The notes under the pieces were generated by a model. The model saw only the letters and a list, made by a program, of their open reading frames with translations, ran no database searches and had not been told where the DNA came from. DNA of 64,000 nt from Candidatus Woesearchaeota archaeon (lineage in GTDB: Archaea > Nanobdellota > Nanobdellia > Woesearchaeales > 0-14-0-80-44-23): contig JAPLZQ010000103.1 of the NCBI GenBank assembly GCA_026394965.1, forward strand, positions 13,028 through 77,027, written 5' to 3'. This document shows, piece after piece, positions 1 through 64,000 of the stretch; within the stretch, counting starts at the first letter, position 1, and each line of letters begins with the position of its first letter. A program made the translations under genes and the position numbers.

Positions 1-174
1 AAAATATCTTAAAAGCTCATCCAAGACTGCATCAGATATCACAATCTTGTTTCCTGAGGAGATGATTTGCTCCGCGAGCTTCAAGCCATATTCACCCAAG
101 GGCTCATTCTGAAAGCCAACCCTGTCATTAAGAATATCAATCCAGATTGCAGTATCAAAATAATAACGGGGCAT
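1..174 (-). CDS. PIN-domain (VapC-like) protein, N-terminal part; gene runs off the window edge
   Basis: Reverse-complement of 1-174 translates from ATG (172-174) as MPRYYFDTAIWIDILNDRVGFQNEPLGEYGLKLAEQIISSGNKIVISDAVLDELLRYF with no stop before the window edge. The YFDT...D...ISDAVLDEL pattern resembles a PIN domain N-terminus. Confidence 0.3.
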   Translation of the reverse strand, partial: MPRYYFDTAIWIDILNDRVGFQNEPLGEYGLKLAEQIISSGNKIVISDAVLDELLRYF

Positions 175-285
175 GCCATTATCTGTAAATTCTGTCTTTA
201 TATGCGTTGCCTGAGAAAAGCACAAAATTTTCGGCACGCTCACAAAATCAAATGCTTTTTATATCCCTGCTGAATTACTGATTTT

Positions 286-1500
286 ATGGCTGAGCTTAAG
301 TTCCAGGACATTTCCTTCTCAGAGGGAAAGGATTCTGTCAGGGCAAATTTTCTAAGAATATTCTGCTTTGAAATCCCAAAAGAAGAGCTTTCAGGAATAG
401 CTCCGTTTAAGATAGATTCCCACAGCATAAGCTTTGAATGCCCTGAAAAGAGAGCCAGCAGCAGGTTCTACAACCTGCTTGAAAGGGGCTTTCTAAAATT
501 AAAAAATTCCATAAACGGGAGAAAGGCAGTTTACATTCACAGGAACTCAGGAATTCCCCTTATCGGGAGCAATGCTTTTGGGATAGTGGACAGAAACACA
601 TCCTGCGTTGAAGTCAAGCCAATAACAGGATGCAACATTGACTGCGGCTTCTGCTCAGTTGATGAGGGGCTCACGGGAAAGAAGACAAATGACATTGTGG
701 TTGAGGAGGAATACCTCATCAGCGAATTCAGGAAGCTTGCTGAGAAGAAAAAGTGCGGGCTTGAGGCGCACATAAACGCAAACGGCGAGCCCCTTCTTTA
801 TTCACGGATTGTGGATTTAATCAGGGACCTTAAGGCAATTCCCAATGTAAATACAATATCCATAGACACAAACGCAACAATGCTCACAAAAGAGCTCGCA
901 GGGGAGATGGCAGAAGCAGGGCTGACAAGGTTCAACATATCCCTGAGCGCAATTGACGATGCTGAGAGCAGCAGGATAAACAGGTGCAGACTGGACACAC
1001 GCCATGTAATGGAAATAGTAGAGTATGCTGCAACAATCGCAGACGTTATAATTGCGCCTGTCTGGATTCCAGGGCTTAATGACTCTGAAATCCCGAAGAT
1101 AATAGATTTTTCAAAAAGAATCAGGAACAAAAGCCAGAAAACTCCATTTATCGGAATCCAGAACTTCCTGAACTATCCCCACGGCAGAAACCCCGTGAAG
1201 GGGATTGAAATGGAGGAATTCCGGAAAAGGCTGGCTCTGATTGAGAAGAAATCAGGCGAAAAGCTTATTCTTGGAAAAGAGGATTTCGGGATAAAAGAAA
1301 CAGAAAAGCTCCAAAAGCCGTTCAAAAAAGGGGACATTGTCTCAGCAGAGATAAAGTGCGAAGGCAGGTTTCCCAGAGAGAGGATAGCATGCGCAAAGGA
1401 CAGGAACATAACAATCCTCAGCTGCGACAAGGACTCAGGCATTGTTAAAGTGAAAATTCTAAGAAGCAAGCACAACATCTTCCTCGCAAAGAAGATATAG
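286..1500 (+). CDS. radical SAM domain protein
   Basis: 404 aa ORF. CNIDCGFCSVDEG is a CxxxCxxC radical SAM cluster motif. The C-terminal about 60 aa (GDIVSAEIKCEGRF...) could be a TRAM-like beta domain. Confidence 0.6.
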   Translation: MAELKFQDISFSEGKDSVRANFLRIFCFEIPKEELSGIAPFKIDSHSISFECPEKRASSRFYNLLERGFLKLKNSINGRKAVYIHRNSGIPLIGSNAFGIVDRNTSCVEVKPITGCNIDCGFCSVDEGLTGKKTNDIVVEEEYLISEFRKLAEKKKCGLEAHINANGEPLLYSRIVDLIRDLKAIPNVNTISIDTNATMLTKELAGEMAEAGLTRFNISLSAIDDAESSRINRCRLDTRHVMEIVEYAATIADVIIAPVWIPGLNDSEIPKIIDFSKRIRNKSQKTPFIGIQNFLNYPHGRNPVKGIEMEEFRKRLALIEKKSGEKLILGKEDFGIKETEKLQKPFKKGDIVSAEIKCEGRFPRERIACAKDRNITILSCDKDSGIVKVKILRSKHNIFLAKKI

Positions 1501-1566
1501 ATTATCCGTGTGCATTTTTAAGCAATTTCAAAAAACTTAAATAATCAGACATTTCCCAAGAGTTTT

Positions 1567-2265
1567 ATGGGAAATGCGGGGGATGGCGACAAAAGCGTTG
1601 TGATAACATATGAAACCCTCTTTGAGATTCAAAGGAGGGAAAAAAACAGGGACGACCTCCAGAAGCTTGACCCGACCTTTTTCTCAGATGTGGTGAAATA
1701 CCTTCAGGACAAGAAGAACATACTTTCGCAGGCGCAGTCAACCCTTTTCTCATCAGAAGAAAAGGAAAAGACAGAGATTCAGGTTCAGAACATAAGAAAA
1801 ATCATAAAAGACCTCTATGACAGGAGGGAAAGGAAGATAATTGAGACTGCAATAATAAAATCAAAAACCAAATCCTCGGCAATAGCAATAGAAAACATGC
1901 TCCCTGAAGAAAAGCACATATTCAATGAAGTTGTAAAGGTTCTTGACCTTGCAAGGGAAGATGTGCTTTACAGCATAATAAATGCAAAAGAGCCCGAGCT
2001 TATGCAGGAAATCCGAAAAGAGAAAAATGAAGAGCATGAAATTAAGCATGAAGACGAGAATGCGCCTGAAAAGAAGGCAGAGGGAAAAGACGATAAGAAG
2101 GAAACAAAGATGGTGAGGTTCCTGCAGGCAGTCCCGAGATTCTACGGATTTGACTCTGAGATATACGGCCCCTTTGAGCAGGAGGACATAGCGTGCCTGC
2201 AGAAGGAGCTCGCAGACGTATTAATTCTGAAAGGGCGCGCAGAGCAGATAAGCGACGGAAAATAA
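1567..2265 (+). CDS. hypothetical charged protein, possibly GINS (Gins51-like) subunit
   Basis: 232 aa. The N-terminal helical segment YETLFEIQRREKNRDDLQKLDPTFFSDVVKYL resembles the A-domain of archaeal GINS. The middle is highly charged and the C-terminus is a small hydrophobic domain. The family assignment is tentative. Confidence 0.3.
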   Translation: MGNAGDGDKSVVITYETLFEIQRREKNRDDLQKLDPTFFSDVVKYLQDKKNILSQAQSTLFSSEEKEKTEIQVQNIRKIIKDLYDRRERKIIETAIIKSKTKSSAIAIENMLPEEKHIFNEVVKVLDLAREDVLYSIINAKEPELMQEIRKEKNEEHEIKHEDENAPEKKAEGKDDKKETKMVRFLQAVPRFYGFDSEIYGPFEQEDIACLQKELADVLILKGRAEQISDGK

Positions 2266-2315
2266 GAAAAAAAGAAAAAAGGGAAAATTGTCCCTCAACA
2301 TCATTAAAATATGAA

Positions 2316-2413
2316 TAGCCCCGCCCGGATTCGAACCGGGGTCCCCAGCTTTCCTCAAGCAATTTTATATTGCCTCCAAAGGCTGGGATGATTGGCCACT
2401 ACACTACGGGGCT
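2316..2413 (-). tRNA. tRNA-Gln (anticodon UUG) with an intron of about 25 nt at the canonical 37/38 position
   Basis: Reverse-complement reads AGCCCCGUAGUGUAGUGGCCAAUCAUCCCAGC-CUUUGG[intron GAGGCAAUAUAAAAUUGCUUGAGGAA]A-GCUGGGGACCCCGGUUCGAAUCCGGGCGGGGCU. The GUAGUGGCCAAUCAU D-arm is typical of archaeal tRNA-Gln. T-arm GGUUCGAAUCC. CCA is not encoded. Confidence 0.7.
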
Positions 2414-2440
2414 TTGCGAGGTAAGTCAAATTAAATGCCG

Positions 2441-2450
2441 GTTTTAAATA
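2441..2450 (-). promoter_or_regulatory. TATA-like box about 28-37 bp upstream of tRNA-Gln
   Basis: The + strand gttttaaata reads ATATTTAAAAC on the minus strand, at the expected distance for an archaeal promoter. Confidence 0.25.
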
Positions 2451-2469
2451 TCTTTGCAAAAATAAAAAA

Positions 2470-2841
2470 TTACTCCTCAGGAATCATCGTCCAGCCGAGC
2501 GATTTCATCTTTCTGGATAAAGAGCCTTTCACAAGCACCTCAATATGGTATCCCTGCGGGCATGTCTTGCACGCATCGCAAACTGCAGTTCCATCAGGAA
2601 CAGCAATTCTCCTGTAGCCGAGAACCTCAATATCAAAGGAGTTTGAAAAGTATGCTGTAATCAGCTGCTCCTCAGTCGGCGCCTTTACAAACTGCACATG
2701 CCCCTCAGAATACCACTCCTCCCATGGAGTTTTCTCGCACTGCATTGGCTGGAATCTGAACCAGAGCTCCTTGGAATATGCGCAGGAAGAAAGGACAAGT
2801 GAAGCTATGCAAAGCGCAATTATAATGTATTTTCCATTCAT
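2470..2841 (-). CDS. small secreted protein (N-terminal signal peptide), hypothetical
   Basis: 123 aa with N-terminal MNGKYIIIALCIASLVLSSCAYS hydrophobic leader and several Cys. No recognisable family. Confidence 0.4.
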   Translation of the reverse strand: MNGKYIIIALCIASLVLSSCAYSKELWFRFQPMQCEKTPWEEWYSEGHVQFVKAPTEEQLITAYFSNSFDIEVLGYRRIAVPDGTAVCDACKTCPQGYHIEVLVKGSLSRKMKSLGWTMIPEE

Positions 2842-3085
2842 GAAAATTCACCCCTTTTTTATTACAGATAATCAGAAATTGTTTTTTATTTAATAAACTT
2901 ATTCAATTGCTGTCCTTCAGCGGATTAATCTGATAATCTGAGTTCCGAGCAATTGCACTTTATTCCGAAAAATTTATAAATGCACCCCTGTTCTTAAAAA
3001 TAAGCCTTTCTAATGATTCTATCCAAATTAGAGGGGACTAGAAAGATTGAAACGCTCACAAAAACGGAAAAAATGAGGGATTGTA

Positions 3086-3775
3086 ATGGCAATAAAGAAA
3101 GGGGATTTTATTGAGATTGCATTCACAGGAATGCTTGACGACGGAATGGTTTTTGACACAACAGATGAAAAAACAGCAAAGGAAAGCGGAATCCACAATG
3201 CAAATTCAGAATATGGTAATTTAATCATGTGCGTTGGCGAGGGGCATGTGCTTTCCGGGCTTGACACAAAACTCATCGGGAAGGAAACAGGAAAGGAATA
3301 CGATTTCAGGCTTACTGCCGAGGAAGGATTTGGAAAAAAGGACACAAAGCTTCTGAGGCTCATTGCAACAAGCAAATTCACAAAGCAGAACATAATGCCC
3401 CAGCCAGGGCTTCAGGTCAGCATTGACGAAATAATGGGGACCATTAAATCAGTAACAAGCGGAAGGGTGATAGTTGACCTCAACCATCCCCTCTCCGGAA
3501 GAGCCCTTGAATACAAGGTGAAGATTGGAAGGCTTGTTACAGATTCCAAGGAAAAGGCAAATGCAATCCTCAAGATGAGGCTTGGAATAAGGGATGCTGA
3601 AATCACAATTAATGAAAGCGCGTGCGCAATAAAACTGAAGAGCAAGGTTCCAAAGACAGTTTTAGACACAGTCACAGAAGAGATAAAAAGATTATGCGGA
3701 TTTTCAAGCGTTGAATACACAGAGCCGGAAGAAAAGAAGGCAGAAAGCGCAAAAGAGCCGGAAAAATCCAAATAG
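3086..3775 (+). CDS. FKBP-type peptidyl-prolyl cis-trans isomerase (SlyD-like, with insert-in-flap domain and charged C-terminal tail)
   Basis: MAIKKGDFIEIAFTGMLDDGMVFDTTDEK... is a typical archaeal short FKBP N-terminus. 229 aa. Confidence 0.7.
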   Translation: MAIKKGDFIEIAFTGMLDDGMVFDTTDEKTAKESGIHNANSEYGNLIMCVGEGHVLSGLDTKLIGKETGKEYDFRLTAEEGFGKKDTKLLRLIATSKFTKQNIMPQPGLQVSIDEIMGTIKSVTSGRVIVDLNHPLSGRALEYKVKIGRLVTDSKEKANAILKMRLGIRDAEITINESACAIKLKSKVPKTVLDTVTEEIKRLCGFSSVEYTEPEEKKAESAKEPEKSK

Positions 3776-3890
3776 AACTTTTTGAAAGGTTATTTGCAAC
3801 AATTCATGTTCAAGGGATTTGCGGAAAAATTTAAATACCTGAAAAACCAAAGGTAAAACACAGGACAATTACGCTTAAAGAGGTGCACAA

Positions 3891-4976
3891 ATGGCTTATA
3901 TCCCGGGAAATGCAGTACACAGAAAGACTCTGCCGATAGACGCTGAGCTGGAAGAGATTGTCGGAAGGCAAAAGGCAACAATAAAAGTCGTCGGATGCGG
4001 AGGAGCAGGCAACAACACCATAAACAGGATTACTGAAGTGGGGGTTACCGGAGCAGAGACAATAGCAATAAACACAGACGCCCAGGATTTGCTTTACACA
4101 AACGCTGACAAGAAGATAATCATAGGGAGGGAGCTCACCAAGGGATGGGGAGCTGGTTCAGACCCGAAAATCGGCGAGCAGGCTGCAAGGGAAAACGAGC
4201 ACGAAATCAAGGAAGCCCTTATCGGCGCTGACATGGTTTTTGTAACATGCGGGCTTGGCGGAGGGACAGGAACCGGTTCATCGCCGATTGTAGCAGACCT
4301 GGCAAAAAAATCAGGCGCGCTGACAGTCGGGATTGTTACGCTTCCATTCTCAATGGAAGGGAAGAGAAGGTTTGAAAACGCAATAACCGGGCTTGAAAGA
4401 CTGGAAGCTGTCGTGGACACTCTCATTGTGATACCAAATGACAAGCTTCTCGAGCTTGCGCCTGACCTTCCGGTCCAGACTGCATTTAAGATTGCTGACG
4501 AGGTATTGACAAACGCAGTCAAGGGAATTGCCGAGCTTGTGACAAAAGCTGGGCTGATAAACCTTGACTTTGCTGACATAAAATCAGTAATGTCAAACTC
4601 GGGCGTTGCATTGATAGGAATGGGAGAGTCAGACACAAACGACAGGGCTACAGAGTCAGTTGAAAAGGCGCTGGAGAGCCCGCTCCTCGATGTGGATGTA
4701 AGCGGCGCAAACGGAGCATTAATCAACATATGCGGAGGGCCTGACATGACTCTTGAAGAGGCAAGGAAGGTTGTTGAGACAATCTCAGACAAGCTTGACC
4801 CCAATGCAAAAATCATATGGGGCGCCCAGATAAGCGAGGACCTTGCAAAAACAGTGAGGACAATGCTGATTGTAACAGGGGTTAAGTCCCTGCAGATTTT
4901 AGGCCCTGTCAATAAGACAGTTGACCGAAAAAGAAAGGACATAGAAAACGAGCTTGGAATAGAATTCATAAACTAA
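3891..4976 (+). CDS. ftsZ: cell division GTPase FtsZ (paralog 1)
   Basis: [16 protein letters not shown] tubulin signature GGGTG(S/T)G region, then [13 protein letters not shown], through to the C-terminal domain. 361 aa. Confidence 0.9.
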
Positions 4977-5003
4977 AAAAATAACAGGCAAAGGTGGAAT
5001 GAG

Positions 5004-5204
5004 ATGAGCTTTGGTTCAAAGGTAAAGGATTCAATGAAAAGGATTAAGACATTTGTGATTGAGTGCAGGAGGGTGTTACAGATTACAAAGAAGCCCTCAA
5101 GGCAGGAATTCAGCGCAATAGTCAAGGTGGCAGGGCTCGGAATGATAGCAATCGGGGCAATTGGCTTTGTGATACAGCTCGCAAGGACTCTTCTAACCCA
5201 GTAA
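5004..5204 (+). CDS. secE: preprotein translocase subunit SecE / Sec61-gamma
   Basis: 66 aa with a single C-terminal TM helix (VAGLGMIAIGAIGFVIQLA) and basic N-terminus. Sits immediately upstream of spt5 and L11, the conserved archaeal order. Confidence 0.7.
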   Translation: MSFGSKVKDSMKRIKTFVIECRRVLQITKKPSRQEFSAIVKVAGLGMIAIGAIGFVIQLARTLLTQ

Positions 5205-5266
5205 TTATCTGACAGCACATAGTCTAAATAATCTAAAAAAAAGAGATTTCAGGAAGGTATTTTAAA

Positions 5267-5779
5267 ATGGCAGAAGAAAAATCAGGCGAATCAAAGATAT
5301 TCGCATTAAGGGTTACAGCAAACAGGGAAGACCAGATAATGGACTTCGTTTCAAGCAATGTTGAAAGGAAAAAGATAAACGTTTTCTCAGTCATAAGGCC
5401 GCACGGCATGAGAGGCTACATTTTCCTCGAAGCGCCGACTGCCCAGGATGCAGATGAGGCAGCGAAGAATGTGCCATACGCAAGGGGGCTTCTACCCGAC
5501 ACAGTGGCTTACGAGGAAATAGAGCACATGCTTGAGCCCAAGAAAAAGTCTGAAAGCGGCGTTAAGAAGAATGACATAGTTGAGATAATAGGCGGACCTT
5601 TCAAGAGGGAGCAGGCAAAAGTCATGAGGATAGACAAGACCAAGGAAGAGGTTGTTGTTGAGCTCCTTGAGGCAGCTGTCCCAGTCCCGATAACCCTGAA
5701 GCTTGACTCTGTCAAGACAATAAGAAGAGAATCTGAAGAGGAGGAAGAAGACAAGGATGATTCTAGAGATGATTACTAA
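5267..5779 (+). CDS. spt5: transcription elongation factor Spt5 (NusG homolog) with KOW motif and acidic C-terminal tail
   Basis: An NGN domain (IFALRVTANREDQIMDFV...) followed by the KOW segment KKNDIVEIIGGPFKREQAKVMRID. Conserved position between secE and rpl11. Confidence 0.8.
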   Translation: MAEEKSGESKIFALRVTANREDQIMDFVSSNVERKKINVFSVIRPHGMRGYIFLEAPTAQDADEAAKNVPYARGLLPDTVAYEEIEHMLEPKKKSESGVKKNDIVEIIGGPFKREQAKVMRIDKTKEEVVVELLEAAVPVPITLKLDSVKTIRRESEEEEEDKDDSRDDY

Positions 5780-5831
5780 AAGCCCAAATTTAGAAATCTT
5801 TATAAATTAATCCTTAATCCCAAAACTCAAA

Positions 5832-6611
5832 ATGACAAAAGACACAATTGAAGTTTTAGTAGAAGGCGGAAAGGCAACAGCAGCGCCTCCGCTTGGACCG
5901 GCATTAGGACCTGCAGGAGTGAACATCGGGCTTGTTGTGGCTGAAATCAACAAAAAGACAGCAAGCTTCAAGGGCATGCAGGTGCCTGTAAAGGTAATAA
6001 TTGAAACAGACACAAAGACCTTTGAGATAAGGGTGGGAACACCCCCGGCATCACAGCTGATATTCAAGGAAGCGGGAATTGAGCACGGCTCAAAGAACCC
6101 GAAAGACGAAAAGATTGCTGACATCAAGATTGAGCAGGTAATCAAGATTGCAAAGATGAAGGAGGATTCCCTGCTCGGGAAAAACCTCAAATCAAGGGTA
6201 AAGGAGATAATGGGAACATGCAACGGCATAGGAATCCTTGTTGAGGGAAAGCCTGCAAGGGAAAGCATAGCAGATGTTAATTCCGGCAAGTTTGATGAGG
6301 AAATCAGGCTTGAAAAGACAGAAATCTCAGCAGAAGAAGTAAAGCAGCTCCAGGAAGAAAAGACTCACCTCGCAGAAGAACTCGAAAAGAGAAGAGAGGA
6401 GTTCATGGCAAAAGCGAAGGAGATAATGAGCGCAATGCAGGGCAAGGAGAAAAAGGCAATAAAGATGAAGATGAGGGAAGCAAAGATTCCAGACGAAATC
6501 ATCACAGAACTCCTGCCGGCAGAGGAAGTGCCGGGAGCAGCAGGCGCTCCAGCTCCAGGAGCAAAAGCCGAGGCAAAGCCGGAGCAGAAGCCGGCAGCAG
6601 GGAAGAAATAA
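5832..6611 (+). CDS. rpl11: 50S ribosomal protein L11 carrying an unusual C-terminal extension of about 110 aa
   Basis: The N-terminal about 145 aa is canonical L11 (GGKATAAPPLGPALGPAGVNIGLVVAEINKKT...). The in-frame continuation is a charged coiled-coil-like segment and an Ala/Pro-rich basic tail (EEVPGAAGAPAPGAKAEAKPEQKPAAGKK). Confidence 0.8.
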   Translation: MTKDTIEVLVEGGKATAAPPLGPALGPAGVNIGLVVAEINKKTASFKGMQVPVKVIIETDTKTFEIRVGTPPASQLIFKEAGIEHGSKNPKDEKIADIKIEQVIKIAKMKEDSLLGKNLKSRVKEIMGTCNGIGILVEGKPARESIADVNSGKFDEEIRLEKTEISAEEVKQLQEEKTHLAEELEKRREEFMAKAKEIMSAMQGKEKKAIKMKMREAKIPDEIITELLPAEEVPGAAGAPAPGAKAEAKPEQKPAAGKK

Positions 6612-6709
6612 AACACTTCCCGCTTTTTTATTTTTTTAAAACTTCTTATTTTTTAACCTGATTATTTGAACACTCACCATAATTACTGAAAAGAATTTGT
6701 TTTTCTGGT

Positions 6710-6772
6710 GTTGACGATTACAATTTTTTAATAATTATGATGAGACGTTTGTTTTACGTTGTTGACGAATAC
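6710..6772. repeat. two 12 bp direct repeats GTTGACGA(T/A)TAC spaced 51 bp apart in the promoter region of the downstream transporter
   Basis: gttgacgattac at 6710-6721 and gttgacgaatac at 6761-6772. An AT-rich intergenic region lies downstream of a T-run after rpl11. Confidence 0.35.
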
Positions 6773-6863
6773 GAAAACAACTATTTTTTTATAATTATAA
6801 TTTTAATATTTTCTCTGAAAGTATTTTCGCATAATCCGATAATGTTAAATATCACCTCAAATT

Positions 6864-8543
6864 TTGGCATTGAGAGAAAAAGAGAGTGAAAATAGGATGA
6901 ATGGGCTGGGAATAAAAGATTCAGGAAAAGCTTCTTCAAAAGAAACTGCCAAATTGAAAGAGGATGAGAAAAAGGCAGAAATCGCATCCAAGCTCAAGCC
7001 AGTCATTGAAGAGGAGAATCCAGAAAACAGGATTCTGATAACAATCCCGAAAGATGCAATAAAGGAGCATAAGAAGGGGATTTTGGACCGGATTATACCT
7101 GATGACGGCAAAAACAATGAGACCAGCAAAAAAAGCCTCAAATACTCAATAATTGAGGGCTCTGCAAACTCAGTGATGACTGGATTCGGAGAGAACTACA
7201 TAAGCTCATTTGCAGTAAAGCTCAATGCAACTGATGTCCAGCTCAGCTTTATTGAGACATTCCCTGTTCTCATAGCATCATTCTTCCAGCTCTTCAGCGT
7301 GGGCGCAATTGACAGGATAAAAAACAGGAAGAAGATAATACTCTCGGGAATATTCGCACAGGCGTGCACATGGCTTCTTATAACCTCAATTGCGCTGTAT
7401 TTCAAAAACCCAATTCTTCTTTTGATATTCTTCACAATGGAAGTGAGCTTCAGGATATTTGTCAATCCCGCATGGAGCAGCATGATGGGAGAAATTGCCG
7501 AAGAAAAAATAAGAGGCAAGTACTTCGGGATAAGAAACAAGATTGCCGGCGCAATAAACTTTTTTGCAATGCTCATAGCAGGAAGAGTGATATACCTGTT
7601 CTCAATAAATGAAAAAAAGGACTTTGTGCTATACGGCTTTGCAATTCTCTTCGCGCTTTCATTTGTCGCAAGGATGATATCCTGGCATTTCATGAGAAAA
7701 ATACATGAAAAGCAGTATATCATTGAGGAAAAAAACAAGTTCACCCTCTGGCAGTTCATAAAGAACATGCGGATGAACAACTTCGGGATATTCATAATTT
7801 TCCTTTGCATCTTCAATTTTGCAGTTTATGTGTCATCCCCTTTTTTTACAGCATACATGCTGAAAGGGCTCGGTATGAATTTCTGGCTTTACACAATAGT
7901 CAACAGCGCAACAACAGTTGTGACATTCCTTGTCATGAGCTACTGGGGGAAATACTCAGACATATTCGGGAACAGGCACATATTTGAGATAACCGGATAT
8001 CTAACACCTTTAGTTCCAATACTTTTCATACTCTCCCCAAACCCTTATTACCTTTTCATAATCAATGCATTCTCGGGATTTGTGTGGGCTGGATTCAACC
8101 TGAGCTCATCAAACTACATTTATGACGCAGTAAGCCCCCAGAAGAGAGTTAGGTGCCTCTCATATTACATCTTCCTTGACGGAATTGCAATATTTTCAGG
8201 AGCACTTGCCGGCGGCTTAATAATGTCTGCGATAAAAGCGCCGATAGCGCTTCCGATAATCTCCCTTTCAAAATACCATGTCATATTCATTGTATCAGGG
8301 CTTCTAAGGCTTGCCGCAGTCGCCTATTTCATGCCGAAAATCAGGGAAGTGAGGCTCGGGATAAAGGAGGTTGCGAGCGAGGAGCTTTTCGTGAAGCTTA
8401 TTGCAATAGAGCCAGTGAAGAGCTTCTTTTACATGACGACAAGAAACATAAACTACGGGGTCGGAAAGATAGAAGAAATGGGGAAGAACTTCATAGAGCT
8501 CACTGAACTGGACAAGATTGTGAAAAAGAAAAAGAAAGAGTAA
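6864..8543 (+). CDS. multi-pass membrane transporter, MFS-like
   Basis: 559 aa. A hydrophilic Lys/Glu-rich N-terminus of about 90 aa is followed by about 12 predicted TM helices. The true start may be the internal ATG at about 6897 (MNGLG). Confidence 0.45.
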   Translation: MALREKESENRMNGLGIKDSGKASSKETAKLKEDEKKAEIASKLKPVIEEENPENRILITIPKDAIKEHKKGILDRIIPDDGKNNETSKKSLKYSIIEGSANSVMTGFGENYISSFAVKLNATDVQLSFIETFPVLIASFFQLFSVGAIDRIKNRKKIILSGIFAQACTWLLITSIALYFKNPILLLIFFTMEVSFRIFVNPAWSSMMGEIAEEKIRGKYFGIRNKIAGAINFFAMLIAGRVIYLFSINEKKDFVLYGFAILFALSFVARMISWHFMRKIHEKQYIIEEKNKFTLWQFIKNMRMNNFGIFIIFLCIFNFAVYVSSPFFTAYMLKGLGMNFWLYTIVNSATTVVTFLVMSYWGKYSDIFGNRHIFEITGYLTPLVPILFILSPNPYYLFIINAFSGFVWAGFNLSSSNYIYDAVSPQKRVRCLSYYIFLDGIAIFSGALAGGLIMSAIKAPIALPIISLSKYHVIFIVSGLLRLAAVAYFMPKIREVRLGIKEVASEELFVKLIAIEPVKSFFYMTTRNINYGVGKIEEMGKNFIELTELDKIVKKKKKE

Positions 8544-8596
8544 GCCATTAATAGCAGAGATAAATCAGATTGCAAAAAAAATGGTTCCTTAAATGC

Positions 8597-8875
8597 CTAA
8601 AGGTTGTTTTTTACCTTGTCAATATTCTCGGCAACATCCTGCCCCTTTTTTGTAAGGGTAAGAAGCTTTAGTCTGCCCTGCTTCTCGAAATTGATAAGCC
8701 CTGCCTTCTGCATCTCCTGCAGAATCTTCACAACATGTGAATAGGTGCAGTCAATCACTTTTGCAAGTGATGAGGCGTATATCTCAGACTTGGCATTCCT
8801 GAGCTCCACGAGCATCATTGCCGGCTTCTCTCTAAAAATCACATTAAAAATTTTCTTATTTTCCATAAAGTCCAC
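8597..8875 (-). CDS. winged helix-turn-helix transcriptional regulator (ArsR/TrmB-like)
   Basis: 92 aa. SSLAKVIDCTYSHVVKILQEMQKAGLINFEKQGRLKLLTLTKKG is a classic wHTH recognition helix plus wing. Confidence 0.5.
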   Translation of the reverse strand: MDFMENKKIFNVIFREKPAMMLVELRNAKSEIYASSLAKVIDCTYSHVVKILQEMQKAGLINFEKQGRLKLLTLTKKGQDVAENIDKVKNNL

Positions 8876-9022
8876 CCCGCACCCATCACCTCGGGTTAAA
8901 CCAGCGTGAAATCAAAAAAAACTCTTTATTTCCCCAAAAAAAATAATTATTAACTAATATTTAAATCTTTGTTTTTCCAATAGTTATTTAGAAATGGTTA
9001 TATTAAAGAGTTATTTCGGGCA

Positions 9023-9793
9023 GTGATAAAACAGGGCAAAAGGTTTATTAATAGAGGGGGAGTATTTTTCAGCATGCGCAAAGCCAATGAGAAATTCAAG
9101 GTGTGGGGGGATGTATTTGACAATTTCGCGCTTGTTACCATAGAGAAGCTTATAGACAAGAACTGCTTTGATGAGCTGGAAAGCCCGATATCAGTTGGAA
9201 AAGAGGCGAATGTGTTCTCAGCGAAGCGGGGCAGTGACAGGGTTGCAGTAAAGATATACCGCCTTGAGACCTGCGACTTCAACAGGATGTATGACTACAT
9301 AAGGGCAGACCCGAGATACATCGGGATGAAGAAAAAAAGAAGGCAGGTGATACTTGCCTGGTGCCAGAGAGAATACCGAAACCTGATGAAGGCAAGAGAA
9401 GCTGGCTTAAGCGCACCCTACCCGATAGCGTTCCTGAACAATATTCTCGTTTCTGAATACATCGGGGATGAAAACCCTGCGCCAAAACTCAAGGATGAAA
9501 TCCCAAAAGAGCTTTCCGCATTTGCCATTGAGGTATTCACGCAGGTTAGAAAATTTTACAAGGCAGGGTATGTCCATTCAGACCTTTCGGAATTCAACAT
9601 CCTCATTTTTAATGAAAAGCCGGTGTTCATAGACTTCAGCCAGGCAACAACAGATAGGAATCCAAATTTTTCAGAATACCTGAAAAGGGACATAAAAAAC
9701 ATGTGCCACTTCTTCAGGAAAAAAGGACTATCTCTCGATGAGGATAAAATTGCCGCTTACATAAAGGGCGACAAGGAAAAGCTTATAATATAA
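9023..9793 (+). CDS. RIO-type serine/threonine protein kinase
   Basis: SVGKEANVF resembles the Rio STGKEANVY ATP-binding loop. VHSDLSEFNIL is the catalytic loop and FIDFSQA the metal-binding DFG-equivalent. Confidence 0.7.
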   Translation: MIKQGKRFINRGGVFFSMRKANEKFKVWGDVFDNFALVTIEKLIDKNCFDELESPISVGKEANVFSAKRGSDRVAVKIYRLETCDFNRMYDYIRADPRYIGMKKKRRQVILAWCQREYRNLMKAREAGLSAPYPIAFLNNILVSEYIGDENPAPKLKDEIPKELSAFAIEVFTQVRKFYKAGYVHSDLSEFNILIFNEKPVFIDFSQATTDRNPNFSEYLKRDIKNMCHFFRKKGLSLDEDKIAAYIKGDKEKLII

Positions 9794-9820
9794 ATTGAAT
9801 AAAGCCGCAGAAAATAAAAG

Positions 9821-10570
9821 GTGAAAATGATGAATACATTTTTATGGATACTTCTTGCAACCGTGATTGACGGGCTTCTTGCATTTGTAGGGATATTCAC
9901 ATTCTTCATGAAAAAGAAAACTCTTAAGAGCACAATCTTCTCCCTTGTCGCATTCTCAGCAGGCGCCCTTATGGCAGGAGGGCTTTTTCACATGCTTCTC
10001 GAGGGGCTTGAAAAGATGAAGGCAGAGCTTGCCCTTTCACTTTTCCTTCTTGGCTTCCTTATCTTCTTTGCAATAGAGAGAGTCCTCAAATGGAGGCACT
10101 GCCACGAGGAACACTGCGATGTGCATCCGATGACATCCCTTGTTGTTATTGGCGACAGCGTCCATAATATTGTTGACGGGCTTGTAGTTGCAGCTGCTTT
10201 CATAGTAAGCGTAAGGTTCGGGATAATCACAAGCCTGATGCTTTATCTGCACGAAATACCCCAGGAGCTCGGGAATTTCAGCATAATGGTGTACGGGGGC
10301 GAAAAGAGGAAAAAGGCGCTCCTGTACAATTTCCTCGCCCAGCTCACCTGCATAATCGGAGGAATCATCGGATATTTCTTCTCGGCAGGCTCATCATTCA
10401 GCACATACATGCTCCCGATTGCGGCAGGAGGATTCATTTACATCTCTGCTTCTGATTTAATACCTGAACTTCACAAAGAGGCAGACCTGAAAAAGTCAAT
10501 GCTGGCATTCGGGATGTTTGTTATCGGAATGGCGTTCATGCTTGCAACAAAGTTCCTGCTTGGGGCATAA
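9821..10570 (+). CDS. ZIP family metal (zinc) transporter
   Basis: 8 TM helices, a His-rich loop (HCHEEHCDVHP) and the HEIPQELGNF signature of ZIP/ZupT transporters. Confidence 0.7.
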   Translation: MKMMNTFLWILLATVIDGLLAFVGIFTFFMKKKTLKSTIFSLVAFSAGALMAGGLFHMLLEGLEKMKAELALSLFLLGFLIFFAIERVLKWRHCHEEHCDVHPMTSLVVIGDSVHNIVDGLVVAAAFIVSVRFGIITSLMLYLHEIPQELGNFSIMVYGGEKRKKALLYNFLAQLTCIIGGIIGYFFSAGSSFSTYMLPIAAGGFIYISASDLIPELHKEADLKKSMLAFGMFVIGMAFMLATKFLLGA

Positions 10571-10625
10571 AAGCAATAATCAAAATGTTTAAATAGGCGC
10601 CCTTCCCTCTAAAAAAAAAGAAAAA

Positions 10626-11462
10626 GTGTGTGACAGAATGCATAATAAAAAGGCTCAGCTTGCGGTTTTCGTTCTTATTGGAATTGTGATATGCGTGGCA
10701 TTCGGAATATTTTACTTTGCGAGCCAGAACATCAAAAGCTCAAAGGAAATCCCGTCAGAAGCAATAATGAGCCAGTCAATAGAGTCATATGTCAAGAGCT
10801 GCTTTGACTTCACATCCAAAAACGCAGTATTCCTTATCGGAAGATACGGCGGATACCTTTACCCTGACATTAATGTAAATGAAATAAGCACTGACTTCGG
10901 CAAGGCAACCTATCTGTATGATGAGAACAATCCAAACGGGAAGAAATGGCTTCTCTCAATTGAAGAGATGCAGCAGGAGATTTCATACTATGTCCAGGGT
11001 GAAATCAGGAACTGCGTGGATTTTGAGATTTTCAGAAAGCAGGGCTACGAGATAGAAGAGGGAATTCCTGAAGTAACCTCAGTGATAAGGGACAGCTCAG
11101 TCCTGCTGAAGATGGACTACCCAATAACTGCAATAAGGGGAAGCACCTCAATAAGCCTGAACAGCTTTCAGAATGTGGTTGATATACAGCTCGGAAGGAT
11201 AGTCAAGACAGCAGAGAACATAATTGAAAGCGTTGAATACTCAGAAAATGAGGCAGATATTGCCCTAATCGCAGAAACAGGCGGCAGCCTTCAGAACAAC
11301 CCCTTATTTTCCTACAATTTCCTGTTCAGAATAGTGACTAAGATGGAAACAGAATGGGCATTCCTTAATGACAGGATAAGCACGCTCTGGGTGATTTACG
11401 ACAGGAAGGCAAATCCTGAATACATGTTTATATTCGCAACACGGCACAAAAAGATAATATGA
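10626..11462 (+). CDS. hypothetical membrane-anchored protein
   Basis: 278 aa with a single N-terminal TM helix (LAVFVLIGIVICVAFGIFYF), then a soluble domain. The likely ATG start is at about 10638. Confidence 0.4.
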   Translation: MCDRMHNKKAQLAVFVLIGIVICVAFGIFYFASQNIKSSKEIPSEAIMSQSIESYVKSCFDFTSKNAVFLIGRYGGYLYPDINVNEISTDFGKATYLYDENNPNGKKWLLSIEEMQQEISYYVQGEIRNCVDFEIFRKQGYEIEEGIPEVTSVIRDSSVLLKMDYPITAIRGSTSISLNSFQNVVDIQLGRIVKTAENIIESVEYSENEADIALIAETGGSLQNNPLFSYNFLFRIVTKMETEWAFLNDRISTLWVIYDRKANPEYMFIFATRHKKII

Positions 11463-11569
11463 GAATTATGAAATGGATATATACGAGAGGAAAATAAAAA
11501 AGAGATAAGAATTATAATATCATAATGAGATAAAAGGCATCAAAAGCGGTAAAATATTATGATTATATT

Positions 11570-14098
11570 ATGATTAAAAAAATTGAGATGCATAAGATGA
11601 GAAAAAGGGATTTATGGATGGCTGCTCCGTTAATCATATTGCTTCTCTTCATAGAACTTTCAATTGCAGAGTGCTCAAAAAGCGAGGGAACAGACCCAAA
11701 TTCAGAATATCCGCTGAGATTTTTTGCAGGAGTATGCACAGATAATATTGGGGCGCATCCTGACGAGATAATTGAAAAAGAAGGGAAGTATTACCTTGCA
11801 GAGCAGGTATGCAACATATCATCGGGCTTGTGCACTGACTATTTTGATATTAACGGAGCATATGGAGGAAGTGTAATAAGCGGGAGAAATGCCCTTTCCT
11901 GCAGCTATGATCTTCCTGAAAAAGGGCTCAGCGAAGAGGAGAAAAAGGGCTCTGCTGAAAACTTTACAGTAAAAATCGGAGAAATTGAGTATCAATCAGC
12001 AAGATGCTGCAGAAATGAAAATTCAGTATGCACTGATTCTTCTGAAAATCGCACTGATTTGAGGGCATGCTGCGCAGGATTTTCATGCATAAGCGGAAAA
12101 TGCGCAAAAATTCCTGAATGCATCCCTTCTTCTGAACTCTGCTCAGACGGGATTGACAATGACTGCGACGGAAAGGTTGACTGCGATGACACAGACTGCT
12201 TCAGCCAGGATGAAAAGCCCCTTTTCTGGGATGCGATAAAAGATACTGACTGCAAGAGCTCATTTGCAGAGGGCTTTCCAGGATGCAGGCTTGCGCAGTG
12301 CGGGGAATGCATGCCTGACGGAACAGGAACAAGATGCGAATGCAGCATATTAACTGCTGAAAAAAGGGAAGAAGGAAAAGAATATGTTCCTGCTGTAAAG
12401 AGCTGCATCCAGAAAAATGATAATTCATGCATAAAAAGCGAGTGCGCAAAACTTGGAGGGATGTGCCTGAACAAGTCAATACTCACAAACTGGAACTGTG
12501 GGGAAACAGAGGGGCTCTCTGAAGCAATTGGCGTTCCAGAGAGCGCATGCGGAAACTGCGAATTTGACTGCTGCATTCCAAAGCAGGAGCCATCATGCGG
12601 AGCTGAAAACCAGCCCTGCTGCATATACGGCTGCGGATTTTTCAATGAGGGATTAAGCTGCTGCGCAGACAATGTCTGCAGGAAATCCTGCACTGCGCCT
12701 TCAAGCGCTATTGAAAGAATAACAAAAAATGAAGAGGGCATAATAACTGTATATGCAACCTTGCTGGATGGAACATATGTCAGGGTAACAATAGCAAATG
12801 ACGGAAAGATAATATCTGCGGAAAGCGACGGAAACATTGAAGACACAGCAAAAGACGAGAGAGAAGGAAAATTCAAGGCAGATGAAAACTTGAAGAACAA
12901 CATTAAACTTCCTGAATCAGTAAAGGCATATGCAGAAAGGAATAATGTAACAAGAACTGATGAAAAGCCGAAAAGCGCAGAAAAGCGCTCATACCAGGAA
13001 CAGTGCTCAATTGACAATGAACCCAAATGCGATGATTCCGCAGGGCTTGTCTGCGTGAAAAAGGCGCTTTATGAGTGCGACTGCATGGCTGATTTCAAAT
13101 GGGATGATTCTGCAAAAAAATGCATTGAATCAGAGCCAGAAGAGGTATTTGACACATGCAGGTTCAGGAACCCGACTGGAATTGCAGTAAGGTCGAGAGA
13201 TGAGATATTTGTAACAGACACAGGAAACAACAGGATTATAGTTTTCAAAAGGCCTGTTGAAACTCTTGATGATGAAAAGCCATCTTTTGTCAAAAAATAC
13301 ATTTTTGGAAATCCTGACGGAAGCGCAGGGACAATTCCGGGAAAAGAGTTCAATGCTCCTACAGGAATATCAGTTGACCAGGGCGACTACAACAGGGTTT
13401 ATGTTTCTGACTCAAACAACAACAGGGTGCAGGTGCTTAACTACTGCGAGCCCTCAAAATTATACACTTTCATAAAGCAGGAAAGCTCTGCCGGAGGAAC
13501 ACAGTTCAGCTTCCCTGCAGGGATAGAGGTTTATGATGAGAATCTCTTCATAGCTGACCTTAAGAACAACAGGATTGTAGTATTAGGAAGCAGCAGGGAC
13601 AGGACTCTGGAATTTATCAGGCAATTCGGCTCGCACACTGAATCAGAGTTTGAAGAGGGAAAATTCAGGGAGCTTTCAGACATTACAGTTTATTCAAACG
13701 GGATATTTGCAGTGGACAGCCAGAGCAGAAGAATCCAGGTTTTTGACAGCCAGGAATATTTCTCAAGCGGCAATTTCAAGCTTAAAGGAACAATTGAATT
13801 TGAGGAAAGCGCAAGGATTTACGCAATTGCCACAAAGGGAAAATACATTTATGTAAGCGATTCAGTCAACGGAAAGGTATACCAGATAGACAGCGACGAT
13901 TACAGCAAAAGAAAGTCAATTGACGGCTTGGACACTCCAACAGGGCTTGATGTGATTGATGAGCCAAGAGACAAGGGCTTTTCCTACCTTTACATATCTG
14001 AATCAGGAAAGAACAGGATACTTGTCTACAACACAAAGTCCTATTTTGAGGAAGGGATAACAGAGCCGGCTGCGATAATCGGCCCTGTAATCTGCTGA
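11570..14098 (+). CDS. large secreted cysteine-rich protein with NHL-type beta-propeller repeats
   Basis: 842 aa. It has a signal/TM leader (LWMAAPLIILLLFIELSIA), an N-terminal half very rich in paired Cys including a CSDGIDNDCDGKVDCDDTDC calcium-binding-like module, and a C-terminal half with repeated NHL-like blades (DTGNNRIIVF, DSNNNRVQVL, DLKNNRIVVL, DSVNGKVYQI, ESGKNRILVY). Confidence 0.6.
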   Translation: MIKKIEMHKMRKRDLWMAAPLIILLLFIELSIAECSKSEGTDPNSEYPLRFFAGVCTDNIGAHPDEIIEKEGKYYLAEQVCNISSGLCTDYFDINGAYGGSVISGRNALSCSYDLPEKGLSEEEKKGSAENFTVKIGEIEYQSARCCRNENSVCTDSSENRTDLRACCAGFSCISGKCAKIPECIPSSELCSDGIDNDCDGKVDCDDTDCFSQDEKPLFWDAIKDTDCKSSFAEGFPGCRLAQCGECMPDGTGTRCECSILTAEKREEGKEYVPAVKSCIQKNDNSCIKSECAKLGGMCLNKSILTNWNCGETEGLSEAIGVPESACGNCEFDCCIPKQEPSCGAENQPCCIYGCGFFNEGLSCCADNVCRKSCTAPSSAIERITKNEEGIITVYATLLDGTYVRVTIANDGKIISAESDGNIEDTAKDEREGKFKADENLKNNIKLPESVKAYAERNNVTRTDEKPKSAEKRSYQEQCSIDNEPKCDDSAGLVCVKKALYECDCMADFKWDDSAKKCIESEPEEVFDTCRFRNPTGIAVRSRDEIFVTDTGNNRIIVFKRPVETLDDEKPSFVKKYIFGNPDGSAGTIPGKEFNAPTGISVDQGDYNRVYVSDSNNNRVQVLNYCEPSKLYTFIKQESSAGGTQFSFPAGIEVYDENLFIADLKNNRIVVLGSSRDRTLEFIRQFGSHTESEFEEGKFRELSDITVYSNGIFAVDSQSRRIQVFDSQEYFSSGNFKLKGTIEFEESARIYAIATKGKYIYVSDSVNGKVYQIDSDDYSKRKSIDGLDTPTGLDVIDEPRDKGFSYLYISESGKNRILVYNTKSYFEEGITEPAAIIGPVIC

Positions 14099-14117
14099 GA
14101 AAAAGCGAAGGGAAAAA

Positions 14118-14579
14118 ATGAAAAGCAAAAAGACAGAGTTTATAATCATAACATTTTCAATTCTGATAATCCTATTTGCTTCATCAGGATGCATGAAGAA
14201 AACACAATGCTCCCCTGACGACCCAAAATGCGCAAACACATTAAAGGACAGCGATGCAAGGCGGGAATGCGCCTCAGACTTCTGCTACTGCCAGGTTTGC
14301 GAGAAGGGAGAATGGCTTAAAGTTAACAAGGCAGAAAATAACATAAATAGCTGGGGCGACTGCGCAGACTACTGCGAAAGAACAGGCAGCTCGCCTGACT
14401 CTGACAAGGGCTACTCATTTGTGTGCAGCGATATTGTATCCCATGTTGCCCCAAAATGCAACTGCCCAAATGGATATAGGTGCTGCAGAGTAAAGGCATA
14501 CAAGGCAGAGAACCAGTGCATTGACATAACTGACTTCTGCCCTTACACCTGGCAGCCTGACGAACTGTGCAGCAGCTGA
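14118..14579 (+). CDS. small cysteine-rich secreted lipoprotein-like protein
   Basis: 153 aa with a signal peptide ending in a lipobox-like SSGC and 18 Cys in the mature part. Adjacent to and co-oriented with the NHL protein. Confidence 0.45.
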   Translation: MKSKKTEFIIITFSILIILFASSGCMKKTQCSPDDPKCANTLKDSDARRECASDFCYCQVCEKGEWLKVNKAENNINSWGDCADYCERTGSSPDSDKGYSFVCSDIVSHVAPKCNCPNGYRCCRVKAYKAENQCIDITDFCPYTWQPDELCSS

Positions 14580-14646
14580 AGACATTAAGAAAGAGAATTA
14601 AGAAAGAACGCCTTTACTAAATTTTGTTTTATTCTTTATTGGGTTT

Positions 14647-15675
14647 TTAATTTTTCTTCCTGAAGGAATAATTTTTTTCTGCTGTGTGCCAGAATGCATC
14701 AATGTCATCTGTTCTTTCATAGGGGCGAACAGCAGTTTCAGAAAGACTCTGCCTTGCCCCTTTCTGGTGCTCAAGAAGCCCGAGCCATGAAATCATAGCC
14801 CCGTTGTCCACAAGAAGCTCAGGAAGAGGCGAAAAGCATTTTGCACCACGCTCATCGCACATTTTTTTTGCCATCTCAAAAAGGCGCTTGTTGCAGGCAA
14901 CCCCTCCGCCCATGAGAAGCTCGCTCTTTCCGCAGTGGGCAATAGCCCTCTCAGAAACCTCAACAAGCATTGCAAAAACAGTCTCCTGAAGGGAATAGCA
15001 CAAGTCAGGAACAGAATATTCCCTGCTTTCATACTTTTTCCCGATGTTGGTGAGTATCCCGCTGAAAGACACATCCATCCCTTTAACCACATAGGGCAGT
15101 TCAATGTAATTCTTTCCTTCAAGGGAAAGCTGATAAACTTTAGGCCCTCCTGGAAATCCCATCCCAATCTTCCTTGCAAAGGTGTCAATCATGTTTCCAA
15201 TTCCCATGTCAAGGGTTTCCCCGAAAATCCTGTATCTCCCGCCTTCAAATGCGATTATCTGGGTGTTTGCGCCTGATGCATACATAAGAACCGGGTCCTT
15301 TGAGTCAGTAACAAGCCGCCCAATTTCAAGATGCGCTATGCAGTGATTAACACCTATAAGCGGCTTATCCAAAAGCACTGAAAGTGTTCTTGCAACAAAT
15401 GCTCCAACCCTTAGGCAAGGCCCTAATCCGGGCCCTTGAGAGAAGGATATCAGGTCAATGTCGGAAAATGAGACATTTGCATCAGAAAGCGCCTGCCTTA
15501 TAACAGAGTCAAAGCATTCAGAATGGTGCTCTGCCGCCTCCCAGGGGATAATTCCCTCCTTTTCAGAAGTGTATGCGGACTTCACATTTGCAAGAATTGA
15601 GACTTCGCGATTTTCCTCTTTCACGATTCCCACTCCAAATGTGTGGGCTGTGCTTTCAATCCCAAGGCATATCAT
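14647..15675 (-). CDS. kae1: KEOPS subunit Kae1 / tRNA N6-threonylcarbamoyladenosine synthase (TsaD family)
   Basis: MICLGIESTAHTFGVGIV at the N-terminus, HCIAHLEIG metal-binding His motif, and GGGVACN. 342 aa. Confidence 0.85.
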   Translation of the reverse strand: MICLGIESTAHTFGVGIVKEENREVSILANVKSAYTSEKEGIIPWEAAEHHSECFDSVIRQALSDANVSFSDIDLISFSQGPGLGPCLRVGAFVARTLSVLLDKPLIGVNHCIAHLEIGRLVTDSKDPVLMYASGANTQIIAFEGGRYRIFGETLDMGIGNMIDTFARKIGMGFPGGPKVYQLSLEGKNYIELPYVVKGMDVSFSGILTNIGKKYESREYSVPDLCYSLQETVFAMLVEVSERAIAHCGKSELLMGGGVACNKRLFEMAKKMCDERGAKCFSPLPELLVDNGAMISWLGLLEHQKGARQSLSETAVRPYERTDDIDAFWHTAEKNYSFRKKN

Positions 15676-15765
15676 TTTATGGAATTAAAAAGAGGTTGGT
15701 TAAATAACTTTTTATTGCATAAGAAGAAAATGATAAAAAGAATAAAAGGAGAAAAATAATGGGAG

Positions 15766-15960
15766 TTTACTCCTCATTAATCTTTATTGCAGAGTGCGGG
15801 CACTGAACCTCGCATGCCCTGCATCCTATGCACTCATTTGGCTTCTTGACGACTGTCTTCCCCTTTTCCTCGGCATACACGCTCATGGGGCAGACGCTTA
15901 TGCATGTCTTTGTATTCTTGCATTTCTTATAGTCAATAACAGGTTTGAAAGAAATTTTAA
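15766..15960 (-). CDS. tiny 4Fe-4S ferredoxin-like ORF (start codon uncertain)
   Basis: Minus-strand translation gives ...KPVIDYKKCKNTKTCISVCPMSVYAEEKGKTVVKKPNECIGCRACEVQCPHSAIKINEE*. It has one canonical CxxCxxCxxxCP cluster motif plus a second Cys group. There is no in-frame ATG before the first Cys cluster, so it is absent from the ORF track. Confidence 0.3.
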
Positions 15961-15976
15961 TCCGCCTCCAAAAAAC

Positions 15977-16750
15977 TTATTCCGAAGATTCCTTCTCTTC
16001 TTCAATATCTATTGGCAGGTCTTCCGGATGCTTTTCAGAATCAGACTCCTTCTTCTTGATGTTCTCAATTATCCTCTGATCCTCTGACTCGCCTTCCATC
16101 TCCTCATCCTCTTCAGGATTGGAGAGAATCTCATCCTGCTTCCTGAGCTTCTCAATCCTGACTGCCCTTGTCGGCTGCAGAACAGAGAATGCCCTTATGT
16201 CACACACCTTCAGGGGATATTCCTTCCTGATGAACGAGTTCATTTCGCTCTGGAACTTTCCCGAGATTATTTCAGAAACAATGTCATCATAATTCTTCTC
16301 AGTTGCGCTCTTTATTATGAAATACCTTTCAGCCCTCCTGAGACTTGCAATTACGTTCCTGCTTGTGTTTCCCGATGTTATGAAAACCGGCTTGAACTGG
16401 ACAATCTTGCCGTCCAATGTCTTGACTATGAACGAGTCGCTTATCTTGTCCCTTCCGCGCCTTACAATCCTCTTTATCATGGCAGGCATCATTTCATACC
16501 CGATAAGTTCGGTAAGGGCGTGCTTGTTGTCCTTTATTTCAGTAATCCTGAACTTGACATTTATGTTCTGCTTCTTGATGTTCCCTGTGATATTCATCAG
16601 GTTGACGCTTATTGTCCTTCCGATAAGCGAATTTGGGGAAGCTGTAACAGTCTCTCCCATAGAGACCTCATTGAAGTTCTTTGAAGCGAGAATCTCATAC
16701 CATTTCTTTTTCTCTTTCTGTGTCTTGTCTAATTTTTGTGCTTTAGCCAT
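15977..16750 (-). CDS. rps3ae: 30S ribosomal protein S3Ae with acidic C-terminal tail
   Basis: MAKAQKLDKTQKEKKKWYEILASKNFNEV... is a canonical S3Ae N-terminus. The true ATG is at 16748-16750, as the ORF track start at 16792 is an upstream in-frame alternative. The last roughly 45 aa are Glu/Asp-rich. Confidence 0.8.
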   Translation of the reverse strand: MAKAQKLDKTQKEKKKWYEILASKNFNEVSMGETVTASPNSLIGRTISVNLMNITGNIKKQNINVKFRITEIKDNKHALTELIGYEMMPAMIKRIVRRGRDKISDSFIVKTLDGKIVQFKPVFITSGNTSRNVIASLRRAERYFIIKSATEKNYDDIVSEIISGKFQSEMNSFIRKEYPLKVCDIRAFSVLQPTRAVRIEKLRKQDEILSNPEEDEEMEGESEDQRIIENIKKKESDSEKHPEDLPIDIEEEKESSE

Positions 16751-16915
16751 CTTAATGAAAGGGAAAAAACACCTGTTTATAAAGATTTTCATTTTTGAGG
16801 AAAAGTTTGGAGAAAAAGCATATTCCGGTTTTTAGAATGCGGCTCTCAGGAATTGAGCTGAAAATAACCCCGGCTCACCAAAAGGTATTTATATAAAACT
16901 GATTTTCAAAAAAGC

Positions 16916-17614
16916 ATGCTATACCTAACAAAAAAACCAAAAAACGCAGTTGTGATAGAGGCTTTCCCGGGATTCGGGCTTGTCGGAACAATAGCAGTTG
17001 AATTTCTCATAGAGCACCTCAAGACAGAGCATATCGGAAGGATAAGCCTGAAAGAGGAAATACCGCTTGTGGCAATCCACGAGGGAAAGCTTGTTGAATC
17101 CATGGGAGTCTTCTACAGCAAGGAATACAACATAATTCTCATTAGAAGCGTGAACAAGATTACCGGGCAGAACTTCCGCGAGCTTTCAGAGGACTTCATG
17201 AAGCTGGAAGAAGAGCTTGAGGTGAAGGAGTTCGTAAGCCTTGAAGGCGTTAATTCCCCTGCAGCAGGAGGGGATGTTTTCTTCTTCTGCAAGGAAAAGG
17301 AAAAAGAGAAGGACTATGAATCTCTCGGGATAAAGCCCCTGAAAGAGGGGATAATCCTTGGGACAACAGCGGCGCTCCTCACATGCCTGAAAAGCATAAG
17401 CGGGCTTTTTGCAGAAACAAATTCAGAGCTGCCTGACAGCAAGGCATCTGCCGAGCTGATAAAGATTCTTGACAAGCGCTTCAGCCTCAAGGTTGACTAC
17501 CAGCCGCTCCTGGACAATGCAAAGAAATTTGAGAACAAGCTCAAGCAGGTAATAGAGAAGAGCAGGGCTGCAACAGACGAGCAGGAAAAAAAGAAGCTTA
17601 ACTACGTCGGATAA
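16916..17614 (+). CDS. PAC2-family (proteasome assembly chaperone 2-like, COG1938) protein
   Basis: AVVIEAFPGFGLVGTIAVEFLIEHL matches the GFPGxGxVG N-terminal motif of archaeal PAC2 proteins. 232 aa. Confidence 0.5.
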   Translation: MLYLTKKPKNAVVIEAFPGFGLVGTIAVEFLIEHLKTEHIGRISLKEEIPLVAIHEGKLVESMGVFYSKEYNIILIRSVNKITGQNFRELSEDFMKLEEELEVKEFVSLEGVNSPAAGGDVFFFCKEKEKEKDYESLGIKPLKEGIILGTTAALLTCLKSISGLFAETNSELPDSKASAELIKILDKRFSLKVDYQPLLDNAKKFENKLKQVIEKSRAATDEQEKKKLNYVG

Positions 17615-17742
17615 AAATCCGGCATTTGATTCTGCTGCTGTTTTCTATGCTTTTTTTTTCAATTCTTTTAATTTCAATCCTGCAATATCCCGGCAATTCT
17701 TTTTAGAAAAGTTTTTAAATACCCCCTTAATCCTCATCATTC

Positions 17743-18051
17743 ATGAAGATTCCAAAGATAATAAAAAGGTATTGCGCGCACTGCAAGAAGCATACGCCTC
17801 ACAAGGTATTCCAATCCAAAAAGAAAAAGCCAAGCTCCCTGAGCTACGGCTCAAAGTACCGGGCCAGGAAGAGGGGGCGTGCCAGAGGGCAGGGCGGGCA
17901 TGGAAGGTATTCCAAGCCAGCAGTAACCGCCTGGAAGATGGCTGGAAAAAAGCAGTCAAAGAAGACTGACTTCCGCTATGAATGCAGCGTGTGCAAGAAG
18001 AGCAGCGTGCAGAAGGAAGGAAAAAGGGCAAAAAAGGTTGAATTCGTATAA
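17743..18051 (+). CDS. rpl44e: 50S ribosomal protein L44e
   Basis: MKIPKIIKRYCAHCKKHTPHKV... with a C4 zinc ribbon (CAHC...CSVC), very basic, 102 aa. Confidence 0.8.
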   Translation: MKIPKIIKRYCAHCKKHTPHKVFQSKKKKPSSLSYGSKYRARKRGRARGQGGHGRYSKPAVTAWKMAGKKQSKKTDFRYECSVCKKSSVQKEGKRAKKVEFV

Positions 18052-18176
18052 ACCCTGATTTTATGCTTTTATTTTTTTAATAAAACAAAATTGATAACGT
18101 CGAGAGGCAGACCGGTGAAAGCTTGTCTGCGCTGGAGAAACAGTTTTTGATTTCTCCTATATTAAAAAGGCAGGAT

Positions 18177-18296
18177 ATCATAAAAATCCGCTGAGAGCGT
18201 TTGATCGGACGCTCTCTTAATCGCGGATTTTTAGGATACAAAAAGGCGCTGTATCTCGCAACTAAAGTAATGAGTTTTAGCGCCTTTTTTGTATAA
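18177..18296. repeat. intergenic nested-palindrome element, copy A (full)
   Basis: ATCATAAAAATCCGCTGAGAGCG...CGCTCTC...GCGGATTTTTAGGATACAAAAAGGCGCT...AGCGCCTTTTTTGT. Outer IR AAAAATCCGC/GCGGATTTTT (18183-18192 / 18223-18232), inner IR GAGAGCG/CGCTCTC, and a second hairpin CAAAAAGGCGCT/AGCGCCTTTTTTG. The element recurs at 26307, 35110 and 50165. Confidence 0.5.
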
Positions 18297-18327
18297 TCTC
18301 TGCTGAAAAATGCGAGGAAGGACAAGA

Positions 18328-18783
18328 ATGGCAAGAATGCATTCAAGAAGGAAAGGAAAAGCCGGAAGCAACAAGCCGAAGGAAGCAACCAAAAAAAGCT
18401 GGATAAGATACGCTCCCAAGGAAGTTGAAATGCTTGTTGCAAAGCTCGGAAAAGAAGGCAAGAGCGGCTCAGAGATAGGAATGATTTTAAGGGACACATA
18501 CGGAATCCCTGATGTAAAGGCTCTCACAGGAGAGACAATCTCAAAGATACTCGGAGACAAGAAGCTCCTCCCAAAGCTCCCTGAAGACCTTATTGCGCTC
18601 CTCAGAAGGATAGTCCTGATAAGGAAGCACATTGAGAAAAATGCAAAAGACCAGAGCGCAAAGAGAGGGCTGATACTCACTGAGTCAAAAATCAGAAGGC
18701 TTGTCAAATACTACAAGATAACAGGAAAGGTTCCTGTTGAATGGAAGTATGAGCCTGAAAAGATAAGGCTTTACATAGAGTAA
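18328..18783 (+). CDS. rps15: 30S ribosomal protein S15 (S13e)
   Basis: MARMHSRRKGKAGSNKP is the canonical archaeal S15 N-terminus. The ORF track begins 6 codons upstream at 18310. The C-terminal S15 fold follows (LIALLRRIVLIRKHIEKNAKD). Confidence 0.85.
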   Translation: MARMHSRRKGKAGSNKPKEATKKSWIRYAPKEVEMLVAKLGKEGKSGSEIGMILRDTYGIPDVKALTGETISKILGDKKLLPKLPEDLIALLRRIVLIRKHIEKNAKDQSAKRGLILTESKIRRLVKYYKITGKVPVEWKYEPEKIRLYIE

Positions 18784-18961
18784 GCGCCTTAAATTATTTT
18801 ATTATTTTTTATAATATTTTTCATTATTTTATTATTTTTAATCTGATTATCTGAATTATATTCTTTTTAACTTATTTTGCAGATACAATATATTTAATAA
18901 GCGGCTTCCTTAATTTCAGATTCTGCTTTACTGCGAATCTGTGCGGTTTTAATTTTAAGAG

Positions 18962-20434
18962 GTGGATAGGAAATTGGGCGATGTTGAAGAGTGCAGGGCA
19001 AAGGACTCTCTTGAAGCATTCATGAAGAATGTAAAGATTGCTGCTGATGAATTTCTGGCGCTTGACAAGGGGGAAACAATAAGGCTTGTGTCCCACCTTG
19101 ACTGCGACGGAATAAGCGCTGCATCAATAATGATAAGGATGCTGAACCGGCTCAACCGCAGATACGCCCTTTCCATAATTCCCCAGCTGGATGAAAAGGC
19201 AATATCCGAGCTTTCCAGGGAAAACTACAAAACCTTCTTCTTTACAGACATAGGCTCGGGGCAGATTTTCAGGATAAGAAAGTTCATGAAAGAGAAAAAA
19301 GTATTCATACTTGACCACCACGACATTGAAAGAAATTCTGAAGAATCTGAAAAATCAGACGGAATAGTTCATTTAAACCCCCACCTTTCGGGAATAGACG
19401 GCGATTCGGAAATATCAGGAGCAGGCGTTGTATTCCTTTTCGCAACTGAGATTGACAAGAAAAATGAGGACATGGCGCACATTGCGCTTATAGGCGCTAT
19501 CGGGGACATACAGGACAGGAACGGATTCTCAGGCATAAACTTATCCATCATAAAAACCGCTGAAAAAAACGGCAGGATTAAAGTGGAAAAGGGATTAAGG
19601 CTCTTCGGAGCCCAGACAAAGCCCATCCACAAGCTCCTTGAGCAGAGCACAGACTTCTTCATTCCCGGAATTACAGGCTCTGAAAGCAGCTCAATACAAT
19701 TCCTGAAAAGCCTTGGGATAAATCCCAGGAACAGCGAAGGGAGCTGGAAAAAACTCCCAAATCTTTCAAGTGAAGAAATGAAAAAGCTTGTTACAGGAAT
19801 AATCCTTATGCGCCTTGAAGAGAAAAATCCAGAGGACATCCTTGGACAGGTCTACACAATCCTGGGAGAGGAAGAGGAATCGCCCCTGAGAGATGCAAAG
19901 GAATTCTCAACCCTTCTCAATGCCTGCGGAAGGATGGGAAAGGCATCATTTGGTATAGGCGCATGCCTTGGGGATTCGCGCGCAAAACAGCAGGCGCTCT
20001 CAACGCTTGTTGACTACAAAAAGGAGATAATGAAATCCCTAAAGTGGTATGAGGAGAACAGAGAATCAAAGGCAGTTGTGTCAGGCGACGGCTTCATGAT
20101 AATAAATGCCTCGGACAAAGTGATTCCAACAGTTATTGGAACAATGGCTTCAATCATCTCAAAGTCAGGAATGATACCTGAGGGAACAATAATTGTGTCA
20201 ATGGCTCAGGCAGAAAGCGGAAAGACAAAGGTGTCTGGAAGGGTTGCAGGGAGAAAGCAGTCAGAGCATGACATGAGCGCTGTTATGAGAAAGATAACAT
20301 CCATTGCAGGCGGTGAAGCAGGCGGGCACCGGAATGCTTCAGGCGCAGTGATACAAACAGAAAATGAGGAAAAATTCATAGCAGCAGCCCAGAGCGTCCT
20401 CTCAAACATCTGCAAGGAAGAAAAGGTATTCTAA
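18962..20434 (+). CDS. DHH-family phosphoesterase, archaeal RecJ/GAN (Cdc45-like) type
   Basis: DHH motifs I-III: HLDCDGISAAS, ILDHHD, and a GGH-like GGHRNASG in the DHHA1 region. 490 aa. Confidence 0.65.
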   Translation: MDRKLGDVEECRAKDSLEAFMKNVKIAADEFLALDKGETIRLVSHLDCDGISAASIMIRMLNRLNRRYALSIIPQLDEKAISELSRENYKTFFFTDIGSGQIFRIRKFMKEKKVFILDHHDIERNSEESEKSDGIVHLNPHLSGIDGDSEISGAGVVFLFATEIDKKNEDMAHIALIGAIGDIQDRNGFSGINLSIIKTAEKNGRIKVEKGLRLFGAQTKPIHKLLEQSTDFFIPGITGSESSSIQFLKSLGINPRNSEGSWKKLPNLSSEEMKKLVTGIILMRLEEKNPEDILGQVYTILGEEEESPLRDAKEFSTLLNACGRMGKASFGIGACLGDSRAKQQALSTLVDYKKEIMKSLKWYEENRESKAVVSGDGFMIINASDKVIPTVIGTMASIISKSGMIPEGTIIVSMAQAESGKTKVSGRVAGRKQSEHDMSAVMRKITSIAGGEAGGHRNASGAVIQTENEEKFIAAAQSVLSNICKEEKVF

Positions 20435-20777
20435 AAAAAGGCATTCTGAATTATTGGAAAAATCAGCCCGAAAATATTTCATGCTTTTAATTTTTAGAAA
20501 TTGATTCTGTAGTCCTGCCGCTGCTGCTATTTTTTAAAAAAAAGAAAAAAAAGAAAAAATAAAAAAAAAGTTCTCCATTGCCTCACGGCAAGGAGACAAA
20601 CGTTTTTGCCTTCATTTAGGTTTGTGGGGGTGGGAAAATGAAGGCAGAAAGTCAACACCCGAAGGTGAGCGTGAATAAGTGACTTTTTGCGATCCCTCTC
20701 AATCATGAATTTGTGAGCGTGAAAATGCTATAAGGCTCCGGAAAAGCCCGGAGCAAAAAACATTTTACTGATTTGCC

Positions 20778-21914
20778 TTACTGAAGGATTTCAATCCCCA
20801 GCTCGTCGCTGACATGGTTTGCAACAGCCCTGTTCGCAGCTGTCATGCTTCTCTTGTACTCGTCTTTTCCGAGGAGCCATGGAGATTTTACGCCTGTTAT
20901 TATTGTCATCACAACAAGCTTGCCCTTCATGTCCTCCTGAATCCTTGCTCCCCAGATGACATTTGCATCTGTGTCCATGGATTCTGTCACAAGTTCGCCT
21001 ACCCTGCTGACTTCTTCAAGAGTCATGTCTGGGCCTCCTGTCACATGGATTAAGGCTCCTGTTGCTCCCTTGTAGTTGATGTCAAGAAGCGGATTTGAGA
21101 GCGCTCCGTTAACTGCCTCTTCAACCCTGTTGTTGGTATCAGATGAGCCGACTCCGATTGCTGCGACTCCGCCGTTGCTCATGATTGCCTTTACATCTGC
21201 GTAATCCAGGTTTACAAGGCTTGGAACCGCAATTGTCTCGACAATTCCCTTAATCATTGTTGCAATGAGCTCGTTTGCTACGGCAAATGCCTGCTGGATT
21301 GGAAGCCCGCCTGCAATCTGGACAAGCCTGTTGTTGTCTATAACGACAACTGTGTCAGAAACCTGCCTTAACTGCTGGAGCCCGAATTCTGCCTTGTCAA
21401 CTCTCACTCTTTCAATCTTGAAGGGCATTGTTACTGTTCCTATGACAATTGAGTTTATGTCCTTTGCAATCTTTGCAATGACTGGAGCTGCTCCTGTTCC
21501 TATTCCTCCTCCCATTCCTGCGCACACAAAAACCATGTCCGCATCCTTGAGAGCCTCTTTCAGCTCCTGCATGTTCTCCTTGGCTGCCTCAGCTCCCTTT
21601 TCCGGGAATCCTCCGCATCCGAGCCCTCTTGTCACATCCCTACCGATGATGAATTTGCGATCAGCTTCAGTTATGTCAAGGTGCTGCTTGTCTGTGTTAC
21701 AGGCTAGAATCTCAGCTCCGCGTATTCCCTTCTGGTAGAGCCATGAAACCATATTGTTTCCTGCGCCACCAACGCCTATAACCTTAATGTTGGCCTGCCC
21801 TTCAAGTCCCTCAACTTTCCTGTCCGAATGTTCCAATGCGTTCTGTATTATATAGTCCATTTTTTCAACCCCCTTTTGTCTGTTTTTGCTATTTGTTTGT
21901 AAAAGCCCACACAT
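20778..21914 (-). CDS. ftsZ: cell division GTPase FtsZ (paralog 2)
   Basis: IKVIGVGGAGNNMVSWL, CAGMGGGIGTGAAPV and NLDYADVKAIM. 378 aa, diverged from paralog 1 (3891-4976). Confidence 0.9.
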   Translation of the reverse strand: MCGLLQTNSKNRQKGVEKMDYIIQNALEHSDRKVEGLEGQANIKVIGVGGAGNNMVSWLYQKGIRGAEILACNTDKQHLDITEADRKFIIGRDVTRGLGCGGFPEKGAEAAKENMQELKEALKDADMVFVCAGMGGGIGTGAAPVIAKIAKDINSIVIGTVTMPFKIERVRVDKAEFGLQQLRQVSDTVVVIDNNRLVQIAGGLPIQQAFAVANELIATMIKGIVETIAVPSLVNLDYADVKAIMSNGGVAAIGVGSSDTNNRVEEAVNGALSNPLLDINYKGATGALIHVTGGPDMTLEEVSRVGELVTESMDTDANVIWGARIQEDMKGKLVVMTIITGVKSPWLLGKDEYKRSMTAANRAVANHVSDELGIEILQ

Positions 21915-22340
21915 CGTTCCAATCTATATTCTGGAAAAAACATAATACAAAACCATAATATTTATATTCTAGTATGGTTTTTACTACTTTTAGAAAAAGA
22001 TACTTGCGCCAACAGGTAACCTTTTCGGTAATTCAACTATTTTACGCCAAAATTCAAGAAACGATTGCTTCAAACGAGGTTTCGCCAAAAACTTTGTTTG
22101 AAAATTTTATATTTTCTTCATAGTTAATAAGTATATAAATATTTCTGGAATCTGAAATATATTTTCAAAAATCTATATCCATATAGCGCATTTATATATT
22201 AATACTCAAAATGGGCTCTTTAGTATTTCAGTATACCTTTAATTATATTCAAAAAACGGGGTTTTCCGACGGGAAAAAAGCGCAGCAGATTATCATAAAG
22301 ATTTAAATATTGAATCAAAATAATTCCAAACTGGATAAAA

Positions 22341-23102
22341 ATGGCGCTTTACCTCATAGGACTAGGGCTGGGTGACGAAAGGGACATAACCCTGAAGGGG
22401 CTGGAATTTGCTAAAAAATCAGATTATGTCTATCTTGAGAGATACACTGCCATCCTTCCTGCTGGAAAGGAGAAGCTGGAAAAGCTCATCGGAAAAAAGA
22501 TTTTAGACGCTGAAAGGATTGATATGGAGCAGGGCTCGTCTGAACTGATTGAAAAGGCAAAGAATTCTGATGTTTCAGTCCTTGTCGTAGGAGACCCCCT
22601 CAGCGCAACAACCCACGCCGAGATAATGCGTGAAGCAGAGGAAAAGGGGGTAAAGGCATTTGTGGTTAACAATGCCTCAATCCTGAATGCAATAGGGAGT
22701 GTTGGGCTTCAGCTCTACAAGTTTGGAAAAACAACAAGCATTCCCTTTCCTGAGGAGGGCTTCACTCCTGAAACTCCCTATGATGTTCTTGCAGAAAACC
22801 TCTCAATAGGGGCTCACACCCTCATTTTGCTGGACCTGCGCCCGAAAGAAGGCAAATTTATGACTGCAAACGACGGCATAAAATACATGCTTGATATTGA
22901 GGGCAGGAGAAAAAAAGGGATATTCACAGAAAAAACCCTCTGCATCGGATGCGCAAGGATGGGCTCAGATGATTCAACGATAAAATCAGGAACAGCAAAA
23001 CAACTTCTTGCCGAGGACTTTGGAAAGCCGCTTCACTGCATAATAATCCCGGGAAAGCTTCATTTTGTCGAGGAAGACTGCATAAAGAGATGGAGAGTTT
23101 AG
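22341..23102 (+). CDS. dph5: diphthine synthase (diphthamide biosynthesis methyltransferase)
   Basis: MALYLIGLGLGDERDITLKGLEFAKKSDYVYLERYT is the canonical DphB/Dph5 tetrapyrrole-methylase-fold N-terminus. 253 aa. Confidence 0.8.
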   Translation: MALYLIGLGLGDERDITLKGLEFAKKSDYVYLERYTAILPAGKEKLEKLIGKKILDAERIDMEQGSSELIEKAKNSDVSVLVVGDPLSATTHAEIMREAEEKGVKAFVVNNASILNAIGSVGLQLYKFGKTTSIPFPEEGFTPETPYDVLAENLSIGAHTLILLDLRPKEGKFMTANDGIKYMLDIEGRRKKGIFTEKTLCIGCARMGSDDSTIKSGTAKQLLAEDFGKPLHCIIIPGKLHFVEEDCIKRWRV

Positions 23103-23103
23103 A

Positions 23104-23478
23104 ATGCGGAAGGTTTTTAATAAAAAAAAGCAGGAAAAGAAAAAGCCATGCGCGATAGATAAAGATGATTCAGGAATGGCAAGCGCTGAGGAGCTTTTTG
23201 AGCTTGCAAAGAGCGGGGTTGAAACAGTAGAATCCCTTAAGAAGAGAATAGAGAACATGGAGAAGTGGTTTGAAGAGGAGATAAAGAGAAGGGATGCAAT
23301 ATTAGACAATGTGCACAGGGAGAAGCAGATGCTCTTCAACTCAGCTGTGAGCGAGGCGAACAAAAGCGGGGAGATGAAAATTATAATTGAGCGCTACAAG
23401 AAAAAGGTAATTGCGCTTGAAGAGGCACTCTCTGAAAAAGAAAGCCCGAAGAAGAGGGCAATAAGAAAAGAGATATGA
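23104..23478 (+). CDS. hypothetical coiled-coil protein
   Basis: 124 aa, Lys/Glu-rich with heptad-like pattern. The start overlaps the dph5 stop. Confidence 0.35.
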   Translation: MRKVFNKKKQEKKKPCAIDKDDSGMASAEELFELAKSGVETVESLKKRIENMEKWFEEEIKRRDAILDNVHREKQMLFNSAVSEANKSGEMKIIIERYKKKVIALEEALSEKESPKKRAIRKEI

Positions 23479-23579
23479 TTAACATATTGTGCATAAATGA
23501 ATGAGCATCAATGAATTTTCAAAATCAAACAGCAAAACAGGATAATTATAAATAAACTAAAAAAAACAATCCAGATAAA

Positions 23580-25355
23580 ATGAAAGAAGAGATTAATGAA
23601 AAAAAGAAAATCGCTTCCCTCCTTGCAGAAGCAACAGGGAATAAGGAAGAGGATATTGAAAGCCTGATTGAAGTTCCTCCGAAGATGGAGATGGGCGACT
23701 ATGCATTTCCATGCTTCTCATTTGCAAAGTCAATGAAAAAGAGCCCGGCGCAGATTGCCATGGATATAAGCAAAAAGGCAAATTCGGCGCTTTCTGAAAA
23801 AAATTATCTGTTCATTGAAAGGGTGGAAAGCACAGGGCCCTATCTTAATTTTTTCCTGAAAAAAGGGATTTTTGCAGAAAAGGTCCTTAAAGAAATAATA
23901 GCAAAAGGCGATTCATACGGCTCAGGAGAAAAGAAAAAAGACAAGGTGATGGTGGAGTTTTCTGACCCCAACACCCACAAGGCATTTCACATCGGGCATC
24001 TCAGGAATGCATCAATCGGGGACTCCCTTGTGAGGGTTATGAGATTCTCAGGATACAATGTTACAGCAGCCAACTACATCGGGGATGTCGGGGCTCATGT
24101 CGGAAAATGCCTCTGGGCTCTTGAAAAATTCCACAGCGGAGAGCTTGGAAAGATTCCAAAAAATGAAAGGGGGGAATTTTTGGGGCAGGTTTACACTGAT
24201 GCAACAAAAAGAATAGCAGAGGCAGAGGAGAAAAAGGATTCCTCGCTAAAAGAAGAGGCTGCCCTCATTGCAAAAAAGCTTGAGGAGGGCGACAGCTCAC
24301 TAACAAAACTATGGAAAGAGACAAGAGAATGGAGCATTGAGGAATTCAAGAGGATATACAGGGAGCTCGGGATAAATTTTGATATTTATTTCTTTGAAAG
24401 CGAGGTTGAAAAGAAGGGAAAGGAAATAGTCAGCGAGCTCCTGAAAAAGAAAATAGCAGAAGAAAGCCGGGGCGCAATAATAGTTGACCTGAAAAAATAC
24501 AATCTTGATGTTTTTCTCATACTCAGGACAGACAAGACAGCCCTTTATGCCACAAAGGACCTCGGGCTTGCAGAGGACAAGTTCAGAAAATATGAGATAG
24601 ACAGAAGCATATATGTTGTCGGCTCAGAGCAGAAAATGTATTTCCAGCAGCTCTTCAAAACCCTTGAACTCATGGGATTTCCCAATGCAAAAAAATGCTA
24701 CCACCTTGCGCACGAGCTTGTGATGCTTGAAGAGGGAAAGATGTCCTCAAGAGAGGGGAATGTTGTAACATACGGAACTCTTGCATCAGAGATGATGAAA
24801 AAGGCAGAAAGCGAGATTGAGAAGAGGCATCCTGAATGGGCAAAGAAGGAAAAAGAGGATACAGCAAAAAAGATAGCCATTGCTGCAATGAAATTCTCAA
24901 TGCTCAACCAGGACAACAACAAGCCGATAATATTCAGCATAGTAAAAGCCCTTGACTTTGAGGGCGAGACAGCATCCTATGTGCAGTATGCCTGCACAAG
25001 GGCTTCATCAATCCTGCGAAAGGAAAAGGAGGAAAACAAAAAGTTCATCCCTGCTGAAGAGATTAAATCAGCTGATTTATCAGTCCTGAATTCAGCTGAG
25101 GAAAGCGCGCTCATCAGAAAGCTTTCAGAATTCCCTTCAGTAATCTCAAAGGCAACTGAGGAATACAAGCCGTTCATAATCCCGAAATACCTGCTTGAGC
25201 TTTCAAAGCAGTTCTCAATATTCTACCGCGAATGCCAGATTATGAAAGCAGAAGAGAAAGTCAAGAAGGCAAGGCTGATTCTCACTGAAAGCGCAAGAAC
25301 AGTCATAGCAAACGGGCTTTCCCTGATTGGTATTCCGGCGCTTGAGAGAATGTAA
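23580..25355 (+). CDS. argS: arginine--tRNA ligase
   Basis: FSDPNTHKAFHIGHLRNASIGD is the class I HIGH motif in the ArgRS context. KMSSREGN is the KMSKS variant. The C-terminal DALR anticodon-binding region ends ...LSLIGIPALERM. 591 aa. Confidence 0.85.
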   Translation: MKEEINEKKKIASLLAEATGNKEEDIESLIEVPPKMEMGDYAFPCFSFAKSMKKSPAQIAMDISKKANSALSEKNYLFIERVESTGPYLNFFLKKGIFAEKVLKEIIAKGDSYGSGEKKKDKVMVEFSDPNTHKAFHIGHLRNASIGDSLVRVMRFSGYNVTAANYIGDVGAHVGKCLWALEKFHSGELGKIPKNERGEFLGQVYTDATKRIAEAEEKKDSSLKEEAALIAKKLEEGDSSLTKLWKETREWSIEEFKRIYRELGINFDIYFFESEVEKKGKEIVSELLKKKIAEESRGAIIVDLKKYNLDVFLILRTDKTALYATKDLGLAEDKFRKYEIDRSIYVVGSEQKMYFQQLFKTLELMGFPNAKKCYHLAHELVMLEEGKMSSREGNVVTYGTLASEMMKKAESEIEKRHPEWAKKEKEDTAKKIAIAAMKFSMLNQDNNKPIIFSIVKALDFEGETASYVQYACTRASSILRKEKEENKKFIPAEEIKSADLSVLNSAEESALIRKLSEFPSVISKATEEYKPFIIPKYLLELSKQFSIFYRECQIMKAEEKVKKARLILTESARTVIANGLSLIGIPALERM

Positions 25356-25420
25356 ACAGAAATCTTTATTCTTTTTATTCCCTTATTTCAACATTGTCAA
25401 TAATCCCGTCTGAATCCAAA

Positions 25421-26224
25421 TCAACCCCTTCCACAACCTTTGCGCCTTGTCCCAGAATACCTTCTCCCTGCAAGGATAAGAATGCTTTTTCCGGGGTTAA
25501 ACGGGTTCTTCGCCTTGACAATTATCCCGATCTCGTCATTTGAGTATGATTTGCCTGAAAGGGTTGAATAAACGCTCCACACATCCTTTTTCTCAAATCT
25601 CACAGGAAGCTTTGGATTTACCTCCTTCACAATCCTGTTTGTCACAGGACCTCCTATCAGTATAAGATTCTCCTTAAGGTCCTCATCCTTTACTTCAGTA
25701 TCGAGCTTTACAGTAAATGAGGGCACATAATTGAGAAAGGTTCCAAGGAAAAGCGCAAAGTCAACTGCATAATATCCGTCCCTTGAGCGCGCCTTGTCAG
25801 GGCCGTGGGGGTCAGGGCTTCCCACAATGAAGAAAGCATCCAGCTGCCCATCCTTTATGAAGGGCTCAAAAAAAGGGCTTTCTCCCCCAAGGTGAAGCAT
25901 GTTCGGGCTGTTCTCAAAATCCCGGAACTTGACTACAAAAGAAGGCTCCTCAAGAGCATAGTATTTTGCAAGAGCGCCCTGCTTGCTTTCGCTTTTCACA
26001 ACTTTCACAATGCCTGCCTTTTCAAGCTTTCTGACGTGGTAATACACCTTCTGCTCATTCACCTTCAGCGCTTTGGAAATCTCAATGACATACATCTCTT
26101 TTGCTGAGAGAAGATTCAGGATTTTTACAGCAAGCTCAGATGAAAGATGCCTGGAATCCCTTGCGCTTATCTCCTTTGCAGGGAGGGAAAGAATCTCATT
26201 CTTGTTTTTCTCAACTATGAACAT
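25421..26224 (-). CDS. winged-helix DNA-binding domain protein fused to an uncharacterised C-terminal domain
   Basis: N-terminal wHTH (EMYVIEISKALKVNEQKVYYHVRKLEKAGIVKVV). The C-terminal about 170 aa has no match recognisable to me. The likely true ATG is at 26222-26224. The ORF track start at 26311 lies inside repeat element copy B. Confidence 0.45.
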   Translation of the reverse strand: MFIVEKNKNEILSLPAKEISARDSRHLSSELAVKILNLLSAKEMYVIEISKALKVNEQKVYYHVRKLEKAGIVKVVKSESKQGALAKYYALEEPSFVVKFRDFENSPNMLHLGGESPFFEPFIKDGQLDAFFIVGSPDPHGPDKARSRDGYYAVDFALFLGTFLNYVPSFTVKLDTEVKDEDLKENLILIGGPVTNRIVKEVNPKLPVRFEKKDVWSVYSTLSGKSYSNDEIGIIVKAKNPFNPGKSILILAGRRYSGTRRKGCGRG

Positions 26225-26306
26225 TAATGCGCCTCTCTTTGCTCTTATTAAACAAACACTATTGATAAGAAGAGCTATTATAAAAAATTTTTTATTTCTG
26301 CTAAAA

Positions 26307-26570
26307 ATCATAAAAATCCGCTGAGAGCGTTCGGACGCTCTCTGATTCGCGGATTTTTAGGATGCCAAAAACGGCGCTTTATCTCTAAACTAAAGTACCA
26401 AAAATTCGCTAAGCGAATTTTGGAATCATAAAAATCTGCAATGGCAAATTTTTAGGATGCAAAAAGTGGCTTTGCCGCTTTTTTGCACATGAAAATCAAA
26501 GATTTTCAGTTCAAGAAATCATTTGATTTCTTTGTATTGAGTTTTAGCGCCGTTTTTTAGCATAAATTGC
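26307..26570. repeat. intergenic nested-palindrome element, copy B (expanded, carrying a nested degenerate second copy)
   Basis: Same ATCATAAAAATCCGCTGAGAGCG...CGCTCTC...GCGGATTTTTAGGATGC as copy A at 26307-26365. The second hairpin arms (CCAAAAACGGCGCT at about 26365 and AGCGCCGTTTTTTAG at about 26545) are split by about 160 bp. That insert contains AATCATAAAAATCTGCAATGGCAAATTTTTAGGATGCAAAAAGTGGC...GCCGCTTTTTTGC, a degenerate inner copy, plus a small AAAATTCGCT/AGCGAATTTT hairpin. Confidence 0.45.
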
Positions 26571-26611
26571 AAGTAAGATAGAAGATAAGATTTTTAATTA
26601 ATTCTTTCTGT

Positions 26612-27460
26612 TCAGAAATCCTTTGTCCGCATCACTTTTATCCCGCGCGCTTTTGAGATTCCCTCTGCAATCGCATCAACCTTTTCCTTGTACTGCCCCA
26701 TGCCCTTCCAGTCCAGGATTATTGACTCGGGCTTTGGAACAGTCCTTTCAATTGCCTGAAGAACTATTTCCTCATCAATATTATCAAGCATGTATTTTGG
26801 GCATACATGCCCGACTGCAATCCCGGATTCTATTATGATTTTCTTGAAATTTGAAAGGGTGTGAAGCCCGCCTATCCCGACAGCAGAAGGGCACTCCGGA
26901 ACCTCATTTGAAAGAAGCTCAAAAAGGGCTTCCCCTATGATTTTGCCTGCTTTCCTGTCTTTCCAGCGCTCAAGCTCAGAGCCGATTTCAATGAACATGC
27001 ACGGCTTTTCAAGGAAAGGGCCGTGGTGGGTGCACTCCTGGACAACATCATACCCCGAGCCATTTCCCCTTATTTCAAGAATCTGCATCGCCCTCTTAAG
27101 AAAGGATGCCGGGCAGACGCAAAGCTCCCTATCCCTGCCGCCAAGCCCTGCTGAACCCCAGTTTCCTGGAGAGTGCACGCTTAAACTGGGAATTCCAGAT
27201 TCGCTTCGATGCTTGCTCATGAAGATGAAAAAATCCGCTGAGATAAGCCGGTCAAGGTTCTCGTAATGCACAAGCTCTGAGTCAGTTGTATAAATCCTTG
27301 CCTTGACTTCATTAGAGCCCGCATGAAAAGTTCTCTCAAAAACAGGGTATGAATCAAAAACCCCGCATTTCATAAATTCAGCTGTTTCAAGGAAAGAATC
27401 CTTTATGTTCATTCCTGCATGGTCCTCTGTTGAGCAGACTAATGCGATATTGTGAAACAT
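26612..27460 (-). CDS. dtdA: D-aminoacyl-tRNA deacylase, archaeal DtdA type
   Basis: Motifs HSPGNWG, ECTHHGP, GIGGLHT and DWKGMG match my recollection of the archaeal Dtd (DUF516) family, for example the Pyrococcus HVTGNWG/ATHHGP/GIGGGHY/DWKG. 282 aa. Confidence 0.6.
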   Translation of the reverse strand: MFHNIALVCSTEDHAGMNIKDSFLETAEFMKCGVFDSYPVFERTFHAGSNEVKARIYTTDSELVHYENLDRLISADFFIFMSKHRSESGIPSLSVHSPGNWGSAGLGGRDRELCVCPASFLKRAMQILEIRGNGSGYDVVQECTHHGPFLEKPCMFIEIGSELERWKDRKAGKIIGEALFELLSNEVPECPSAVGIGGLHTLSNFKKIIIESGIAVGHVCPKYMLDNIDEEIVLQAIERTVPKPESIILDWKGMGQYKEKVDAIAEGISKARGIKVMRTKDF

Positions 27461-27587
27461 GGCAGTTAATTAAGGGGGTTTAAGTTAAAAATATATCTAA
27501 AAAGAGGGGGATGGATCAACAAGAATGTTTCATTGGTGAAAAAACAAAAAAATTTATAAATTTGGAGGTAGTTAAATCAAAAATCCG

Positions 27588-28145
27588 ATGAATCTGCAAC
27601 AGATAATTCAAAAAAAACACTTAAGGCTTTCTGTATTATTGGCTCTTCTTTCAATAATTGTAATTTTTATGGGGGTATTTATAATAAGGCCGTCAATAAC
27701 AGGATACGCGGTTTACCAAGAGATGGTCAAAATAAATTCTTCTTTTGAAGAATATATACAAAATCTGGATGAACTTCACGAAGAAATACTTTCAAAAAAT
27801 ACAAACTTATCTGTATGCTATAACTTCAATGAACAACTATTTTCTGAATTTGAAAAGTGCAACAATATTAGTCGGGAATACAAAGCAAAACTGGATGTTC
27901 TAAGTTTGAACTGCAGCAAGTTAATGGAGAATAAAAACGCAAAAATAGAGGAGCTGCAATCGCAAATTGATTCAAAAACAAAGCAATATGAGGAATTAAA
28001 AACTGATTATGACCTTTTTGTAAAAAGCGTTGCTGACAACATCTGCTGCAAGACAAAGGTTGACAACCCTAATATAAAATATTACAGAATAGAAAATCAC
28101 AAAGTTCTATGCCTTGAAGAAGGAACCCAGCAGATAAACTGTTAA
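27588..28145 (+). CDS. hypothetical membrane-anchored coiled-coil protein
   Basis: 185 aa with an N-terminal TM helix (LSVLLALLSIIVIFMGVFII), then a coiled-coil and a Cys pair at the C-terminus. Confidence 0.35.
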   Translation: MNLQQIIQKKHLRLSVLLALLSIIVIFMGVFIIRPSITGYAVYQEMVKINSSFEEYIQNLDELHEEILSKNTNLSVCYNFNEQLFSEFEKCNNISREYKAKLDVLSLNCSKLMENKNAKIEELQSQIDSKTKQYEELKTDYDLFVKSVADNICCKTKVDNPNIKYYRIENHKVLCLEEGTQQINC

Positions 28146-28251
28146 AAAAACTAAACCATCTCATTCTGATAGATATCTAAGTAATTTCACTCATAAGATT
28201 ATTTAACAATTAAAAAAGAGAATAGAACATAGAATTAAGAATATTCAAATC

Positions 28252-28392
28252 TTACTCTATGACTGCGCCGCACTTCTTGCAGTACACTTCATTGTCCTTC
28301 CTGACAACTTCTGTGCTTCCGCATTCCGGGCACTTCAGGATTCCCTCGCCGCTCACGCTCTGAAGCGACTTCTCACTCGGGGATAATGCCAT
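28252..28392 (-). CDS. small zinc-ribbon protein (TFB N-terminal ribbon-like)
   Basis: Minus-strand 46 aa MALSPSEKSLQSVSGEGILKCPECGSTEVVRKDNEVYCKKCGAVIE, a CPxCG...CxxCG zinc ribbon. Below the ORF-track size cutoff. Confidence 0.4.
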   Translation of the reverse strand: MALSPSEKSLQSVSGEGILKCPECGSTEVVRKDNEVYCKKCGAVIE

Positions 28393-28581
28393 GCCTAACT
28401 TTAGAATTTTATGATATTTAAATCTTTTGAATTACTCGCAAAAGAAGAAATCTGAATGCCAAAAAGGGCTTTTCAGCCATAAAAGAAAAGCGCGACAAAT
28501 GAATTAAAAAAGACAACGCAACAGGATAGTATAACAGAATAATAAAATAATAAAATAATAAATTAATAAAATAAAAAAAGC

Positions 28582-29322
28582 TTATTTCCTCTTCTTTGCC
28601 TTTTTTACCACATGCTTAACAGTGCTTTTTTCAGTTTTCTTATCCTCGCAGAAAACCATTGCAAATGCAGTAATCGATGTTATCCCCGCAGTCATTGAAT
28701 AAATTGAAGAGGACAGCATTTCAAGGAAACCTGTTGCGCTGTAAAAAATCATGGAAAGAAGCACTGAAATAATGGCGCTGTAAATCCCTGTGAAAACTGA
28801 TGTCAGAAAATACTTTGCTGAAAAAGCCCTCCTGAAAACCTCTTTTATCCTGAATGCTTCCCTTATCTTCCAGTCCTTTGCATATTTCAGCCATGCTGAA
28901 GGCATGACATACACTGCAAGAATGAAGAGCACTGCAAAAGCAGCAGAGAGGGGGACTGGAATTAACTTAACCACTTCCCTTATGATTTCAGGAGTCAATC
29001 CTGATGCGTCAACTACTCCTGCAATGTCAAACAGGTATGAAACCTTTGCAATGAATATCGCTGCTGCAGCTGAAAAAACAGCAAGAGCAGGAATCAGGTA
29101 AATTATGGATATAAAAATGGAGCAAAGCCCCCTTATGAAGAGATTTCCCCAGTCAACCCATTCTGGAAGCCCAAGCTTTTTCTTGAGCGAAAGGTTTCCT
29201 GCGGTAAGAACGTAGCCCGAGACAAAAAGGTTCACAATGGGAATGATTCCGAGAAGAATCCCGATTATCAGATTCCTGAAATCTGAAAAAGGGCGCTTAA
29301 TTGCGCTGATATAATCAACCAT
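28582..29322 (-). CDS. hypothetical multi-pass membrane protein with basic C-terminal tail
   Basis: 246 aa with about 6 TM helices and a C-terminal KHVVKKAKKRK. Confidence 0.45.
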   Translation of the reverse strand: MVDYISAIKRPFSDFRNLIIGILLGIIPIVNLFVSGYVLTAGNLSLKKKLGLPEWVDWGNLFIRGLCSIFISIIYLIPALAVFSAAAAIFIAKVSYLFDIAGVVDASGLTPEIIREVVKLIPVPLSAAFAVLFILAVYVMPSAWLKYAKDWKIREAFRIKEVFRRAFSAKYFLTSVFTGIYSAIISVLLSMIFYSATGFLEMLSSSIYSMTAGITSITAFAMVFCEDKKTEKSTVKHVVKKAKKRK

Positions 29323-29533
29323 TCAAAACCACCTCTTTAATTTTATGACATCCCGAAAACGGACATTCTGATTTCAATCATTTATTGATTAAAAATCTTT
29401 TGATTCTGCGCATCCCAAAGTTTCATCAAACGGGAATATAAGTATTTTTTTAAGTATAAAAATAATAAAATAGAAAAGTATTTAAATAAGCATTAATATA
29501 AGTATATTTGGCCGAATAAAACCGAATCAGAAA

Positions 29534-29707
29534 ATGAGAGAACTCACAAGAAAACTTTACAGGAGGGGAAGCAGCTACGAGACAACTATTCCAATGCCTC
29601 TCCTATTTTCACTTGAGCAGAACAGGAAGTATGAGGTTGTGTTCTCATTGGAAAAAAACAGGTGGTTCATAGATTTCCGCGAAAGGAGGGAAAAGGGACG
29701 GAAATAA
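29534..29707 (+). CDS. small AbrB/SpoVT-like (swapped-hairpin) DNA-binding protein
   Basis: 57 aa MRELTRKLYRRGSSYETTIPMPLLFSLEQNRKYEVVFSLEKNRWFIDFRERREKGRK. The RRGSSYETTIP segment resembles the AbrB/MazE GSSxxVxIP motif. Below the ORF-track cutoff. Confidence 0.35.
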   Translation: MRELTRKLYRRGSSYETTIPMPLLFSLEQNRKYEVVFSLEKNRWFIDFRERREKGRK

Positions 29708-29771
29708 CCGGAAAAAATTCACGATTAAAAAAAGAGGTGGTGGAGATAACAGAAGGAGAAGAGGTGAATAA

Positions 29772-30089
29772 ATGGAAAGGAAGCTTACAAGGATAATGGA
29801 GGATATTTCCTACGAAGACCTCTACAAGATGAAAAATGACCTCGAGAGCGGGGGAGACCACCTTAAAAGGCTTGTAGAAAAGAAGATAAAAGAGGTTGAA
29901 AGCCAGGAAGTGAAAACATGCGCGACATGCGGGAATCCTGTGAACCTTATAACAAATAAGTATTACAGCATAATCTTTGGACCCCCTGACTTAAGGAAAA
30001 AGGCGTATTTCTGCGCTCTGGACTGCCTGGACTATTTCATTCAGAGGCTGAAAGAAGTGGAATCAAAGAAGATAAAACTGATGCAATGA
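29772..30089 (+). CDS. hypothetical protein with putative C4 zinc-binding site
   Basis: 105 aa. CATCG...CALDC pairs. Confidence 0.35.
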   Translation: MERKLTRIMEDISYEDLYKMKNDLESGGDHLKRLVEKKIKEVESQEVKTCATCGNPVNLITNKYYSIIFGPPDLRKKAYFCALDCLDYFIQRLKEVESKKIKLMQ

Positions 30090-30215
30090 ACAATGCAATT
30101 ATTAAAAAAATCCTGCGCCCAAGCAGTGCGCAGGTGAAATACGCTTTTATTTTAATCAAAAAAAACATTTTGAAAAAAACAAAGGTTTAAAAGAAGCCTG
30201 ATTTTCGCAAGAAAG

Positions 30216-31013
30216 ATGAGAGAAAAAAATGATGAAAAGGGAAAAGTGAAGATTTCTGAAGAGGAAAATAAAAAACATTCCCCTTTGGATGAGCCAAGTG
30301 CAGAATCATCTGATGAGATTGATGAGGATGAATTTTCTGCAGAGATAGACTCAGTCAGCCCTATGAAGCACTCAAAAAGGGCGGATGAGGAGCTTTTTTC
30401 ATACACAATAAAAGTGCCTGGCGACAGGATAGCCGCAGTAATCGGGAAGGGCGGAGAAACCAAAAGAGAGATTGAGGCTGAAACCGGCTGCATCCTGGAC
30501 ATTGACAGCCATGAAAATGAGATTGAAATCTTCAGCAAGGACTCAATAAAACTATACACTGCCAAGGAAGTGATAAGGGCAATAAGCCGCGGCTTCAACC
30601 CGAAGATTGCAGTCCAGATGCTCAAGTCAGACTACACTTTTGAAGTGATAGAGCTGAGGCATGTGATAAGCTCTGTTTCCCAGATGAAAAGGCTGAAAGG
30701 CAGGGTTATTGGAGAAGGCGGAAAGGCAAGGAAGACAATAGAAGACCTGACTGACACAAACATAAGCGTCTACGGAAAGACAATAGGCGTAATAGGCGAG
30801 GCATCAAGGGTTGCGATAGCAAGAAAGGCAATAGAGTTGCTCCTCAAGGGAAGCGCCCACCACTCAGTATACACATGGCTTGAAAGGAAGAGGAGAGAAC
30901 TAAGGGATGATGAGTTCAAAAGTGAATTCGGCGCAACAGACGAGAAGGAAATAGCCGAGAAAAAAACAGGCGCGAAAAAGGATGAGGCTTCTAAAGAGGA
31001 TTTTCCAAAATAA
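30216..31013 (+). CDS. KH-domain RNA-binding protein (archaeal Dim2/Pno1-like, two KH domains) with acidic N-terminus
   Basis: Two KH signatures, IGKGGETKREIEAETG and IGEGGKARKTIEDLTD, with the second KH followed by a VIGEASRVAIARKAIELLL helix. 265 aa. Confidence 0.65.
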   Translation: MREKNDEKGKVKISEEENKKHSPLDEPSAESSDEIDEDEFSAEIDSVSPMKHSKRADEELFSYTIKVPGDRIAAVIGKGGETKREIEAETGCILDIDSHENEIEIFSKDSIKLYTAKEVIRAISRGFNPKIAVQMLKSDYTFEVIELRHVISSVSQMKRLKGRVIGEGGKARKTIEDLTDTNISVYGKTIGVIGEASRVAIARKAIELLLKGSAHHSVYTWLERKRRELRDDEFKSEFGATDEKEIAEKKTGAKKDEASKEDFPK

Positions 31014-31102
31014 AGCAATTGCTTTAATCTCATAAAAACCATTCAATTTTTTAAAAAAGCATATGCTGAAGAAAAGATAAGCTTATAAGAAAGACATTAA
31101 AA

Positions 31103-32920
31103 TTGCAGGAAGGCAAAATGGCAGAGAAAGAAAAAGCGGAGAAAAAGCCCGAAGGCAAAATCACCGACTACATTGAGAAAAAGCAGGAAAAGAAAACAGA
31201 GGAGAAAGAGCATAAAAAAGAGATTGAAGAGAGTAAGAATAATGGTTCAGATAATGTAATCGCGTTTGAGCTTGCAAAAAAGCAGCAGGAAATCTCAGTT
31301 GCGGAATTCTTTGAGAAAAACAGGCACCTTCTCGGCTTTGACAACAAGAGGAAGGCACTCCTCACTGCAATAAAAGAGGCAGTGGACAACTCGCTTGACG
31401 CCTGCGAGGAGGCAAGAATACTTCCCGAGCTCCTTGTTGAGATTGTGGAAATGGGGGAGGAAAAATTCAGGGTGTCAGTTGCAGACAACGGACCTGGAAT
31501 AGTTAGAGAGCAGATTCCAAACATATTCGCAAAGCTTCTCTATGGAAGCAAGTTCCACACGCTGAAGCAGGCGAGGGGGCAGCAGGGGATAGGGATATCT
31601 GCTGCAGCGCTCTACGGACAGCTGACAACAGGGAAGCCGATAAGGATAATCTCAAAAATTTCCCCAAAGCATCCTGCATACTACTACGAGCTTCACATTG
31701 ACACGAAAAACAACAAGCCGGAAATCCTGAAGCAGGAAGAGCGGGAATGGGATATTGAGCATGGCACAAGAATAGAAATAGACCTTGAGGCAATTTACCA
31801 GAAGGGCGACCAGTCAGTTGACGAGTATCTCAAGCAGACAGCAATCATAAATCCGCACGCGACAATAACCTACACAAACCCCAAGGCAGAACAGTTCATA
31901 TTCGCAAGGGTGTCAAAAGAGCTTCCTGCTGAAGCAAAGGAGATAAAGCCCCACCCATACGGAGTGGAGCTCGGGCTTCTCCTGAAAATGCTGAAGAGCG
32001 CAGAGGAAAGGACGCTGCAAAGCTTCCTGACAAGCCAATTCTCAAGAGTAGGCGCTGGAACTGCAAAAGAGATATGCGAAAAGGCAGCAATGCTTCCAAA
32101 TTCAAAGCCCCATGAGATAGACCGGAACCAGGGAGAAAAGCTGATTGATGCGATAAGGAACACAAGGATAATAGCACCCTCTCCGGACTGCCTTTCACCT
32201 ATAGGCGCACAGAATCTTGAGAACGGGCTCCGAAAGGAGATTAATGCTGAATTCTACACTTCAACTGCAAGACCGCCATCTGTCTACAGGGGAAACCCGT
32301 TTGTGATAGAATGCGCAATCGCATACGGCGGGCAGATTCCGGGAGACAAGCAGGCGACAATTCTCAGGTTTGCAAACAGGGTTCCCCTGCTTTACCAGCA
32401 GGGAGCCTGCGCAGCAACAAAATCAATAACAGCCACAAACTGGAAATCATACGGGCTATCCCAGAGCAACGGGGCAGTGCCTGTAGGACCATGCGTGATA
32501 GCAATACACCTTGCATCTGTATGGGCTCCGTTTACAAGCGAGGCAAAAGAGGCAATAGCCCACTACCCTGAAATAATCAGGGAGATGAAGCTTGCCCTCC
32601 AGGAATGCGGGAGAGAACTTACAAAATACATACACAAGAAATACAGGGTAAATGATGCGATAAAGAAAAAGTCCTACATTGAGAAATACCTTCCTCACAT
32701 AGCACTAGCGTTAAAAGAGCTTCTCGGGCTCACTGAAACCGAGGAGAAAAAACTCCAGGCGGCAATAAAGGAGCTCCTTGAAAAGACAAGGCAGATTGAA
32801 AGCATTTCAGATGAAGGCTCTGAGGAAGAGGACAACGGAAGGGAGAAATTCGGGATAAAAGGGAATGTTGAGGAAGAGCTTGAGAATGCCGAGGACAGCG
32901 ATGATGAGGGCAGTGAGTAA
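31103..32920 (+). CDS. top6B: DNA topoisomerase VI subunit B (GHKL ATPase)
   Basis: Bergerat-fold motifs ELVDNSLDA-like (EAVDNSLDACEE), VADNGPGI, and GQQGIGISAA. A transducer domain and acidic tail follow. 605 aa. Confidence 0.9.
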   Translation: MQEGKMAEKEKAEKKPEGKITDYIEKKQEKKTEEKEHKKEIEESKNNGSDNVIAFELAKKQQEISVAEFFEKNRHLLGFDNKRKALLTAIKEAVDNSLDACEEARILPELLVEIVEMGEEKFRVSVADNGPGIVREQIPNIFAKLLYGSKFHTLKQARGQQGIGISAAALYGQLTTGKPIRIISKISPKHPAYYYELHIDTKNNKPEILKQEEREWDIEHGTRIEIDLEAIYQKGDQSVDEYLKQTAIINPHATITYTNPKAEQFIFARVSKELPAEAKEIKPHPYGVELGLLLKMLKSAEERTLQSFLTSQFSRVGAGTAKEICEKAAMLPNSKPHEIDRNQGEKLIDAIRNTRIIAPSPDCLSPIGAQNLENGLRKEINAEFYTSTARPPSVYRGNPFVIECAIAYGGQIPGDKQATILRFANRVPLLYQQGACAATKSITATNWKSYGLSQSNGAVPVGPCVIAIHLASVWAPFTSEAKEAIAHYPEIIREMKLALQECGRELTKYIHKKYRVNDAIKKKSYIEKYLPHIALALKELLGLTETEEKKLQAAIKELLEKTRQIESISDEGSEEEDNGREKFGIKGNVEEELENAEDSDDEGSE

Positions 32921-32931
32921 GGAGCGGAAAA

Positions 32932-34017
32932 ATGAAAGATGAAATGATAAAAAGAATAAAGGAGCTCTCAAGGAATCTGTATGAGAGCATAATTCAGCAG
33001 AAGAAGCCCCAGCTTTCAATGCCTGTTCGCTCGCTATCAAACGTGGATTTTGACAAGGCAAAGGGATATTTTGAGATAGGAAATGAGAAGAAGACAAGGA
33101 CTCTTACTGTAAACACATCAAAGACATTCGCTCAGACATTAAGAATGTTGTCGCTCTCAAAAAGCCTTATTGAAACAGATGACATTGCAACAAAGAGAGA
33201 GGCATACTATGTGTCAAAGAACTGGGGCGAGGCAAGGTTCCTTGAGCAGCCGGAATCAGACATGGTAATGGATGACATTGAAGCAATGTTCATGGTTAAT
33301 AGGGAGCAGATAGGGTTCATTCCTGAGGAAAAGGGGGGCGATGTCTCAGGAGAACTTATTGTAGTGGATAAAGACCCCGAAACAGGAAAGGAGATAAAAA
33401 TTGACTGCACCAAGATGGGAACAGGCGCATACTCAATCCCGAGCAGCGTCGAGCACCTGCAGTTCGAGACAACGGCAAATTTCATACTTGCAATAGAGAC
33501 AGCTGGAATGTACCAGAGGCTTGTAAAGCATGCCTATTTCAGGAAATCAAAATCAATACTGATATCGCTTGGGGGAGTCCCGACAAGGGCATGCAGGCGG
33601 TTCATAAGAAGGCTTTCTGATGAAAAAGACATTCCAGTCTATGTGTTCACAGACGGAGACCCATACGGATACCTGAACATCTACAGGACTCTTAAGGTGG
33701 GAAGCGGAAATGCAGCCCACATCAACAAGTTCTTCTGCGTCCCAAAGGCAAAATACATGGGAATCACCCCGGGAGACATAAACGATTACAAGCTTCCAAC
33801 CCATCCCCTCAAGGAAGTGGACATAAAAAGGGTTAAGGACGGATTCAAGAACGACCCGTTTGTCAAGGCATACCCTGAATGGCAGAAGGCCCTAAACCAA
33901 ATGGTTGAGATGAAAAAGAGGGCTGAGCAGCAGGCGCTTGCACAGCACGGGCTCAACTTTGTGATTACTGACTACCTTCCGCAAAAGCTGGAAAACCAGA
34001 AAACATGGCTTCCTTAA
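32932..34017 (+). CDS. top6A: DNA topoisomerase VI subunit A (Spo11-like)
   Basis: Winged-helix with catalytic Tyr region (EAYYVSKNW), toprim acidic motif YVFTDGDPYGY. Immediately downstream of top6B. 361 aa. Confidence 0.9.
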   Translation: MKDEMIKRIKELSRNLYESIIQQKKPQLSMPVRSLSNVDFDKAKGYFEIGNEKKTRTLTVNTSKTFAQTLRMLSLSKSLIETDDIATKREAYYVSKNWGEARFLEQPESDMVMDDIEAMFMVNREQIGFIPEEKGGDVSGELIVVDKDPETGKEIKIDCTKMGTGAYSIPSSVEHLQFETTANFILAIETAGMYQRLVKHAYFRKSKSILISLGGVPTRACRRFIRRLSDEKDIPVYVFTDGDPYGYLNIYRTLKVGSGNAAHINKFFCVPKAKYMGITPGDINDYKLPTHPLKEVDIKRVKDGFKNDPFVKAYPEWQKALNQMVEMKKRAEQQALAQHGLNFVITDYLPQKLENQKTWLP

Positions 34018-34084
34018 AATTTCCTAATAATAATAAAAAAAATTTATAAAGCAGCAAGAAAATAAATTTATAAAGTTTAACGAA

Positions 34085-34531
34085 TTGTACAAAGATATGA
34101 GAAGTTTCAACAACTTGTTTAAGAAAAAAGTTATTGAAGAAAATAAAAACAACAGAGTTATTCCTTCTGGTATCACTTTTAAAATTATAGTAAATCCGTC
34201 GTTAAGTGAGGATCATCAAAAAGCGTTAAGATATGTTATCATCAAAAATTCTGGGTTAGATCAATATTTTAAAAATATTGATGTGACTTTTTATGATAGC
34301 TATAATGGGAATAATGTGAGCAATGATAAACTTAAGGGAAAACAAATGCTGGTTAAAGTTTTTTGCCCAGAACCCATTGTGAGTATAGAAAAAGATAAAG
34401 AAGACGAGTTCTATAAACAGCTAAAATCTAAAGTTACAGAATATATAATAAAAGCTATTCAAAAAAACACTGAAAAAAAATATAAAGCTAATTTAGAAGA
34501 ATTTCTATTTACATACAGATTAGAATTTTAA
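34085..34531 (+). CDS. hypothetical protein encoded in an AT-rich, compositionally atypical segment
   Basis: 148 aa. Strong AAT/TTA/AAA codon bias unlike the flanking genes, and no recognisable motif. Confidence 0.35.
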   Translation: MYKDMRSFNNLFKKKVIEENKNNRVIPSGITFKIIVNPSLSEDHQKALRYVIIKNSGLDQYFKNIDVTFYDSYNGNNVSNDKLKGKQMLVKVFCPEPIVSIEKDKEDEFYKQLKSKVTEYIIKAIQKNTEKKYKANLEEFLFTYRLEF

Positions 34532-34753
34532 ATACTTTATTTCTTAAAAAGTAATCTATAAAATAAAGAGGAGATAAACTAAATTTATTTTTCTGCGAGC
34601 TTGACCAATTCTGCGTAGAATCCCATTGAAGAGAAATACACTGCTGAAATAACAAAGCTGAGCGCGAAGTAAACAAATGAAAGATCAGAGCCTTCATCTG
34701 TTTTTAAAACAGAGGGGTTTTTGAAACACTTTACTCCGCAATTGGCGCATGCA

Positions 34754-34840
34754 GTGATTGAATCAATGTTGGGGCATGCAGCAATTGAATCAATGCTTTT
34801 TGGCATCTGGCCCTTCACTTCAGAAATTGAATCAATGCTT
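34754..34840. repeat. tandem array of three about 27 bp degenerate repeats, each centred on the palindrome ATTGAATCAAT
   Basis: Palindrome cores at 34757-34767, 34784-34794 and 34826-34836. The longer units GCATGCAG(T/C)(G/A)ATTGAATCAATG(C)TT(TTT)GG are repeated. They overlap weak ORFs on both strands (34585-34977 minus, 34721-34924 plus). Confidence 0.5.
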
Positions 34841-35325
34841 TTTGACGCACTGCCTTCCTGCCAAGAAATTCCAAGAGTCATAATTGAAGCAGCAGTGCGT
34901 GGAGAGATTTCATACTGCGGGTAAGTGTTCAGCCAGTCATGCTCTCTGTTTTCATTTCCCCATCTCATTTTTATCACTCGAAAAATTCTTTTAGATTTTT
35001 TCAGATACCCTAACTCCCTCGCTCTGATTTTGCAGGCATAGCCAGATTAAATAGAGAAGGATATTTTAATTTATCGGGAAAAAATAAAAAACGGCTTGGA
35101 AAAGAGAGAATTATCATAAAAATCCGCATAAACTTCAAAGTCCAAAGAATTACTGCATGGACTCGTTTTGAAAATATCCTGCCAATTTAAAAGCTATGAG
35201 GGATTAGTTACCATTATTTGATAGTGAAAAAACCGAAATATTTATAAACCCTTTCTGAATTGTTATCACTGCCAGTCAATAATAAACCGGCAATAATCTC
35301 ATTTAAAAGGATTGGGGGTAATAAC

Positions 35326-36837
35326 ATGTTAGGCATCGGACAGAAGGCGCAGGCAAGTAATTACCAGCAGCAGATAAGGGATATGGTTTCTTACATAAAT
35401 CAGCATTTCATAGCAGAGGCTCCAAAAGACATATACCTCAATGAATCGCAGGAGGGTATAGGCGGGCACACAAAAGGAGCCCTTCTTAAAGAGGCAATAG
35501 AGAGCGCAAAAAGCAAAAAGCCGATTTCAGAAAATATCCTTCCCATCACAACCACAATGCTTGCATTAAACTCTTGCATCGGAAACAACACCCTCATTTC
35601 AGGAGATGTTGGGACAGGAAAGACAAGGCTCGCAAGCGTAATAGGCTCAATGGTTTACCAAATCCCAGTTGAGATTTTTGACTGGAGAAAAATTGTCGGA
35701 AGCCCGGGAGCAACAGTCAATGACATTTATGCAACTCACGACATCGCTGAACTAAACAAGGGAATAGACATGGCATTTCTTTATCTCCCATTCCATATGC
35801 CTTACCTTATCATAGATGAACTCAACAGGTTCTCTGAACTTGAGCAGAACAGGATAAGAGAGGGCGTTGCAAATGATGTGTGGAACTATGCAAACCACTC
35901 ATGGAAGATAGACAAACAGGTTGTTGTATCAGCAATGAACCCCGATGTTTACGGAGGCACATTCTCCCTCAATGAAAATCTTGTGGACAACTACTCAATT
36001 CTCCTTTGGCCGCCAACATACAATCCAATAGCGCACCAGCATCTTGTAGAGCACGCCGATGAGAAGATAAAAGAGGGGCTGGGGCTTGAAGACAAGGTGG
36101 GCGAGTTTTTTGAATTCTACAAATCCCACAAGAACGATGCAAAAGCAATCAAAGATAAGATATCAGATCTTCAGCAGGCAACTGTCCAGGAATATGAAAG
36201 AAGGAAAATCCCGATAATCAAGAACGGATTTGTGTCAGAGATAAAAAAAGAGATTTCGGAAATAAGGTTTGCAGACGAGCCTCTTCTCTTCTTCTATTCA
36301 ACGCTTTCTGAGATATCCCAAAGCACAAAGTTCGGGGAAAACCGGTTTGAGGATCCAAGGTCAGATGACGAGCATGACAAGAGATACCTCTCAACAAAAG
36401 TGCTTAGGGGGCTTGCAGGAAGGTTCATGAAGGACTGGGAAATGATGTCAAAGGGGCTTGCATGGTACCTTGGAAGGGACAGAGTTACAGTTGAGGATGT
36501 GAAAACAGCATTTGTATTCACATCAGCAGCAAGGATAAACCCTGAAGAAAGATTCAAGCAGAAGGTATGGAACAGCCAAAGAAGCCTCCCCATAAGGCAC
36601 GCTATTGCAAAGCAGGTTATTGATGACTCATTCAAAAACTACACTGATTACACAAGCGCAGACAAGTCATTTGAGCATGTCAGAAAGGCAATACTCATGA
36701 TAACTGAGAATGAGCTTAATGCAGAAACAATCTCTGAAGCAAGAAAAGACCTGGAAATGAGCGACCATCCTGTTGCAAGGACAATTGAAGAAGCTCTCCT
36801 TTGCATGCAATATGAAAGCATGCAGAACAGAAAGTAA
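35326..36837 (+). CDS. MoxR-family AAA+ ATPase with a C-terminal extension of about 250 aa
   Basis: Walker A GDVGTGKT, Walker B LIIDELNRF (the MoxR-type DE(I/L)NR), sensor-1 VVSAMNP, and an ENLVDNYS segment in the position of the MoxR LDRF box. The likely start is the ATG at 35326, preceded by GGGGG. The ORF track starts at 35260. Confidence 0.7.
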   Translation: MLGIGQKAQASNYQQQIRDMVSYINQHFIAEAPKDIYLNESQEGIGGHTKGALLKEAIESAKSKKPISENILPITTTMLALNSCIGNNTLISGDVGTGKTRLASVIGSMVYQIPVEIFDWRKIVGSPGATVNDIYATHDIAELNKGIDMAFLYLPFHMPYLIIDELNRFSELEQNRIREGVANDVWNYANHSWKIDKQVVVSAMNPDVYGGTFSLNENLVDNYSILLWPPTYNPIAHQHLVEHADEKIKEGLGLEDKVGEFFEFYKSHKNDAKAIKDKISDLQQATVQEYERRKIPIIKNGFVSEIKKEISEIRFADEPLLFFYSTLSEISQSTKFGENRFEDPRSDDEHDKRYLSTKVLRGLAGRFMKDWEMMSKGLAWYLGRDRVTVEDVKTAFVFTSAARINPEERFKQKVWNSQRSLPIRHAIAKQVIDDSFKNYTDYTSADKSFEHVRKAILMITENELNAETISEARKDLEMSDHPVARTIEEALLCMQYESMQNRK

Positions 36838-36866
36838 GCGAATCACTTGGCTTGAGAATAAAAAAA

Positions 36867-38171
36867 ATGACTCTTTTTGACATGTCTGGAATAGAGAAAA
36901 GGGAAACAAAGGAAAACTCTCACGGATTAGAGGCGCTCCTCAATGCAGGAGACGCATTCTTCAATGAATTCGGGAGGTTATCCTGGAAAGAAATGATTGA
37001 CTTAATGAAAAAAAACAGAAATTATGCCAAAGAGTTCATAAAAGAAAAACTTAATGGGACAGAGTATTCTACAGAAGACATAGAGGACTATGTTATCATA
37101 AAAAGCGCAGAAGGAACAAGGAATTCAAGCTCCCTAAATTCAAATGTTCTTGGTGAATACTCGGGAAAAATTCTCAGCCTTCTCACAGAGGAAAATTCAA
37201 GTAAAGGAAAAAAAACAGTGATAAAAATTGACGGAAAAGGCGGGACTTTTGACCGTCTTTTTTACGGCGCAGAATTCTTTGATGAAGTATACATCTCAAA
37301 CATGAATGGAGAGGGAATATGCTCATCAATGGCGAACGGCAACATCCTTGCCCTAAACAACTGCAACGGGGGTAATACTGCAACATTCATCGGCGCAGGA
37401 AGCAACGGAGGCGTTAAGGCAGCAATACTGAACAATGCAAATAGCACGCACAATCTATTTTACGATGCTGCGTTTATAAACGGGCACATAGGGCTTGCCA
37501 TGCTCAACAACTCAACAGACAGTTACCATATAGAAATGGCCCTTTCTCTGATATACCCGGGAATAGAGCGGCTTGTAATACGAAACAAATTCAATCCCGA
37601 AAAATTCCAATTTGAAGATTTGCCTGTTGAGGATGGAAATGAAAATAAAGATTTCAAATTTTATGCTGATGAATATGCATTTGGAATAGAAAACGATTCA
37701 GAGATAATGGTTGCAAACAACGTCAGAAATAAAAGAGAATATGGCGGGCATCTATTCGGAAGGATGATTGAGCCAAACACTGAACTGCAGGAATTCCTGA
37801 AAAAAAACGGGATTGACAGAATGGCTGAGCTTTCAGACAAAATGGTGGATGCGGACTTAGACACTATTCAGGAAAATGCCAGAATGATTTACCATATTCA
37901 CAACGAAACTGCAACAAAAGAAATGCTCGAAGGAAGAGACAGATATTATCATACAATAAGACTTTTTGAAGAAATTGTTCCTGATGTTCTTGAAGAAATC
38001 CCCAGAAAACCAAAAGATGATTCAAATAATTATCCAAATCAGGAAAAAATCTATGAAAACGCCGGAGAAAAGATACAGAAGAAGGCAAGCAGGTGGATTA
38101 AAAACACATGGTATGACATAAGAGAAATATTTTTCATAAATCAGATAATGGACAAGATAAGGGGCAGATGA
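36867..38171 (+). CDS. paralog 1 of tandem GIEKREKKE-motif / Gly-Asn periodic-repeat family
   Basis: N-terminal MTLFDMSGIEKRETKE. Core KKTVIKIDGKGGTFDRLFYGAEFFDEVYISNMNGEGICSSMANGNILALNNCNGGNTATFIGAGSNGGVKAAILNNANS, then the C-terminal helix ELQEFLKKNGIDRMAELSDKMVDADLDTIQENARMIYHIHNE. The ORF track starts at a TTG at 36852. Confidence 0.6.
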   Translation: MTLFDMSGIEKRETKENSHGLEALLNAGDAFFNEFGRLSWKEMIDLMKKNRNYAKEFIKEKLNGTEYSTEDIEDYVIIKSAEGTRNSSSLNSNVLGEYSGKILSLLTEENSSKGKKTVIKIDGKGGTFDRLFYGAEFFDEVYISNMNGEGICSSMANGNILALNNCNGGNTATFIGAGSNGGVKAAILNNANSTHNLFYDAAFINGHIGLAMLNNSTDSYHIEMALSLIYPGIERLVIRNKFNPEKFQFEDLPVEDGNENKDFKFYADEYAFGIENDSEIMVANNVRNKREYGGHLFGRMIEPNTELQEFLKKNGIDRMAELSDKMVDADLDTIQENARMIYHIHNETATKEMLEGRDRYYHTIRLFEEIVPDVLEEIPRKPKDDSNNYPNQEKIYENAGEKIQKKASRWIKNTWYDIREIFFINQIMDKIRGR

Positions 38172-38186
38172 AATTCGGTGAAAAAA

Positions 38187-39566
38187 ATGGCATTCAGCGA
38201 TCTTACTGGAATAGAGAAAAGGGAGAAAAAGGAAATAATTTCTTCTGGATTAGAGATGCTTCTTCAGGCAGGAGACGCATTTCTAAACAAATTTTCCAGA
38301 CTATCAATTGAGGAACATGTGGATTTGGAAATGAACAACCACAGTTATGCTGAAGATTTTATAAAAGAAAAACTGAGAGGAGTTGAGTATTGCGCTGCAG
38401 ACATAGTGGACTATGTTATCATAAAAAGCAGGGAAAACGCACAGGAGCGCGGATATCTCGAGGAAGAAGATCTTGCCAGATATTCAGGGATAATTCTAAG
38501 CAGGCTTACAGAGAAAAATTCGAGGAAAGGAAAAAAAACAGTAATAAAAATTGACGGAAAAAATGGTACCTTTAACAATCTTTTTCGTGGAGCAGAATTC
38601 TTTGATGAGATATACATCTCCAACATGAACGGGGGATGGCTGTGCTCAGCAATGGCAAACGGCAATATTCTCGTGCTAAACAACTGCAGCAGCAACGGCG
38701 CTGCAGCATTCATAGGAATGGGAATGAACGGCGGAGTCAAGACAGCAATATTGAACAATGTAACCGAACCTTCATATAAATTAAGACAGGCATTTGGATC
38801 AGTCGATAAATCCGATAAATTTTTTAATATTGCAAATTTAGAGGGGCATGTCGGGCTTGCTATGATCAACAATTCGGCAAACGATGAGGTCATGCAGTCT
38901 TATGATATTGAAACGTTGCATTATCATTCAATCACACATTATTCAATAGCAGAACAGCTGGTAATACGCAACTTCCCTTATCAAAAAAACCCATTTAAAG
39001 AATGGCATCTTAAGAGAATAGGCGACTCTGCAAACTGCGGATTGTATTCTGAAAGCGGGGCGGTATTATTTTCTTACAACATATCCCCCTTACCAGTAAT
39101 CGACTGCTCGCAGGTAATTATTGAAAATAATTTCTATAATTTAGGATTATATACTAACCATCAATTCGGAGAAACAACAGACCCAACTGCTGAAATCCAG
39201 GAATTCCTGAGAAAAAACGGGATGGACAGAATCATTGCGCTTGCAGATGAAATGACTGAAGCAGACTTAGACACAATACAGAAAAACGCCAGACAGATTT
39301 ACCGGATTCACGAAGAAACCGCAACACCAAAAATGCTCAAAGGAAGAGAAAACTACTGTTTCTCAATGAGACGCTCCAAAGAAAATATTCCCGATGTTCT
39401 CGAAGAATTCAGTTCAAACATTCAGAATGGTTCAGATTCAGGAAAAATCTACGAAAGCGCTGAAGAAAAAATACAAAAGAAAAGAGACAGATGGATTAAA
39501 AACGCTCAGTATGACATAAAAAAGATGTCTTTCATAAAATGGGCAATAGACAAAATAAGAAGATAA
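38187..39566 (+). CDS. paralog 2 of tandem GIEKREKKE-motif family
   Basis: MAFSDLTGIEKREKKE..., the same core (KKTVIKIDGKNGTFNNLFRGAEFFDEIYISNMNGGWLCSAMANGNILVLNNCSSNGAAAFIGMGMNGGVKTAILNN), and C-terminal EIQEFLRKNGMDRIIALADEMTEADLDTIQKNARQIYRIHEE. About 45% identical to paralog 1. Confidence 0.6.
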   Translation: MAFSDLTGIEKREKKEIISSGLEMLLQAGDAFLNKFSRLSIEEHVDLEMNNHSYAEDFIKEKLRGVEYCAADIVDYVIIKSRENAQERGYLEEEDLARYSGIILSRLTEKNSRKGKKTVIKIDGKNGTFNNLFRGAEFFDEIYISNMNGGWLCSAMANGNILVLNNCSSNGAAAFIGMGMNGGVKTAILNNVTEPSYKLRQAFGSVDKSDKFFNIANLEGHVGLAMINNSANDEVMQSYDIETLHYHSITHYSIAEQLVIRNFPYQKNPFKEWHLKRIGDSANCGLYSESGAVLFSYNISPLPVIDCSQVIIENNFYNLGLYTNHQFGETTDPTAEIQEFLRKNGMDRIIALADEMTEADLDTIQKNARQIYRIHEETATPKMLKGRENYCFSMRRSKENIPDVLEEFSSNIQNGSDSGKIYESAEEKIQKKRDRWIKNAQYDIKKMSFIKWAIDKIRR

Positions 39567-39581
39567 AATTCGGTGAAAAAA

Positions 39582-41453
39582 ATGGCAGAAGACAAAAAGC
39601 AGGGCGCGGAAGACAAAAAGCTTGAGGAAATCATAAAGAAATGCTTTGAGGAGACAAAGGACCGGTATCTCAGACCTCCGATAAGCGGACCTCTGATAGT
39701 TGACTCTGAAATTGAAATGAACGGCTTGGGAACAGCATTTCTGAACTTCCTTGACTTATCCATTGGAATAAATGCCCCTTTTCTTAAAAAAATGGCAGGA
39801 TATGCCAATGGTGATATTGAAAAGATGGCAAAGGGAATTTTCACCCACGAAATCGGGCATTATATGTTTTTTCCCCAGAATGTAAGCCTTTCACTTTACC
39901 TCTCATATGAGGCAGAGGAGAATTTCAAGGAAAACAGCGCAATAATATACGCCCTTTTCGCTGACTATGTCAACAATTCTCTCATCTATTACCAGCAGGT
40001 TGAGGCAGAGAGTTTGAAAGGGCTACTTGCAAGCTCATATCTCGACAAAAAAAACAGGGCAACAAACAGCGCAATGGCCTTAAGCTACGGAAAAAGGATG
40101 AAAGAGGAATTCTCCGTTGACCTAAGCGGCTTTGAAGAGGAAACCATGAAAAAAATAATCAAGGCAGCAGACGAGATTGATTCAGTAACAGTTAGCATGA
40201 GCAGGAACTACAACCTGCAGTATTCCCAACTCCGAAGATTCGGAGAGGCAATACTTCCCCTTCTTAATATTGACAGGCAAAAAATGAAGGAGAATCAGAA
40301 GAATAACTGCGACAAAAATTGCCAAAACAACGGGGGGCAGGGTGAAAACCCTTGCAATTGCCCTTCTGGCGGGGGCTCAAGAATAATAACCAAGGAAGAT
40401 TTTGACAAGCTTCCCGCTGAAGATAAGCAGAAGATAAAGCAGGCAATAAGGGAAATGATAAAGCACATGGACAAGAAGAAATATGAAAAAATAAAGGAGC
40501 ATTTCCTTGGAAAAGAGAGCGCTAAGAAAGACAGGGCTCCTGGAATCGGAACAGGCATAGAAAATGTGGAATCTGCTGAAGATAAAACAACTGAGTACTA
40601 CAAGGAGCTTGCAGCAGAATACGGGATATTCATAAGGCCCAAGAAAACAAGAACCTTATCCTCAACAAAGCAGGTTTTCGGAAAAGAGGACTTCAAGATG
40701 GACAGCCCGCCGATAGGGATAGACACAAGATACTCCGGCGGAAAAATACTTCCGGGGCTTACAAAGAAAATCAGGATAGAGTCAATACCTTACCTAAAAA
40801 ACTCACAGTCGCTCCCTTCTCTCATAATATACAAGGACGCATCAGGAAGCATGCCTAATCCCCAGCAAGAGACATGCTATGCAACCCTTGCCGGAACAAT
40901 ATTCATAATGAGCTATTTTCGGAGCGGATGCAATGTGGGAGTTTCCCTGTTTGACTCGGAAATGACAGACATATTCAGAAGCGAGGATGAGGATGAGCTG
41001 ATAAAGATGATTTGCAGCTACAAGGGCGGCGGAACATCAATTGATTTGGACAGGTTAAAAAAAGACATAGCAGAATCAAAATCAGAGATTCCAATAGACC
41101 TGAAGAAAATAAATGAGGAAGAAATCAGGAAAAACCCGCTTTTCAGGAAATACCTGAACAAAAACGGAAGGATAAGCCTTCAGGAGCTCACAAGCCAGAG
41201 CTATGTTGACCTGATGATAATAACAGACGGCGGAATCATGAATGTTGATGAGCTGATTGACTTCATGAAAAACAACGAGAAATACCGCCCTACAATAATA
41301 CACACCGGCACATTCCAGCTAGATATACCGGGATATGACCAGCAGCACACCTGCTCTTATGGGGGAATAACCGTGTTCAAGGCGGACTCAAAAGAGGACC
41401 TTGTGAGAATATCGCAGGACATAATTGAAAAGAACCTTATTTCAGGCAACTAA
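39582..41453 (+). CDS. von Willebrand factor A (vWA) domain protein with complete MIDAS, fused to an N-terminal HExxH zincin-like region and a Cys-rich linker
   Basis: C-terminal vWA with MIDAS residues all present: DASGS in IIYKDASGSM, the Thr in KGGGTS, and the Asp in LMIITDGG. The N-terminal region contains FTHEIGHYMFF (HExxH). The linker is CDKNCQNNGGQGENPCNCPSGGG. The start ATG at 39582 shares the upstream 22 bp AAATTCGGTGAAAAAAATGGCA with paralog 2. Confidence 0.65.
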   Translation: MAEDKKQGAEDKKLEEIIKKCFEETKDRYLRPPISGPLIVDSEIEMNGLGTAFLNFLDLSIGINAPFLKKMAGYANGDIEKMAKGIFTHEIGHYMFFPQNVSLSLYLSYEAEENFKENSAIIYALFADYVNNSLIYYQQVEAESLKGLLASSYLDKKNRATNSAMALSYGKRMKEEFSVDLSGFEEETMKKIIKAADEIDSVTVSMSRNYNLQYSQLRRFGEAILPLLNIDRQKMKENQKNNCDKNCQNNGGQGENPCNCPSGGGSRIITKEDFDKLPAEDKQKIKQAIREMIKHMDKKKYEKIKEHFLGKESAKKDRAPGIGTGIENVESAEDKTTEYYKELAAEYGIFIRPKKTRTLSSTKQVFGKEDFKMDSPPIGIDTRYSGGKILPGLTKKIRIESIPYLKNSQSLPSLIIYKDASGSMPNPQQETCYATLAGTIFIMSYFRSGCNVGVSLFDSEMTDIFRSEDEDELIKMICSYKGGGTSIDLDRLKKDIAESKSEIPIDLKKINEEEIRKNPLFRKYLNKNGRISLQELTSQSYVDLMIITDGGIMNVDELIDFMKNNEKYRPTIIHTGTFQLDIPGYDQQHTCSYGGITVFKADSKEDLVRISQDIIEKNLISGN

Positions 41454-41482
41454 AAGCAATAGGGGTGATGGGGAAGTGAAAA

Positions 41483-42394
41483 ATGCCAATAGAAGAACTA
41501 TCAAAAGTGGAGAAGAGGGAAACAATAGAGCACAAAAGCACCGCAGAGGAATTCATAAAAAAATGCGGGGAAGCAACAGAAGAGATAAGCGCATTATGCG
41601 CCCAGAAGAAAAACCGCGGTTTTCAAATTGACACAATACGCGACGTATACACCCCGATGGACCGGCTTCTTGAAAAAAGCCTTTCAGAGCTCGACTATTC
41701 GGCAGCGGACATTGAAACATTCATAAGTTCAGAGTACCATCGAGAAATTGCAGACGCAAAAAGATTGCCGCTGGGAGTCTGCACCAGAATAACACTGGAA
41801 ACCCTCACAAAAAAAAACAGGGCAAAAGGAGAAAAAACAGTAATAAAAATTGACGGCAGCTGGAATGAATTTAACTACTTATTTTTCGGCATACAAAACT
41901 TTGACGAGATATACCTCTCAAACATGAAAGGAGAGAGAATACTCTCAGTATCTGATGGAGGCAAGTGCGGAACAGCTGTCCTAAACAATATTGAAGGAAG
42001 CGGTTTGTGCTCATACCTTGATTACAACATTGGTTCACTTGATAATCTAATCTGCAATATGTCTAAGACGTTTTATTTTAAGGATATGCACCGGTCTAAA
42101 CCAAGAAATATTGGCTTTGCCCTGTTAAGCGATTGCATGGTAAATTCTGATGATCAATTCAACTGCTGCTATTTCAGAGAAATTTTGGGAGAAAAAGAAC
42201 CAATTAAGGAAGACAAGGAAAAATATGAGATTATCCTTGAGCTTGCAGCAAAGATGACTGACTCACCAATAGATGAAATAGAAAACCTTAGCCGGCAGAT
42301 AATACAAATCTATCGCTCAGATAAAGAGGATGAGAATATCATAGAGAAAACCAGCAAAACAGGATATGCCCATTTCAAATGGCTTAAGAGATGA
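41483..42394 (+). CDS. paralog 3 of tandem GIEKREKKE-motif family (short, divergent)
   Basis: MPIEELSKVEKRETIEHKS..., core KTVIKIDGSWNEFNYLFFGIQNFDEIYLSNMKGERILSVSDGGKCGTAVLNNIEGSG. The repeat region is truncated. 303 aa. Confidence 0.55.
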   Translation: MPIEELSKVEKRETIEHKSTAEEFIKKCGEATEEISALCAQKKNRGFQIDTIRDVYTPMDRLLEKSLSELDYSAADIETFISSEYHREIADAKRLPLGVCTRITLETLTKKNRAKGEKTVIKIDGSWNEFNYLFFGIQNFDEIYLSNMKGERILSVSDGGKCGTAVLNNIEGSGLCSYLDYNIGSLDNLICNMSKTFYFKDMHRSKPRNIGFALLSDCMVNSDDQFNCCYFREILGEKEPIKEDKEKYEIILELAAKMTDSPIDEIENLSRQIIQIYRSDKEDENIIEKTSKTGYAHFKWLKR

Positions 42395-42429
42395 AAAAAA
42401 TCAAAAAGAAGTGATAAGGAAAACAAAAA

Positions 42430-43323
42430 ATGCCGCTAAACGAGCTTACCGGAATAGAGAAAAGGAATAAAAAGGAAAAGGGAGAGGACAGGACTGAATA
42501 TTTCACAAGAATCAGCAACGGAATAGTCAAAAGCATGCTCAAAGAGTTCGTGAGAATGAGAAAAAGAATCCTTGTCAAGTTCATTGAGGAAACAGATGAG
42601 GAAAGAAAGGAATTTGTCAAAAACGCTATTGGAAGCTTTGAATACAATGAGAGGGATTTGGAAGGGTTGATACAGGCAAAAATTGAAGATGAGAACAAAT
42701 CGCCAATGCTCGGTTACTATACAGGAATTCTTCTGGAAATGCTTACTGAAAGGAACAGAAAAAAGGGAATTGAGACAACTGTCAGGATTGACGGATGCGG
42801 AAGGGACTTTCCCTACCTTTTCATGGGAGCAAGAAACTTTGACAATGTCTACATCTCCAACATAACCGGAGATAAAATACTTTCAAATTCGCTTGATGGA
42901 GGAAGGGGAAAGACAGCGGTTATAAGCGGGCTTAAGGGAGATTCTGCAGCATACTGGATGGCGCGCAAGGGAATGCTTGACCTGCTTGTGATAAATGATT
43001 CTATCGGCGAATTCACTGCAGCAGGAATCGCTGAAGGAGGCTGCATAAAAAGGGTGGTTCTAAGGAACATTACAAGCGACACTGGTTTAACACTTGAATT
43101 CGCGAAAATGAACAACGGCAAAATCCCAGAACTGATTTATGATGCAAAACCGGGAATGTTATCCGGCATAGGCGATTATATCACTATGAAATTCGGGCGC
43201 GTTCCAAGAAGGAGGGGCTCCCTTGAATGCGCAGCCAAGATGAGCGGCGCATCAGTTTATGACATAGAGAAATACGCAAATGAGATAAACAGCCTGTTCA
43301 GAGAAAAAAATGCCACTAAATGA
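42430..43323 (+). CDS. paralog 4 of tandem GIEKREKKE-motif family
   Basis: MPLNELTGIEKRNKKEKGE..., core ETTVRIDGCGRDFPYLFMGARNFDNVYISNITGDKILSNSLDGGRGKTAVISGLKGDSAAYW... 297 aa. Confidence 0.55.
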   Translation: MPLNELTGIEKRNKKEKGEDRTEYFTRISNGIVKSMLKEFVRMRKRILVKFIEETDEERKEFVKNAIGSFEYNERDLEGLIQAKIEDENKSPMLGYYTGILLEMLTERNRKKGIETTVRIDGCGRDFPYLFMGARNFDNVYISNITGDKILSNSLDGGRGKTAVISGLKGDSAAYWMARKGMLDLLVINDSIGEFTAAGIAEGGCIKRVVLRNITSDTGLTLEFAKMNNGKIPELIYDAKPGMLSGIGDYITMKFGRVPRRRGSLECAAKMSGASVYDIEKYANEINSLFREKNATK

Positions 43324-44428
43324 GCTTATTGGAATAGAGAAACGGGAGAAAAATGATAACCCAGAGAGCCAACTTGAAAAGCTGCTTGAAATCGGGGAGG
43401 ATGTTGTAAAAAAATTCGGGAAAAGCGAGCTTGCGGACAGAATTACATATGACAACCGGTTTGAGCCGATTTCAAAATTAAGGGAGAAGATAGAAATCTA
43501 CTGCATGAGAAGCATTGAAAACATTGAATACACAGAAAAGGACATAGAGTCATTTGTGAACGGCAGATTGGGCGTCTCACGGGATACTGGTGAGCAGGTA
43601 ACCATAGGAACTTATTCTGGAATCATTTTGGACATATTAACCATGAAAAACCGGGAAAAGGCAAAAGGAACAAGAATAGCGATTGATGGGAAAGGCGAAG
43701 AGTTTGACTATCTGTTTTCCTGTGCGAAAAACTTTGATGAGGTTTATGTCTCAAACATAAAAGGAGACTACATCTGCACATATGCGGGGGCAGAAGGATA
43801 TGGAAAGATGATAGTCCTGAATGATATTAAAGGCGACTACATTGGAAAATCAATTGCTGCATTGCGCGGAAATGTTGAGATTGCAGTTATAAATCGCGCA
43901 GAAGGATTAGGAACCGGGCATGAAATCGCCTCATACCACGGGAATGCTGGATTAATTATTGTAAACAATGCGATTGGAAGGGAAACATTGATGGACGTGG
44001 CTGTTGAAGGCGGAAGCATAGGGCTCGCTTTGATAAACAAGGCAATTGGCGATTATACTGCCTGGTGCGCAGCTTATGATTCAGGGAGCATTGGGGACCT
44101 CGTAATAACAAACTCAAAAACCAAATCAGAAAAAGGATTTGATATTGATGTAACCAGGATAAAAAACATCCTCCTGAAAATGAATAAATTCAACTTCTCA
44201 AACAAAACTGGCAAAGGAATGCTTATTGGAAACAATGAAGATATGGAAAAGAGTTTCAATGAAGATTACCGAATAAATGAATTATCAGATGCTGTTAAAA
44301 AAATCGTAAAGAAAAAAGAAATTGAAGGGATTATAAAACAGGCAGGAAAGATACAGTCAATATATGAAACCATAAAAGAGAGAGTTGAAGGAGACCTGGC
44401 ATGGATAAAGGAGCATTCGGAGATTTAG
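43310..44428 (+). CDS. paralog 5 of tandem GIEKREKKE-motif family
   Basis: MPLNELIGIEKREKNDNPE. Its first 36 nt are nearly identical to the paralog 4 start. Core TRIAIDGKGEEFDYLFSCAKNFDEVYVSNIKGDYICTYAGAEGYGKMIVLNDIKGDYIGKSIAALRGNVEIAVINRAEGLGTGHEIASYHGNAGLIIVNNAIGRETLMDVAVEGGSIGLALINKAIGDYTAW. 372 aa. Overlaps the paralog 4 stop. Confidence 0.6.
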   Translation: MPLNELIGIEKREKNDNPESQLEKLLEIGEDVVKKFGKSELADRITYDNRFEPISKLREKIEIYCMRSIENIEYTEKDIESFVNGRLGVSRDTGEQVTIGTYSGIILDILTMKNREKAKGTRIAIDGKGEEFDYLFSCAKNFDEVYVSNIKGDYICTYAGAEGYGKMIVLNDIKGDYIGKSIAALRGNVEIAVINRAEGLGTGHEIASYHGNAGLIIVNNAIGRETLMDVAVEGGSIGLALINKAIGDYTAWCAAYDSGSIGDLVITNSKTKSEKGFDIDVTRIKNILLKMNKFNFSNKTGKGMLIGNNEDMEKSFNEDYRINELSDAVKKIVKKKEIEGIIKQAGKIQSIYETIKERVEGDLAWIKEHSEI

Positions 44429-45321
44429 ACGCAATAGAGAAGCGGGAGAAGAAGGAATACCCGCACACACTTGAAGCGCTGATAGAGGCAGAAGAGAAAA
44501 TAAAACCAAAAATCCTGGGGAGATACCCGTCCTATCCAAGAGAGACAGACAAGTATCTTGATGTGCTTTCCCTTGCTGGAGAAGCCCTCAAAAAAACTGA
44601 TTACACGGAAAAAGACATAGAAAACTTTGTGCTTTCCCAATCAGGAAGCGGGGAAAATGAAAGCGAGGAAATGTTTATTGGGATTTACGCGGGAGCAATT
44701 GTGGAAAACCTTGGAAGGAGAAAAGGCAGGAAAAAAACAATAATTGCAATTGACGGAAAGGGAAGGAAATTCAACTACCTCTTCCACTGCATAAGGAATT
44801 TCGGGGAGATATACCTCTCAAACTTCAACGGCACATACATATGCCACAATGCAGCAAGCTACGGAAAGGGCGAAATCCTTGTGCTCAACAGAGTTAAAGG
44901 AAATGGAAACGGCGGATATGCCGGCTCAAAGGGAAAAATAGGGCTTGCAATACTTAATGAAACAGGCGCTGTAAATGAATTCACAATTCTCAGGCAGATG
45001 ATAAATTTCGGGTACAATGAAAAATTCAACATAGAACGCTTTGTGATAAAGGAAAAAAATGTCAAGCTTAGCAAAATGGCGCAGGTTTTCAAAAGGGAAA
45101 TTGAAGTTCCTGAACTGCTTGAGGTTTACAAACTGTCAGAAGAAACAATAAACGGAAACAAACCAGGCAGTTTATACGAAACTACAAGAGTCCAGAAAAT
45201 CAAAATCAAGAGTAAGGAAAAAAAAGAGATAAACAGTTTAACAGAAGAGATGGAAAGCGCAGAAATCGGAGAAATGGCAGATATTGCAAAACGCATAAGG
45301 GAGCTGTGCTATGAACAATAG
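44401..45321 (+). CDS. paralog 6 of tandem GIEKREKKE-motif family
   Basis: MDKGAFGDLDAIEKREKKEYPHTLEALIEAEE..., core KKTIIAIDGKGRKFNYLFHCIRNFGEIYLSNFNGTYICHNAASYGKGEILVLNRVKGNGNGGYAGSKGKIGLAILNETG. 306 aa. Confidence 0.55.
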   Translation: MDKGAFGDLDAIEKREKKEYPHTLEALIEAEEKIKPKILGRYPSYPRETDKYLDVLSLAGEALKKTDYTEKDIENFVLSQSGSGENESEEMFIGIYAGAIVENLGRRKGRKKTIIAIDGKGRKFNYLFHCIRNFGEIYLSNFNGTYICHNAASYGKGEILVLNRVKGNGNGGYAGSKGKIGLAILNETGAVNEFTILRQMINFGYNEKFNIERFVIKEKNVKLSKMAQVFKREIEVPELLEVYKLSEETINGNKPGSLYETTRVQKIKIKSKEKKEINSLTEEMESAEIGEMADIAKRIRELCYEQ

Positions 45322-46417
45322 AAAAACGCCTTTTGATGAAATGTCAGGAATAGAGAAAAGGGAGAAGAAGGAATATTCGCACACACTTGAAGCCCTAATT
45401 GAAGAATCTGGACATTCTGTAAAGAGGATGCTTTCAATGATGATAAAAGCAATGGCTTGGAATGACCTTAGCGGAATGTACATTCACGCATTTCATGAAG
45501 CATCAGAAGAACTTGAAGGGGTTGAATACAACGAAAGAGACCTGTCTGACTTCATAACAGCAAACAGTGGAATTCCAATGGAAAGCGATGAAGAATGCGC
45601 TCTTGGAGTATACTCTGGGATACTGCTTGACCTGCTTACAAGAAGGAGAAGAAAAGAGGGGAAGAAGTCAGTTGTAAAGATTGAAGGCGCAGGAAAGGAA
45701 TTCCATTATCTCTTTTATTATGCAAAAAACTTTGATGAGGTTTACATATCAAACATTGAAGGCGACAAAATCTGCTCAAGGATGGGAAGCCACAGCGGAA
45801 GCGGAAATTTCATAGTGCTTAACAATGTGAATGGAAATTTCATCGCAGACACAGTAGGATACAGCAGCGGAAAAGTGAATATGGTTGTGATAAACAATTC
45901 TCGCGGAATAATGGCTGGAAACAGCATTGCTGAACGCGGAAGCGCTGGATTAATAGTCCTGAACAGCATAAATGCTGCAGGAGATATAGGATGCGCAATT
46001 GCAAAAGAGGGGGAAGCCGGAACAGTCATATTAAACAATCTTAACGGAGACAGGATAGGAGATTACTGCGGAAGCGCTAAAGGAAAAATCGGGAATATTG
46101 CATACCTGTCAATAAAAGCAAAAGAATCAGTCGGCGAATTTGTGCCTGATTATGAGAGCGAAATCGGGAAGATGATAATACTGGACAGCCATGTTAAAAA
46201 TCGCAATGTTGGGGCGGAATTCAGCGGATTCGGCAGATCTGAAATAATAACTGAACAGGAAAATGAAAAAGCAGAAAGGGCGCTGGAAGAAACAGGGATT
46301 AAAGAAATAATCCTGCTTGCAGATGAAATGGGAAAATTTGGCGCTGAAAGATATGAGGAATACGCTCATAAGATTTATTGCTCATACAAAATGGCAGGTG
46401 GAAAATATGCCTTTTGA
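45311..46417 (+). CDS. paralog 7 of tandem GIEKREKKE-motif family
   Basis: ...FDEMSGIEKREKKEYSHTLEALIEESG, where the N-terminus is near-identical to paralog 6 at the nucleotide level. Core KKSVVKIEGAGKEFHYLFYYAKNFDEVYISNIEGDKICSRMGSHSGSGNFIVLNNVNGNFIADTVGYSSGKVNMVVINNSRGIMAGNSIAERGSAGLIVLNSINAAGDIGCAIAKEGEAGTVILNNLNGDRIGDYCGSAKGKIGNIAYL. 368 aa. Confidence 0.6.
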   Translation: MNNRKTPFDEMSGIEKREKKEYSHTLEALIEESGHSVKRMLSMMIKAMAWNDLSGMYIHAFHEASEELEGVEYNERDLSDFITANSGIPMESDEECALGVYSGILLDLLTRRRRKEGKKSVVKIEGAGKEFHYLFYYAKNFDEVYISNIEGDKICSRMGSHSGSGNFIVLNNVNGNFIADTVGYSSGKVNMVVINNSRGIMAGNSIAERGSAGLIVLNSINAAGDIGCAIAKEGEAGTVILNNLNGDRIGDYCGSAKGKIGNIAYLSIKAKESVGEFVPDYESEIGKMIILDSHVKNRNVGAEFSGFGRSEIITEQENEKAERALEETGIKEIILLADEMGKFGAERYEEYAHKIYCSYKMAGGKYAF

Positions 46418-47480
46418 TGAGCTTTCGGGAATAGAGCTGAGAGAAAAAGCAGGGCAGGATAAAAATGCTCTTGAAAAAATCCTTGAAATCTGCGATTATC
46501 TTTGCAGAAACACTTCAGAGGTATACCGCTACCTTTTCGACACCATGAACTCTGATTCAGAATTCTATTCACATGTGCGCTCCTTCGCTCTCTCAAAAAC
46601 CAGGAATATTGATTTCAATGAAAAAGACATTTGTGACTTCATTATTGCAAAATCCTATGAAAAGCAGGAAAAGGAAGGGGTAATAGGGCTTTTTTCAGGA
46701 GTTCTCCTTGACATACTTACAGAAAGAAACAGGAAGCAAAAAAAGAAGACGATAATCAAGATTGACGGCAAAGGCGCAAAATTCAGCTACCTGTTCTACG
46801 GCGCAAGAAACTTTGACGAGATATACCTTTCAAACTTCAACGGCAGATACATCTGCGCAAAGATAGGGAGCGAAGGGAGAGGCGGGATAGCTGCGCTTTC
46901 CAGAATTGACGGAAGCTACACAGGAGAATCGGCAGGGGCATTCTCTGGAGGAATAGATGCGCTGATTGTAAACTCGGCAACTGACAATGAGCTCTGCTCA
47001 AAAATTGGTTTTTCCGGGGGAAAAGCAGGATTAGTGCTGATAAGCAATTCAAAAGCATTTCTTGCAGGAAGCTCAATTGCAAGAGATGGCTCTGCAGGCA
47101 TGATTGTCCTTAACCAGATAATTTCAGAGCACATTGGCGATTACATAGGAGAAGGAGGGCATGTTAAAAAGCTTGCAATGAACAGCCTGTCGGGCTCCTA
47201 TGTTGGCAGAAACATCGGGACAAATAATGGAGAGGTAAGCGAGATAGCGCTCAGGGATATAAAAGCGAGCTATGTTTTTTCATCAGCAAATTTTGAAAGG
47301 ACAAGGAGCCTCATCAGGTACAATGATAATGAAGCTGAAATCTATTTCAGGAAAAACCGCATTGACAGAATCATCTCGCTTTCAGAGGATATTGATTTGG
47401 CAGATGATATTGATGAACTGGAAAGGATATCAAAAAAGATTTATCGGGAATACAGAAAAGGGATGAAAAATGGGGCTTGA
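46407..47480 (+). CDS. paralog 8 of tandem GIEKREKKE-motif family
   Basis: MPFDELSGIELREKAGQDK..., core KKTIIKIDGKGAKFSYLFYGARNFDEIYLSNFNGRYICAKIGSEGRGGIAALSRIDGSYTGESAGAFSGGIDALIVNSATDNELCSKIGFSGGKAGLVLISNSKAFLAGSSIARDGSAGMIVLNQIISEHIGDYIGEGGHVKKLAMNSLSGSYVGRNIG. The ORF track begins upstream at 46317. Confidence 0.6.
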   Translation: MPFDELSGIELREKAGQDKNALEKILEICDYLCRNTSEVYRYLFDTMNSDSEFYSHVRSFALSKTRNIDFNEKDICDFIIAKSYEKQEKEGVIGLFSGVLLDILTERNRKQKKKTIIKIDGKGAKFSYLFYGARNFDEIYLSNFNGRYICAKIGSEGRGGIAALSRIDGSYTGESAGAFSGGIDALIVNSATDNELCSKIGFSGGKAGLVLISNSKAFLAGSSIARDGSAGMIVLNQIISEHIGDYIGEGGHVKKLAMNSLSGSYVGRNIGTNNGEVSEIALRDIKASYVFSSANFERTRSLIRYNDNEAEIYFRKNRIDRIISLSEDIDLADDIDELERISKKIYREYRKGMKNGA

Positions 47481-48549
47481 AGAGCTTTCGGAAATAGAAA
47501 AGAGAAAACCCAGCATCGCAAATAAAAGCGGGCTTGATGCGGTAATATCTGGAATGGAAGAATGCGTGAGCAGGGTAAAGACAATGATGATTCTTCCTTT
47601 TCCACTCTATTCCATACAAAAGGTCTATGAGATAGCAGAGAAAAGGCTGGAATCAGCAGATTATTCTGAAGATGAGATAATTGACTGCATAATTGCAGGC
47701 AGGAAATATGAAGATTATGGGAACAAGGCAATAGCAGGCGCATACACAGGAGCTCTCCTCAGCATCCTTACTGAAAGAAACAGTAAAAAAGGCAGGAAAA
47801 CAATAATGTATGTTGATGAAAAATGCAGCGGGTTTGACTATCTGTTCTACAATGCAAGAAGCTTTGATGAGGTTTACCTGAATAATTTCAACGGCGATTA
47901 TGCATGCTATGGAATGGAAAACGGAAGAAGGGCAGTTGTTAACAATTCGCATGGAGACACAATGTTCTGGGACATTGCATCTGGAAAAATTGAAAAAAGA
48001 GACAATGCGCATCCAAATGCGGAAATGATACTTATTAACAATTACCAGCCAAATGTTTATTTCAATACTGAGATAGGCTCTTTTGCAGGAGCATACGGGG
48101 GCTCAATAGGGCTTTTCCTTGCAAACAGCTGCTGCAGCTGGCAGACAGGAAGGGACATTGCCTACAGCGAGGGCTTTGCAGACACGGTAATACTCAACAA
48201 GACAAAAGGGGATGAAATCGGGAATGGAATTGCATGCAACAGAGGAAGGGTGAATAATCTTCTCATAATCGGAGGAAGCCAGAATTTTGTAGGAAATGAC
48301 ATTGCTCAGGTAGGCGGCTCTGTCGGAAACCTTCTTGTGCAGGGAAAGAAAGGAAAGGTGATGTGCGGGGCTAACTTTTACCGGGTTGAAAGGCAGATAA
48401 GCAGGAGCAGGAACAAGAGAAGGTTCATGGAAAAAAGGGGAATACCAAAGATTCTTGCATTAGCCGAGCAGATGAAAACAGCTGGAAAAGATGAGATTAT
48501 CATGCTCTCTGAGCAAATCTGGCAGGAATACACAGAAAACAGAAAATGA
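47470..48549 (+). CDS. paralog 9 of tandem GIEKREKKE-motif family (most divergent)
   Basis: MGLEELSEIEKRKPSIANKS..., core RKTIMYVDEKCSGFDYLFYNARSFDEVYLNNFNGDYACYGMENGRRAVVNNSHGDT..., then Gly-rich repeats and C-terminal GIPKILALAEQMKTAGKDEIIMLSEQIWQEY. 359 aa. Confidence 0.55.
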   Translation: MGLEELSEIEKRKPSIANKSGLDAVISGMEECVSRVKTMMILPFPLYSIQKVYEIAEKRLESADYSEDEIIDCIIAGRKYEDYGNKAIAGAYTGALLSILTERNSKKGRKTIMYVDEKCSGFDYLFYNARSFDEVYLNNFNGDYACYGMENGRRAVVNNSHGDTMFWDIASGKIEKRDNAHPNAEMILINNYQPNVYFNTEIGSFAGAYGGSIGLFLANSCCSWQTGRDIAYSEGFADTVILNKTKGDEIGNGIACNRGRVNNLLIIGGSQNFVGNDIAQVGGSVGNLLVQGKKGKVMCGANFYRVERQISRSRNKRRFMEKRGIPKILALAEQMKTAGKDEIIMLSEQIWQEYTENRK

Positions 48550-48611
48550 ATTTTTATTAAAATCAATTATTTAAAAACATATTTATATTGCAACACTCAT
48601 TTCCTGTGATT

Positions 48612-49226
48612 ATGATTAAAGCAGTTGCTTTTGACCTGGGAGGAGTGTTGTTCTCATGCGGAACACCTATTGCAGTTGAAAGAATCTCTAAAAAGCACGG
48701 CTATGAAAAGAATCTCATAAGCGACCTGCTATCCTCTGAAAAGAGCATAAAGTTAAGAAAGGGGAAGATGAGCGATAATGCATTTTGGAAATGGGCTGAA
48801 AAAACCCTGCCTGCGGGATACAATGTTGCGACAATCAAGAGGGAATGGTATGACTGCTACATCATAGACGGAGAGGTATTTCAGCTGATAAAAGAGCTCT
48901 TCATGAACAAAAGAATAAATCTTCTTGTTTTCTCTGGAAACATACGCTCAAGGGTGCTTTATCTTAACAAGAAATACGGCTTCCGGAAGTACTTTGACCA
49001 TGAGGTATACTCATTTGACCACGGCTGCATGAAGGGCAGCAAAGAGTTTGTGAAGAAACTCATATCCGAGGCAGGATGCAAACCGCCTGAAATCCTTTAC
49101 ATTGATGATAATCCAATCCAGGCGAAGCCTGCTTCTATGATGGGAATAAACCTTCTCATATACAAAAAGGGAAAAATTGAAGAACTTAAGGAAGGGATAA
49201 AAAGATTCGGGATAGCGCTGAGATAA
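48612..49226 (+). CDS. HAD-superfamily hydrolase
   Basis: MIKAVAFDLGGVLF is HAD motif I (DxG/D). FSGN is motif II-like, and IDDNP with a downstream Lys gives motifs III/IV. The ORF track starts at 48588. Confidence 0.55.
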   Translation: MIKAVAFDLGGVLFSCGTPIAVERISKKHGYEKNLISDLLSSEKSIKLRKGKMSDNAFWKWAEKTLPAGYNVATIKREWYDCYIIDGEVFQLIKELFMNKRINLLVFSGNIRSRVLYLNKKYGFRKYFDHEVYSFDHGCMKGSKEFVKKLISEAGCKPPEILYIDDNPIQAKPASMMGINLLIYKKGKIEELKEGIKRFGIALR

Positions 49227-49247
49227 GAACAGGAAAGAATAGCAAGC

Positions 49248-49255
49248 TTTAAAAA
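49248..49255 (+). promoter_or_regulatory. TATA-like box (TTTAAAAA) about 26-33 bp upstream of tRNA-Arg
   Basis: Position and A/T composition are consistent with an archaeal tRNA promoter. Confidence 0.25.
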
Positions 49256-49280
49256 CAGCTTTTTAATTCTCTCCTGCATC

Positions 49281-49355
49281 GGGTCCATTGCCTAGCCTGG
49301 ATAAGGCGACAGCCTTCTAAGCTGTAGATCGGGGGTTCAAATCCCCCTGGACTCA
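49281..49355 (+). tRNA. tRNA-Arg (anticodon UCU)
   Basis: GGGUCCAUUGCCUAGCCUGGAUAAGGCGACAGCCUUCUAAGCUGUAGAUCGGGGGUUCAAAUCCCCCUGGACUCA. The acceptor GGGUCCA/UGGACUC pairs, the anticodon stem ACAGC/GCUGU with loop CUUCUAA gives anticodon UCU, and the T-arm is GGGGGUUCAAAUCCCCC. Confidence 0.8.
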
Positions 49356-49451
49356 CTTATTATTTATAATTTATTTTTAATTTCTAAATTATTCAGTCGT
49401 TTCTTTTTCCATCCATGCTTTTTCTTATTAAAGAAAAAGGATGGGTGCGCT

Positions 49452-49467
49452 AATCCCCCTGGACTCA
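49452..49467 (+). repeat. 16 bp direct repeat of the tRNA-Arg 3' end (AATCCCCCTGGACTCA), att-site-like scar
   Basis: An exact copy of tRNA positions 49340-49355 lies 97 bp downstream. It is preceded by a hairpin CTTTTTC-CATCCATG...TTATTAAAGAAAAAGGATGG. Confidence 0.6.
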
Positions 49468-49544
49468 TTTTTCTTAATTTATCATATTAACTTTTAGAAA
49501 TAATAAGATTTAATAATTAAGAAAAAAAAATCAGAGAGAATTTC

Positions 49545-49916
49545 TTATTCTTTCTCCCCGAGGAAAGAGTATTCCCCCTTTCGGTTCACGATGAGCCTTA
49601 TGCAGGGAAGGAAAATGAGCTCGTCAAAGATGTCCTTTTCTGCAGCCCCTTTTATGGCATAGTAAGAGGCATTGTACTGGACAACACCGATTGCAGTCTG
49701 GTTGTTCTTGTGAAGCCGCTCAAGCTCTATAATCTGCTCAGTCTCCCCTATCTCAGCATATCCTGGCTGGGATTTCTGCTCAGGGAAAGACACATCCTCT
49801 ACTTCCAAATATTCAGAGCTCCTGTCTCCAACAAGATATGCAACGCCTATGTTGCTATCGAATCTTCTTGAGAGCTTTCGCACAATCATGTCTATTGCAG
49901 ACTTGTCAATTTCCAT
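49545..49916 (-). CDS. hypothetical protein
   Basis: 123 aa, no recognisable motif. The N-terminal half (DMIVRKLSRRFDSNIGVAYLVGD) is vaguely MPN/Mov34-like but has no JAMM His motif. Confidence 0.3.
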   Translation of the reverse strand: MEIDKSAIDMIVRKLSRRFDSNIGVAYLVGDRSSEYLEVEDVSFPEQKSQPGYAEIGETEQIIELERLHKNNQTAIGVVQYNASYYAIKGAAEKDIFDELIFLPCIRLIVNRKGEYSFLGEKE

Positions 49917-50035
49917 AAAAAAACACCCCAGAATATAGAAAATATACGAGGTTCATATATAAACTTTTATCTTTTTAAGCATATACAATCCCCTGTGAAA
50001 TATGGGAATTTCAGGGGGAAATCAATTCAGAAATG

Positions 50036-50043
50036 TTTATAAA
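50036..50043 (+). promoter_or_regulatory. TATA-like box (TTTATAAA) about 28-35 bp upstream of tRNA-Cys
   Basis: Position and sequence. Confidence 0.25.
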
Positions 50044-50070
50044 CCACCTAGGTTTTATGATTTTTAAGGC

Positions 50071-50143
50071 GCGGGGGTAGCCAAGTGGCTAAGGCAATCG
50101 CCTGCAGAGCGATCATTCGGGGGTTCGAGTCCCTCCCCTCGCT
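50071..50143 (+). tRNA. tRNA-Cys (anticodon GCA)
   Basis: GCGGGGGUAGCCAAGUGGCUAAGGCAAUCGCCUGCAGAGCGAUCAUUCGGGGGUUCGAGUCCCUCCCCUCGCU. Acceptor GCGGGGG/CCCUCGC, anticodon stem AUCGC/GCGAU with loop CUGCAGA giving GCA, and T-arm GGGGGUUCGAGUCCCUC. Confidence 0.8.
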
Positions 50144-50164
50144 TTTTATTGTTTATGAATTAAA

Positions 50165-50203
50165 TTATCATAAAAATCCGCGGAGAGTTTCCTGCTCCGC
50201 AAT
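50165..50203. repeat. partial copy of the nested-palindrome intergenic element (5' half with variant inner hairpin)
   Basis: TTATCATAAAAATCCGCGGAGAG...GCTCCGC immediately downstream of tRNA-Cys. It shares the ATCATAAAAATCCGC head with copies at 18177, 26307 and 35110. Confidence 0.35.
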
Positions 50204-50269
50204 AAAGCACAAAGACATCTTTAAATCTCACCAAAAGTTTAATAAACTTAAGAACATATTTTATATTGC

Positions 50270-50914
50270 ATGGATACGCCTGCAACTGCTGAGCTCATTA
50301 AGTGGGTATTCAATGGAATCACATTAGTTCTTGTAACCATCGCGTCTTCATTGGCAGCAAAGAAAAAGCAGCATATAGCCATCCTTATCGTGTTTGTAGC
50401 AAATGCAGTTGCTCTTTTTGTTCTTCTCTCTCCTCTACTGGCTTGGATAGCTTCAATTGTATGCATTATCCGGATATCATCACTGAAAGAAGCAGGGCAG
50501 AATGAACAATCTTTAAAAAATCCAAAGCCTTCTACAGGCAATAATAAGAAGGCGGGAAACATAATTGGGCTTCTTTTGGGCATAGGATTTGTAGCTGCAC
50601 CTCTGATAGGATATATCAGGAAAGAAGCGTCATTTTATGATCCCAACAGCCAGGGCTGGATTATTTTATTTGCATTGATTGGCGCTTTTATGATAATAAA
50701 TAATATCTTTGCCCTTCTAAAAAAAGAAGAAAACACTCAACCAGCTGTCACACCCATTGTACAAGAAACCAAAGACACTGCAGAGCCGCCTTCTAAAGAA
50801 AATCCTGTTGCCAAAAAAGAATCTGAAAAATCTGCGGACAAAGTCAGATGCCGTTACTGCGACAAATTGTATAATGCCAACTATAACGGTTGTCCATATT
50901 GCAAGAAGAAATGA
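50270..50914 (+). CDS. hypothetical membrane protein with C-terminal zinc-ribbon
   Basis: 214 aa, about 4 TM helices, and a C-terminal CRYCDKLYNANYNGCPYCKKK. Confidence 0.4.
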   Translation: MDTPATAELIKWVFNGITLVLVTIASSLAAKKKQHIAILIVFVANAVALFVLLSPLLAWIASIVCIIRISSLKEAGQNEQSLKNPKPSTGNNKKAGNIIGLLLGIGFVAAPLIGYIRKEASFYDPNSQGWIILFALIGAFMIINNIFALLKKEENTQPAVTPIVQETKDTAEPPSKENPVAKKESEKSADKVRCRYCDKLYNANYNGCPYCKKK

Positions 50915-50952
50915 ATATTCTTTAATGGCGATATTGCCCGCCCCTAACTTTT

Positions 50953-51327
50953 TTATTCTTTCTTGAAAAGAAGCCAGTTCTTCTCGCCGGTTTTTGCAAA
51001 CTTTAGAAGCACATACTTTCCAATCATTTTTTTTCCTTTGAGAACAAAAACAATCTTTTCATCCTTCCTTGACTCAAGTTCAAATGTTCCAGAGTCCCAG
51101 ATTTTAACTGTTCCAGCACCGTATGAGCCTTCAGGAATTACCCCCTCAAAGTTGATGTAGGAAACATCATGGTCTTCAACCTGAACAGCAAGGCGCTTGA
51201 TTCCAGGCTCAAGCGGTGGCTCTTTTGGAACAGCCCAGCTCTTGAGAACAGAATCAAGCTCAAGCCTGAAATCCCAGTGGAGATGGGATGCATTATGCTC
51301 CTGGACTACAAACCTTTGCGTTATCAT
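50953..51327 (-). CDS. stand-alone LigD 3'-phosphoesterase-like domain protein (LigD_N family)
   Basis: FVVQEHNASHLHWDFRLE closely matches the LigD PE domain signature as I recall it (FVIQKHDASRLHYDFRLE). 124 aa. Confidence 0.55.
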   Translation of the reverse strand: MITQRFVVQEHNASHLHWDFRLELDSVLKSWAVPKEPPLEPGIKRLAVQVEDHDVSYINFEGVIPEGSYGAGTVKIWDSGTFELESRKDEKIVFVLKGKKMIGKYVLLKFAKTGEKNWLLFKKE

Positions 51328-51366
51328 AGGATAAAAGAATATTATGAGATTAATAAATTTGACTCC

Positions 51367-52287
51367 TTATTTGAGAAAATCAAAGTTTCCGTGGATTGCA
51401 TTCTTGTATATCCCAATTCCGTGCGTAAGCTCCTTAATTAAAAAAAATGCATTTCCCGTTGCGTGGTTTGATGGTGTTCCAAGGTCCATCATCAGCGAGA
51501 ACTCTTCCCGTTCATTTGATGTGGGCATAAGATAAGAAAATTTCGTCCGGTTTTCGTTAAGCTCCCTGCACATCCAGAAATAAACTGATTTTAGTTCACC
51601 CAAAGTGCAGTCTGAATTCCGCCGCACATACTCCTTGTTTCCTGTCTTTTCAGAATACTGCTTTCCAATCTCCCTTTGAACGCCTAATGCGTGCCCTTCT
51701 TCAAAGAAATAAAGGCCTCCGCTGAATTTTCCCATTATTCCGCTTTTCTGCTGGAGGTAGTGAGTATATTCATGCGCAAAATAAAGGGCTGTGTCAACTT
51801 CATTCGCCCTGTGGAGAGTGATTTTTGAATTTCTTGCGTTAAATGTGTTATCAGAAGAAAGTTGATTGCGGTATCCTGATGCAAAACTTATCATCCCCGC
51901 AGATAAAAACAGCGCAGGTATTGAAATTGCACCTATGTTTCCTGAAAGGATTTCAAAAAGCGATGCTCCAGCTCCAAAAGAGCCGGCAGAGTAAAGTCCG
52001 AGAATTGATAGCTTATACCGGTCAACATCTCTGAAAATGCTGTAAAATGAAGTATCAGGCATTTTCTCATCGGTTTTAAGAAAAGAGTCAACTGCGCTCT
52101 TTGAATCAGAAAGTATTGATTCAAGCGCTTTTTTGCCATCAATCTTTTTTGAATCATGATTGATTTTTCCAATTTTCTCAATCTCATAGGAATATTGCAC
52201 GAGCAGGTGCTCAAGAACAGGAATATTCTCCTTTCTCTTAATGAAATCCAAGATATTCTCTCCTGTTAATTTAAATTCATCAGACAT
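51367..52287 (-). CDS. hypothetical protein with HExxH motif (possible zinc-dependent peptidase)
   Basis: 306 aa. FAHEYTHYLQQ contains HExxH. No other motif recognisable. Confidence 0.35.
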   Translation of the reverse strand: MSDEFKLTGENILDFIKRKENIPVLEHLLVQYSYEIEKIGKINHDSKKIDGKKALESILSDSKSAVDSFLKTDEKMPDTSFYSIFRDVDRYKLSILGLYSAGSFGAGASLFEILSGNIGAISIPALFLSAGMISFASGYRNQLSSDNTFNARNSKITLHRANEVDTALYFAHEYTHYLQQKSGIMGKFSGGLYFFEEGHALGVQREIGKQYSEKTGNKEYVRRNSDCTLGELKSVYFWMCRELNENRTKFSYLMPTSNEREEFSLMMDLGTPSNHATGNAFFLIKELTHGIGIYKNAIHGNFDFLK

Positions 52288-52377
52288 TACAGCAAGAATG
52301 CATTTCCCATTTATAAATGTTACTCATAAGTAGTTACATAATTCAAGTAAACCTTTTAATACTGAGCAATTTTCCAT

Positions 52378-53124
52378 TTGAGAATGGAAAGCGTAAAAAA
52401 GATTCTTGTGTCAGAAGAGGGAAGGACATTTTACATAAGGGACATAAGCCAGGACTTTCACACCCAGTTCGGTTTCATAAAATCAAAGGACTTAAAGAAG
52501 AAGGACGGCTCAGTTGTTGTCTCAAACACAAGCCAGAAATTCCACATATACTCACCAAGCTTCATAGATTCTTACAGAAGGATAAAGCGGGGCCCCCAGA
52601 TAATACCTGCGAAGGATGTTGCAGCAATAATCGCTGAAACAGGGCTTGGAAATAAAAGCGTGATTGTGGATGCTGGAACAGGTTCAGGAGCCCTCGCCTG
52701 CTTTCTTGCAAACTACGCAAAGAAGGTAGTCAGTTATGAACTGCGCGAGGATTTCTTCAAGATTGCATCAGAAAATGTCAAGATGCTCGGGCTTAAGAAT
52801 GTTGAGCTGAAAAACAAGGATGTGTATCTGGGAATTGACGAAAAGAATGCTGACATTATTGTCTTTGACCTACCTGAGCCGTGGCTTGGGATTAAAAACG
52901 CAGAAAAGGCGCTTAAGATAGGAGGATATCTTGTCTCATACAGTCCGACAGTCCCCCAGATAATGGACTTCGCATCTGAGATTTCAAAGCACAAATGCTT
53001 CAGCCACATTAAGACAATTGAAATAATGGAAAGAAGATGGGATGTGCTTGAAAGGAAGGTAAGGCCTAAGAGCCAGGAAATAGGGCACTCAGGATTCCTT
53101 AGTTTCTACAGAAAAATCTGCTGA
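52378..53124 (+). CDS. trmI: tRNA (adenine-N1)-methyltransferase TrmI/Gcd14 family
   Basis: N-terminal beta-domain followed by the Rossmann SAM-binding VIVDAGTGSGALACFLA and the DLPEPW motif typical of the TrmI family. 248 aa. Confidence 0.7.
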   Translation: MRMESVKKILVSEEGRTFYIRDISQDFHTQFGFIKSKDLKKKDGSVVVSNTSQKFHIYSPSFIDSYRRIKRGPQIIPAKDVAAIIAETGLGNKSVIVDAGTGSGALACFLANYAKKVVSYELREDFFKIASENVKMLGLKNVELKNKDVYLGIDEKNADIIVFDLPEPWLGIKNAEKALKIGGYLVSYSPTVPQIMDFASEISKHKCFSHIKTIEIMERRWDVLERKVRPKSQEIGHSGFLSFYRKIC

Positions 53125-53146
53125 AAAAAGCAGTTAAATATCTGAT

Positions 53147-54367
53147 TCATACAATATCCTCTTTTACGATTTCTCCTGGGCGTGTTGATTTTCCAGCCCA
53201 GATTTTCCTTCCCGGATAAATTGAAGTATTAATTCCTGTATGGACATTGTCCCCGATAATTGCCCCAAGCTTTCTCCTTCCGGTGTCAACAAGAGTTCCA
53301 TTTACCATTGACTTTATGCTTGAGTTGTCATGCCGAAGGTTTGCGACAATTGTTCCAGCCCCAAGGTTTGAATCATATCCAATCACTGAATCGCCGACAT
53401 AAGAGAGATGCGCAACATTTGTCCTGTCGTAGATTATTGAGTTCTTGATTTCAACAGCGTTTCCCACATGGCAGTTGTTCCCAATTGTTGTTGAAGCGCG
53501 GATGAAGCAGTTTGGGCCTATCCTGCAGTTCTCACCTATGAAAACAGGGCCCTCAATGTATGCGCCGCTTTTCACAACGCTCCCTTTCCCCACATAAACC
53601 TCGCCATTAAGGGTTGCGCCCTTTTCAACAACCCCCTCAATTTTTCCCTTCATCTGCTTCAGGAAGAACTCATTTATGTCCAGAAGGGACCATGCATATG
53701 TTACAGGAAGCCAGTAATCCCGCACTTTCTCAACAAAAATCTCCTCGCGCCGGCAAAGGTTCCTAAGAAGGTCTGTCAGTTCATACTCTCCGCGCTCTGA
53801 TTTCTCAATTTCAGAATTAAAAATCTTCTCATCAAGAACATAGCATGCTGTGTTTGCAAGATTGGAAAAAAACTTCTTCGGCTTCTCAACAACATCCTTT
53901 AAAATCCCGTTTTCCGCAATGAAGATTCCGAAATTCTCTGGATTCTCAACCTCTTTTGCAAGGACGCAGTATTTGTGAGCAAGGCATGATTCAATGTCTT
54001 TCCTGCTGAAAAGGTCGTCTCCCATAAGCACAATGAACCTGCCCTTCAAAAAATCTTTTGCCTGCATAAGGGCATGCCCTGTTCCCAGCTGCTCTTTCTG
54101 CTCAACATACCTTATTTTCATGCCATTGTAGCTCTCTCCAATGTATTCCTCAATCATCTCATGCCGAAATCCAGTGATTATGATTACATCTTCAACAAGC
54201 CCGGAAAGCTCTCCAAGATTGTGCTCAAGAAGGGTTTTTCCTGCAACTTTCAGGAGAGGCTTTGGCCTTTCAAGAGTCAGCGGGTAAGTTCTTGTGGATT
54301 TGCCTGCAGCAAGTATAACTGCAGTCCTCACTTTTTCAGTTTTTTCCGAAGAATAATTTTTTGGCAT
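53147..54367 (-). CDS. glmU: bifunctional sugar-1-phosphate nucleotidyltransferase/acetyltransferase (GlmU-like; N-terminal nucleotidyltransferase plus C-terminal left-handed beta-helix)
   Basis: AVILAAGKSTRTYPLTLERPKPLLKVAGKTLLEHNL is a G-x-G-x-R nucleotidyltransferase loop. The C-terminal third has hexapeptide repeats (IGENCRIGPNCFI, IGNNCHVGNAVEI, IGDNVHTGINTSI). In an operon with glmS and glmM. Confidence 0.7.
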   Translation of the reverse strand: MPKNYSSEKTEKVRTAVILAAGKSTRTYPLTLERPKPLLKVAGKTLLEHNLGELSGLVEDVIIITGFRHEMIEEYIGESYNGMKIRYVEQKEQLGTGHALMQAKDFLKGRFIVLMGDDLFSRKDIESCLAHKYCVLAKEVENPENFGIFIAENGILKDVVEKPKKFFSNLANTACYVLDEKIFNSEIEKSERGEYELTDLLRNLCRREEIFVEKVRDYWLPVTYAWSLLDINEFFLKQMKGKIEGVVEKGATLNGEVYVGKGSVVKSGAYIEGPVFIGENCRIGPNCFIRASTTIGNNCHVGNAVEIKNSIIYDRTNVAHLSYVGDSVIGYDSNLGAGTIVANLRHDNSSIKSMVNGTLVDTGRRKLGAIIGDNVHTGINTSIYPGRKIWAGKSTRPGEIVKEDIV

Positions 54368-54376
54368 TTTACCCTC

Positions 54377-55729
54377 CTAAAGAAGCTCCTTTTTTGCTGT
54401 CTCTGCAAGAGATTTTGCAATTGAATCTGTCTTTCTCTTATCTTTTCCTTCCACAAGTATGCGCAGAAGGTTTTCAGTTCCTGAATACCTTACAAATATC
54501 CTTCCGCTTCCTTTTAATTCCTTCTCAAATTTTTTCATCTGCATTGAGAATTTCGGCATTTCAGAAAATTGCTTCTTCTGGCTTACGGGAATATTCAGGA
54601 GTGTTTGGGGAAATTTCTTCATGCACTTCTTAAGTTCAGAAAGGTGCTTCTCATTTTTCTTCATAATTTTAAGAATCTGAAGCGCAGCTATTGTTCCATC
54701 ACCTGTTGTTGAGCTCTCAGTGTAGATTATGTGCCCTGACTGCTCTCCGCCAAGATTAAAGCCGCCTTTTTTCATCTCGTCAACAACATACCTGTCCCCA
54801 ACATCAGCCCTTATCATTTTTATGGCATTCTTTTTCATGAGAATCTCCAAGCCCATATTGCTCATATGGGTTGCAACAAGGGTGTTTTTTTTAAGCATGC
54901 CTTCCTTTTTAAGATAAAGGGCAGATATTGCCATAATCTCATCGCCGTCAACAAGAACGCCGTTCTCATCGCACAGAATAACCCTGTCAGCATCCCCGTC
55001 AAGCGCAACTCCCAAATCAGCATGGTATTTCTTCACAGCTGAAACCATAACTTCAGGATGAAGGGCTCCGCAGTCCTTGTTTATGTTGACTCCGGAAGGA
55101 TTGTTATTCAGGACAATGACATCGGCGCCAAGCTCTGAAAAGGTTTTTGGCGCTGTTTTGTATGCTGCGCCGTTTGCGCAGTCAAGCACAATCCTAAGCC
55201 CTGCAAAGGAAATGTTTTTAACAGAGGACTTTGCAAACTCAATGTATCTATCAGAGGCATCGTTAATACGATAAACCCTTCCAAGCTCAGATGGAGGAAC
55301 CTTAAAATTGATGTTTTCCGAGAAAACAAGATTTTCTATTTCTTCCTCAGCAGAATCAGGGAGCTTGAAGCCGTCCCCTGAGAAGAATTTTATCCCATTG
55401 TATTCTGAGGGGTTGTGCGATGCCGAGATTACAATGCCTGCATCAGCTGAAAAGCTCTTTGTGAGATGCGAAACAGCAGGTGTCGGCATTGGGCCAACTG
55501 CAATTACATCAGCTCCGGCAGAGCATAATCCTGCAATAATTGCGTTTTCAAAGATGTAGCATGAAAGCCTTGTGTCCTTTCCGACAACAATCCTGCTTTT
55601 CCTGTTTTTGCCCTCAAAATATTTTCCTGCAGCAAGCCCAAGCCTCAATGCAAGCTCTGCATTCATTGGATACTCATTTGCAATTCCCCTTATTCCATCT
55701 GTTCCAAAAAGCTTTCTCATTTCATGCAC
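54377..55729 (-). CDS. glmM: phosphoglucosamine mutase / phosphohexomutase
   Basis: FGTDGIRG at the N-terminus, the active-site SASHNP phosphoserine loop, and GDGDADR metal-binding. 450 aa. Confidence 0.8.
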   Translation of the reverse strand: MHEMRKLFGTDGIRGIANEYPMNAELALRLGLAAGKYFEGKNRKSRIVVGKDTRLSCYIFENAIIAGLCSAGADVIAVGPMPTPAVSHLTKSFSADAGIVISASHNPSEYNGIKFFSGDGFKLPDSAEEEIENLVFSENINFKVPPSELGRVYRINDASDRYIEFAKSSVKNISFAGLRIVLDCANGAAYKTAPKTFSELGADVIVLNNNPSGVNINKDCGALHPEVMVSAVKKYHADLGVALDGDADRVILCDENGVLVDGDEIMAISALYLKKEGMLKKNTLVATHMSNMGLEILMKKNAIKMIRADVGDRYVVDEMKKGGFNLGGEQSGHIIYTESSTTGDGTIAALQILKIMKKNEKHLSELKKCMKKFPQTLLNIPVSQKKQFSEMPKFSMQMKKFEKELKGSGRIFVRYSGTENLLRILVEGKDKRKTDSIAKSLAETAKKELL

Positions 55730-56373
55730 CTTTCAAGGAATTTCTTATTAATCTTTTTTCTGTCTCTGACAATAAAATCTGCCTCTGAAAAATCCTGGCA
55801 CTCGCTGTATGAATGGGGGACAGCAACGCACTTCATCCCGGCACGCTTTGCAGAAGAAACGCCGGAATGCGAATCCTCAAAAGCAATGCAGTCCTCAGGC
55901 TTAACCCCGAGCTTCTTTGCAGCAAGGAGATATATTTCAGGGTCCGGCTTCTTGCTCGCGACTTCATTTGAGGTAACCATTATTTCAAAGAATTCTGAAA
56001 TGCCTGTCTTTTCAAGCACCTTTTCAACAATCTCCGTTCTCGTGCTTGTGGCAAGAGCGAGCTTCAGCCCTTTATTCCTAAAAAACTTTATTGCATTAAC
56101 AAGGAAGGGGTTTGCCTTAATCTTTGAGCTTTTCAGGAGGGAGAGAAAAAACTTCCTTCTTTCAAGCACAACATTTTCAGAATCAGATTCCTTTCCAAGA
56201 GGGGAAAGCGCAATCCTGAATTTTTCAAGCTCATCCTTTCCTGTCCAGTTGCAGTACTGGGCCTTTGAAATCCTTATCCCGTATTTCTTCAGGGCAAAGT
56301 TGCTGGATTTGAGCCAGAGCGGCTCTGTCTTAACTAAAGTCCCGTCCATGTCAAAAATAACTGCCTTAATCAT
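55717..56373 (-). CDS. HAD-superfamily hydrolase (beta-phosphoglucomutase-like subfamily IA)
   Basis: MIKAVIFDMDGTLV (motif I DxDGT), then ATSTRT and FEDSHSGVSSAKRAGM motifs. 218 aa. Embedded in the glmS-glmM operon. Confidence 0.65.
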   Translation of the reverse strand: MIKAVIFDMDGTLVKTEPLWLKSSNFALKKYGIRISKAQYCNWTGKDELEKFRIALSPLGKESDSENVVLERRKFFLSLLKSSKIKANPFLVNAIKFFRNKGLKLALATSTRTEIVEKVLEKTGISEFFEIMVTSNEVASKKPDPEIYLLAAKKLGVKPEDCIAFEDSHSGVSSAKRAGMKCVAVPHSYSECQDFSEADFIVRDRKKINKKFLERCMK

Positions 56374-58134
56374 TCATTTCACCGTAACTGATTTTGCAAG
56401 GTTTCTCGGCTTGTCAGGGTCGCAGTTCCTAAGAAGCGCAAGGTAATATGAGAGAATCTGGATTGGGATTATTGAAAGGATTGGGCTGACAAAACCTGCA
56501 TCTGGAATTTTTATGAAATAGTCAAAAACCTTGCTTTCAACAGAGTCAATCCCGATTATAAATCCGCCCCTTGCAGAGATTTCCATAGCATTGCTGATTA
56601 TCTGCTTTCTCGTTCCCTTGTCTGAGAAGATTATCGCAGGAGTGCCTTTCTCAATTAAGGCGATTGTCCCGTGCTTTAATTCTCCACCTGCAAAACCCTC
56701 TGCGTGAATGTAGGAAACCTCCTTTATCTTAAGCGCGCCCTCAAGCGCAGTTGGATAGAAGGAATTCCTTCCAATTAAAAAGATATCCCTTTTTTCCTTA
56801 AGCTTTTCAGAAAGTTTGTGCAGGCTTTCCCTGTTTTCCCTTATAATTTCAGGAACAAGGGCTGCTGCCTTTGAAATAAGATTCTTTCCCTCCTCTGCCT
56901 TTCCTGCTGCTGAATATGAAAGAAGCGCAATTATTGCAAGCTCAGAAGTGTAGCTTTTTGTGGAAAGCACGCATATTTCAGGCCCGGCATTCATCATTAT
57001 TGTGTAATCAGAGAGCCGAGTAAGTGTTGAACCCATAACATTGACTATTCCTATCACTTTTGCCTTCCTTTTCCTCGCTGACTTGACAGCCTCAAGAACA
57101 TCTATTGTTTCCCCTGACTGCGAGACAGCTATAACAAGGGTTTTCTCATTGATAAATTCCTCAAAATTCGGAAATTCAGATGCCAGCACATAGTTAACAT
57201 GCTTTTTTGCAACATGAGAGAAGACATAAGAGGCAAAGATGCACGCGTGGTAGCTTGTCCCTGCGCCGATGAAGAATATGCCTGACGCTGAGTTAATCTC
57301 TTTTGAGACATTTTCAATAAGCCCTTTTTCCTGCGCAATTGCGTTCCTTATTGTGAATTTCTGCTCATCAATCTCCTTCATCATGAAGTGCTCATACTCG
57401 CCCTTGCTTGCCTGCTCAGGACTCCAGTCTATAACAGAAATTTCTTTCTTGATTTCTTTTCCGTCTGAATATCTCAGGAATCTCGGCTTTTTTTCAAGGA
57501 CAACCATATCGCCGTCATCAAGGAAAACCGCTTTGTTGGTGAATTCCAGAAAAGCTGTAACATCTGAACCGATGAAGTAATTTTCTTTTTTCTCATCAAT
57601 CCCGAAAACCATTGGGGAACCGTTCCTTGCACCCACAAGAGTGTCATTGCATTCAGCAACTATTGCAAAACAGCCCTCAATTGAATTGAAAGCAAGCCTG
57701 CAGGCTTCTGTAAAATCATTGCCTTCCTTCATGAATTCCTGAATTAGGTTTGGAACTGTCTCTGTGTCTGTCTCGCTCCTGAAGAAATAGCCCTTTTCAA
57801 TTAGAGTGTCTTTTAATTCCTGGTAATTCTCAATTATTCCGTTATGAAGGACTGCAATCTTGTTGTTGTTTGAAAGATGAGGATGGGCATTTTCAACAGT
57901 AACTCCGCCGTGAGTTGCCCACCTTGTGTGCCCCATGGCAATTTTGGAAACTGTTTTCTCAATTGAGAAATCCCCTATCCGCCCAACCTTCCTTATAAGA
58001 TTAAACCCGTCTTTACCCGGGTATGCAATCCCGAATGAGTCATAGCCGCGGTATTCAAGGCGCTTCAGCCCGTCAACAATAACTGAATTCACGTCCAATC
58101 CTTCCTGCGACTTAAAAGCGATTATCCCGCACAT
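56374..58134 (-). CDS. glmS: glutamine--fructose-6-phosphate aminotransferase (isomerising)
   Basis: MCGIIAF is the N-terminal nucleophile Cys2 of class II amidotransferases. It has two SIS domains and the C-terminal ...KPRNLAKSVTVK. 586 aa. Confidence 0.9.
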   Translation of the reverse strand: MCGIIAFKSQEGLDVNSVIVDGLKRLEYRGYDSFGIAYPGKDGFNLIRKVGRIGDFSIEKTVSKIAMGHTRWATHGGVTVENAHPHLSNNNKIAVLHNGIIENYQELKDTLIEKGYFFRSETDTETVPNLIQEFMKEGNDFTEACRLAFNSIEGCFAIVAECNDTLVGARNGSPMVFGIDEKKENYFIGSDVTAFLEFTNKAVFLDDGDMVVLEKKPRFLRYSDGKEIKKEISVIDWSPEQASKGEYEHFMMKEIDEQKFTIRNAIAQEKGLIENVSKEINSASGIFFIGAGTSYHACIFASYVFSHVAKKHVNYVLASEFPNFEEFINEKTLVIAVSQSGETIDVLEAVKSARKRKAKVIGIVNVMGSTLTRLSDYTIMMNAGPEICVLSTKSYTSELAIIALLSYSAAGKAEEGKNLISKAAALVPEIIRENRESLHKLSEKLKEKRDIFLIGRNSFYPTALEGALKIKEVSYIHAEGFAGGELKHGTIALIEKGTPAIIFSDKGTRKQIISNAMEISARGGFIIGIDSVESKVFDYFIKIPDAGFVSPILSIIPIQILSYYLALLRNCDPDKPRNLAKSVTVK

Positions 58135-58284
58135 TATTGCACCTCTCTATCTGAAAAACAAGAAAAAGGGGGAGGAGAAGGCAGTATTTAAATATTATTA
58201 AAAAATTTATAATACCATTATAAAAATATTTATAATACTCTTTTCAGCAAAAAGAATAAATCCTGGAACGCATTTAACCTTCCT

Positions 58285-58875
58285 ATGAAGCCGGAATCAA
58301 GGATTCTTGGGGTTGATGACAGCCCTTTTGACAAGTTCGGGAAAAAAAGAAATGTCCTCATAGTTGGAACCCTCTACCGCGGAGGGAATTTCCTGGACGG
58401 AGTTGTCTCAACTCAGGCAGAGATAGACGGAGCAGATGGAACTAAAAAAATAGGGAATATGATTACGGGGACAAAATTCTTCCCTCAGATAAGAGCGGTA
58501 TTCCTGAAAGGGATTGCAGTTGCTGGATTCAATGTGATTGACATAAATGAGCTCTCCAAAAAAACAGGAATTCCAGTGATTGTTGTGATGAGAAAATACC
58601 CTGACATTCCAGGAATAAAAAAGGCGCTTTCCAATCTTAAAGACAGAGGGAAAAGATTTGCGCTCATAAGAAAAGCAGGGAAGATAAGCAGGGCAAAGGT
58701 TTTTTACAGAGGAAAGGAAAACACCTTGTTCCTGCAAATCGCAGGGACAACCTTGAAAGATGCGCAATCCTTCCTGAAAATCAGCTGCACCCACTCAATA
58801 ATTCCCGAGCCATTAAGGACTGCGCACATAATCGCGTCTGGAATTGTGCTTGGGGAAAGCAGGGGAAGGGCGTAA
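58285..58875 (+). CDS. UPF0215/DUF99-family protein
   Basis: MKPESRILGVDDSPFDKF matches the conserved N-terminus of the archaeal UPF0215 family. 196 aa. C-terminal tail PEPLRTAHIIASGIVLGESRGRA. Confidence 0.45.
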   Translation: MKPESRILGVDDSPFDKFGKKRNVLIVGTLYRGGNFLDGVVSTQAEIDGADGTKKIGNMITGTKFFPQIRAVFLKGIAVAGFNVIDINELSKKTGIPVIVVMRKYPDIPGIKKALSNLKDRGKRFALIRKAGKISRAKVFYRGKENTLFLQIAGTTLKDAQSFLKISCTHSIIPEPLRTAHIIASGIVLGESRGRA

Positions 58876-58922
58876 ATTCCAAACAAGAAAAAATATTTAC
58901 AATTTAAATTAGAAAAATAAAA

Positions 58923-60842
58923 TTATACAATATCCACGTCTTTTATGCAGTTCTGGATTATGTTCTGGCAGTCATCCATCACAGTAATGAGATTCCTGTC
59001 ATTTGCCGCATTCCTTATCTGCCCAATCCTGTCTAAAATCTGCCTGAAAAACCTCATGACATCCCCTTCGAGCATTGTCGTGTTCTTTATCACTTCAAAA
59101 ATTGATTCCCCTTTGTATGCCGGATAAATCAGGGAAGTCATCTCGTTGAAATAATTAAAGCGCCTGTCCTTTTTCATGAATCCCTTATCAATAAGTATTC
59201 TTCTCAGTGCAGCCACATCCTTTGACTTAACCTCGTTTTCAAACTCTGTCTTTTCAGATGCCTCATTGCATATGCATGCAAGCACAATCAGGATTTGGTA
59301 TTCATTAAGGGACTTGTAAAAGTCAGTTGCGAAAATCTCCCCGAAAAGAATCTCGTCAGCGTAAATCCTTGATGAAAACTCGCCCTTCTCAGTTAATTCA
59401 TTTCCGTCTATGTAGCCGAGGCGCTCAAGCTTGCTTTTTATGTTTTCAAACGCCCTATGACTTCTCTTGTTCTTTATCTCAGCATAATCCATCCCGTATT
59501 TCTGGAATGAGTTGAAGCTCTTGCAGAGGATTTCCTGAATCTCATCAGGGGGATGGTTCTTTATGAGATTAAGAACTGTATTCACTGAAAGCCTGAACTG
59601 CGAGACAATAGGCTCCTTGTCCTCATCTGTGATTTGTCTTAATTTCCCATAGTCAAAATCGCGCCTGTCAATCATTGCAAATGCAAATCCTTCCTTATCA
59701 ATGCCTCTCCTTCCGGCTCTTCCTGAAATCTGGAAGTATTCCTTTGAATAGAGAAACCGAAAATTTATCCCGTCAAATTTTCTCATGGAGTCAAAGCAAA
59801 CTGACTTTGCAGGCATGTTGATTCCAACTGCAAAGGTTTCAGTCACATAGAGAACTTTTATCATTCCCTTTCCGAAAAGTTCCTCAATCATCTCCTTAAT
59901 CACGGGAAGTTCTCCTGCGTGGTGAAACCCAATTCCATATGGAAGGGTTTCTCTGAGAATCTTAGTTGACTCAAGCTGGCTTATCTCAGGAGGGGCTGAT
60001 GCTAATTTCTGCCTTATTATTGAAGTAATCTCAGCATTTGGAGGAAAAAGATGCTCTTTTGAAAGGGCAAGTGCGTTCTGCTGGCAGAGGTTTCTTGAGA
60101 ATGTGAAAAACAGGCAGGGAAGCTTGTCCTTGATTTCCCTGATTAATGCGATGTGATTCGGCTTTTTTACCTTTTCCCTTTGCCCTTTGTGGCGCATTGC
60201 ATGATGATATTCAGGAATGTCTGCTATGTCATTTATCTCATCAAGAGAGCATATTCCCAGTTGGGCATCGTAAAAATAGCGCTTAAGGGGAACTGGTCTT
60301 ACTGTGTGCTTTATCACAACAACCTTATGGTTGCTTATTGCCTGAATCCATGCTGCGAACTCCTCTGCATTTGGGATTGTTGCAGAAAGGCATAGGAATC
60401 TAACGTGAGATGCAGAGAAGATTATTGACTCCTCCCACACATAGCCGCGCTCAACATCATTTATGTAGTGAATCTCATCAAAAATCACATAGGAAACATC
60501 CTTTATCAAATCATCTCCTGAAAGCACCATGTTCCTGTAAATCTCAGTAGTCATTATCAGAATCTGCCCTTTTGGATTGATTACAATGTCCCCTGTCAAA
60601 AGCCCGACAGCATCTTCCCCGTAATCTGCTGAGAATTCGCGGTATTTCTGGTTGGAAAGCGCTTTTATCGGCGCTGTATAAATGACTTTTATTCCCTTTT
60701 TTATGTCCCTGTTGATTATGTAGTCAGCAATCAGGGTCTTTCCTGAGCCAGTTGGCGCAGAAACAACAACAGAATTATTGCTCTCAATTGCCTCAATTGC
60801 ATCTTCCTGGAATTTGTCTAAAGTGAGCCCCTTATACTGCAT
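58923..60842 (-). CDS. Ski2-like DExH-box ATP-dependent helicase
   Basis: Motif I APTGSGKT, motif II DEIHY, motif III SAT, motif VI QISGRAGRRG. A C-terminal helical/winged-helix region follows. 639 aa. Confidence 0.75.
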   Translation of the reverse strand: MQYKGLTLDKFQEDAIEAIESNNSVVVSAPTGSGKTLIADYIINRDIKKGIKVIYTAPIKALSNQKYREFSADYGEDAVGLLTGDIVINPKGQILIMTTEIYRNMVLSGDDLIKDVSYVIFDEIHYINDVERGYVWEESIIFSASHVRFLCLSATIPNAEEFAAWIQAISNHKVVVIKHTVRPVPLKRYFYDAQLGICSLDEINDIADIPEYHHAMRHKGQREKVKKPNHIALIREIKDKLPCLFFTFSRNLCQQNALALSKEHLFPPNAEITSIIRQKLASAPPEISQLESTKILRETLPYGIGFHHAGELPVIKEMIEELFGKGMIKVLYVTETFAVGINMPAKSVCFDSMRKFDGINFRFLYSKEYFQISGRAGRRGIDKEGFAFAMIDRRDFDYGKLRQITDEDKEPIVSQFRLSVNTVLNLIKNHPPDEIQEILCKSFNSFQKYGMDYAEIKNKRSHRAFENIKSKLERLGYIDGNELTEKGEFSSRIYADEILFGEIFATDFYKSLNEYQILIVLACICNEASEKTEFENEVKSKDVAALRRILIDKGFMKKDRRFNYFNEMTSLIYPAYKGESIFEVIKNTTMLEGDVMRFFRQILDRIGQIRNAANDRNLITVMDDCQNIIQNCIKDVDIV

Positions 60843-60945
60843 GGCAGGGGAAAAGAAGGCGCCTGTTTAAAATCTTTCGGAAAAAAAAGATTGCCAACAA
60901 TAAAGTTTATTAACAAGCGCATCAGATTCAACTGCTGGTGCATAG

Positions 60946-61686
60946 ATGGAGATTTCTGTAATAGCTTCAGGAAGCAACGGCAACTGCTGTATCGTGGAAG
61001 AGAAAGGGACAAGCATCATGATAGATGCCGGAAAGAGCATAAAAGAGATAGAAAAGAGGATGAACAAACTTGGGAAGAGCATTGAAAACCTGAATGCAAT
61101 CCTTTTAACGCACTCTCATATAGACCACTCTATGTCTGCTGGGGCAATTTCAAGAAGGTTCAAAATTCCCCTTTATCTCACAAGCGAGACATACAAGGAG
61201 ATTTCAGGAACCCTTCACAATGCAGAAATCAAGAGATTCTCAGCCAAAAGCCACTTTCACATAAACGGAGTTGCAATAAAGCCAGTTGAAACATCACACG
61301 ATGTCCCAACCTGCGGATTTGTAATCGGGAATTTCGGGATTTTCACAGACACCGGGATTGCAACAGATGGAATGAAAGAATCAATTCCCAATCTCAAGGG
61401 AGTTTTGCTTGAATCAAACCATGACATTGACATGCTCATAAACGGTCCATACCCTCCATACCTGAAATACAGGATTCTTTCCTCCCATGGGCACCTGAAC
61501 AACATAGTCGCAAGCCAGCTTTTGGAAGACAAGGGAAAGGGGCTTTCTTTTGCGCTTCTCGGGCACCTTTCAGAAATTAACAACTCTCCGAAAATTGCGC
61601 ATGAAACATTTGAGACAATTGTCAGGAAAAAGATTGAATGCGCTGTATGCTCAAGGGAAAAAGAAACAGGCGTTTGGGAATTATGA
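60946..61686 (+). CDS. metallo-beta-lactamase-fold hydrolase
   Basis: LLTHSHIDHSMSAG (HxHxDH), downstream His/Asp ligands (ESNHD, GHLS). 246 aa. Confidence 0.65.
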   Translation: MEISVIASGSNGNCCIVEEKGTSIMIDAGKSIKEIEKRMNKLGKSIENLNAILLTHSHIDHSMSAGAISRRFKIPLYLTSETYKEISGTLHNAEIKRFSAKSHFHINGVAIKPVETSHDVPTCGFVIGNFGIFTDTGIATDGMKESIPNLKGVLLESNHDIDMLINGPYPPYLKYRILSSHGHLNNIVASQLLEDKGKGLSFALLGHLSEINNSPKIAHETFETIVRKKIECAVCSREKETGVWEL

Positions 61687-61689
61687 GGA

Positions 61690-63315
61690 TTATGCTTTTC
61701 TCCTGCTTTCCCCTTTAATGAGCCCTGATGCGAGTATGTGCGCTGCCTGAAGCGGCTCTGATATTGCAGGATGCGCGCATTCTTTTTCTCCCATCTTCTC
61801 GTTTGCAGAATAAAGCAAATCCTCTGCGTCTCTTTGTATCAGGATTGGAAGGTTCTTTGTGTCAAGCCCTGCGATAACCGCATCTTTGGTTTTTAGCTCA
61901 GATATACCTCTGTTTGCGAGCTGCGTAGGGTCCAGGAAATAAATGTCCGTGCTCAAATCCATGTTTATGTGCACTGCCTGAATGTAGGAATGTCTATAGT
62001 CGCTTATGTTGTCTTCTTCAACCCCGAATTTCCAGTTTGCGAATTTCTCCGGCTGCATAGGAATTAAGTATTCCCTAAGATAATGCAGTGCAAGAGCAGT
62101 GTAGTCAGTGCATTTTCCAGTCACTTCTTCGCTTTTTTTCCCAGAGAATATGTCTTTGATTGTATCCTCTAATTTTTTGTATTTTGTTATGACATTTCTT
62201 GCAAAATATGCTGAAAGCACCAGCGCCTCTCCGACAGAGTATTCTGAAAGCGGCTTGTTTATTCCTGAGGTGAGCCCTTTTTTCTCTTCGTCGCTCGCAA
62301 GTATCTTTGCAGTTATCTCTGATGCGAGCCGCACAAATCTTTCCCTTGATTTTATCGGAAGAAGCCTATCAACATCATCATATGTTGTCCCCTTAATCTC
62401 TGAAAGCAATGACATTTTTATTTTTCTTTTCAGGCTCTCGTTTGGATTAAGAGTTTCTATTTCGCCTGTTGCCTCATTCGGCTTTTCATTTCCAGTGTAG
62501 TCAAGAAGGGTTGAAAGGTCTTTTATCCTGGCTTTTCCAACGGTTTCAAGAGCAGTCAAGTATGAGAATCTTACAAACTCAAGCCCACTTATTGCTTTCT
62601 TCTTCCCATCTTCGCTTATTTCAGGAAGCTCGGATATAAATCTCACAATTTCATTGTAATTTGAGAGAAAGTCAAGCGGTTCAAAGCTTATACCAGTATA
62701 AGTATACCAAGTCTTATTTATATGCGTAAGGGTGGTTGCCTCAACCATTATTTTATGAGCTTCAATCATTTTCTTATGTGCCTCAACATCTTTTTCTTTT
62801 GGGTCAAGAAGGTTATTCAGGTGAAAATTGAAAGCGCCGTTCTGTTGGTTTATCCAAGAATTGCCAACTGCATCGTTTAATACTTTATTGATGCCTGAAA
62901 AGTTAAGCCCCAGCGGGAAATTCAGAAATCCTTTGTCCAGCTTGTGCATGTATTCTGCAGGATGCGCCTGAAGCTCAGCCATTGTGATTATTGGAGAATC
63001 ATACCCTCTTTCAAGCGAGGGAGAAAATCTCTTAAAGTCATATCTCTCAACTACATCAGCTGCCTTTAGCGCAGATAATGCTGCCTCTTTTGAGTTTTCA
63101 GTAATCGTTATATTCATACTTGCAAGAAAATCATTTGCTTCAGAGCCCAATTCTGCCTGGGCAACACTTCTTTCAACAACGCTTTTTACTAGCGCCTTTT
63201 TGCTTTCAGCGTCTATAACTTTTGCTTCAAGATCTGCCTTTCCGCTTATCATGATAGACACTTTGTTTTCGAGTTCGTCTATTCCGAGCATTTTTTTTAT
63301 CCATTTTCCTATCAT
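61690..63315 (-). CDS. hypothetical 541 aa protein whose C-terminal 23 aa match the DUF99 protein tail
   Basis: No recognisable catalytic motif. The C-terminal tail is SEPLQAAHILASGLIKGESRRKA. Confidence 0.4.
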   Translation of the reverse strand: MIGKWIKKMLGIDELENKVSIMISGKADLEAKVIDAESKKALVKSVVERSVAQAELGSEANDFLASMNITITENSKEAALSALKAADVVERYDFKRFSPSLERGYDSPIITMAELQAHPAEYMHKLDKGFLNFPLGLNFSGINKVLNDAVGNSWINQQNGAFNFHLNNLLDPKEKDVEAHKKMIEAHKIMVEATTLTHINKTWYTYTGISFEPLDFLSNYNEIVRFISELPEISEDGKKKAISGLEFVRFSYLTALETVGKARIKDLSTLLDYTGNEKPNEATGEIETLNPNESLKRKIKMSLLSEIKGTTYDDVDRLLPIKSRERFVRLASEITAKILASDEEKKGLTSGINKPLSEYSVGEALVLSAYFARNVITKYKKLEDTIKDIFSGKKSEEVTGKCTDYTALALHYLREYLIPMQPEKFANWKFGVEEDNISDYRHSYIQAVHINMDLSTDIYFLDPTQLANRGISELKTKDAVIAGLDTKNLPILIQRDAEDLLYSANEKMGEKECAHPAISEPLQAAHILASGLIKGESRRKA

Positions 63316-63566
63316 GGAAGAACAAGAGAACTCTCATTCTTTATAAACTTTTCGTTACTAATCAGTAGTTATAATTACTTTTCAACCATTAAAACTGCCT
63401 TGCCTGATTCGCCAATTAAGCGCAAATCTCCGCCTTTTAACATGTTAATTACAGAATTCGTTTTTCTCCTTATCTTCTAAGAAATGGTTTACCCGTAATA
63501 CAGTTTTCCTTCTGCTTTCTGCTCCCTGTCTTTTCTGAACTCTTCCTTGTTTAAAATATGTCTAAT

Positions 63567-63854
63567 TTAGCACTCCCAATGATGAGGATAGGATAAAAGC
63601 CCATATTCTTCGCCTGCATTTCCTTTTAATACAAAAAAGGGCCATTCTTTCAATCTGCAATCAAAGAACCTTTTTCCATTTTTATCCATCAGAGTAGCGC
63701 TGAAGAAATATTTGCCGGTAAGAAGAGGTGACTTGTCTATTACAAACTTAATCTTGCCTTTGCCTTTTATTTCAGGAATAATCATTCCAGAAGAAATTGT
63801 GTTCTGTCCAAAGAGATAAGCACCGTCTTCAGAGTGTATTGCAATTCCAAACAT
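63567..63854 (-). CDS. hypothetical protein (may be part of a longer gene continuing beyond the window end)
   Basis: 95 aa ORF. Coding-like sequence continues on the minus strand to 64000. Confidence 0.2.
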   Translation of the reverse strand: MFGIAIHSEDGAYLFGQNTISSGMIIPEIKGKGKIKFVIDKSPLLTGKYFFSATLMDKNGKRFFDCRLKEWPFFVLKGNAGEEYGLLSYPHHWEC

Positions 63855-64000
63855 TGGATACTTTATTTTTTCTCTTGCATTATAATTGATTTCTGCGATG
63901 AACGGGGCGTTTGTCTTAAATTTTTGAGTGCCAGAAGAAGATAATTTTACTGATTCTATCCGCGCTTTATCTAAACCTGTTGCCTTTCTAAAACCGCATT

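Follow-up and report, generated by a model that had tools for sequence, protein, structure and literature searches.

A tandem family of predicted beta-helix paralogs linked to a MoxR-like ATPase and a putative HExxH/vWA-like protein in DPANN archaea

Ternary MoxR-vWA systems encode a MoxR gene, a vWA gene and a diversifying third component in each operon, with a metallopeptidase domain sometimes fused to the vWA component (PMC7159879), and the logic proposed for them is peptide capture by the vWA component followed by MoxR-driven remodelling of the protein so bound (PMC7159879; Kaur, Burroughs, Iyer, Aravind 2020, eLife). The third component of these systems is a VMAP, iSTAND, FtsH or beta-propeller protein, both partners carry a folded effector-associated domain (EAD), and the hosts are multicellular bacteria (PMC7159879). 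The classical MoxR/vWA chaperone pairs CbbQ-CbbO, NorQ-NorD, CoxD-CoxE, RavA-ViaA and BchI-BchD (Mg-chelatase) each join an AAA_3-type ATPase to an adjoining MIDAS-motif protein, the adaptor mediating recognition of a single defined client enzyme. Proteins that combine DUF2201_N (a putative metallopeptidase, PF13203) with DUF2201 (PF09967), in which an HExxH domain is followed by a vWA-like domain, are also frequent MoxR neighbours.

The locus described here lies in a 64-kb stretch of archaeal DNA, hereafter the window, and likewise brings an AAA gene, the gene for a large protein that we call BIG, and a paralog family into one neighbourhood, with a vWA call made from motifs only. It differs from the ternary systems in that its third component is a beta-helix family whose tandem copies number from 1 to at least 27, in that a short linear peptide missing from the hub stands where those systems have a folded EAD on both partners, and in that its hosts are small-genome DPANN archaea; PADLOC returned no match for the window system. 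Recognition of clients by an adaptor, as we put forward below, would be shared with the classical pairs; however, the putative clients here form a large, diverging paralog array, and BIG adds an HExxH domain and has no sequence-level match to a vWA profile. BIG has a domain order like that of the DUF2201_N/DUF2201 proteins but matches neither Pfam model even at E <= 10.

A MoxR-like ATPase, BIG and a paralog array in one cluster

The first-pass annotation described nine tandem paralogs. Their number is correct, whereas their contiguity is not, as the BIG gene divides them into groups of two and seven (Table 1). We placed the start of P8 at the ATG at 46407, although the longest open reading frame begins at 46317; this choice yields an 11-nt overlap, as at the P6/P7 and P8/P9 junctions, within a range of 11-28 nt for coupled paralog genes (14 nt for P4/P5). 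The reported length range of 297-462 aa is borne out for the open reading frames, but repeat number explains it only in part: the span from the core to the C-terminal helix motif, occupied by the solenoid, does vary from 131 to 230 aa among paralogs, and P1 and P2 also carry a C-terminal extension of ~80 aa. These two proteins end otherwise than in the closing "...IY" helix that had been assigned to every paralog.

Table 1. Features of the cluster; the nine paralogs P1-P9 span 36867-48549 of the window
Feature	Coordinates	Strand	Length (aa)	Family HMM E	N-terminus	Remarks
MoxR-like AAA+ ATPase	35260..36837	+	525			length as ORF; opens cluster
P1 (NTV63_04790)	36867..38171	+	434	4.5e-94	MTLFDMSGIEKRETKE	
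P2 (NTV63_04795)	38187..39566	+	459	9.7e-89	MAFSDLTGIEKREKKE	
BIG	39582..41453	+	623			putative HExxH domain, linker, vWA-like domain
P3	41483..42394	+	303	3.4e-72	MPIEELSKVEKRETIE	short solenoid
P4	42430..43323	+	297	1.1e-76	MPLNELTGIEKRNKKE	
P5	43310..44428	+	372	1.8e-101		
P6	44401..45321	+	306	1.3e-65	MDKGAFGDLDAIEKREKKE	
P7 (NTV63_04825)	45311..46417	+	368			structure model built on P7
P8	46407..47480	+	357	4e-104	MPFDELSGIELREK	N-terminus from chosen ATG
P9 (NTV63_04835)	47470..48549	+	359	4.7e-92	MGLEELSEIEKRKPS	
HAD hydrolase	48588-49226					unrelated; directly after P9, the final cluster gene

The ATPase retains intact Walker A (GDVGTGKT) and Walker B (YLIIDELN) motifs while scoring below the Pfam cut-offs for AAA_3 (PF07726; 19.4 bits against 27) and AAA_lid_2 (22.2 against 22.7). 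Its orthologs are 45-52% identical and score 26.5 (L006), 23.3 (L012) and 31.8 bits (L010) against AAA_3, only the last of these exceeding the cut-off; L010 also keeps both Walker motifs. The gene comes first in the arrays of L006, L009 and L010, and the window copy is 95% identical to that of the sister strain L001.

BIG consists of an N-terminal HExxH domain, a low-complexity linker and a C-terminal vWA-like domain with MIDAS motifs, and we assign it from these motifs as a putative zincin-like plus vWA-like protein. Across 11 BIG orthologs there is no departure from HExGH (H89-E90-x-G92-H93) or from the MIDAS motifs KD[AS]SGS, YKGGGT and ITDGG, and the nearly invariant Asp128 is the sole candidate for a third zinc ligand. 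Profile comparisons were weak throughout: a search against PDB profiles aligned the vWA domain of CLCA1 with the MIDAS region at E = 1.2, a deeper BIG profile found no match in PDB, and hhalign aligned the MIDAS segment with E. coli ViaA at E = 0.15 and a probability of 0.4%. Pfam yielded no vWA-type match for BIG at E <= 10 or for the 11 orthologs at E <= 1, and no peptidase or DUF2201_N match for any of them. A single-sequence AF2 model of BIG had a pLDDT of 32.7, too low for its fold to be read.

The paralog family has no match in Pfam, NCBIfam or PADLOC and comprises 343 clusters at 50% identity, whose named sources are mainly DPANN archaea. All loci recovered through either the family or BIG carry same-strand paralogs beside the BIG gene, the AAA gene or both, and the three are linked in every locus with sufficient sequence, with one AAA and one BIG gene per array. 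With P for a paralog, the order is AAA-2P-BIG-7P in the window, AAA-11P-BIG-4P in L006+L003, AAA-BIG followed by at least 21P, plus 5 more, in L009+L007(+L008), at least 9P followed by BIG-P in L016, and AAA-P-BIG in L010; further linked loci are L013-15, L017, L018 and L023-25. Paralogs are monophyletic within each genome and their copy number ranges from 1 to at least 27, a lineage-specific expansion.

Architecture of the paralogs

The core KT.IKIDG..F..LF....F.E.Y.SN..G reported for all nine proteins is indeed conserved in every paralog, with F133, L136, F137, F143, Y147, N150 and G153 invariant. The periodic repeat said to follow it is real by BLOSUM autocorrelation, peaking at a lag of 23-25 residues (z = 4.6-6.6 in P1, P5, P7 and P9, the highest at lag 24 in P5; z = 4.8 in P8) and again, as harmonics, at 46-48, but is weak in P3 and P6. 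Modelling predicted a three-sheet right-handed solenoid of ~22-25 residues per coil, and the architecture of a paralog runs from a disordered N-terminal peptide through a helical domain and a right-handed beta-helix of variable length to C-terminal helices, so that helical domains cap the solenoid at both ends in the P7 model. Conserved residues sit where the helical domain meets the first coil and at structural Gly, Asn and hydrophobic positions of the repeat.

Foldseek gave no significant match for the paralog model; beta-helices of this class include PfbA, UpaB and tailspikes. Searches with Pfam Beta_helix, PbH1, NosD and GH28 found nothing at E <= 1 among the nine paralogs or at E <= 0.01 among 36 members of the family. 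The proteins are set apart from known right-handed beta-helix and pectin-lyase-like (CASH, PbH1) proteins by an identity of 5-14%, by a predicted cytosolic location, by a unique N-terminal helical domain, by a C-terminal helical domain and by the conserved junction motif LTERN..GK.T..IDG.G..F.YLF.

A shared N-terminal peptide and its proposed role

The pattern [FLIM]xx[LM]x[GKEA][IV]E[KL]R, searched in a six-frame translation of the whole window, has exactly nine matches, all at paralog N-termini, and is not found in the AAA or BIG protein. E15 and R17 are invariant in the alignment of the nine paralogs, and residues 1-23 are disordered in the P7 model (pLDDT about 40). Across the family, 110 of 151 representatives carry the motif [FL]xxLxG[IM]..[RK]; inside one genome, motif identity is 0.50-0.82 as against 0.18-0.25 for the protein bodies. 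The variant of the peptide differs by genome and is near-uniform within each: ..ELsGIEKRE in the window (W), F.DL.GIe.ARDVQAR (J), RLPGLDGMLPG..VKGREK (M) and ALKKLKGIKPKGVK (K). The suggestion that the peptide is a handle for the MoxR/vWA pair is strengthened, though unproven, by its being disordered, family-wide, genome-specific and encoded in hub-linked genes.

The reading that we favour, tentatively and at slightly less than even chances, is that the nine paralogs constitute the expanded third part of an undescribed DPANN MoxR/BIG three-part system, serving its hub as soluble clients. BIG, a single-copy adaptor, might grip the N-terminal peptide at its vWA/MIDAS site or in the cleft of the HExxH domain, and the cleft might cleave the captured peptide; the K-type motif lacks an acidic residue, which makes a universal MIDAS-carboxylate contact unlikely. 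The MoxR ring would then spend ATP to remodel or release its clients, as has been proposed of other MoxR-vWA pairs (PMC7159879). The beta-helix would be the diversified ligand-binding part and the array a germline repertoire of specificities sharing one hub, most likely put to use in host or virus interaction.

Alternative explanations and sequence divergence

The paralogs could instead be variable surface adhesins, with the N-terminal peptide serving as a pro-peptide or sorting signal cut by the HExxH domain of BIG, MoxR as the motor for unfolding or assembly and the mature beta-helix proteins exported or assembled, letting an episymbiont attach to its hosts. The invariance of HExGH among BIG orthologs, the position of a disordered peptide at the extreme N-terminus, the prevalence of such beta-helices in adhesins and tailspikes such as those named above, and the tendency of surface proteins to form expanded, fast-evolving arrays are all consistent with this. 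However, none of the 11 cluster proteins has a signal peptide or signal-like segment, a transmembrane segment or an anchor, no secretion component conserved within the cluster was found, and the third zinc ligand was not found; we regard this alternative as unlikely, while giving it appreciable weight.

A more specific, and rather doubtful, extension of the favoured client reading is that an intracellular repertoire of beta-helix "receptors" on one hub is an archaeal analogue of NLR/LRR arrays for virus or host recognition. Such a repertoire would comprise 9 to at least 27, possibly ~46, copies, taking up as much as ~5% of a genome of ~1 Mb, and in each lineage the handle would co-evolve with the hub.

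The first-pass annotation had inferred strong diversification of the repeat region, which survives only in the weak sense of a fast nonsynonymous rate. In comparison with the L001 counterparts, dS and dN are 0.52 and 0.021 for the AAA gene and 0.57 and 0.176 for P1, so that P1 evolves ~8x faster than the neighbouring ATPase at nonsynonymous sites at equal dS. Omega is nevertheless 0.31 and no sliding window exceeds 1, and relaxed constraint accounts for the high rate no less well than positive selection. Among six assemblies, the J-type array differs by 0-2 SNPs in 19 kb, indicating that nothing is actively hypervariable, and variation concentrated in the variable region between these close populations was not found. 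The minimal L010 system, with one short paralog that has almost no solenoid, is surrounded by housekeeping genes, a setting as compatible with a housekeeping role as with one in conflict.

That minimal member also argues against the paralogs being CASH/pectin-lyase-like enzymes with diversified specificity for glycans or other polymers, for which MoxR/BIG would be a maturation chaperone, for example for metal insertion, on the model of NorQD, CoxDE and CbbQO. We consider this improbable given, in addition, the 5-14% identity to such enzymes, the lack of Beta_helix, PbH1 or glycosidase matches in Pfam at E <= 1 and the location of the conserved residues outside any beta-helix groove.

A separate question is whether the 5' ends stay similar through gene conversion, that is, through concerted evolution and not through selection on the peptide. 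The near-identical 5' strings cited for P4/P5 and P6/P7 are present (81% over 62 nt and 87% over 54 nt, respectively), but the nucleotide-level homogenisation read from them is not upheld, as the similarity is accounted for by amino-acid conservation plus codon bias. Where residues match among the paralogs of the window, the rate of same-codon use is 0.57 for the motif, 0.52 for the core and 0.46 for the remainder, a negligible excess, and the two cited pairs score 10/13 and 10/18, respectively, at or close to a baseline of ~0.5. Without excess synonymous identity, conversion or recent duplication of these pairs is unsupported. Nor are the bodies 30-45% identical, most being 25-31%; P1 and P2 are the only close pair and the only recent relatives among the nine (54% at the amino-acid level and 66-78% at the nucleotide level over the full gene). 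Here conversion or recombination does demonstrably occur: against the sister strain, P1/P2 are mosaics, and in P1 the first 22 informative sites follow L001 gene 2 and the rest gene 3. Conversion tracts exist between P1/P2-type genes, and in the J and M arrays the motif has a same-codon rate above that of the core (0.71 against 0.50 and 0.65 against 0.48, respectively), although this excess could also stem from constraints on RNA or on translation initiation at junctions where genes overlap. As the motif is kept across hundreds of distant family members, conversion has only a slim chance of being what preserves the peptide.

Slightly more remote still is a structural or cytoskeletal role of the paralogs, as beta-helix proteins of a bactofilin-like polymer or scaffold assembled under ATPase control. 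They are soluble beta-solenoids, and their translationally coupled genes, with overlaps of 11-28 nt, suggest co-production; however, the helical caps at both solenoid ends argue against end-to-end polymerisation, 9 to at least 27 copies at 25-31% identity are unlike known cytoskeletal families, and no Pfam match to bactofilin (DUF583) was found. A collapsed or chimeric repeat assembly as the source of the 5' similarity is refuted for practical purposes, since copies at 25-31% identity are too divergent to collapse and the architecture recurs in independent assemblies, with a syntenic locus in an independent JGI assembly and another array identical in six.

The paralog family would merit a Pfam entry of its own, and so would BIG. 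Under the favoured reading, the system would also provide a model for client recognition by a MoxR-vWA machine through a short linear peptide, of which nature offers four variants (W, J, M and K) that each come with their own cognate hub. Little of the biology of the tiny-genome DPANN archaea is understood, including how they deal with hosts and viruses. An unannotated family that combines hub linkage, independent expansion in separate lineages to dozens of tandem copies, an elevated nonsynonymous rate and a lineage-specific peptide is a strong candidate module for interaction or conflict in these organisms.

Cluster architecture and its protein products

The first-pass annotation had read nine tandem paralogs in the window (P1 to P9), and a family HMM run on the window matched exactly these nine genes and none besides, although the open reading frames place them in two blocks, of two and seven, within an 11-gene unit on one strand. 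The remaining two genes encode a MoxR-like AAA+ protein (AAA) and a protein with HExxH and vWA-like parts (BIG). The contig belongs to a Candidatus Woesearchaeota MAG, in which the paralogs span NCBI locus tags NTV63_04790 to 04835, every one a "hypothetical protein". Spacers of 15-35 nt separate the cluster genes, and from P4 to P9 neighbours overlap by 11-28 nt.

Positions and gene order of the cluster, its surroundings and related loci (P, paralog)
Feature	Sequence	Position	Strand	Remarks
Topoisomerase VI B and A	window	31103-34017		upstream of cluster
ORF without family match, then gap	window	34085-35259		ORF of 148 aa; gap of 728 nt up to AAA gene
AAA	window	35260-36837	+	525 aa
P1	window	36867-38171	+
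P2	window	38187-39566	+
BIG	window	39582-41453	+	623 aa
P3 to P9	window	41483-48549	+
Whole cluster	window	35260-48549	+	AAA-P1-P2-BIG-P3 to P9
GC minimum	window	34001-36000		0.354
Purine excess	window	30001-48000		on coding (+) strand across cluster
tRNA match (Rfam)	window	2316-2413	-	98 nt
Mosaic comparison	window / sister strain L001	36867-39566 / 1188-3808
Minimal locus	L010 (Nanoarchaeota MAG H51-bin114_1)	7890-11827		AAA-P-BIG
Array	L006+L003 (Woesearchaeote)			AAA-11P-BIG-4P
Array	GCA_964550525.1 (L012/L009/L007/L008)			AAA-BIG-at least 21P to contig end, plus 5 at start of another contig; 27 distinct copies
Array	L016			at least 9P-BIG-P
Gene run	Woesearchaeote HOK51 (JGI 3300072015 contig, 636 kb)	HOK51_07795 to HOK51_07920		verified members 25 locus tags apart

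The low-GC stretch formed by the 148-aa ORF and the gap may serve the cluster as promoter or regulatory region; sigma-70 promoter and terminator scans of the window were uninformative, the host being archaeal. The purine excess across the cluster is strong (GC skew up to 0.22, AT skew 0.22-0.35) and falls past about 50 kb, where strand usage changes. The tRNA match (48.2 bits) was not called by ARAGORN and may be an intron-containing archaeal tRNA.

Aligning the nine paralogs confirmed both the shared N-terminal peptide (E15 and R17 invariant) and the shared core KT.IKIDG..F..LF....F.E.Y.SN..G (F133, L136, F137, F143, Y147, N150 and G153 invariant) of the earlier reading, and revealed an invariant I346 in the C-terminal helix. 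A six-frame search of the 64 kb for the pattern [FLIM]xx[LM]x[GKEA][IV]E[KL]R gave nine matches, each at a paralog N-terminus. The proposed periodic repeat core proved significant when BLOSUM autocorrelation was compared with 300 shuffles, peaking at lag 23-25 (z 4.6-6.6 in P1, P5, P7 and P9; 4.8 in P8) with harmonics at 46-48, and was weak in P3 and P6. An AlphaFold2 model of P7 built on the paralog alignment (pLDDT 85.2, pTM 0.86) places strands every 23-25 residues over 121-291 with pLDDT mostly above 90, flanked by helices at 25-115 and three more at 315-361; the first 23 residues are disordered (pLDDT about 40). The core and the C-terminal helix motif are separated by 131-230 aa, or about 5-9 coil equivalents (span/24), so the earlier attribution of length variation to repeat number holds in part, while another part stems from an additional C-terminal extension of about 80 aa in P1 and P2. 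Bodies are 25-31% identical rather than the 30-45% first estimated, with the exception of P1/P2 at 54%. Searches against Pfam, NCBIfam, PADLOC and PDB sequence profiles matched the paralogs to no known family.

AAA proteins carry Walker A and B motifs, and their AAA_3 (MoxR) scores run from sub-threshold to passing (19.4-31.8 bits, cut-off 27). BIG had no match among PDB and Pfam profiles, and its single-sequence structure model reached a pLDDT of 33. Across 11 BIG orthologs, an HExGH near the N-terminus is invariant, as are KDxSGS, YKGGGT and TDGGI in the C-terminal half, which form a DxSxS...T...D MIDAS pattern within the usual vWA strand-helix context. The only alignments found, both weak, are to the CLCA1 vWA domain (E = 1.2) and to E. 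coli ViaA (hhalign E = 0.15), and they fall exactly on this MIDAS segment. Based on these invariant motifs and alignments we term BIG "HExxH + vWA-like", a likely but unproven assignment. The two parts are joined by a highly variable low-complexity linker rich in Gly, Gln, Glu and Lys (columns ~230-330 of the BIG ortholog alignment A5), whose length differs by about 100 residues among lineages.

Distribution of the family

A word-indexed homolog search returned nearly only the window's own proteins and one relative; it was an exhaustive HMM search that revealed the family. At E <= 1e-3 this search recovered 343 representatives of 50%-identity clusters, and 307 remained at E <= 1e-10; most are full length, and none carries a Pfam annotation among the matches listed. 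Profile searches of genome contigs gave no match with the paralog alignment and three genomes with BIG. Named members sampled among NCBI protein records were all Candidatus Woesearchaeota; BIG was found in genome records that bear the names Nanoarchaeota and Woesearchaeota, and in one TPA MAG recorded as "uncultured Methanosarcinales". All other named sources are DPANN; this last genome, GCA_964550525.1, is mislabelled, or else the family extends past DPANN.

Loci fetched through BIG alone had adjacent paralogs in 15 of 16 cases, the exception being one short contig. The single paralog of the minimal L010 locus (213 aa) keeps the N-terminal peptide, helical domain, core and C-terminal helices with the solenoid almost absent, and housekeeping genes flank the locus: one for a NOL1/NOP2/Sun-like methyltransferase and one resembling methionine aminopeptidase. 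At the other extreme, an unbroken run in HOK51 comprises about 46 same-strand genes of 214-473 aa without a Pfam match, of which two were verified as family; with its other genes as putative members, this may be the largest array, taking up roughly 50 kb of a small genome. Neither BIG nor the paralogs had relatives in viral contigs, and a viral origin is therefore not supported.

Recombination and divergence among copies

The first-pass annotation had allowed that an assembly artefact might lie behind the 5' similarity; this is excluded, together with ongoing hypermutation, since one array is the same in six assemblies (0-2 SNPs in 19 kb). The DNA likeness of 5' ends on which that annotation based nucleotide-level homogenisation (P4/P5 and P6/P7) is real, but matches what peptide conservation and codon bias lead one to expect. 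In the window, the same codon encodes a fraction 0.57 of identical residues in the motif, compared with 0.52 for the core and 0.46 for other positions; the pairs P4-P5 and P6-P7 score 10/13 and 10/18. Given these near-baseline rates and the conservation of the motif family-wide ([FL] 96%, L 86%, G 79%, I 88% and [RK] 85% in 110 aligned representatives), selection on the peptide, not conversion, explains the 5' similarity in the window. Elsewhere in the family a nucleotide-level effect is possible, because same-codon rates over the first ~17 codons per paralog exceed those of the core in the arrays of L006/L003 (0.71 vs 0.50) and L007-L009 (0.65 vs 0.48); this excess could reflect 5' conversion, or RNA-level or translational-coupling constraints at overlapping gene junctions.

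Conversion is documented instead in P1/P2, through comparison with L001, a JGI contig of a sister strain syntenic with the window. The AAA proteins of L001 and the window share 95% identity, but the two genes that follow in L001 are only 52% and 69% identical to P1. At informative sites P1 is a mosaic, its first 22 sites (5' ~80 codons) all agreeing with L001 gene 2 and the remainder with gene 3; the P2 5' end matches L001 gene 3, which in turn resembles P2 in tracts at its own 5' end and around codons 380-400. These mosaics document unequal exchange or gene conversion between neighbouring copies.

Nei-Gojobori estimates gave dS 0.52, dN 0.021 and omega 0.04 for the AAA gene, and dS 0.57, dN 0.176 and omega 0.31 for P1 against L001 gene 3. 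The strong diversification proposed earlier thus holds in a weak sense: nonsynonymous change in the paralog is about 8x that of the AAA gene at equal synonymous distance, but omega exceeded 1 in none of the 40-codon windows along P1.

The putative N-terminal handle and a candidate mechanism

Neighbour-joining, with distances near saturation and so indicative only, placed each genome's paralogs in their own clade (W, the window type, 11/11; M, from L007-L009, 27/27; J, from L006/L003, 16/17; K, a further genome-specific set, 9/10). Within genomes, bodies are 18-25% identical and the first ~16 residues 50-82%, and this peptide, or handle, differs among genomes: M[PA][LF]x[ED]LsGIEKRE in W, F.DL.GI[ED].ARDVQAR in J, RLPGLDGMLPG..VKGREK in M and ALKKLKGIKPKGVK in K, with hydrophobic-x-x-L-x-G-[IM] as the part conserved universally. 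A peptide that is disordered, terminal, genome-specific and uniform within genomes, on many divergent proteins beside single-copy partners, is what one would expect of a motif for docking or processing that co-evolves with one receptor. The K handle has no acidic residue; this speaks against a MIDAS-carboxylate contact in all variants and makes the HExxH cleft or another groove an equally good putative site.

Encapsulin cargo-targeting peptides carry the motif DLGIRK/GSLKG, which the handle loosely resembles; this identity was rejected, as a shell gene is conserved in no locus. An EAD-like homotypic adaptor was likewise rejected, the motif being absent from AAA and BIG proteins.

In MoxR-vWA systems, the vWA domain is proposed to capture a substrate peptide and MoxR to release the substrate in an altered state (PMC7159879). 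By analogy, BIG would act on the N-terminal peptides of the beta-helix proteins, binding and possibly cleaving them, and the AAA ATPase would remodel or release each protein so bound; specificity would reside in the surface of the beta-helix, whose length and sequence vary. None of the 11 cluster proteins has a transmembrane or signal-like segment, so the system is most simply taken as cytosolic. Lineage-specific expansion and fast evolution favour an interaction with hosts or viruses as its purpose; a housekeeping assembly task is kept open by the minimal version amid housekeeping genes and by omega below 1.

The nearest known counterparts are the MoxR-vWA ternary systems and classical MoxR/vWA activases, with which the core pair is held in common. 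The present system differs in its third component, a new family in tandem arrays, in a link made by a linear peptide and not by a folded adaptor domain common to the partners, and in its DPANN hosts. Our literature search (Woesearchaeota/DPANN, MoxR, beta-helix arrays) found no description of it. The AAA-BIG-paralog unit represents a robust, unannotated system of putative function that is directly testable.

Follow-up and report, generated by a model that had tools for sequence, protein, structure and literature searches.

Origin of the repeated gene junction

The 22-bp sequence AAATTCGGTGAAAAAAATGGCA, which is present at two successive gene junctions of one operon, is an ordinary footprint of the tandem duplication of a single gene together with the ribosome-binding spacer downstream of it. 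Both copies are most probably the homologous right-hand ends of a tandem duplication unit of about 1.4 kb, in which a gene of the paralogous P family had been located upstream of a resident vWA gene. The operon itself, composed of genes for a MoxR-like ATPase, a vWA protein with an HExxH motif and an amplified set of beta-helix paralogs, seems not to have been described before and is of more interest than the junction. All features are listed in Table 1, and the window refers to the whole 64-kb stretch of DNA that was analysed.

Table 1. Features of the operon and of its repeated junction (positions in the window)
Feature	Positions	Strand	Description
MoxR-like AAA+ ATPase gene	35326-36837	+	First gene of the operon; weak AAA_3 and AAA_lid_2 matches
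A-run plus ATG at P1 start (AAAAAAAATG)	36860-36869	+	Microhomology partner of the A-run plus ATG inside the junction
P1, paralog 1 (434 aa)	36867-38171	+	ORF; sister of P2; unit copy 1 from about 36860 to 38192
Junction copy 1	38171-38192	+	Last base of P1 stop codon, 15-nt spacer AATTCGGTGAAAAAA, ATGGCA of P2; exact match
GGTGA Shine-Dalgarno-like motif, P2	38177-38181	+	5 nt 5' of P2 ATG
P2, paralog 2 (459 aa)	38187-39566	+	ORF; sister of P1; unit copy 2 from about 38181 to 39587
Junction copy 2	39566-39587	+	Last base of P2 stop codon, identical 15-nt spacer, ATGGCA of vWA gene; exact match
GGTGA Shine-Dalgarno-like motif, vWA	39572-39576	+	5 nt 5' of vWA ATG
vWA gene (623 aa)	39582-41453	+	N-terminal helical domain with HExxH; C-terminal vWA domain with MIDAS (DxSGS...T...D)
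P3-P9, seven more paralogs	41483-48549	+	ORFs; repeat families D1-D9; alignment A2
P3	41483-42394	+	
P4	42430-43323	+	
P5	43310-44428	+	
P6	44401-45321	+	
P7	45311-46417	+	
P8	46407-47480	+	
P9	47470-48549	+	

Anatomy of the junction

Exactly two copies of the 22-mer were found in the window, both on the forward strand, and no further copy was detected there with up to three mismatches. By chance none is expected, and 100 dinucleotide-preserving shuffles yielded no match. The original prediction had recognized the repeat at both gene junctions and placed it at 38172-38193 and 39567-39588, which is off by one base. The 22-mer opens with the final base of a stop codon (TGA of P1 at 38169-38171, TAA of P2 at 39564-39566), and its bases 17 to 19 are the ATG of the following gene (P2 at 38187, vWA at 39582). 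Motifs of the GGTG/GGTGA type occur upstream of many genes in the window, and GGTGAAAAAAATG is found at the two junction sites only.

The likeness of both sites reaches leftward beyond the 22-mer, with 27 of 31 positions identical between 38164-38194 and 39559-39589 (repeat family D18). A similarity of the preceding 15-20 nt had been noted before, and these nucleotides are indeed homologous C-terminal codons (DKIRGR in P1 and DKIRR in P2, each followed by the stop codon). Over the last 90 aligned columns, P1 and P2 are about 70% identical. The match of the 22-mer is far beyond random chance, yet unexceptional for this pair of genes, because P1 and P2 share a second exact run of 22 nt, which is intragenic (37085/38408) and corresponds to a conserved protein motif (DYVIIKS). 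Under an iid model with 68% identity, the occurrence of a run of at least 22 has P = 0.08. An origin of the run by pure chance from the identity of the paralogs was therefore rejected, and the run at the junction represents an island of constraint, though no more so than the DYVIIKS motif.

P1, P2 and the vWA gene are all in one reading frame, split only by single stop codons, and at both junctions the next ATG begins 18 nt downstream of where the stop codon begins. This common frame and the perfect conservation would also fit a dedicated cis-element, for example a binding site of a regulator or a small RNA, or a signal that links the three genes through reinitiation or through readthrough of the stop codon. 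Such a role is very improbable: the shared frame follows automatically from the duplication of one 15-nt spacer, some other loci possess overlapping or out-of-frame junctions, and the window holds no relaxed copy of the element. Folding of 100 nt around each junction revealed no RNA structure (z-scores of 0.40 and 0.26), and Rfam identified only tRNAs in the window, with no match in the junction region. Stop-codon readthrough and gene fusion were rejected as explanations on account of the frame and of the junctions in the other loci.

Boundaries and age of the duplication unit

The nucleotide alignment of P1 and P2 (1308 columns, 68% identity) starts at the A-run and ATG, crosses the stop codon without interruption and reaches into the 22-mer. 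It ends directly after ATGGCA, and the following 60 nt of the vWA gene are 37% identical to P2. At the left-hand side, the homology begins in the A-run before the ATG of P1; the 45 nt upstream of the A-run show 27% identity between P1 and P2. The spacing of the repeat equals the length of the unit (1395 nt). The end of copy 1 (up to 38192) and the start of copy 2 (from 38181) overlap in A6-ATG-GCA, which is the pattern that a microhomology breakpoint would leave.

P1 and P2 share about 55-57% of their amino acids, and each of them is 24-35% identical to P3-P9, which show the same range among each other. In a neighbour-joining tree (a distance tree without support values) P1 and P2 are sisters. 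With a dS of 0.87, a dN/dS of 0.39 and 49% identity at four-fold sites, the duplication is, to judge from the divergence of the copies, an old one, and the perfect junction therefore stands out as a conserved island.

The following order of events would account for these observations. The starting order would be ATPase - P - spacer - vWA. Unequal crossing-over, or slippage during replication, between the A-rich starts of P (AAAAAAAATG) and of the vWA gene (AAAAAAATGGCA) then probably duplicated a unit which extended from one P gene with its stop codon across the 15-nt spacer, where the ribosome-binding site lies, to the first two codons of the next gene. The product would be ATPase - P1 - spacer - P2 - spacer - vWA, and P2 would thereby have taken over the spacer formerly located upstream of the vWA gene. 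The copies would then have diverged to their present 68% nucleotide identity, with the junction kept identical as a translation-initiation region (GGTGA Shine-Dalgarno motif, unstructured A-rich spacer, ATG). Short gene-conversion tracts, which homogenize the 5' junctions of the paralogs, are a possible added cause of the identity, so that the junction was presumably preserved by constraint on the ribosome-binding site, by short gene conversion, or by both.

Two points weigh against constraint as the only cause. A non-coding spacer of 15 nt should not remain perfect under neutral decay at a dS of 0.87, and the AAATTC part falls outside the constraint on a ribosome-binding site, which applies only to GGTGA, the ATG and their spacing. 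An extra process is therefore needed, for which we propose conversion or a more recent exchange. The exact point of the crossover is uncertain, because the second codon GCA, which P2 and the vWA gene have in common, could be native to the P family, other genes of which start with ATGCCA or ATGCCG.

It is conceivable, though we consider it doubtful, that recent short-tract gene conversion (concerted evolution) is even the main source of the junction identity, which would then be uninformative on the original event. The island of complete identity (27 of 31 positions with its flanks) lies amid flanks of about 70% despite the dS of 0.87, and unambiguous tracts were detected at the 5' ends of paralogs in two other loci (L009, with 100 exact nucleotides, and L020). 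Furthermore, a related junction of locus L089, which belongs to the only close relative, differs from that in the window and reads TGTGAAAAAAAATGGCA, so the sequence is not absolutely constrained. On the other hand, a tract of 22-31 nt is very short for conversion and coincides exactly with the translation-initiation signals, and the exact run of equal length in the intragenic motif indicates that constraint alone can yield such runs.

The tandem duplication preferred here agrees with what is known of arrays which arise by unequal crossing-over or slippage at short homology and evolve by birth-and-death and concerted evolution. As in these arrays, the spacing corresponds to the length of the unit, the homology is collinear at one side of the junction and lost at the other, the copy ends overlap in microhomology, the adjacent paralogs are sisters, and mosaic genes and conversion tracts occur in related loci. 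The window differs in that its non-coding junction is better conserved than synonymous sites within the duplicated genes; otherwise nothing essential is different.

Related loci and the direction of the event

Dozens of loci carry ATPase, P and vWA genes together on a single strand. Wherever the contig spans both genes, the ATPase gene either neighbours the vWA gene, as it does in most of the related loci, or is divided from it by P genes alone. The array and the vWA gene thus travel together, as had been expected. The widespread arrangement among 94 related loci is an ATPase-vWA linkage that includes one P gene or none, and it is probably ancestral. The order ATPase-P-vWA with a single P gene was found in Syntrophobacteria, Desulfobacterales, Archaeoglobus and some DPANN loci; the single P proteins of Syntrophobacteria and Desulfobacterales score above the Pfam threshold for GXGXG. 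Tandem arrays in DPANN archaea contain from 2 to at least 28 P copies, and one relative devotes more than 20 kb to at least 28 of them. A comparison across genomes, which had been suggested as a check, showed that the position of the vWA gene within the array varies, with 0 to 13 P genes upstream of it in DPANN archaea.

Four single-copy loci (L001, L003, L021 and L035) are distant from the window, and their junction sequences differ. In L018 (ATPase-P-P-vWA) the junctions between the two P genes and between P and vWA are near-identical, and in L015 the start of the vWA gene (ATGGTACAACA) copies the starts of the P genes. The P genes on either side of the vWA gene in L009 share the exact 5' tract mentioned above against a background of 60-90% identity, and in L020 such an exact 5' tract extends over 33 nt. 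P1 of L089 is a mosaic of two neighbouring paralogs, both parts of which show a species-level dS of 0.42-0.49 in comparison to 0.52 for the ATPase gene. Paralogs are reshuffled between closely related genomes. Sharing of junctions, gene conversion and mosaic paralogs recur in these other loci, and the operon is a fast-rearranging one.

The original prediction had explained the repeat by an insertion of the vWA gene into the paralog array through recombination at a paralog 5' junction. Recombination at this place is supported by the present data; the proposed direction is not, in view of the collinearity of the 22-mer with P1 and P2, the sister relationship of both paralogs and the conserved ATPase-(P)-vWA core. 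If the vWA gene had been the latecomer, the junction would first have existed at a boundary between two paralogs, and the vWA gene would have acquired it on insertion, or by a deletion crossover which fused the spacer and ATGGCA onto its 5' end. Several observations would suit such an event. The start ATGGCATTCAGCGATCTTA, preceded by GTGAAAAAAA, is also present at an internal paralog of L089, and this paralog-type start hence predates the split of the window genome and L089. The N-terminal extension of the vWA protein is unusually long in comparison to its homologues and was locally remodelled by duplication (MAEDKKQGAEDKK before the conserved LEEII). Deletion-type crossovers do occur among P genes, as the mosaic P1 of L089 demonstrates, and in the neighbour-joining tree the P genes of one genome group together irrespective of the side of the vWA gene on which they lie, so that P copies must cross the vWA gene by some route.

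Nevertheless, we regard an insertion or deletion fusion as unlikely. It requires at least one event more than a simple tandem duplication, it has to be reconciled with the widespread, probably ancestral ATPase-vWA linkage, and no trace of a truncated paralog follows ATGGCA in the vWA gene. Tandem duplication of P is the more economical explanation, because the 22-mer is the collinear 3' end of the homology between P1 and P2, and it is further favoured since these two are the closest paralogs and since the ATPase-(P)-vWA core exists even in bacteria and Archaeoglobus. The direction of the event is inferred, the sequence of L089, the only close relative, being truncated about 50 nt short of the junction in question.

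An assembly artefact that joined two strain versions of one P gene by way of the common junction is extremely improbable. The exact locus is known from one assembly only: a scan of metagenome contigs for the 22-mer yielded one unrelated contig without homology to the window, evidently a chance match, and the exact vWA protein (with ATG or GTG start) is absent from the contig index. However, the divergence of the P1 and P2 proteins (55% identity) is far beyond strain variation, given that the ATPases of the window and of L089 are 95% identical between different samples. Because the context upstream of P2 is unlike the one upstream of P1, the two could not be linked by any de Bruijn path of k ≥ 21. 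L089, which derives from the independent JGI assembly 3300063007, also contains two tandem P copies, the second with a P2-type start, and the multi-copy arrays of L093 and L094 recur at 99.7% identity in two assemblies. The practical value of the junction is that it sets the boundaries of the unit and shows the array to be real; it documents array growth by unequal recombination at A-rich starts, during which the ribosome-binding spacer is carried along.

Components of the operon

The operon has a size of 13 kb and encodes the ATPase, the vWA protein and nine divergent beta-helix paralogs. The ATPase remained below the gathering thresholds of Pfam (AAA_3 19.4 bits vs 27; AAA_lid_2 22.2 bits vs 22.7). 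Many of its homologues carry a precomputed PF07726 (AAA_3) annotation, and one was named MoxR-like ATPase by JGI. Comparison of the ATPase with PDB sequences gave no match, the homologue search retrieved no full-length relative closer than 58%, and PADLOC reported nothing beyond a marginal TRIP13 match on the ATPase.

In the vWA protein, seven columns (H89, E90, H93, D419, S421, T485 and D549) are invariant among 21 family members with 22-49% identity, six of which match VWA_2. The AlphaFold model (pLDDT 81) shows a vWA fold resembling vWF-A3, TRAP and NorD, and the Foldseek matches are confined to this part. For the N-terminal domain, no kinship to peptidases was indicated by significant Pfam or PDB profile matches, and no peptidase model of Pfam matched the protein or its close relatives at E ≤ 0.05. 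The sole hints to a peptidase are one faint Peptidase_Mx match and a Peptidase_M48 match on a relative from Microbacterium.

The P proteins have a conserved disordered tail at the N-terminus, with the motif x-[DE]-L-x-G-I-E-K-R-E, and in addition a helical domain in the N-terminal part and a helical segment at the C-terminus. In the structure model of P2, the disordered tail is accompanied by a helical domain and by the rungs of a beta-helix; a Foldseek search with this model against the PDB gave nothing with E below 0.3. Pfam and NCBIfam yielded nothing significant for the P proteins and the vWA protein of the window, with only a weak, unrelated Pfam match on P5 among P1-P7 and P9, and no significant match was obtained in PDB profile and sequence searches.

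The P proteins nevertheless resemble the GXGXG domain (PF01493), i.e. the C-terminal beta-helix domain of glutamate synthase and subunit C of formylmethanofuran dehydrogenase, in their glycine-rich repeated rungs and in the right-handed beta-helix fold predicted for them. Their positional homologues in L035 and L007 exceed the PF01493 threshold of 32.5 bits (36.7 and 34.7 bits), and an iterated profile joins the P genes of the window to these proteins, which makes the link to PF01493 an indirect one. In contrast to GXGXG proteins, the P proteins of the window have no Pfam match at the gathering score, and their disordered tail and both helical parts lie outside the GXGXG domain.

Comparison with known MoxR systems

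The operon shares several features with the chaperone pairs of MoxR AAA+ ATPases and vWA proteins (NorQ/NorD, CbbQ/CbbO, RavA/ViaA, CoxD/CoxE). The genes are adjacent and co-oriented, the vWA domain possesses a complete MIDAS, NorD is among its best structural matches, and the ATPase homologues carry AAA_3. Unlike in these pairs, an invariant HExxH lies in a helical domain at the N-terminus of the vWA protein, and a third conserved partner is present, the GXGXG-like beta-helix protein, which is amplified in DPANN archaea. No client enzyme is encoded near the operon, and the only candidates in its neighbourhood are the P proteins themselves.

Proteins of the DUF2201/COG3864 type consist of a predicted metal-dependent peptidase plus a VWA-like domain and pair with MoxR ATPases. 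Like the protein studied here, they combine an HExxH domain at the N-terminus with a vWA-like domain at the C-terminus and lie beside a MoxR-like ATPase. They differ in that their Pfam model matched neither the window protein nor its close relatives at E ≤ 0.05. No literature joining GXGXG or DUF2201 with MoxR was found, and for MoxR, vWA and DPANN combined, nothing beyond a study of diversity-generating retroelements in multicellular bacteria. A survey of vWA-MoxR systems (eLife 2020) mentions neither GXGXG nor beta-helix partners nor DPANN.

Possible function of the array

We tentatively suggest that the junction is one footprint of a recombination-driven, fast-diversifying array, and that the operon might represent an undescribed system of three components. 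Besides the MoxR-like ATPase, these would be an HExxH-vWA protein acting as adaptor or peptidase and a GXGXG-like beta-helix protein that has a conserved G-I-E-K-R-E tail at its N-terminus. The beta-helix protein would turn over by unequal crossing-over and gene conversion at the 5' end, and its conserved acidic tail could serve as a handle for the MIDAS site of the vWA protein or as a cleavage site for HExxH. If a MoxR-vWA machine has the P proteins as its clients or variable partners, the system would provide a new model for the choice of substrates by such chaperone pairs and would be a candidate for functions of episymbiotic archaea in host interaction or conflict. The wider locus matters more than the junction. 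In a DPANN archaeon of tiny genome size, a single operon takes up 13 kb. The dN/dS of the paralogs is about eight times that of the adjacent ATPase gene, and in DPANN organisms with genomes of about 1 Mb the array would resemble a contingency or variation locus.

Structure of the repeated junction

The genes of the operon are all encoded on the + strand and separated by short or overlapping junctions (see the table below). There are exactly two copies of AAATTCGGTGAAAAAAATGGCA in the window, both on the + strand (38171-38192 and 39566-39587). No further match with up to three mismatches was found in the window, and none appeared in 100 shuffles. The 22-bp repeat at both junctions is real. The original prediction had placed it at the right sites, with coordinates that were one base too high. 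An assembly artefact as the source of the repeat is extremely improbable; in the related loci L093 and L094, the arrays showed 99.7% identity between two independent assemblies.

Operon genes and components of the 22-nt repeat
Feature	Position	Strand	Basis
MoxR-like AAA+ ATPase	35326-36837	+	
P1	36867-38171	+	
P2	38187-39566	+	
vWA protein gene	39582-41453	+	
P3	41483-42394	+	
P4	42430-43323	+	
P5	43310-44428	+	
P6	44401-45321	+	
P7	45311-46417	+	
P8	46407-47480	+	
P9	47470-48549	+	
Repeat, final base of upstream stop	P1 TGA 38169-38171; P2 TAA 39564-39566	+	sequence read
Repeat, 15-nt spacer AATTCGGTGAAAAAA		+	sequence read
Repeat, downstream ATG	P2 at 38187; vWA at 39582	+	sequence read
Repeat, second codon GCA of downstream gene		+	sequence read

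In the junction, GGTGA lies 5 nt ahead of the ATG, and GGTG-type motifs were also detected ahead of many other genes in the window. In the window, GGTGAAAAAAATG is confined to these two sites. Folding revealed no RNA structure at the junctions (z-scores 0.40 and 0.26), and no Rfam family was found in the junction region. It is highly unlikely that the junction is a dedicated cis-element or a readthrough signal. P1, P2 and the vWA gene (36867-41453) share one reading frame, in which only one stop codon (TGA, then TAA) and the five sense codons N S V K K lie between one gene and the ATG of the next; this is probably just the consequence of duplicating one 15-nt spacer.

Duplication of P1 and P2

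When P1 and its flanks were compared with P2 and its flanks at the nucleotide level, a collinear alignment was obtained that starts at the A-run and ATG, spans the entire gene with its stop codon, continues into the 22-mer and ends directly after ATGGCA. Identity was 68% (1308 ungapped columns) and 70% in the last 90 columns ahead of the 22-mer, whereas P2 and the vWA gene shared 37% across the 60 nt past it, and the 45 nt upstream of P1 and of P2 only 27%. Because the alignment runs collinearly into the 22-mer and identity is low outside, the 22-mer is the right-hand end of the P1/P2 tandem duplication unit, and the distance between its copies gives a unit length of 1395 nt. Copy 1 extends to 38192 and copy 2 starts at 38181, so that the two overlap in AAAAAA-ATG-GCA, and a matching AAAAAAAATG lies at the P1 start (36860-36869). 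The breakpoints are located in the A-run and ATG, and the overlap has the form that unequal crossover or slippage would leave in microhomology between the P and vWA start regions.

P1 and P2 are sister paralogs, with 57% identical amino acids compared to 24-35% in every other pair. Starting from a presumed ancestral order ATPase-P-vWA, a single unequal crossover between the two A-rich start regions would have produced P2 together with the second spacer copy. The junction is an ordinary tandem-duplication boundary.

The duplication is old: dS is 0.87 and dN 0.34, and 49% of the fourfold sites are identical. A neutral 15-nt spacer would not have stayed perfect over this time. Under an iid model with 68% identity, a run of at least 22 identical positions has P = 0.08. 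Two exact runs of this length exist in P1/P2: one is the junction, and the other, GGACTATGTTATCATAAAAAGC, codes for the conserved motif DYVIIKS. The junction is therefore an island of constraint on a par with the best-conserved coding motif. The spacer has probably been kept as a ribosome-binding site for the downstream gene, and micro-conversion possibly adds to its maintenance. Ribosome-binding-site constraint explains GGTGA, the spacing and the ATG, but not obviously AAATTC, which leaves short-tract gene conversion as a live contributor. Gene conversion as the only cause of the identity, a reading that overlaps with tandem duplication, is conceivable but rather doubtful.

Recombination and gene order in related loci

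Related loci show recombination and conversion at paralog 5' ends. In L018 (ATPase-P-P-vWA), near-identical stretches of 40 nt, both ending in GAGATGAAATG, directly precede the second P gene and the vWA gene, and in L015 the vWA start ATGGTACAACAACAA resembles the P starts ATGGTACAACACATG. The P genes on either side of the vWA gene in L009 share an exact 100-nt tract from -3 to +97 (8779-8878 and 11790-11889), with 60-90% identity outside it, a clear case of gene conversion across the vWA gene. Likewise, P starts across the vWA gene of L020 are identical over 33 nt.

The sole close relative, L089, possesses the ATPase gene (95% protein identity, dS 0.52, dN/dS 0.04) followed by two P genes (1-3808 versus window 35625-38117). 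P1 of the window is a mosaic of these two: residues 1-84 resemble the first (dS 0.42) and the remainder from residue 85 the second (dS 0.49). Since both parts are at species-level divergence (about 0.45), unequal crossover between neighbouring paralogs occurred after the split, in one of the two lineages; the P1/P2 duplication (dS 0.87) is older than this split. The P genes of both loci showed dN/dS of 0.29-0.33, compared to 0.04 for the ATPase. P genes group by genome rather than by position, which fits lineage-specific expansion, concerted evolution, or both.

A word-indexed search yielded few homologues of the vWA protein (27, mostly from Woesearchaeota and Nanoarchaeota), and a degenerate-pattern scan (one genome per species) yielded 80 loci, which were annotated with profiles from window P1-P9, ATPase and vWA protein. 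The comparison between genomes that had been suggested with the original prediction was thus unambiguous: the vWA gene has no fixed place within the array, with 0 to 13 P genes upstream, and what is conserved as the core is the linkage of ATPase, P and vWA genes.

Gene order and P copy number in related loci
Arrangement	Loci
ATPase-P-vWA, single P before vWA	Syntrophobacteria and Desulfobacterales: L034-36, L038, L043, L044, L046, L052, L056, L060, L061, L063
ATPase-vWA-P, single P after vWA	Syntrophobacteria and Desulfobacterales: L047, L051, L064
ATPase-vWA-P, one or two P after vWA	Archaeoglobus: L037, L039, L042, L054, L057
Tandem P arrays	DPANN: L007, L010, L011, L015, L016, L028, L030, others; window
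P between ATPase and vWA: 0	DPANN: L012, L014, L016
1	DPANN: L001/L009, L003/L013, L021
2	window, L018
at least 3	DPANN: L011
4	DPANN: L030
at least 8	DPANN: L015
at least 9	DPANN: L010
13	DPANN: L007 (at least 15 more P past vWA)

These data bear out recombination at a paralog junction and the view of array and vWA gene as one unit. The direction of the event, originally predicted as insertion of the vWA gene into the array, was probably the reverse, as the ATPase-(P)-vWA core is widespread. Insertion or fusion as the origin of the vWA junction is at odds with this core, needs extra events and is unlikely, even though the second P gene of L089 has a P2-like start (GTGAAAAAAAATGGCATTCAGCGATCTTA), so that the P2-type start is a paralog-type start there, and the vWA N-terminus in the window is locally remodelled.

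Outside DPANN, the set of MoxR-like ATPase, GXGXG protein and HExxH-vWA protein occurs with a single-copy P gene (L035, 1547-5150, and similar loci), situated before or after the vWA gene in Syntrophobacteria, Desulfobacterales and Archaeoglobus. More distant bacterial relatives possess a bare ATPase-vWA pair. L007 (1621-21740) is one operon with 13 short GXGXG-type paralogs (about 200 aa), followed by the vWA gene and at least 15 further paralogs; nearly all have 13-nt overlaps, and ATGGCCGAGATAA is the start of almost all of them.

Proteins encoded by the operon

In the vWA protein, H89-E90-x-x-H93 and the MIDAS residues D419, S421, T485 and D549 are invariant among 21 homologues, six of which matched VWA_2. 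The C-terminal domain of its model (pLDDT 81) matches vWF-A3, TRAP, integrin I domains and NorD of the NorQD complex. No known peptidase family matched the helical HExxH domain at the N-terminus. Just past ATGGCA (39585-39626), the gene carries an imperfect 21-nt tandem duplication (GCAGAAGACAAAAAGCAGGGC, then GCGGAAGACAAAAAGCTTGAG) encoding AEDKKQG/AEDKKLE. The resulting N-terminal extension is missing from the closest homologues (46-47% identical).

The Pfam scores of the ATPase for AAA_3 and AAA_lid_2 are just under threshold; AAA_3 is present in many homologues, and JGI gives one homologue the name MoxR-like ATPase. None of the P proteins scanned from the window had a family-level Pfam match. 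They have four regions in common: an N-terminal tail (M-x-x-x-[DE]-L-x-G-I-E-K-R-E) that is conserved and, by prediction, disordered; a helical domain; a core (K-T-V-I-K-I-D-G-x-G-x-x-F-x-Y-L-F-x-x-A-x-x-F-D-E-V-Y-I-S-N) with glycine-rich rungs after it, which vary in number; and a C-terminal helical segment. The peptide [FL]-[DE]-x-L-x-G-I-[EQ]-K-[ER]-R-[ED] is kept across the whole 344-cluster P family (window P1-P9, P0031-P0100). It lies at or near the N-terminus, some members having an N-terminal extension, is predicted to be disordered in the P2 model and is a candidate docking or cleavage handle.

NorQ/NorD and CbbQ/CbbO are MoxR-vWA pairs. By analogy, the vWA protein may bridge the ATPase to the P proteins, and the acidic N-terminal tail of the latter would be a putative MIDAS ligand or a substrate of the HExxH domain. 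PADLOC has no model for the three-gene set, and no description was found in the literature searched. The operon apparently represents a MoxR-vWA system not described before, whose beta-helix partner is amplified in DPANN archaea, and it merits a study of its own.

Putative expression signals and neighbouring genes

The operon (locus tags NTV63_04785 to NTV63_04800) lies on an 84-kb contig of a Candidatus Woesearchaeota MAG, between the genes for topoisomerase VI subunits B and A upstream and a HAD hydrolase gene and two tRNA genes downstream. A TTTAAAA box some 24 nt ahead of the start codon of the ATPase gene (35296-35325) suggests that the first gene has a TATA box and is leaderless, while the internal genes P2, vWA, P3 and P4 have GGTGA/GTGA motifs instead. 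Elsewhere in the window, a 98-nt Rfam tRNA match (2316-2413, - strand; 48 bits) that was not called by ARAGORN may be an intron-containing archaeal tRNA.

Follow-up and report, generated by a model that had tools for sequence, protein, structure and literature searches.

What could a protease-like domain be doing on a protein which, judged from its neighbours, belongs with a MoxR-type ATPase, and what would it act upon? The question is raised by a gene in a DPANN archaeon (below called the target) which codes for a metalloprotease-like domain fused to a MIDAS-bearing vWA domain. The gene is located in an operon in a window of 64,000 nucleotides, the whole stretch of DNA analysed here, together with a gene for an ATPase and an array of paralogous genes (Table 1). 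The preliminary description of the locus suggested that the protease-like module processes a protein, possibly the adjacent paralogs, under control of the ATPase.

Table 1. Coordinates of the features of the operon within the window. The tag is the N-terminal peptide of the partner proteins described in the text.
Feature	Position	Strand	Basis or remark
AAA+ ATPase of the MoxR/chelatase clade (first in operon)	35260..36837	+	profile against PDB
Partner paralog 1	36852..38171	+	partner HMM E 2.4e-36; tag FDMSGIEKRE
Partner paralog 2	38178..39566	+	partner HMM E 3.3e-42; tag SDLTGIEKRE
Zincin-vWA target	39582..41453	+	one open frame, 623 aa, stop-terminated (translation)
Zincin-like N-domain, residues 1-246	39582..40319	+	
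HEIGH (H89 E90 H93)	39846..39860	+	predicted active-site helix 79-95
D128, doubtful candidate for third ligand	39963..39965	+	sole other conserved ligand-capable residue in 1-410
Cys/Gly-rich linker, residues 243-265	40308..40376	+	pLDDT 50-66
Conserved middle region, residues 271-412	40392..40817	+	secondary structure and pLDDT of the model
vWA domain with MIDAS	40818..41453	+	Foldseek matches to solved vWA domains
DASGS, residues 419-423	40836-40850	+	
GGGTS, residues 482-486	41025-41039	+	
Low-confidence insertion in vWA domain	41079-41204	+	
ITDGG, residues 547-551	41220-41234	+	
Partner paralog 3	41483..42394	+	partner HMM E 3.3e-30; tag EELSKVEKRE
Partner paralog 4	42430..43323	+	partner HMM E 2.2e-42; tag NELTGIEKRN
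Partner paralog 5	43310..44428	+	partner HMM E 9.3e-42; tag NELIGIEKRE; 14-nt overlap with paralog 4
Partner paralog 6	44401..45321	+	partner HMM E 1e-33; tag GDLDAIEKRE
Partner paralog 7	45311..46417	+	partner HMM E 5.1e-39; tag DEMSGIEKRE
Partner paralog 8	46407..47480	+	partner HMM E 3.7e-43; aligned to other paralogs
Partner paralog 9	47470..48549	+	partner HMM E 2.2e-42; tag EELSEIEKRK

The target protein and its family

The target protein has the same sequence as NTV63_04800, which NCBI lists as a hypothetical protein of a Candidatus Woesearchaeota MAG; an alternative GTG start is found at 39573. The N-terminal domain is zincin-like and has an HExxH motif, the C-terminal one is a vWA domain in which the MIDAS is intact, and a conserved region lies between the two. 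The model of the full-length protein has a pLDDT of 89.2 and a pTM of 0.84. The family comprises approximately 436 cluster representatives, and the relatives which could be assigned to a genome all come from DPANN archaea except for two MAGs labelled Methanosarcinales. Conservation is given below for 144 full-length representatives, a divergent set in which most members are 18-26% identical to the target.

No model in Pfam or NCBIfam matches the target, scans with PHROGs and PADLOC gave zero matches, and searches of the PDB with sequence profiles of the full-length protein and of the N-domain matched nothing meaningful. Since the system is invisible to the models tried here, an annotation relying on libraries of this type would miss it. 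A scan for promoters and terminators was uninformative; it used a bacterial sigma-70 model on an archaeal host.

The operon and the tagged partner proteins

The preliminary description took the ATPase for a MoxR protein, and at the level of the clade this holds: the first gene of the operon codes for an ATPase of the MoxR/chelatase clade. A profile built from 12 orthologues has the C. hutchinsonii MoxR protein (2r44) as its top PDB match with E 1.6e-13, followed by ChlI/BchI, and Pfam gives matches below the cut-offs to AAA_3 (19.4 vs 27 bits) and AAA_lid_2. Across the loci analysed the same gene order recurs: MoxR-like ATPase, partners, zincin-vWA target, more partners. The ATPase gene is found upstream of the target in 12 out of 16 loci, the remaining four all being truncated upstream, and from this conserved synteny we infer that the two proteins may interact physically and that the vWA cofactor may modulate the ATPase. 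We found no description of such an operon in the literature on COG3864, on DUF2201 or on combinations of GXGXG, MoxR and DPANN, and its logic is apparently undescribed.

The adjacent paralogs of the preliminary description do exist: the window has nine, two upstream and seven downstream of the target, and all match the partner HMM. The loci analysed have anything from 1 to at least 28 partners each. In a partner protein a short N-terminal tag is combined with a helical domain and with a GXGXG beta-helix, the length of which varies, and this layout is seen in paralog 1 with a GXGXG-like beta-helix. The Pfam cut-off for GXGXG is passed by three partners from another locus (L003) which were scanned directly, and the partners in the window are homologous to these (hhalign probability 91.8%). 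Paralog 8 probably starts at the Met in MPFDELSGIELRE; its mechanically called ORF begins at 46317. Overlaps of 11-28 nt between the partner genes suggest that these are co-translated.

The core of the tag is L-x-G-[IL] followed by charged residues; the peptide MPLNELTGIEKRNKKE is an example of a partner N-terminus. When the first 60 residues are considered, L-x-G-[ILM] is found in 59 of 95 partners compared to 5.4 in shuffled sequences. The variants of the tag are lineage-specific, the Gly is replaced in three of the nine paralogs in the window, and the extensions upstream of the tag vary in length among the partners. The tag is also portable: at one locus (L023) a similar tag is found ahead of an unrelated domain of 290 aa. 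In some lineages, for example at locus L014, the tag is basic and has no acidic residue nearby, which argues against a simple contact between a carboxylate and the MIDAS. The partners are plausible clients because they carry a conserved N-terminal peptide, and the tagged beta-helix paralogs are probably the clients of the pair formed by the ATPase and the zincin-vWA protein.

The best explanation of these observations, to which we assign a probability of about 0.5, is that the target is the vWA cofactor of the MoxR-class ATPase and that its zincin site acts on the tagged beta-helix clients.

The zincin-like domain

The HEIGH motif is present in the translation, within FTHEIGHYMFFPQN, as first reported; its position, given then as about residue 95, is residues 89-93. 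By our own rough estimate, about 2% of proteins of this length would have a lone HExxH by chance. A chance origin is ruled out because the motif is conserved across the family; in the 144 members both His (H89 and H93) are retained in 97% and the Glu (E90) in 96%.

The N-domain has the overall zincin fold: the active-site helix is preceded by a mixed sheet and by a backing helix, and there is a lower helical subdomain. Its best structural matches are M48 peptidases and minigluzincins (3c37, BepA, Ste24, proabylysin, projannalysin and selecase), with which it has in common the three-stranded sheet, the backing helix and the HExxH active-site helix. The peptidase reading had been held to stand or fall with two things, the conservation of HExxH in alignments of homologs and the absence of a confident non-peptidase fold for the N-domain. 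It survives on both counts: the motif is kept in 96-97% of the members, the catalytic Glu included, and the zincin-like reading of the N-domain survives the comparison of folds.

A third zinc ligand which is both conserved and geometrically credible was not found in the 144-member alignment or in the predicted structure. D128 might appear to be the obvious choice; the position is acidic in 96% of the members, and in the alignment with DUF2201_N it falls on the conserved Asp of the "NyACDixINN" motif. It has been demoted to a doubtful candidate because of the helix geometry. The residue is located 27 residues deep in an unbroken helix (101-138) which starts five residues past the active-site helix, and this places it far from H93, at least about 15 Å according to our own geometric estimate from the predicted helix. 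Position 100 would be a geometrically plausible ligand site; it is D, E or N in 76% of the members and Asn in the target. Judged from its sequence the target is a putative metallopeptidase which may bind zinc at the HExxH site.

The lack of a credible third ligand would fit a model in which the system is a chaperone for remodelling or assembly without proteolysis. The zincin-like domain and the MIDAS would then hold the tag while the MoxR ATPase remodels or unfolds the partners or joins them into structures such as hetero-oligomers or fibres, and the zincin-like module would bind the peptide in a metal-dependent or metal-independent way. This model is in line with the characterised MoxR-vWA systems, which remodel proteins or insert metals and of which none is known to proteolyse (PMC13036017, PMC3893208), and the translationally coupled partner arrays suggest co-assembly. 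It does not readily account for the catalytic Glu, which is as well conserved as both His and would not be required if the site served only for binding or structure, nor for the extensions of variable length before the tag, which resemble removable propeptides. We regard the chaperone model as possible but doubtful.

The linker and the middle region

The N-domain is followed by the linker CDKNCQNNGGQGENPCNCPSGGG, which the preliminary description singled out as Cys-rich. This is correct for the target and does not extend to the family: any Cys is found in the segment in only 40 of the 144 members (28%), its length varies from 0 to 209 residues, and it is disordered. A conserved zinc-ribbon or a cysteine-switch can be rejected on these grounds, and the linker is a lineage-specific disordered segment.

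The middle region has helices and a disordered loop that contains I322-G323, then a helix with Y339-Y340 and a long beta-hairpin with SGGKILPGLTK at its tip; among the members conservation reaches 90% for G323, 98% for Y340 and 96% for P391. By analogy with the work on NorQD (PMC13036017) this region may be a finger which contacts the ATPase.

The loop with the near-invariant Ile-Gly has a pLDDT below 50 and separates structured elements; this could also be taken to mean that the zincin cuts its own chain, either here or at the linker, and thereby releases or activates the vWA half. Among about 150 relatives, which are almost all 450-700 aa long, no split two-gene versions were seen, and the tags of the partners have no significant similarity to any segment of their cognate target. 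We therefore consider self-processing very improbable. The related idea that the loop or the linker mimics the tag, as a pseudo-substrate or an autoprocessing site, found no support; local alignments of the tags to their cognate targets gave z values of 3.3 or less at scattered positions.

The vWA domain

Foldseek matches the C-terminal domain to solved vWA domains at probability 1.0, among them collagen VI N2, NorD (in the NorQD complex), CMG2, integrin I-domains and the MIDAS domain of MDN1. The early claim of a complete MIDAS is borne out. All motifs are found, and their residues are conserved to 96-100% in the 144 members (D419 100%, S421 99%, S423 97%, T485 96% and D549 97%). The Pfam models VWA and VWA_2 do not match the target itself; VWA_2 is found below cut-off in 7 of the 27 closest relatives (best E 4.7e-05), and a more distant member, P0156, clears the cut-offs of both.

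NorD being among the nearest solved vWA partners, it might be proposed that the system is a metallochaperone like NorQD, CoxDE and CobST/BchID, in which a metal would be inserted into the client and be held transiently by the HExxH. The ranking of ChlI/BchI next after MoxR 2r44 for the ATPase agrees with this, and so do the matches in BFVD, which include CobT-like proteins. The candidate clients do not look the part: there is no conserved His or Cys cluster in the partner alignment, and domains of the GXGXG beta-helix type are not known to be metalloproteins. Furthermore, the lineage in which the cargo domain is swapped keeps the tag, which suggests that it is the tag, and not a metal site, that is recognised. 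A metallochaperone is in our opinion quite unlikely.

Relation to known systems

The preliminary description considered the fusion unusual for a partner of a MoxR ATPase. It is not new in kind, since the combination of DUF2201_N (PF13203, putative metallopeptidase) and DUF2201 (PF09967, VWA-like) next to an AAA+ gene is catalogued in Pfam, and NCBI uses the name "DUF2201 family putative metallopeptidase". To this type belongs gp36 of Delftia phage RG-2014, and three genes upstream of it an AAA_5 gene is found; an AAA+ gene is thus nearby in both the target and the DUF2201 type. The two types have the same order of domains, a HExxH zincin-like N-domain and then a vWA-like C-domain (D-x-S-G-S, GGT, TD), and the target and DUF2201_N have the same order of blocks, a TA..IN/NP..F strand, then HExxH, then xxDxxxNN.

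When the N-domains of the target family and DUF2201_N were compared by hhalign, a probability of 77.7% with E 1.9e-5 was obtained, cross-domain controls being below 1%. With the HExxH columns deleted E was 0.0021 compared to 0.09-0.33 for the controls. For the vWA domains of the target family and DUF2201 the probability was 25% with E 7.7e-4 and the MIDAS in register. Foldseek against BFVD gave full-length alignments to phage proteins named "Metallopeptidase domain" or "VWA-like domain" (E 5e-6 to 1e-5). The Pfam HMMs for DUF2201_N and DUF2201 matched neither the target nor its 27 closest relatives; a distant member, P0159, has a weak match to DUF2201 with E 0.0018, below cut-off. The link is statistically modest because no model in Pfam, NCBIfam, PHROGs or PADLOC matches the target, and the target family looks like a very divergent relative of the DUF2201_N + DUF2201 architecture. 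Compared to the DUF2201 type the target is about 200 residues longer, with an 11-residue insertion after HExxH, and has the disordered linker, the middle region 271-412 and an insertion of about 40 residues in the vWA domain as features of its own. In the one DUF2201 phage locus inspected an array of tagged partners was not seen, unlike the target locus. No experimental study of DUF2201 or of the target family was found in the literature searched.

An operon coding for a MoxR ATPase and a MIDAS vWA protein is also known from NorQ-NorD, CbbQ-CbbO and RavA-ViaA. The cofactors NorD, CbbO and ViaA are without a peptidase-like domain and each has a single defined client (NOR, Rubisco and Frd/Nuo, respectively), whereas the target has the zincin-like domain and from one to dozens of paralogous tagged candidate clients. 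In concept the system is also like FtsH: an AAA+ motor goes together with a metallopeptidase-type HExxH domain, in which an Asp is possibly a ligand. FtsH itself is one polypeptide, anchored in the membrane; its AAA+ domain, of the classical AAA clade, is fused to an M41 zincin with Asp as the third ligand, and it threads its substrates. In the target system the ATPase belongs to the MoxR clade, and the protease-like domain is found on a separate vWA cofactor without a membrane anchor.

MoxR and vWA proteins are also combined in the vWA-MoxR-VMAP ternary conflict systems, in which peptidase domains, rarely of the metallopeptidase type, are sometimes fused to the vWA protein (Kaur et al. 2020, PMC7159879). 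It could be hypothesized that the target locus is a module for conflict or diversification, with the expanded and rapidly diverging partner arrays being variable effectors or decoys in conflicts between DPANN and their hosts or viruses, activated by the ATPase-vWA-peptidase core much as in these ternary systems. The differences in partner copy number between genomes and the retroelement genes adjoining the arrays at two loci (L010 and L023) would fit such a role, as would the fact that the best whole-protein fold matches of the target are viral. The surroundings of the loci do not, as they are housekeeping genes (topoisomerase VI, tRNAs, ribosomal proteins and aminoacyl-tRNA synthetases). Neither PADLOC nor PHROGs gave a match, effector-type domains (nuclease, toxin) were not seen at the loci, and inspection of the partners revealed no signal peptides. 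A VMAP-like third component was likewise not seen at the target locus, where the partners are GXGXG beta-helix proteins, and the hosts are DPANN archaea as opposed to the multicellular bacteria of the vWA-MoxR-VMAP systems. We consider a conflict module unlikely.

A model for the operon

Read from the sequences, the best model for a cofactor acting on tagged clients would be a tag-directed clipping or remodelling. The model proposes that the tag docks on the cofactor, either through its acidic residues at the MIDAS metal or with the L-x-G-I strand in the zincin cleft, or in both ways at once. The zincin site would then remove the variable extension at the N-terminus, with the hydrophobic Ile or Leu as a plausible first residue after the cut. 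The ATPase would grip the cofactor by the finger-like element, as NorQ grips NorD, and provide the force for remodelling or a gating of the reaction. Finally, the matured beta-helix proteins would be released or assembled.

In a wider reading, which we offer tentatively, the locus might represent an undescribed three-component system, so far essentially confined to DPANN, in which the MoxR ATPase and the zincin-vWA cofactor read a portable tag and either mature the clients by proteolysis or assemble them, towards a structure of the cell. Such a structure could be a fibre or an apparatus for contact with the host, made from the expandable beta-helix family or from swapped cargo domains.

Significance

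Pairs of MoxR and vWA proteins are widespread, and mechanisms are known for a few of them, all remodellers or metal insertases. A protease-like vWA cofactor linked to tagged candidate clients is a testable case of a MoxR system which processes its substrates, and the unstudied DUF2201 architecture would gain its first proposed substrates. If the wider reading is true, this would be the first MoxR-vWA machine working as a tag-directed, ATP-coupled processing protease. The partner arrays take up as much as about 20 kb of a DPANN genome of about 1 Mb, which points to an important uncharacterised feature of the DPANN cell.

The zincin-vWA protein and its family

A Candidatus Woesearchaeota MAG encodes a hypothetical protein with exactly the sequence of the target. 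The target has an alternative GTG start three codons upstream and gives zero matches to Pfam and NCBIfam models, which also miss its vWA domain. The HEIGH, linker, DASGS, GGGTS and ITDGG strings quoted in the preliminary description are all found in its translation, and the reading of the protein as a zincin-like module plus a vWA domain is supported by predicted folds and motif conservation. The N-domain model (residues 1-236, 25-sequence alignment; pLDDT 95.2, pTM 0.91) starts with a long helix, which three strands and a further helix follow; then come the HExxH helix (79-95), a helix at 101-137 and more helices. Structural matches to it are YbeY and a predicted zincin-like metalloprotease; PepO, neprilysin and ECE-1; ZMPSTE24 and the minigluzincins projannalysin, selecase and proabylysin; Spartan, Wss1 and the aspzincins rank lower. 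In Foldseek searches the C-terminal part of the full-length model (144 sequences; pLDDT 89.2, pTM 0.84) matches solved vWA domains, among them those of collagen VI and CMG2, NorD as bound in the NorQ-NorD complex, integrin I-domains and the MIDAS domain of MDN1. Between the two domains a near-invariant Ile-Gly (I322-G323) and Y339-Y340 form a conserved linear motif.

A word-indexed search gave 27 relatives. With the N-domain profile, exhaustive HMM searching detected 436 cluster representatives at E ≤1e-3 (216 at ≤1e-10), nearly all of 450-700 aa with the domain N-terminal. The relatives assigned to a genome are Woesearchaeota or Nanoarchaeota/Nanoarchaeia, except for two MAGs labelled Methanosarcinales. 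The preliminary description had let the peptidase reading depend on conservation of HExxH among homologues; among 144 full-length representatives, most of which share 18-26% identity with the target, H89, E90 and H93 are kept in 97, 96 and 97%, and P98 in 99%. The MIDAS residues D419 (100%), S421 (99%), S423 (97%), T485 (96%) and D549 (97%) are kept equally widely, and since this holds across such divergent members both motif sets are under selection. The Cys-rich linker is incidental: any Cys occurs in this low-complexity segment, 0-209 residues long, in 40 of the 144 members, which rules it out as a selected family feature.

Relation to DUF2201

The same domain order is found in the Pfam pair PF13203 (DUF2201_N, "putative metallopeptidase domain") and PF09967 (DUF2201, "VWA-like domain"). 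In Delftia phage RG-2014 the protein gp36 carries exactly DUF2201_N (E 2e-38) followed by DUF2201 (E 3e-21), and an AAA_5 gene lies three genes upstream. In profile-profile comparison the N-domain of the target family matches DUF2201_N with a probability of 77.7% (E 1.9e-5) and its vWA domain matches DUF2201 with 25% (E 7.7e-4), compared with <1% (E 0.1-0.19) in cross-domain controls. The N-domain alignment has the strand TA..IN..F, HExxH and D128 in register, the last with the Asp of NyACDixINN, and the vWA alignment has the MIDAS in register. When the HExxH columns are deleted the N-domains still align in unchanged register (13%, E 0.0021; unrelated-profile controls <1%, E 0.09-0.33). Foldseek alignments to viral models cover both domains, as with a 406-aa "Metallopeptidase domain protein" (E 4.8e-6) and a 393-aa "VWA-like domain-containing protein" (E 1e-5), and phage VWFA and CobT-like proteins are among the matches. 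The source names of 120 relatives are "DUF2201 family putative metallopeptidase" or "predicted metal-dependent peptidase". The target and its 27 closest relatives fail the formal test of Pfam DUF2201 membership; we take the family to be a probable, very divergent relative of this architecture. Since the pair is already in Pfam, the fusion is known in kind and its earlier presentation as unusual was overstated; our literature search found no experimental work on the architecture.

The third zinc ligand

Besides HExxH, D128 (kept in 90%, acidic in 96% of the 144) is the sole conserved residue in 1-410 capable of binding metal. According to DSSP of the models the helix from 101 to 137/138 is unbroken and starts five residues past the end of the active-site helix. 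By simple geometry (27 residues at 1.5 Å per residue against the maximal loop span) the D128 alpha-carbon would lie at least about 15 Å from that of H93; a sharp kink in the helix would lift this limit. Geometry favours position 100, which is D, E or N in only 76% of members, and Asn in the target. Thus no third ligand could be placed from conservation in residues 1-410 and helix geometry, and for this reason catalysis can only be inferred, as the preliminary description also said of metallopeptidase activity.

The operon and its partner arrays

The ATPase orthologue profile matches the MoxR structure 2r44 (E 1.6e-13), followed by ChlI/BchI. Two of the nine paralogs lie upstream of the target and seven downstream; they share the N-terminal peptide [DE][LM][ST]xIEKRE, in which Glu and Arg are invariant, a helical region and the core KTxIKIDGKGxxFxYLF..NFDEVYxSN, and differ in the number of beta-helix-like repeats. 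The overlaps between partner genes suggest translational coupling along the array. The gene order recurs in related loci, with one partner on either side of the zincin-vWA gene (L001), 1 + 2 (L011), 3 + 7 (L010), at least 7 (L020), 11 (L019), at least 16 (L014) and at least 28 partners (L003). Of the L003 partners, the three that were scanned directly score above the cut-off of Pfam GXGXG, and the window paralogs are homologous to L003 partners end to end (hhalign probability 91.8%, E 7e-7).

In L003, which comes from an archaeon with a small genome, the paralogs take up about 20 kb; neighbouring genes overlap by about 13 nt, and the products share the N-terminus MAEI[ST]DYLxGLxEQxVQEE and the C-terminus CKAKIYHKGxxVWP. 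In the minimal system of another archaeon (L025) an AAA_5 ATPase of 409 aa and a zincin-vWA protein of 453 aa are joined by a single further gene, a 98-aa Lys/Ser-rich ORF overlapping the stop codon of the target homologue; no GXGXG partner or obvious tag was seen there. Reverse-transcriptase genes adjoin partner arrays at two unrelated loci, and an AbiEii gene lies near the L010 array. A conflict or diversification module is a rival reading; PADLOC and PHROGs scans gave zero matches.

The topoisomerase VI-like neighbours directly upstream of the system fit an archaeal chromosome. A gap of about 730 nt separates the 148-aa ORF from the ATPase gene, GC falls to 0.354 over 34001-36000, and 34085-35259 may be the regulatory region of the operon. 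Just downstream of the array are two tRNA genes; a terminator-like match at 49333-49354 is the T-arm of tRNA-Arg.

Positions of the features (window coordinates, target residues or related loci)
Feature	Position	Remarks
KH-domain-like ORF	30216-31013	by eye, translation
Topoisomerase VI subunit B-like, A-like ORFs	31103-32920, 32932-34017	by eye, translations
148-aa Lys/Asn-rich ORF	34085-34531	no family match
AAA+ ATPase	35260-36837	525 aa; upstream of target
Target ORF	39582-41453 (+)	single frame, 623 codons + stop
HEIGH	residues 89-93	within FTHEIGHYMFFPQN
Cys-rich linker	residues 243-265	CDKNCQNNGGQGENPCNCPSGGG
Disordered linker	residues 247-270	pLDDT 50-66, full-length model
Helices	residues 271-309	full-length model
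I322-G323	40545-40550	disordered but conserved loop, pLDDT <50
Y339-Y340	40596-40601	on following helix; Y340 kept in 98%
Long beta-hairpin	residues 359-405	tip: conserved SGGKILPGLTK
vWA domain	residues 413-620	low-confidence insertion 500-541
DASGS, GGGTS, ITDGG	residues 419-423, 482-486, 547-551	MIDAS
Partner-gene overlaps	43310-43323, 44401-44428, 45311-45321, 46407-46417, 47470-47480	11-28 nt
tRNA-Arg(TCT)	49281-49356	
tRNA-Cys(GCA)	50071-50143	
L003 array	L003:1621-21737	at least 28 tandem GXGXG genes (193-319 aa) around one zincin-vWA gene
P0024	L003:10001-11737	DFLRGLSTDTVKE at residues 460-475, in the vWA insertion
L010 reverse transcriptase	L010:17094-18368	Pfam RVT_1 + GIIM (group II intron type)
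L023 290-aa-domain genes	L023:9067-9939, 11569-12441, 12464-13357	
L023 reverse transcriptase	L023:13772-15430	552-aa ORF, by eye only
L025 minimal system	L025:3164-6037	

A portable tag on the partners

L-x-G-[ILM] occurs in the first 60 residues of 59 of the 95 partners, compared with 5.4 in shuffled sequences and 14 in residues 61-120. The variants are lineage-specific (LSGIEKRE, LKGIKERE, LKGIQGPRDIKERE, LKGIKPKGVK, LDGIEGARDVQ, LPGLDGMLPG..VKGR, DYLNGLNEQVVQEE), with more divergent forms at L010 and L011; upstream of the tag lie extensions that vary in length and are often Gln/Thr-rich. At L023 and L024, and also at L022, the zincin-vWA gene is flanked by genes for an unrelated 290-aa domain, which has no Pfam match and is not GXGXG; the L023/L024 proteins open with DYLKMLFGEPRAREQNVVLDRI, in style a tag like those of the GXGXG partners. 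This cargo swap belongs to one Woesearchaeota/Nanoarchaeia branch. Because a tag of the same style stands on unrelated cargo and its variants follow lineage, it behaves as a portable recognition element, and from these sequences it appears to move between cargo domains while co-varying with the cognate machinery. The vWA insertion of P0024, the zincin-vWA protein of L003, contains DFLRGLSTDTVKE, which resembles the cognate partner tag DYLNGLNEQVVQE, a likeness which is not significant (z ≤1.5). The target's own loop was tested as a tag mimic, with a negative result. The earlier proposal that the adjacent paralogs may be the clients is strengthened by the tag analysis.

A proposed tag-directed handling of clients

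Of the models considered, handling of clients directed by the tag has the best support. It proposes that the cofactor binds the tag via the zincin cleft and/or the MIDAS and that the HExxH site hydrolyses the partner, with G|I in the tag as a fitting cleavage point; the P1' preference of zincins suits a hydrophobic residue following a small one. The variable extension upstream of the tag would by its appearance be a removable propeptide. Self-processing of the target is a rival reading, and so is a metallochaperone. Another is non-proteolytic remodelling or an assembly chaperone, which is the norm among MoxR-vWA pairs; the conserved Glu of HExxH argues for hydrolysis. In tag-directed handling the MoxR ATPase would probably grip the cofactor through a finger-like element, in the way NorQ grips NorD (PMC13036017), with the hairpin at 359-405 and the insertion at 500-541 of the target as candidate fingers.

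No description of an operon of ATPase, zincin-vWA and tagged beta-helix genes was found in the literature. What is new is a divergent DPANN family of zincin-vWA proteins, and an operon logic which joins an ATPase and a zincin-vWA cofactor to arrays of tagged beta-helix candidate clients.
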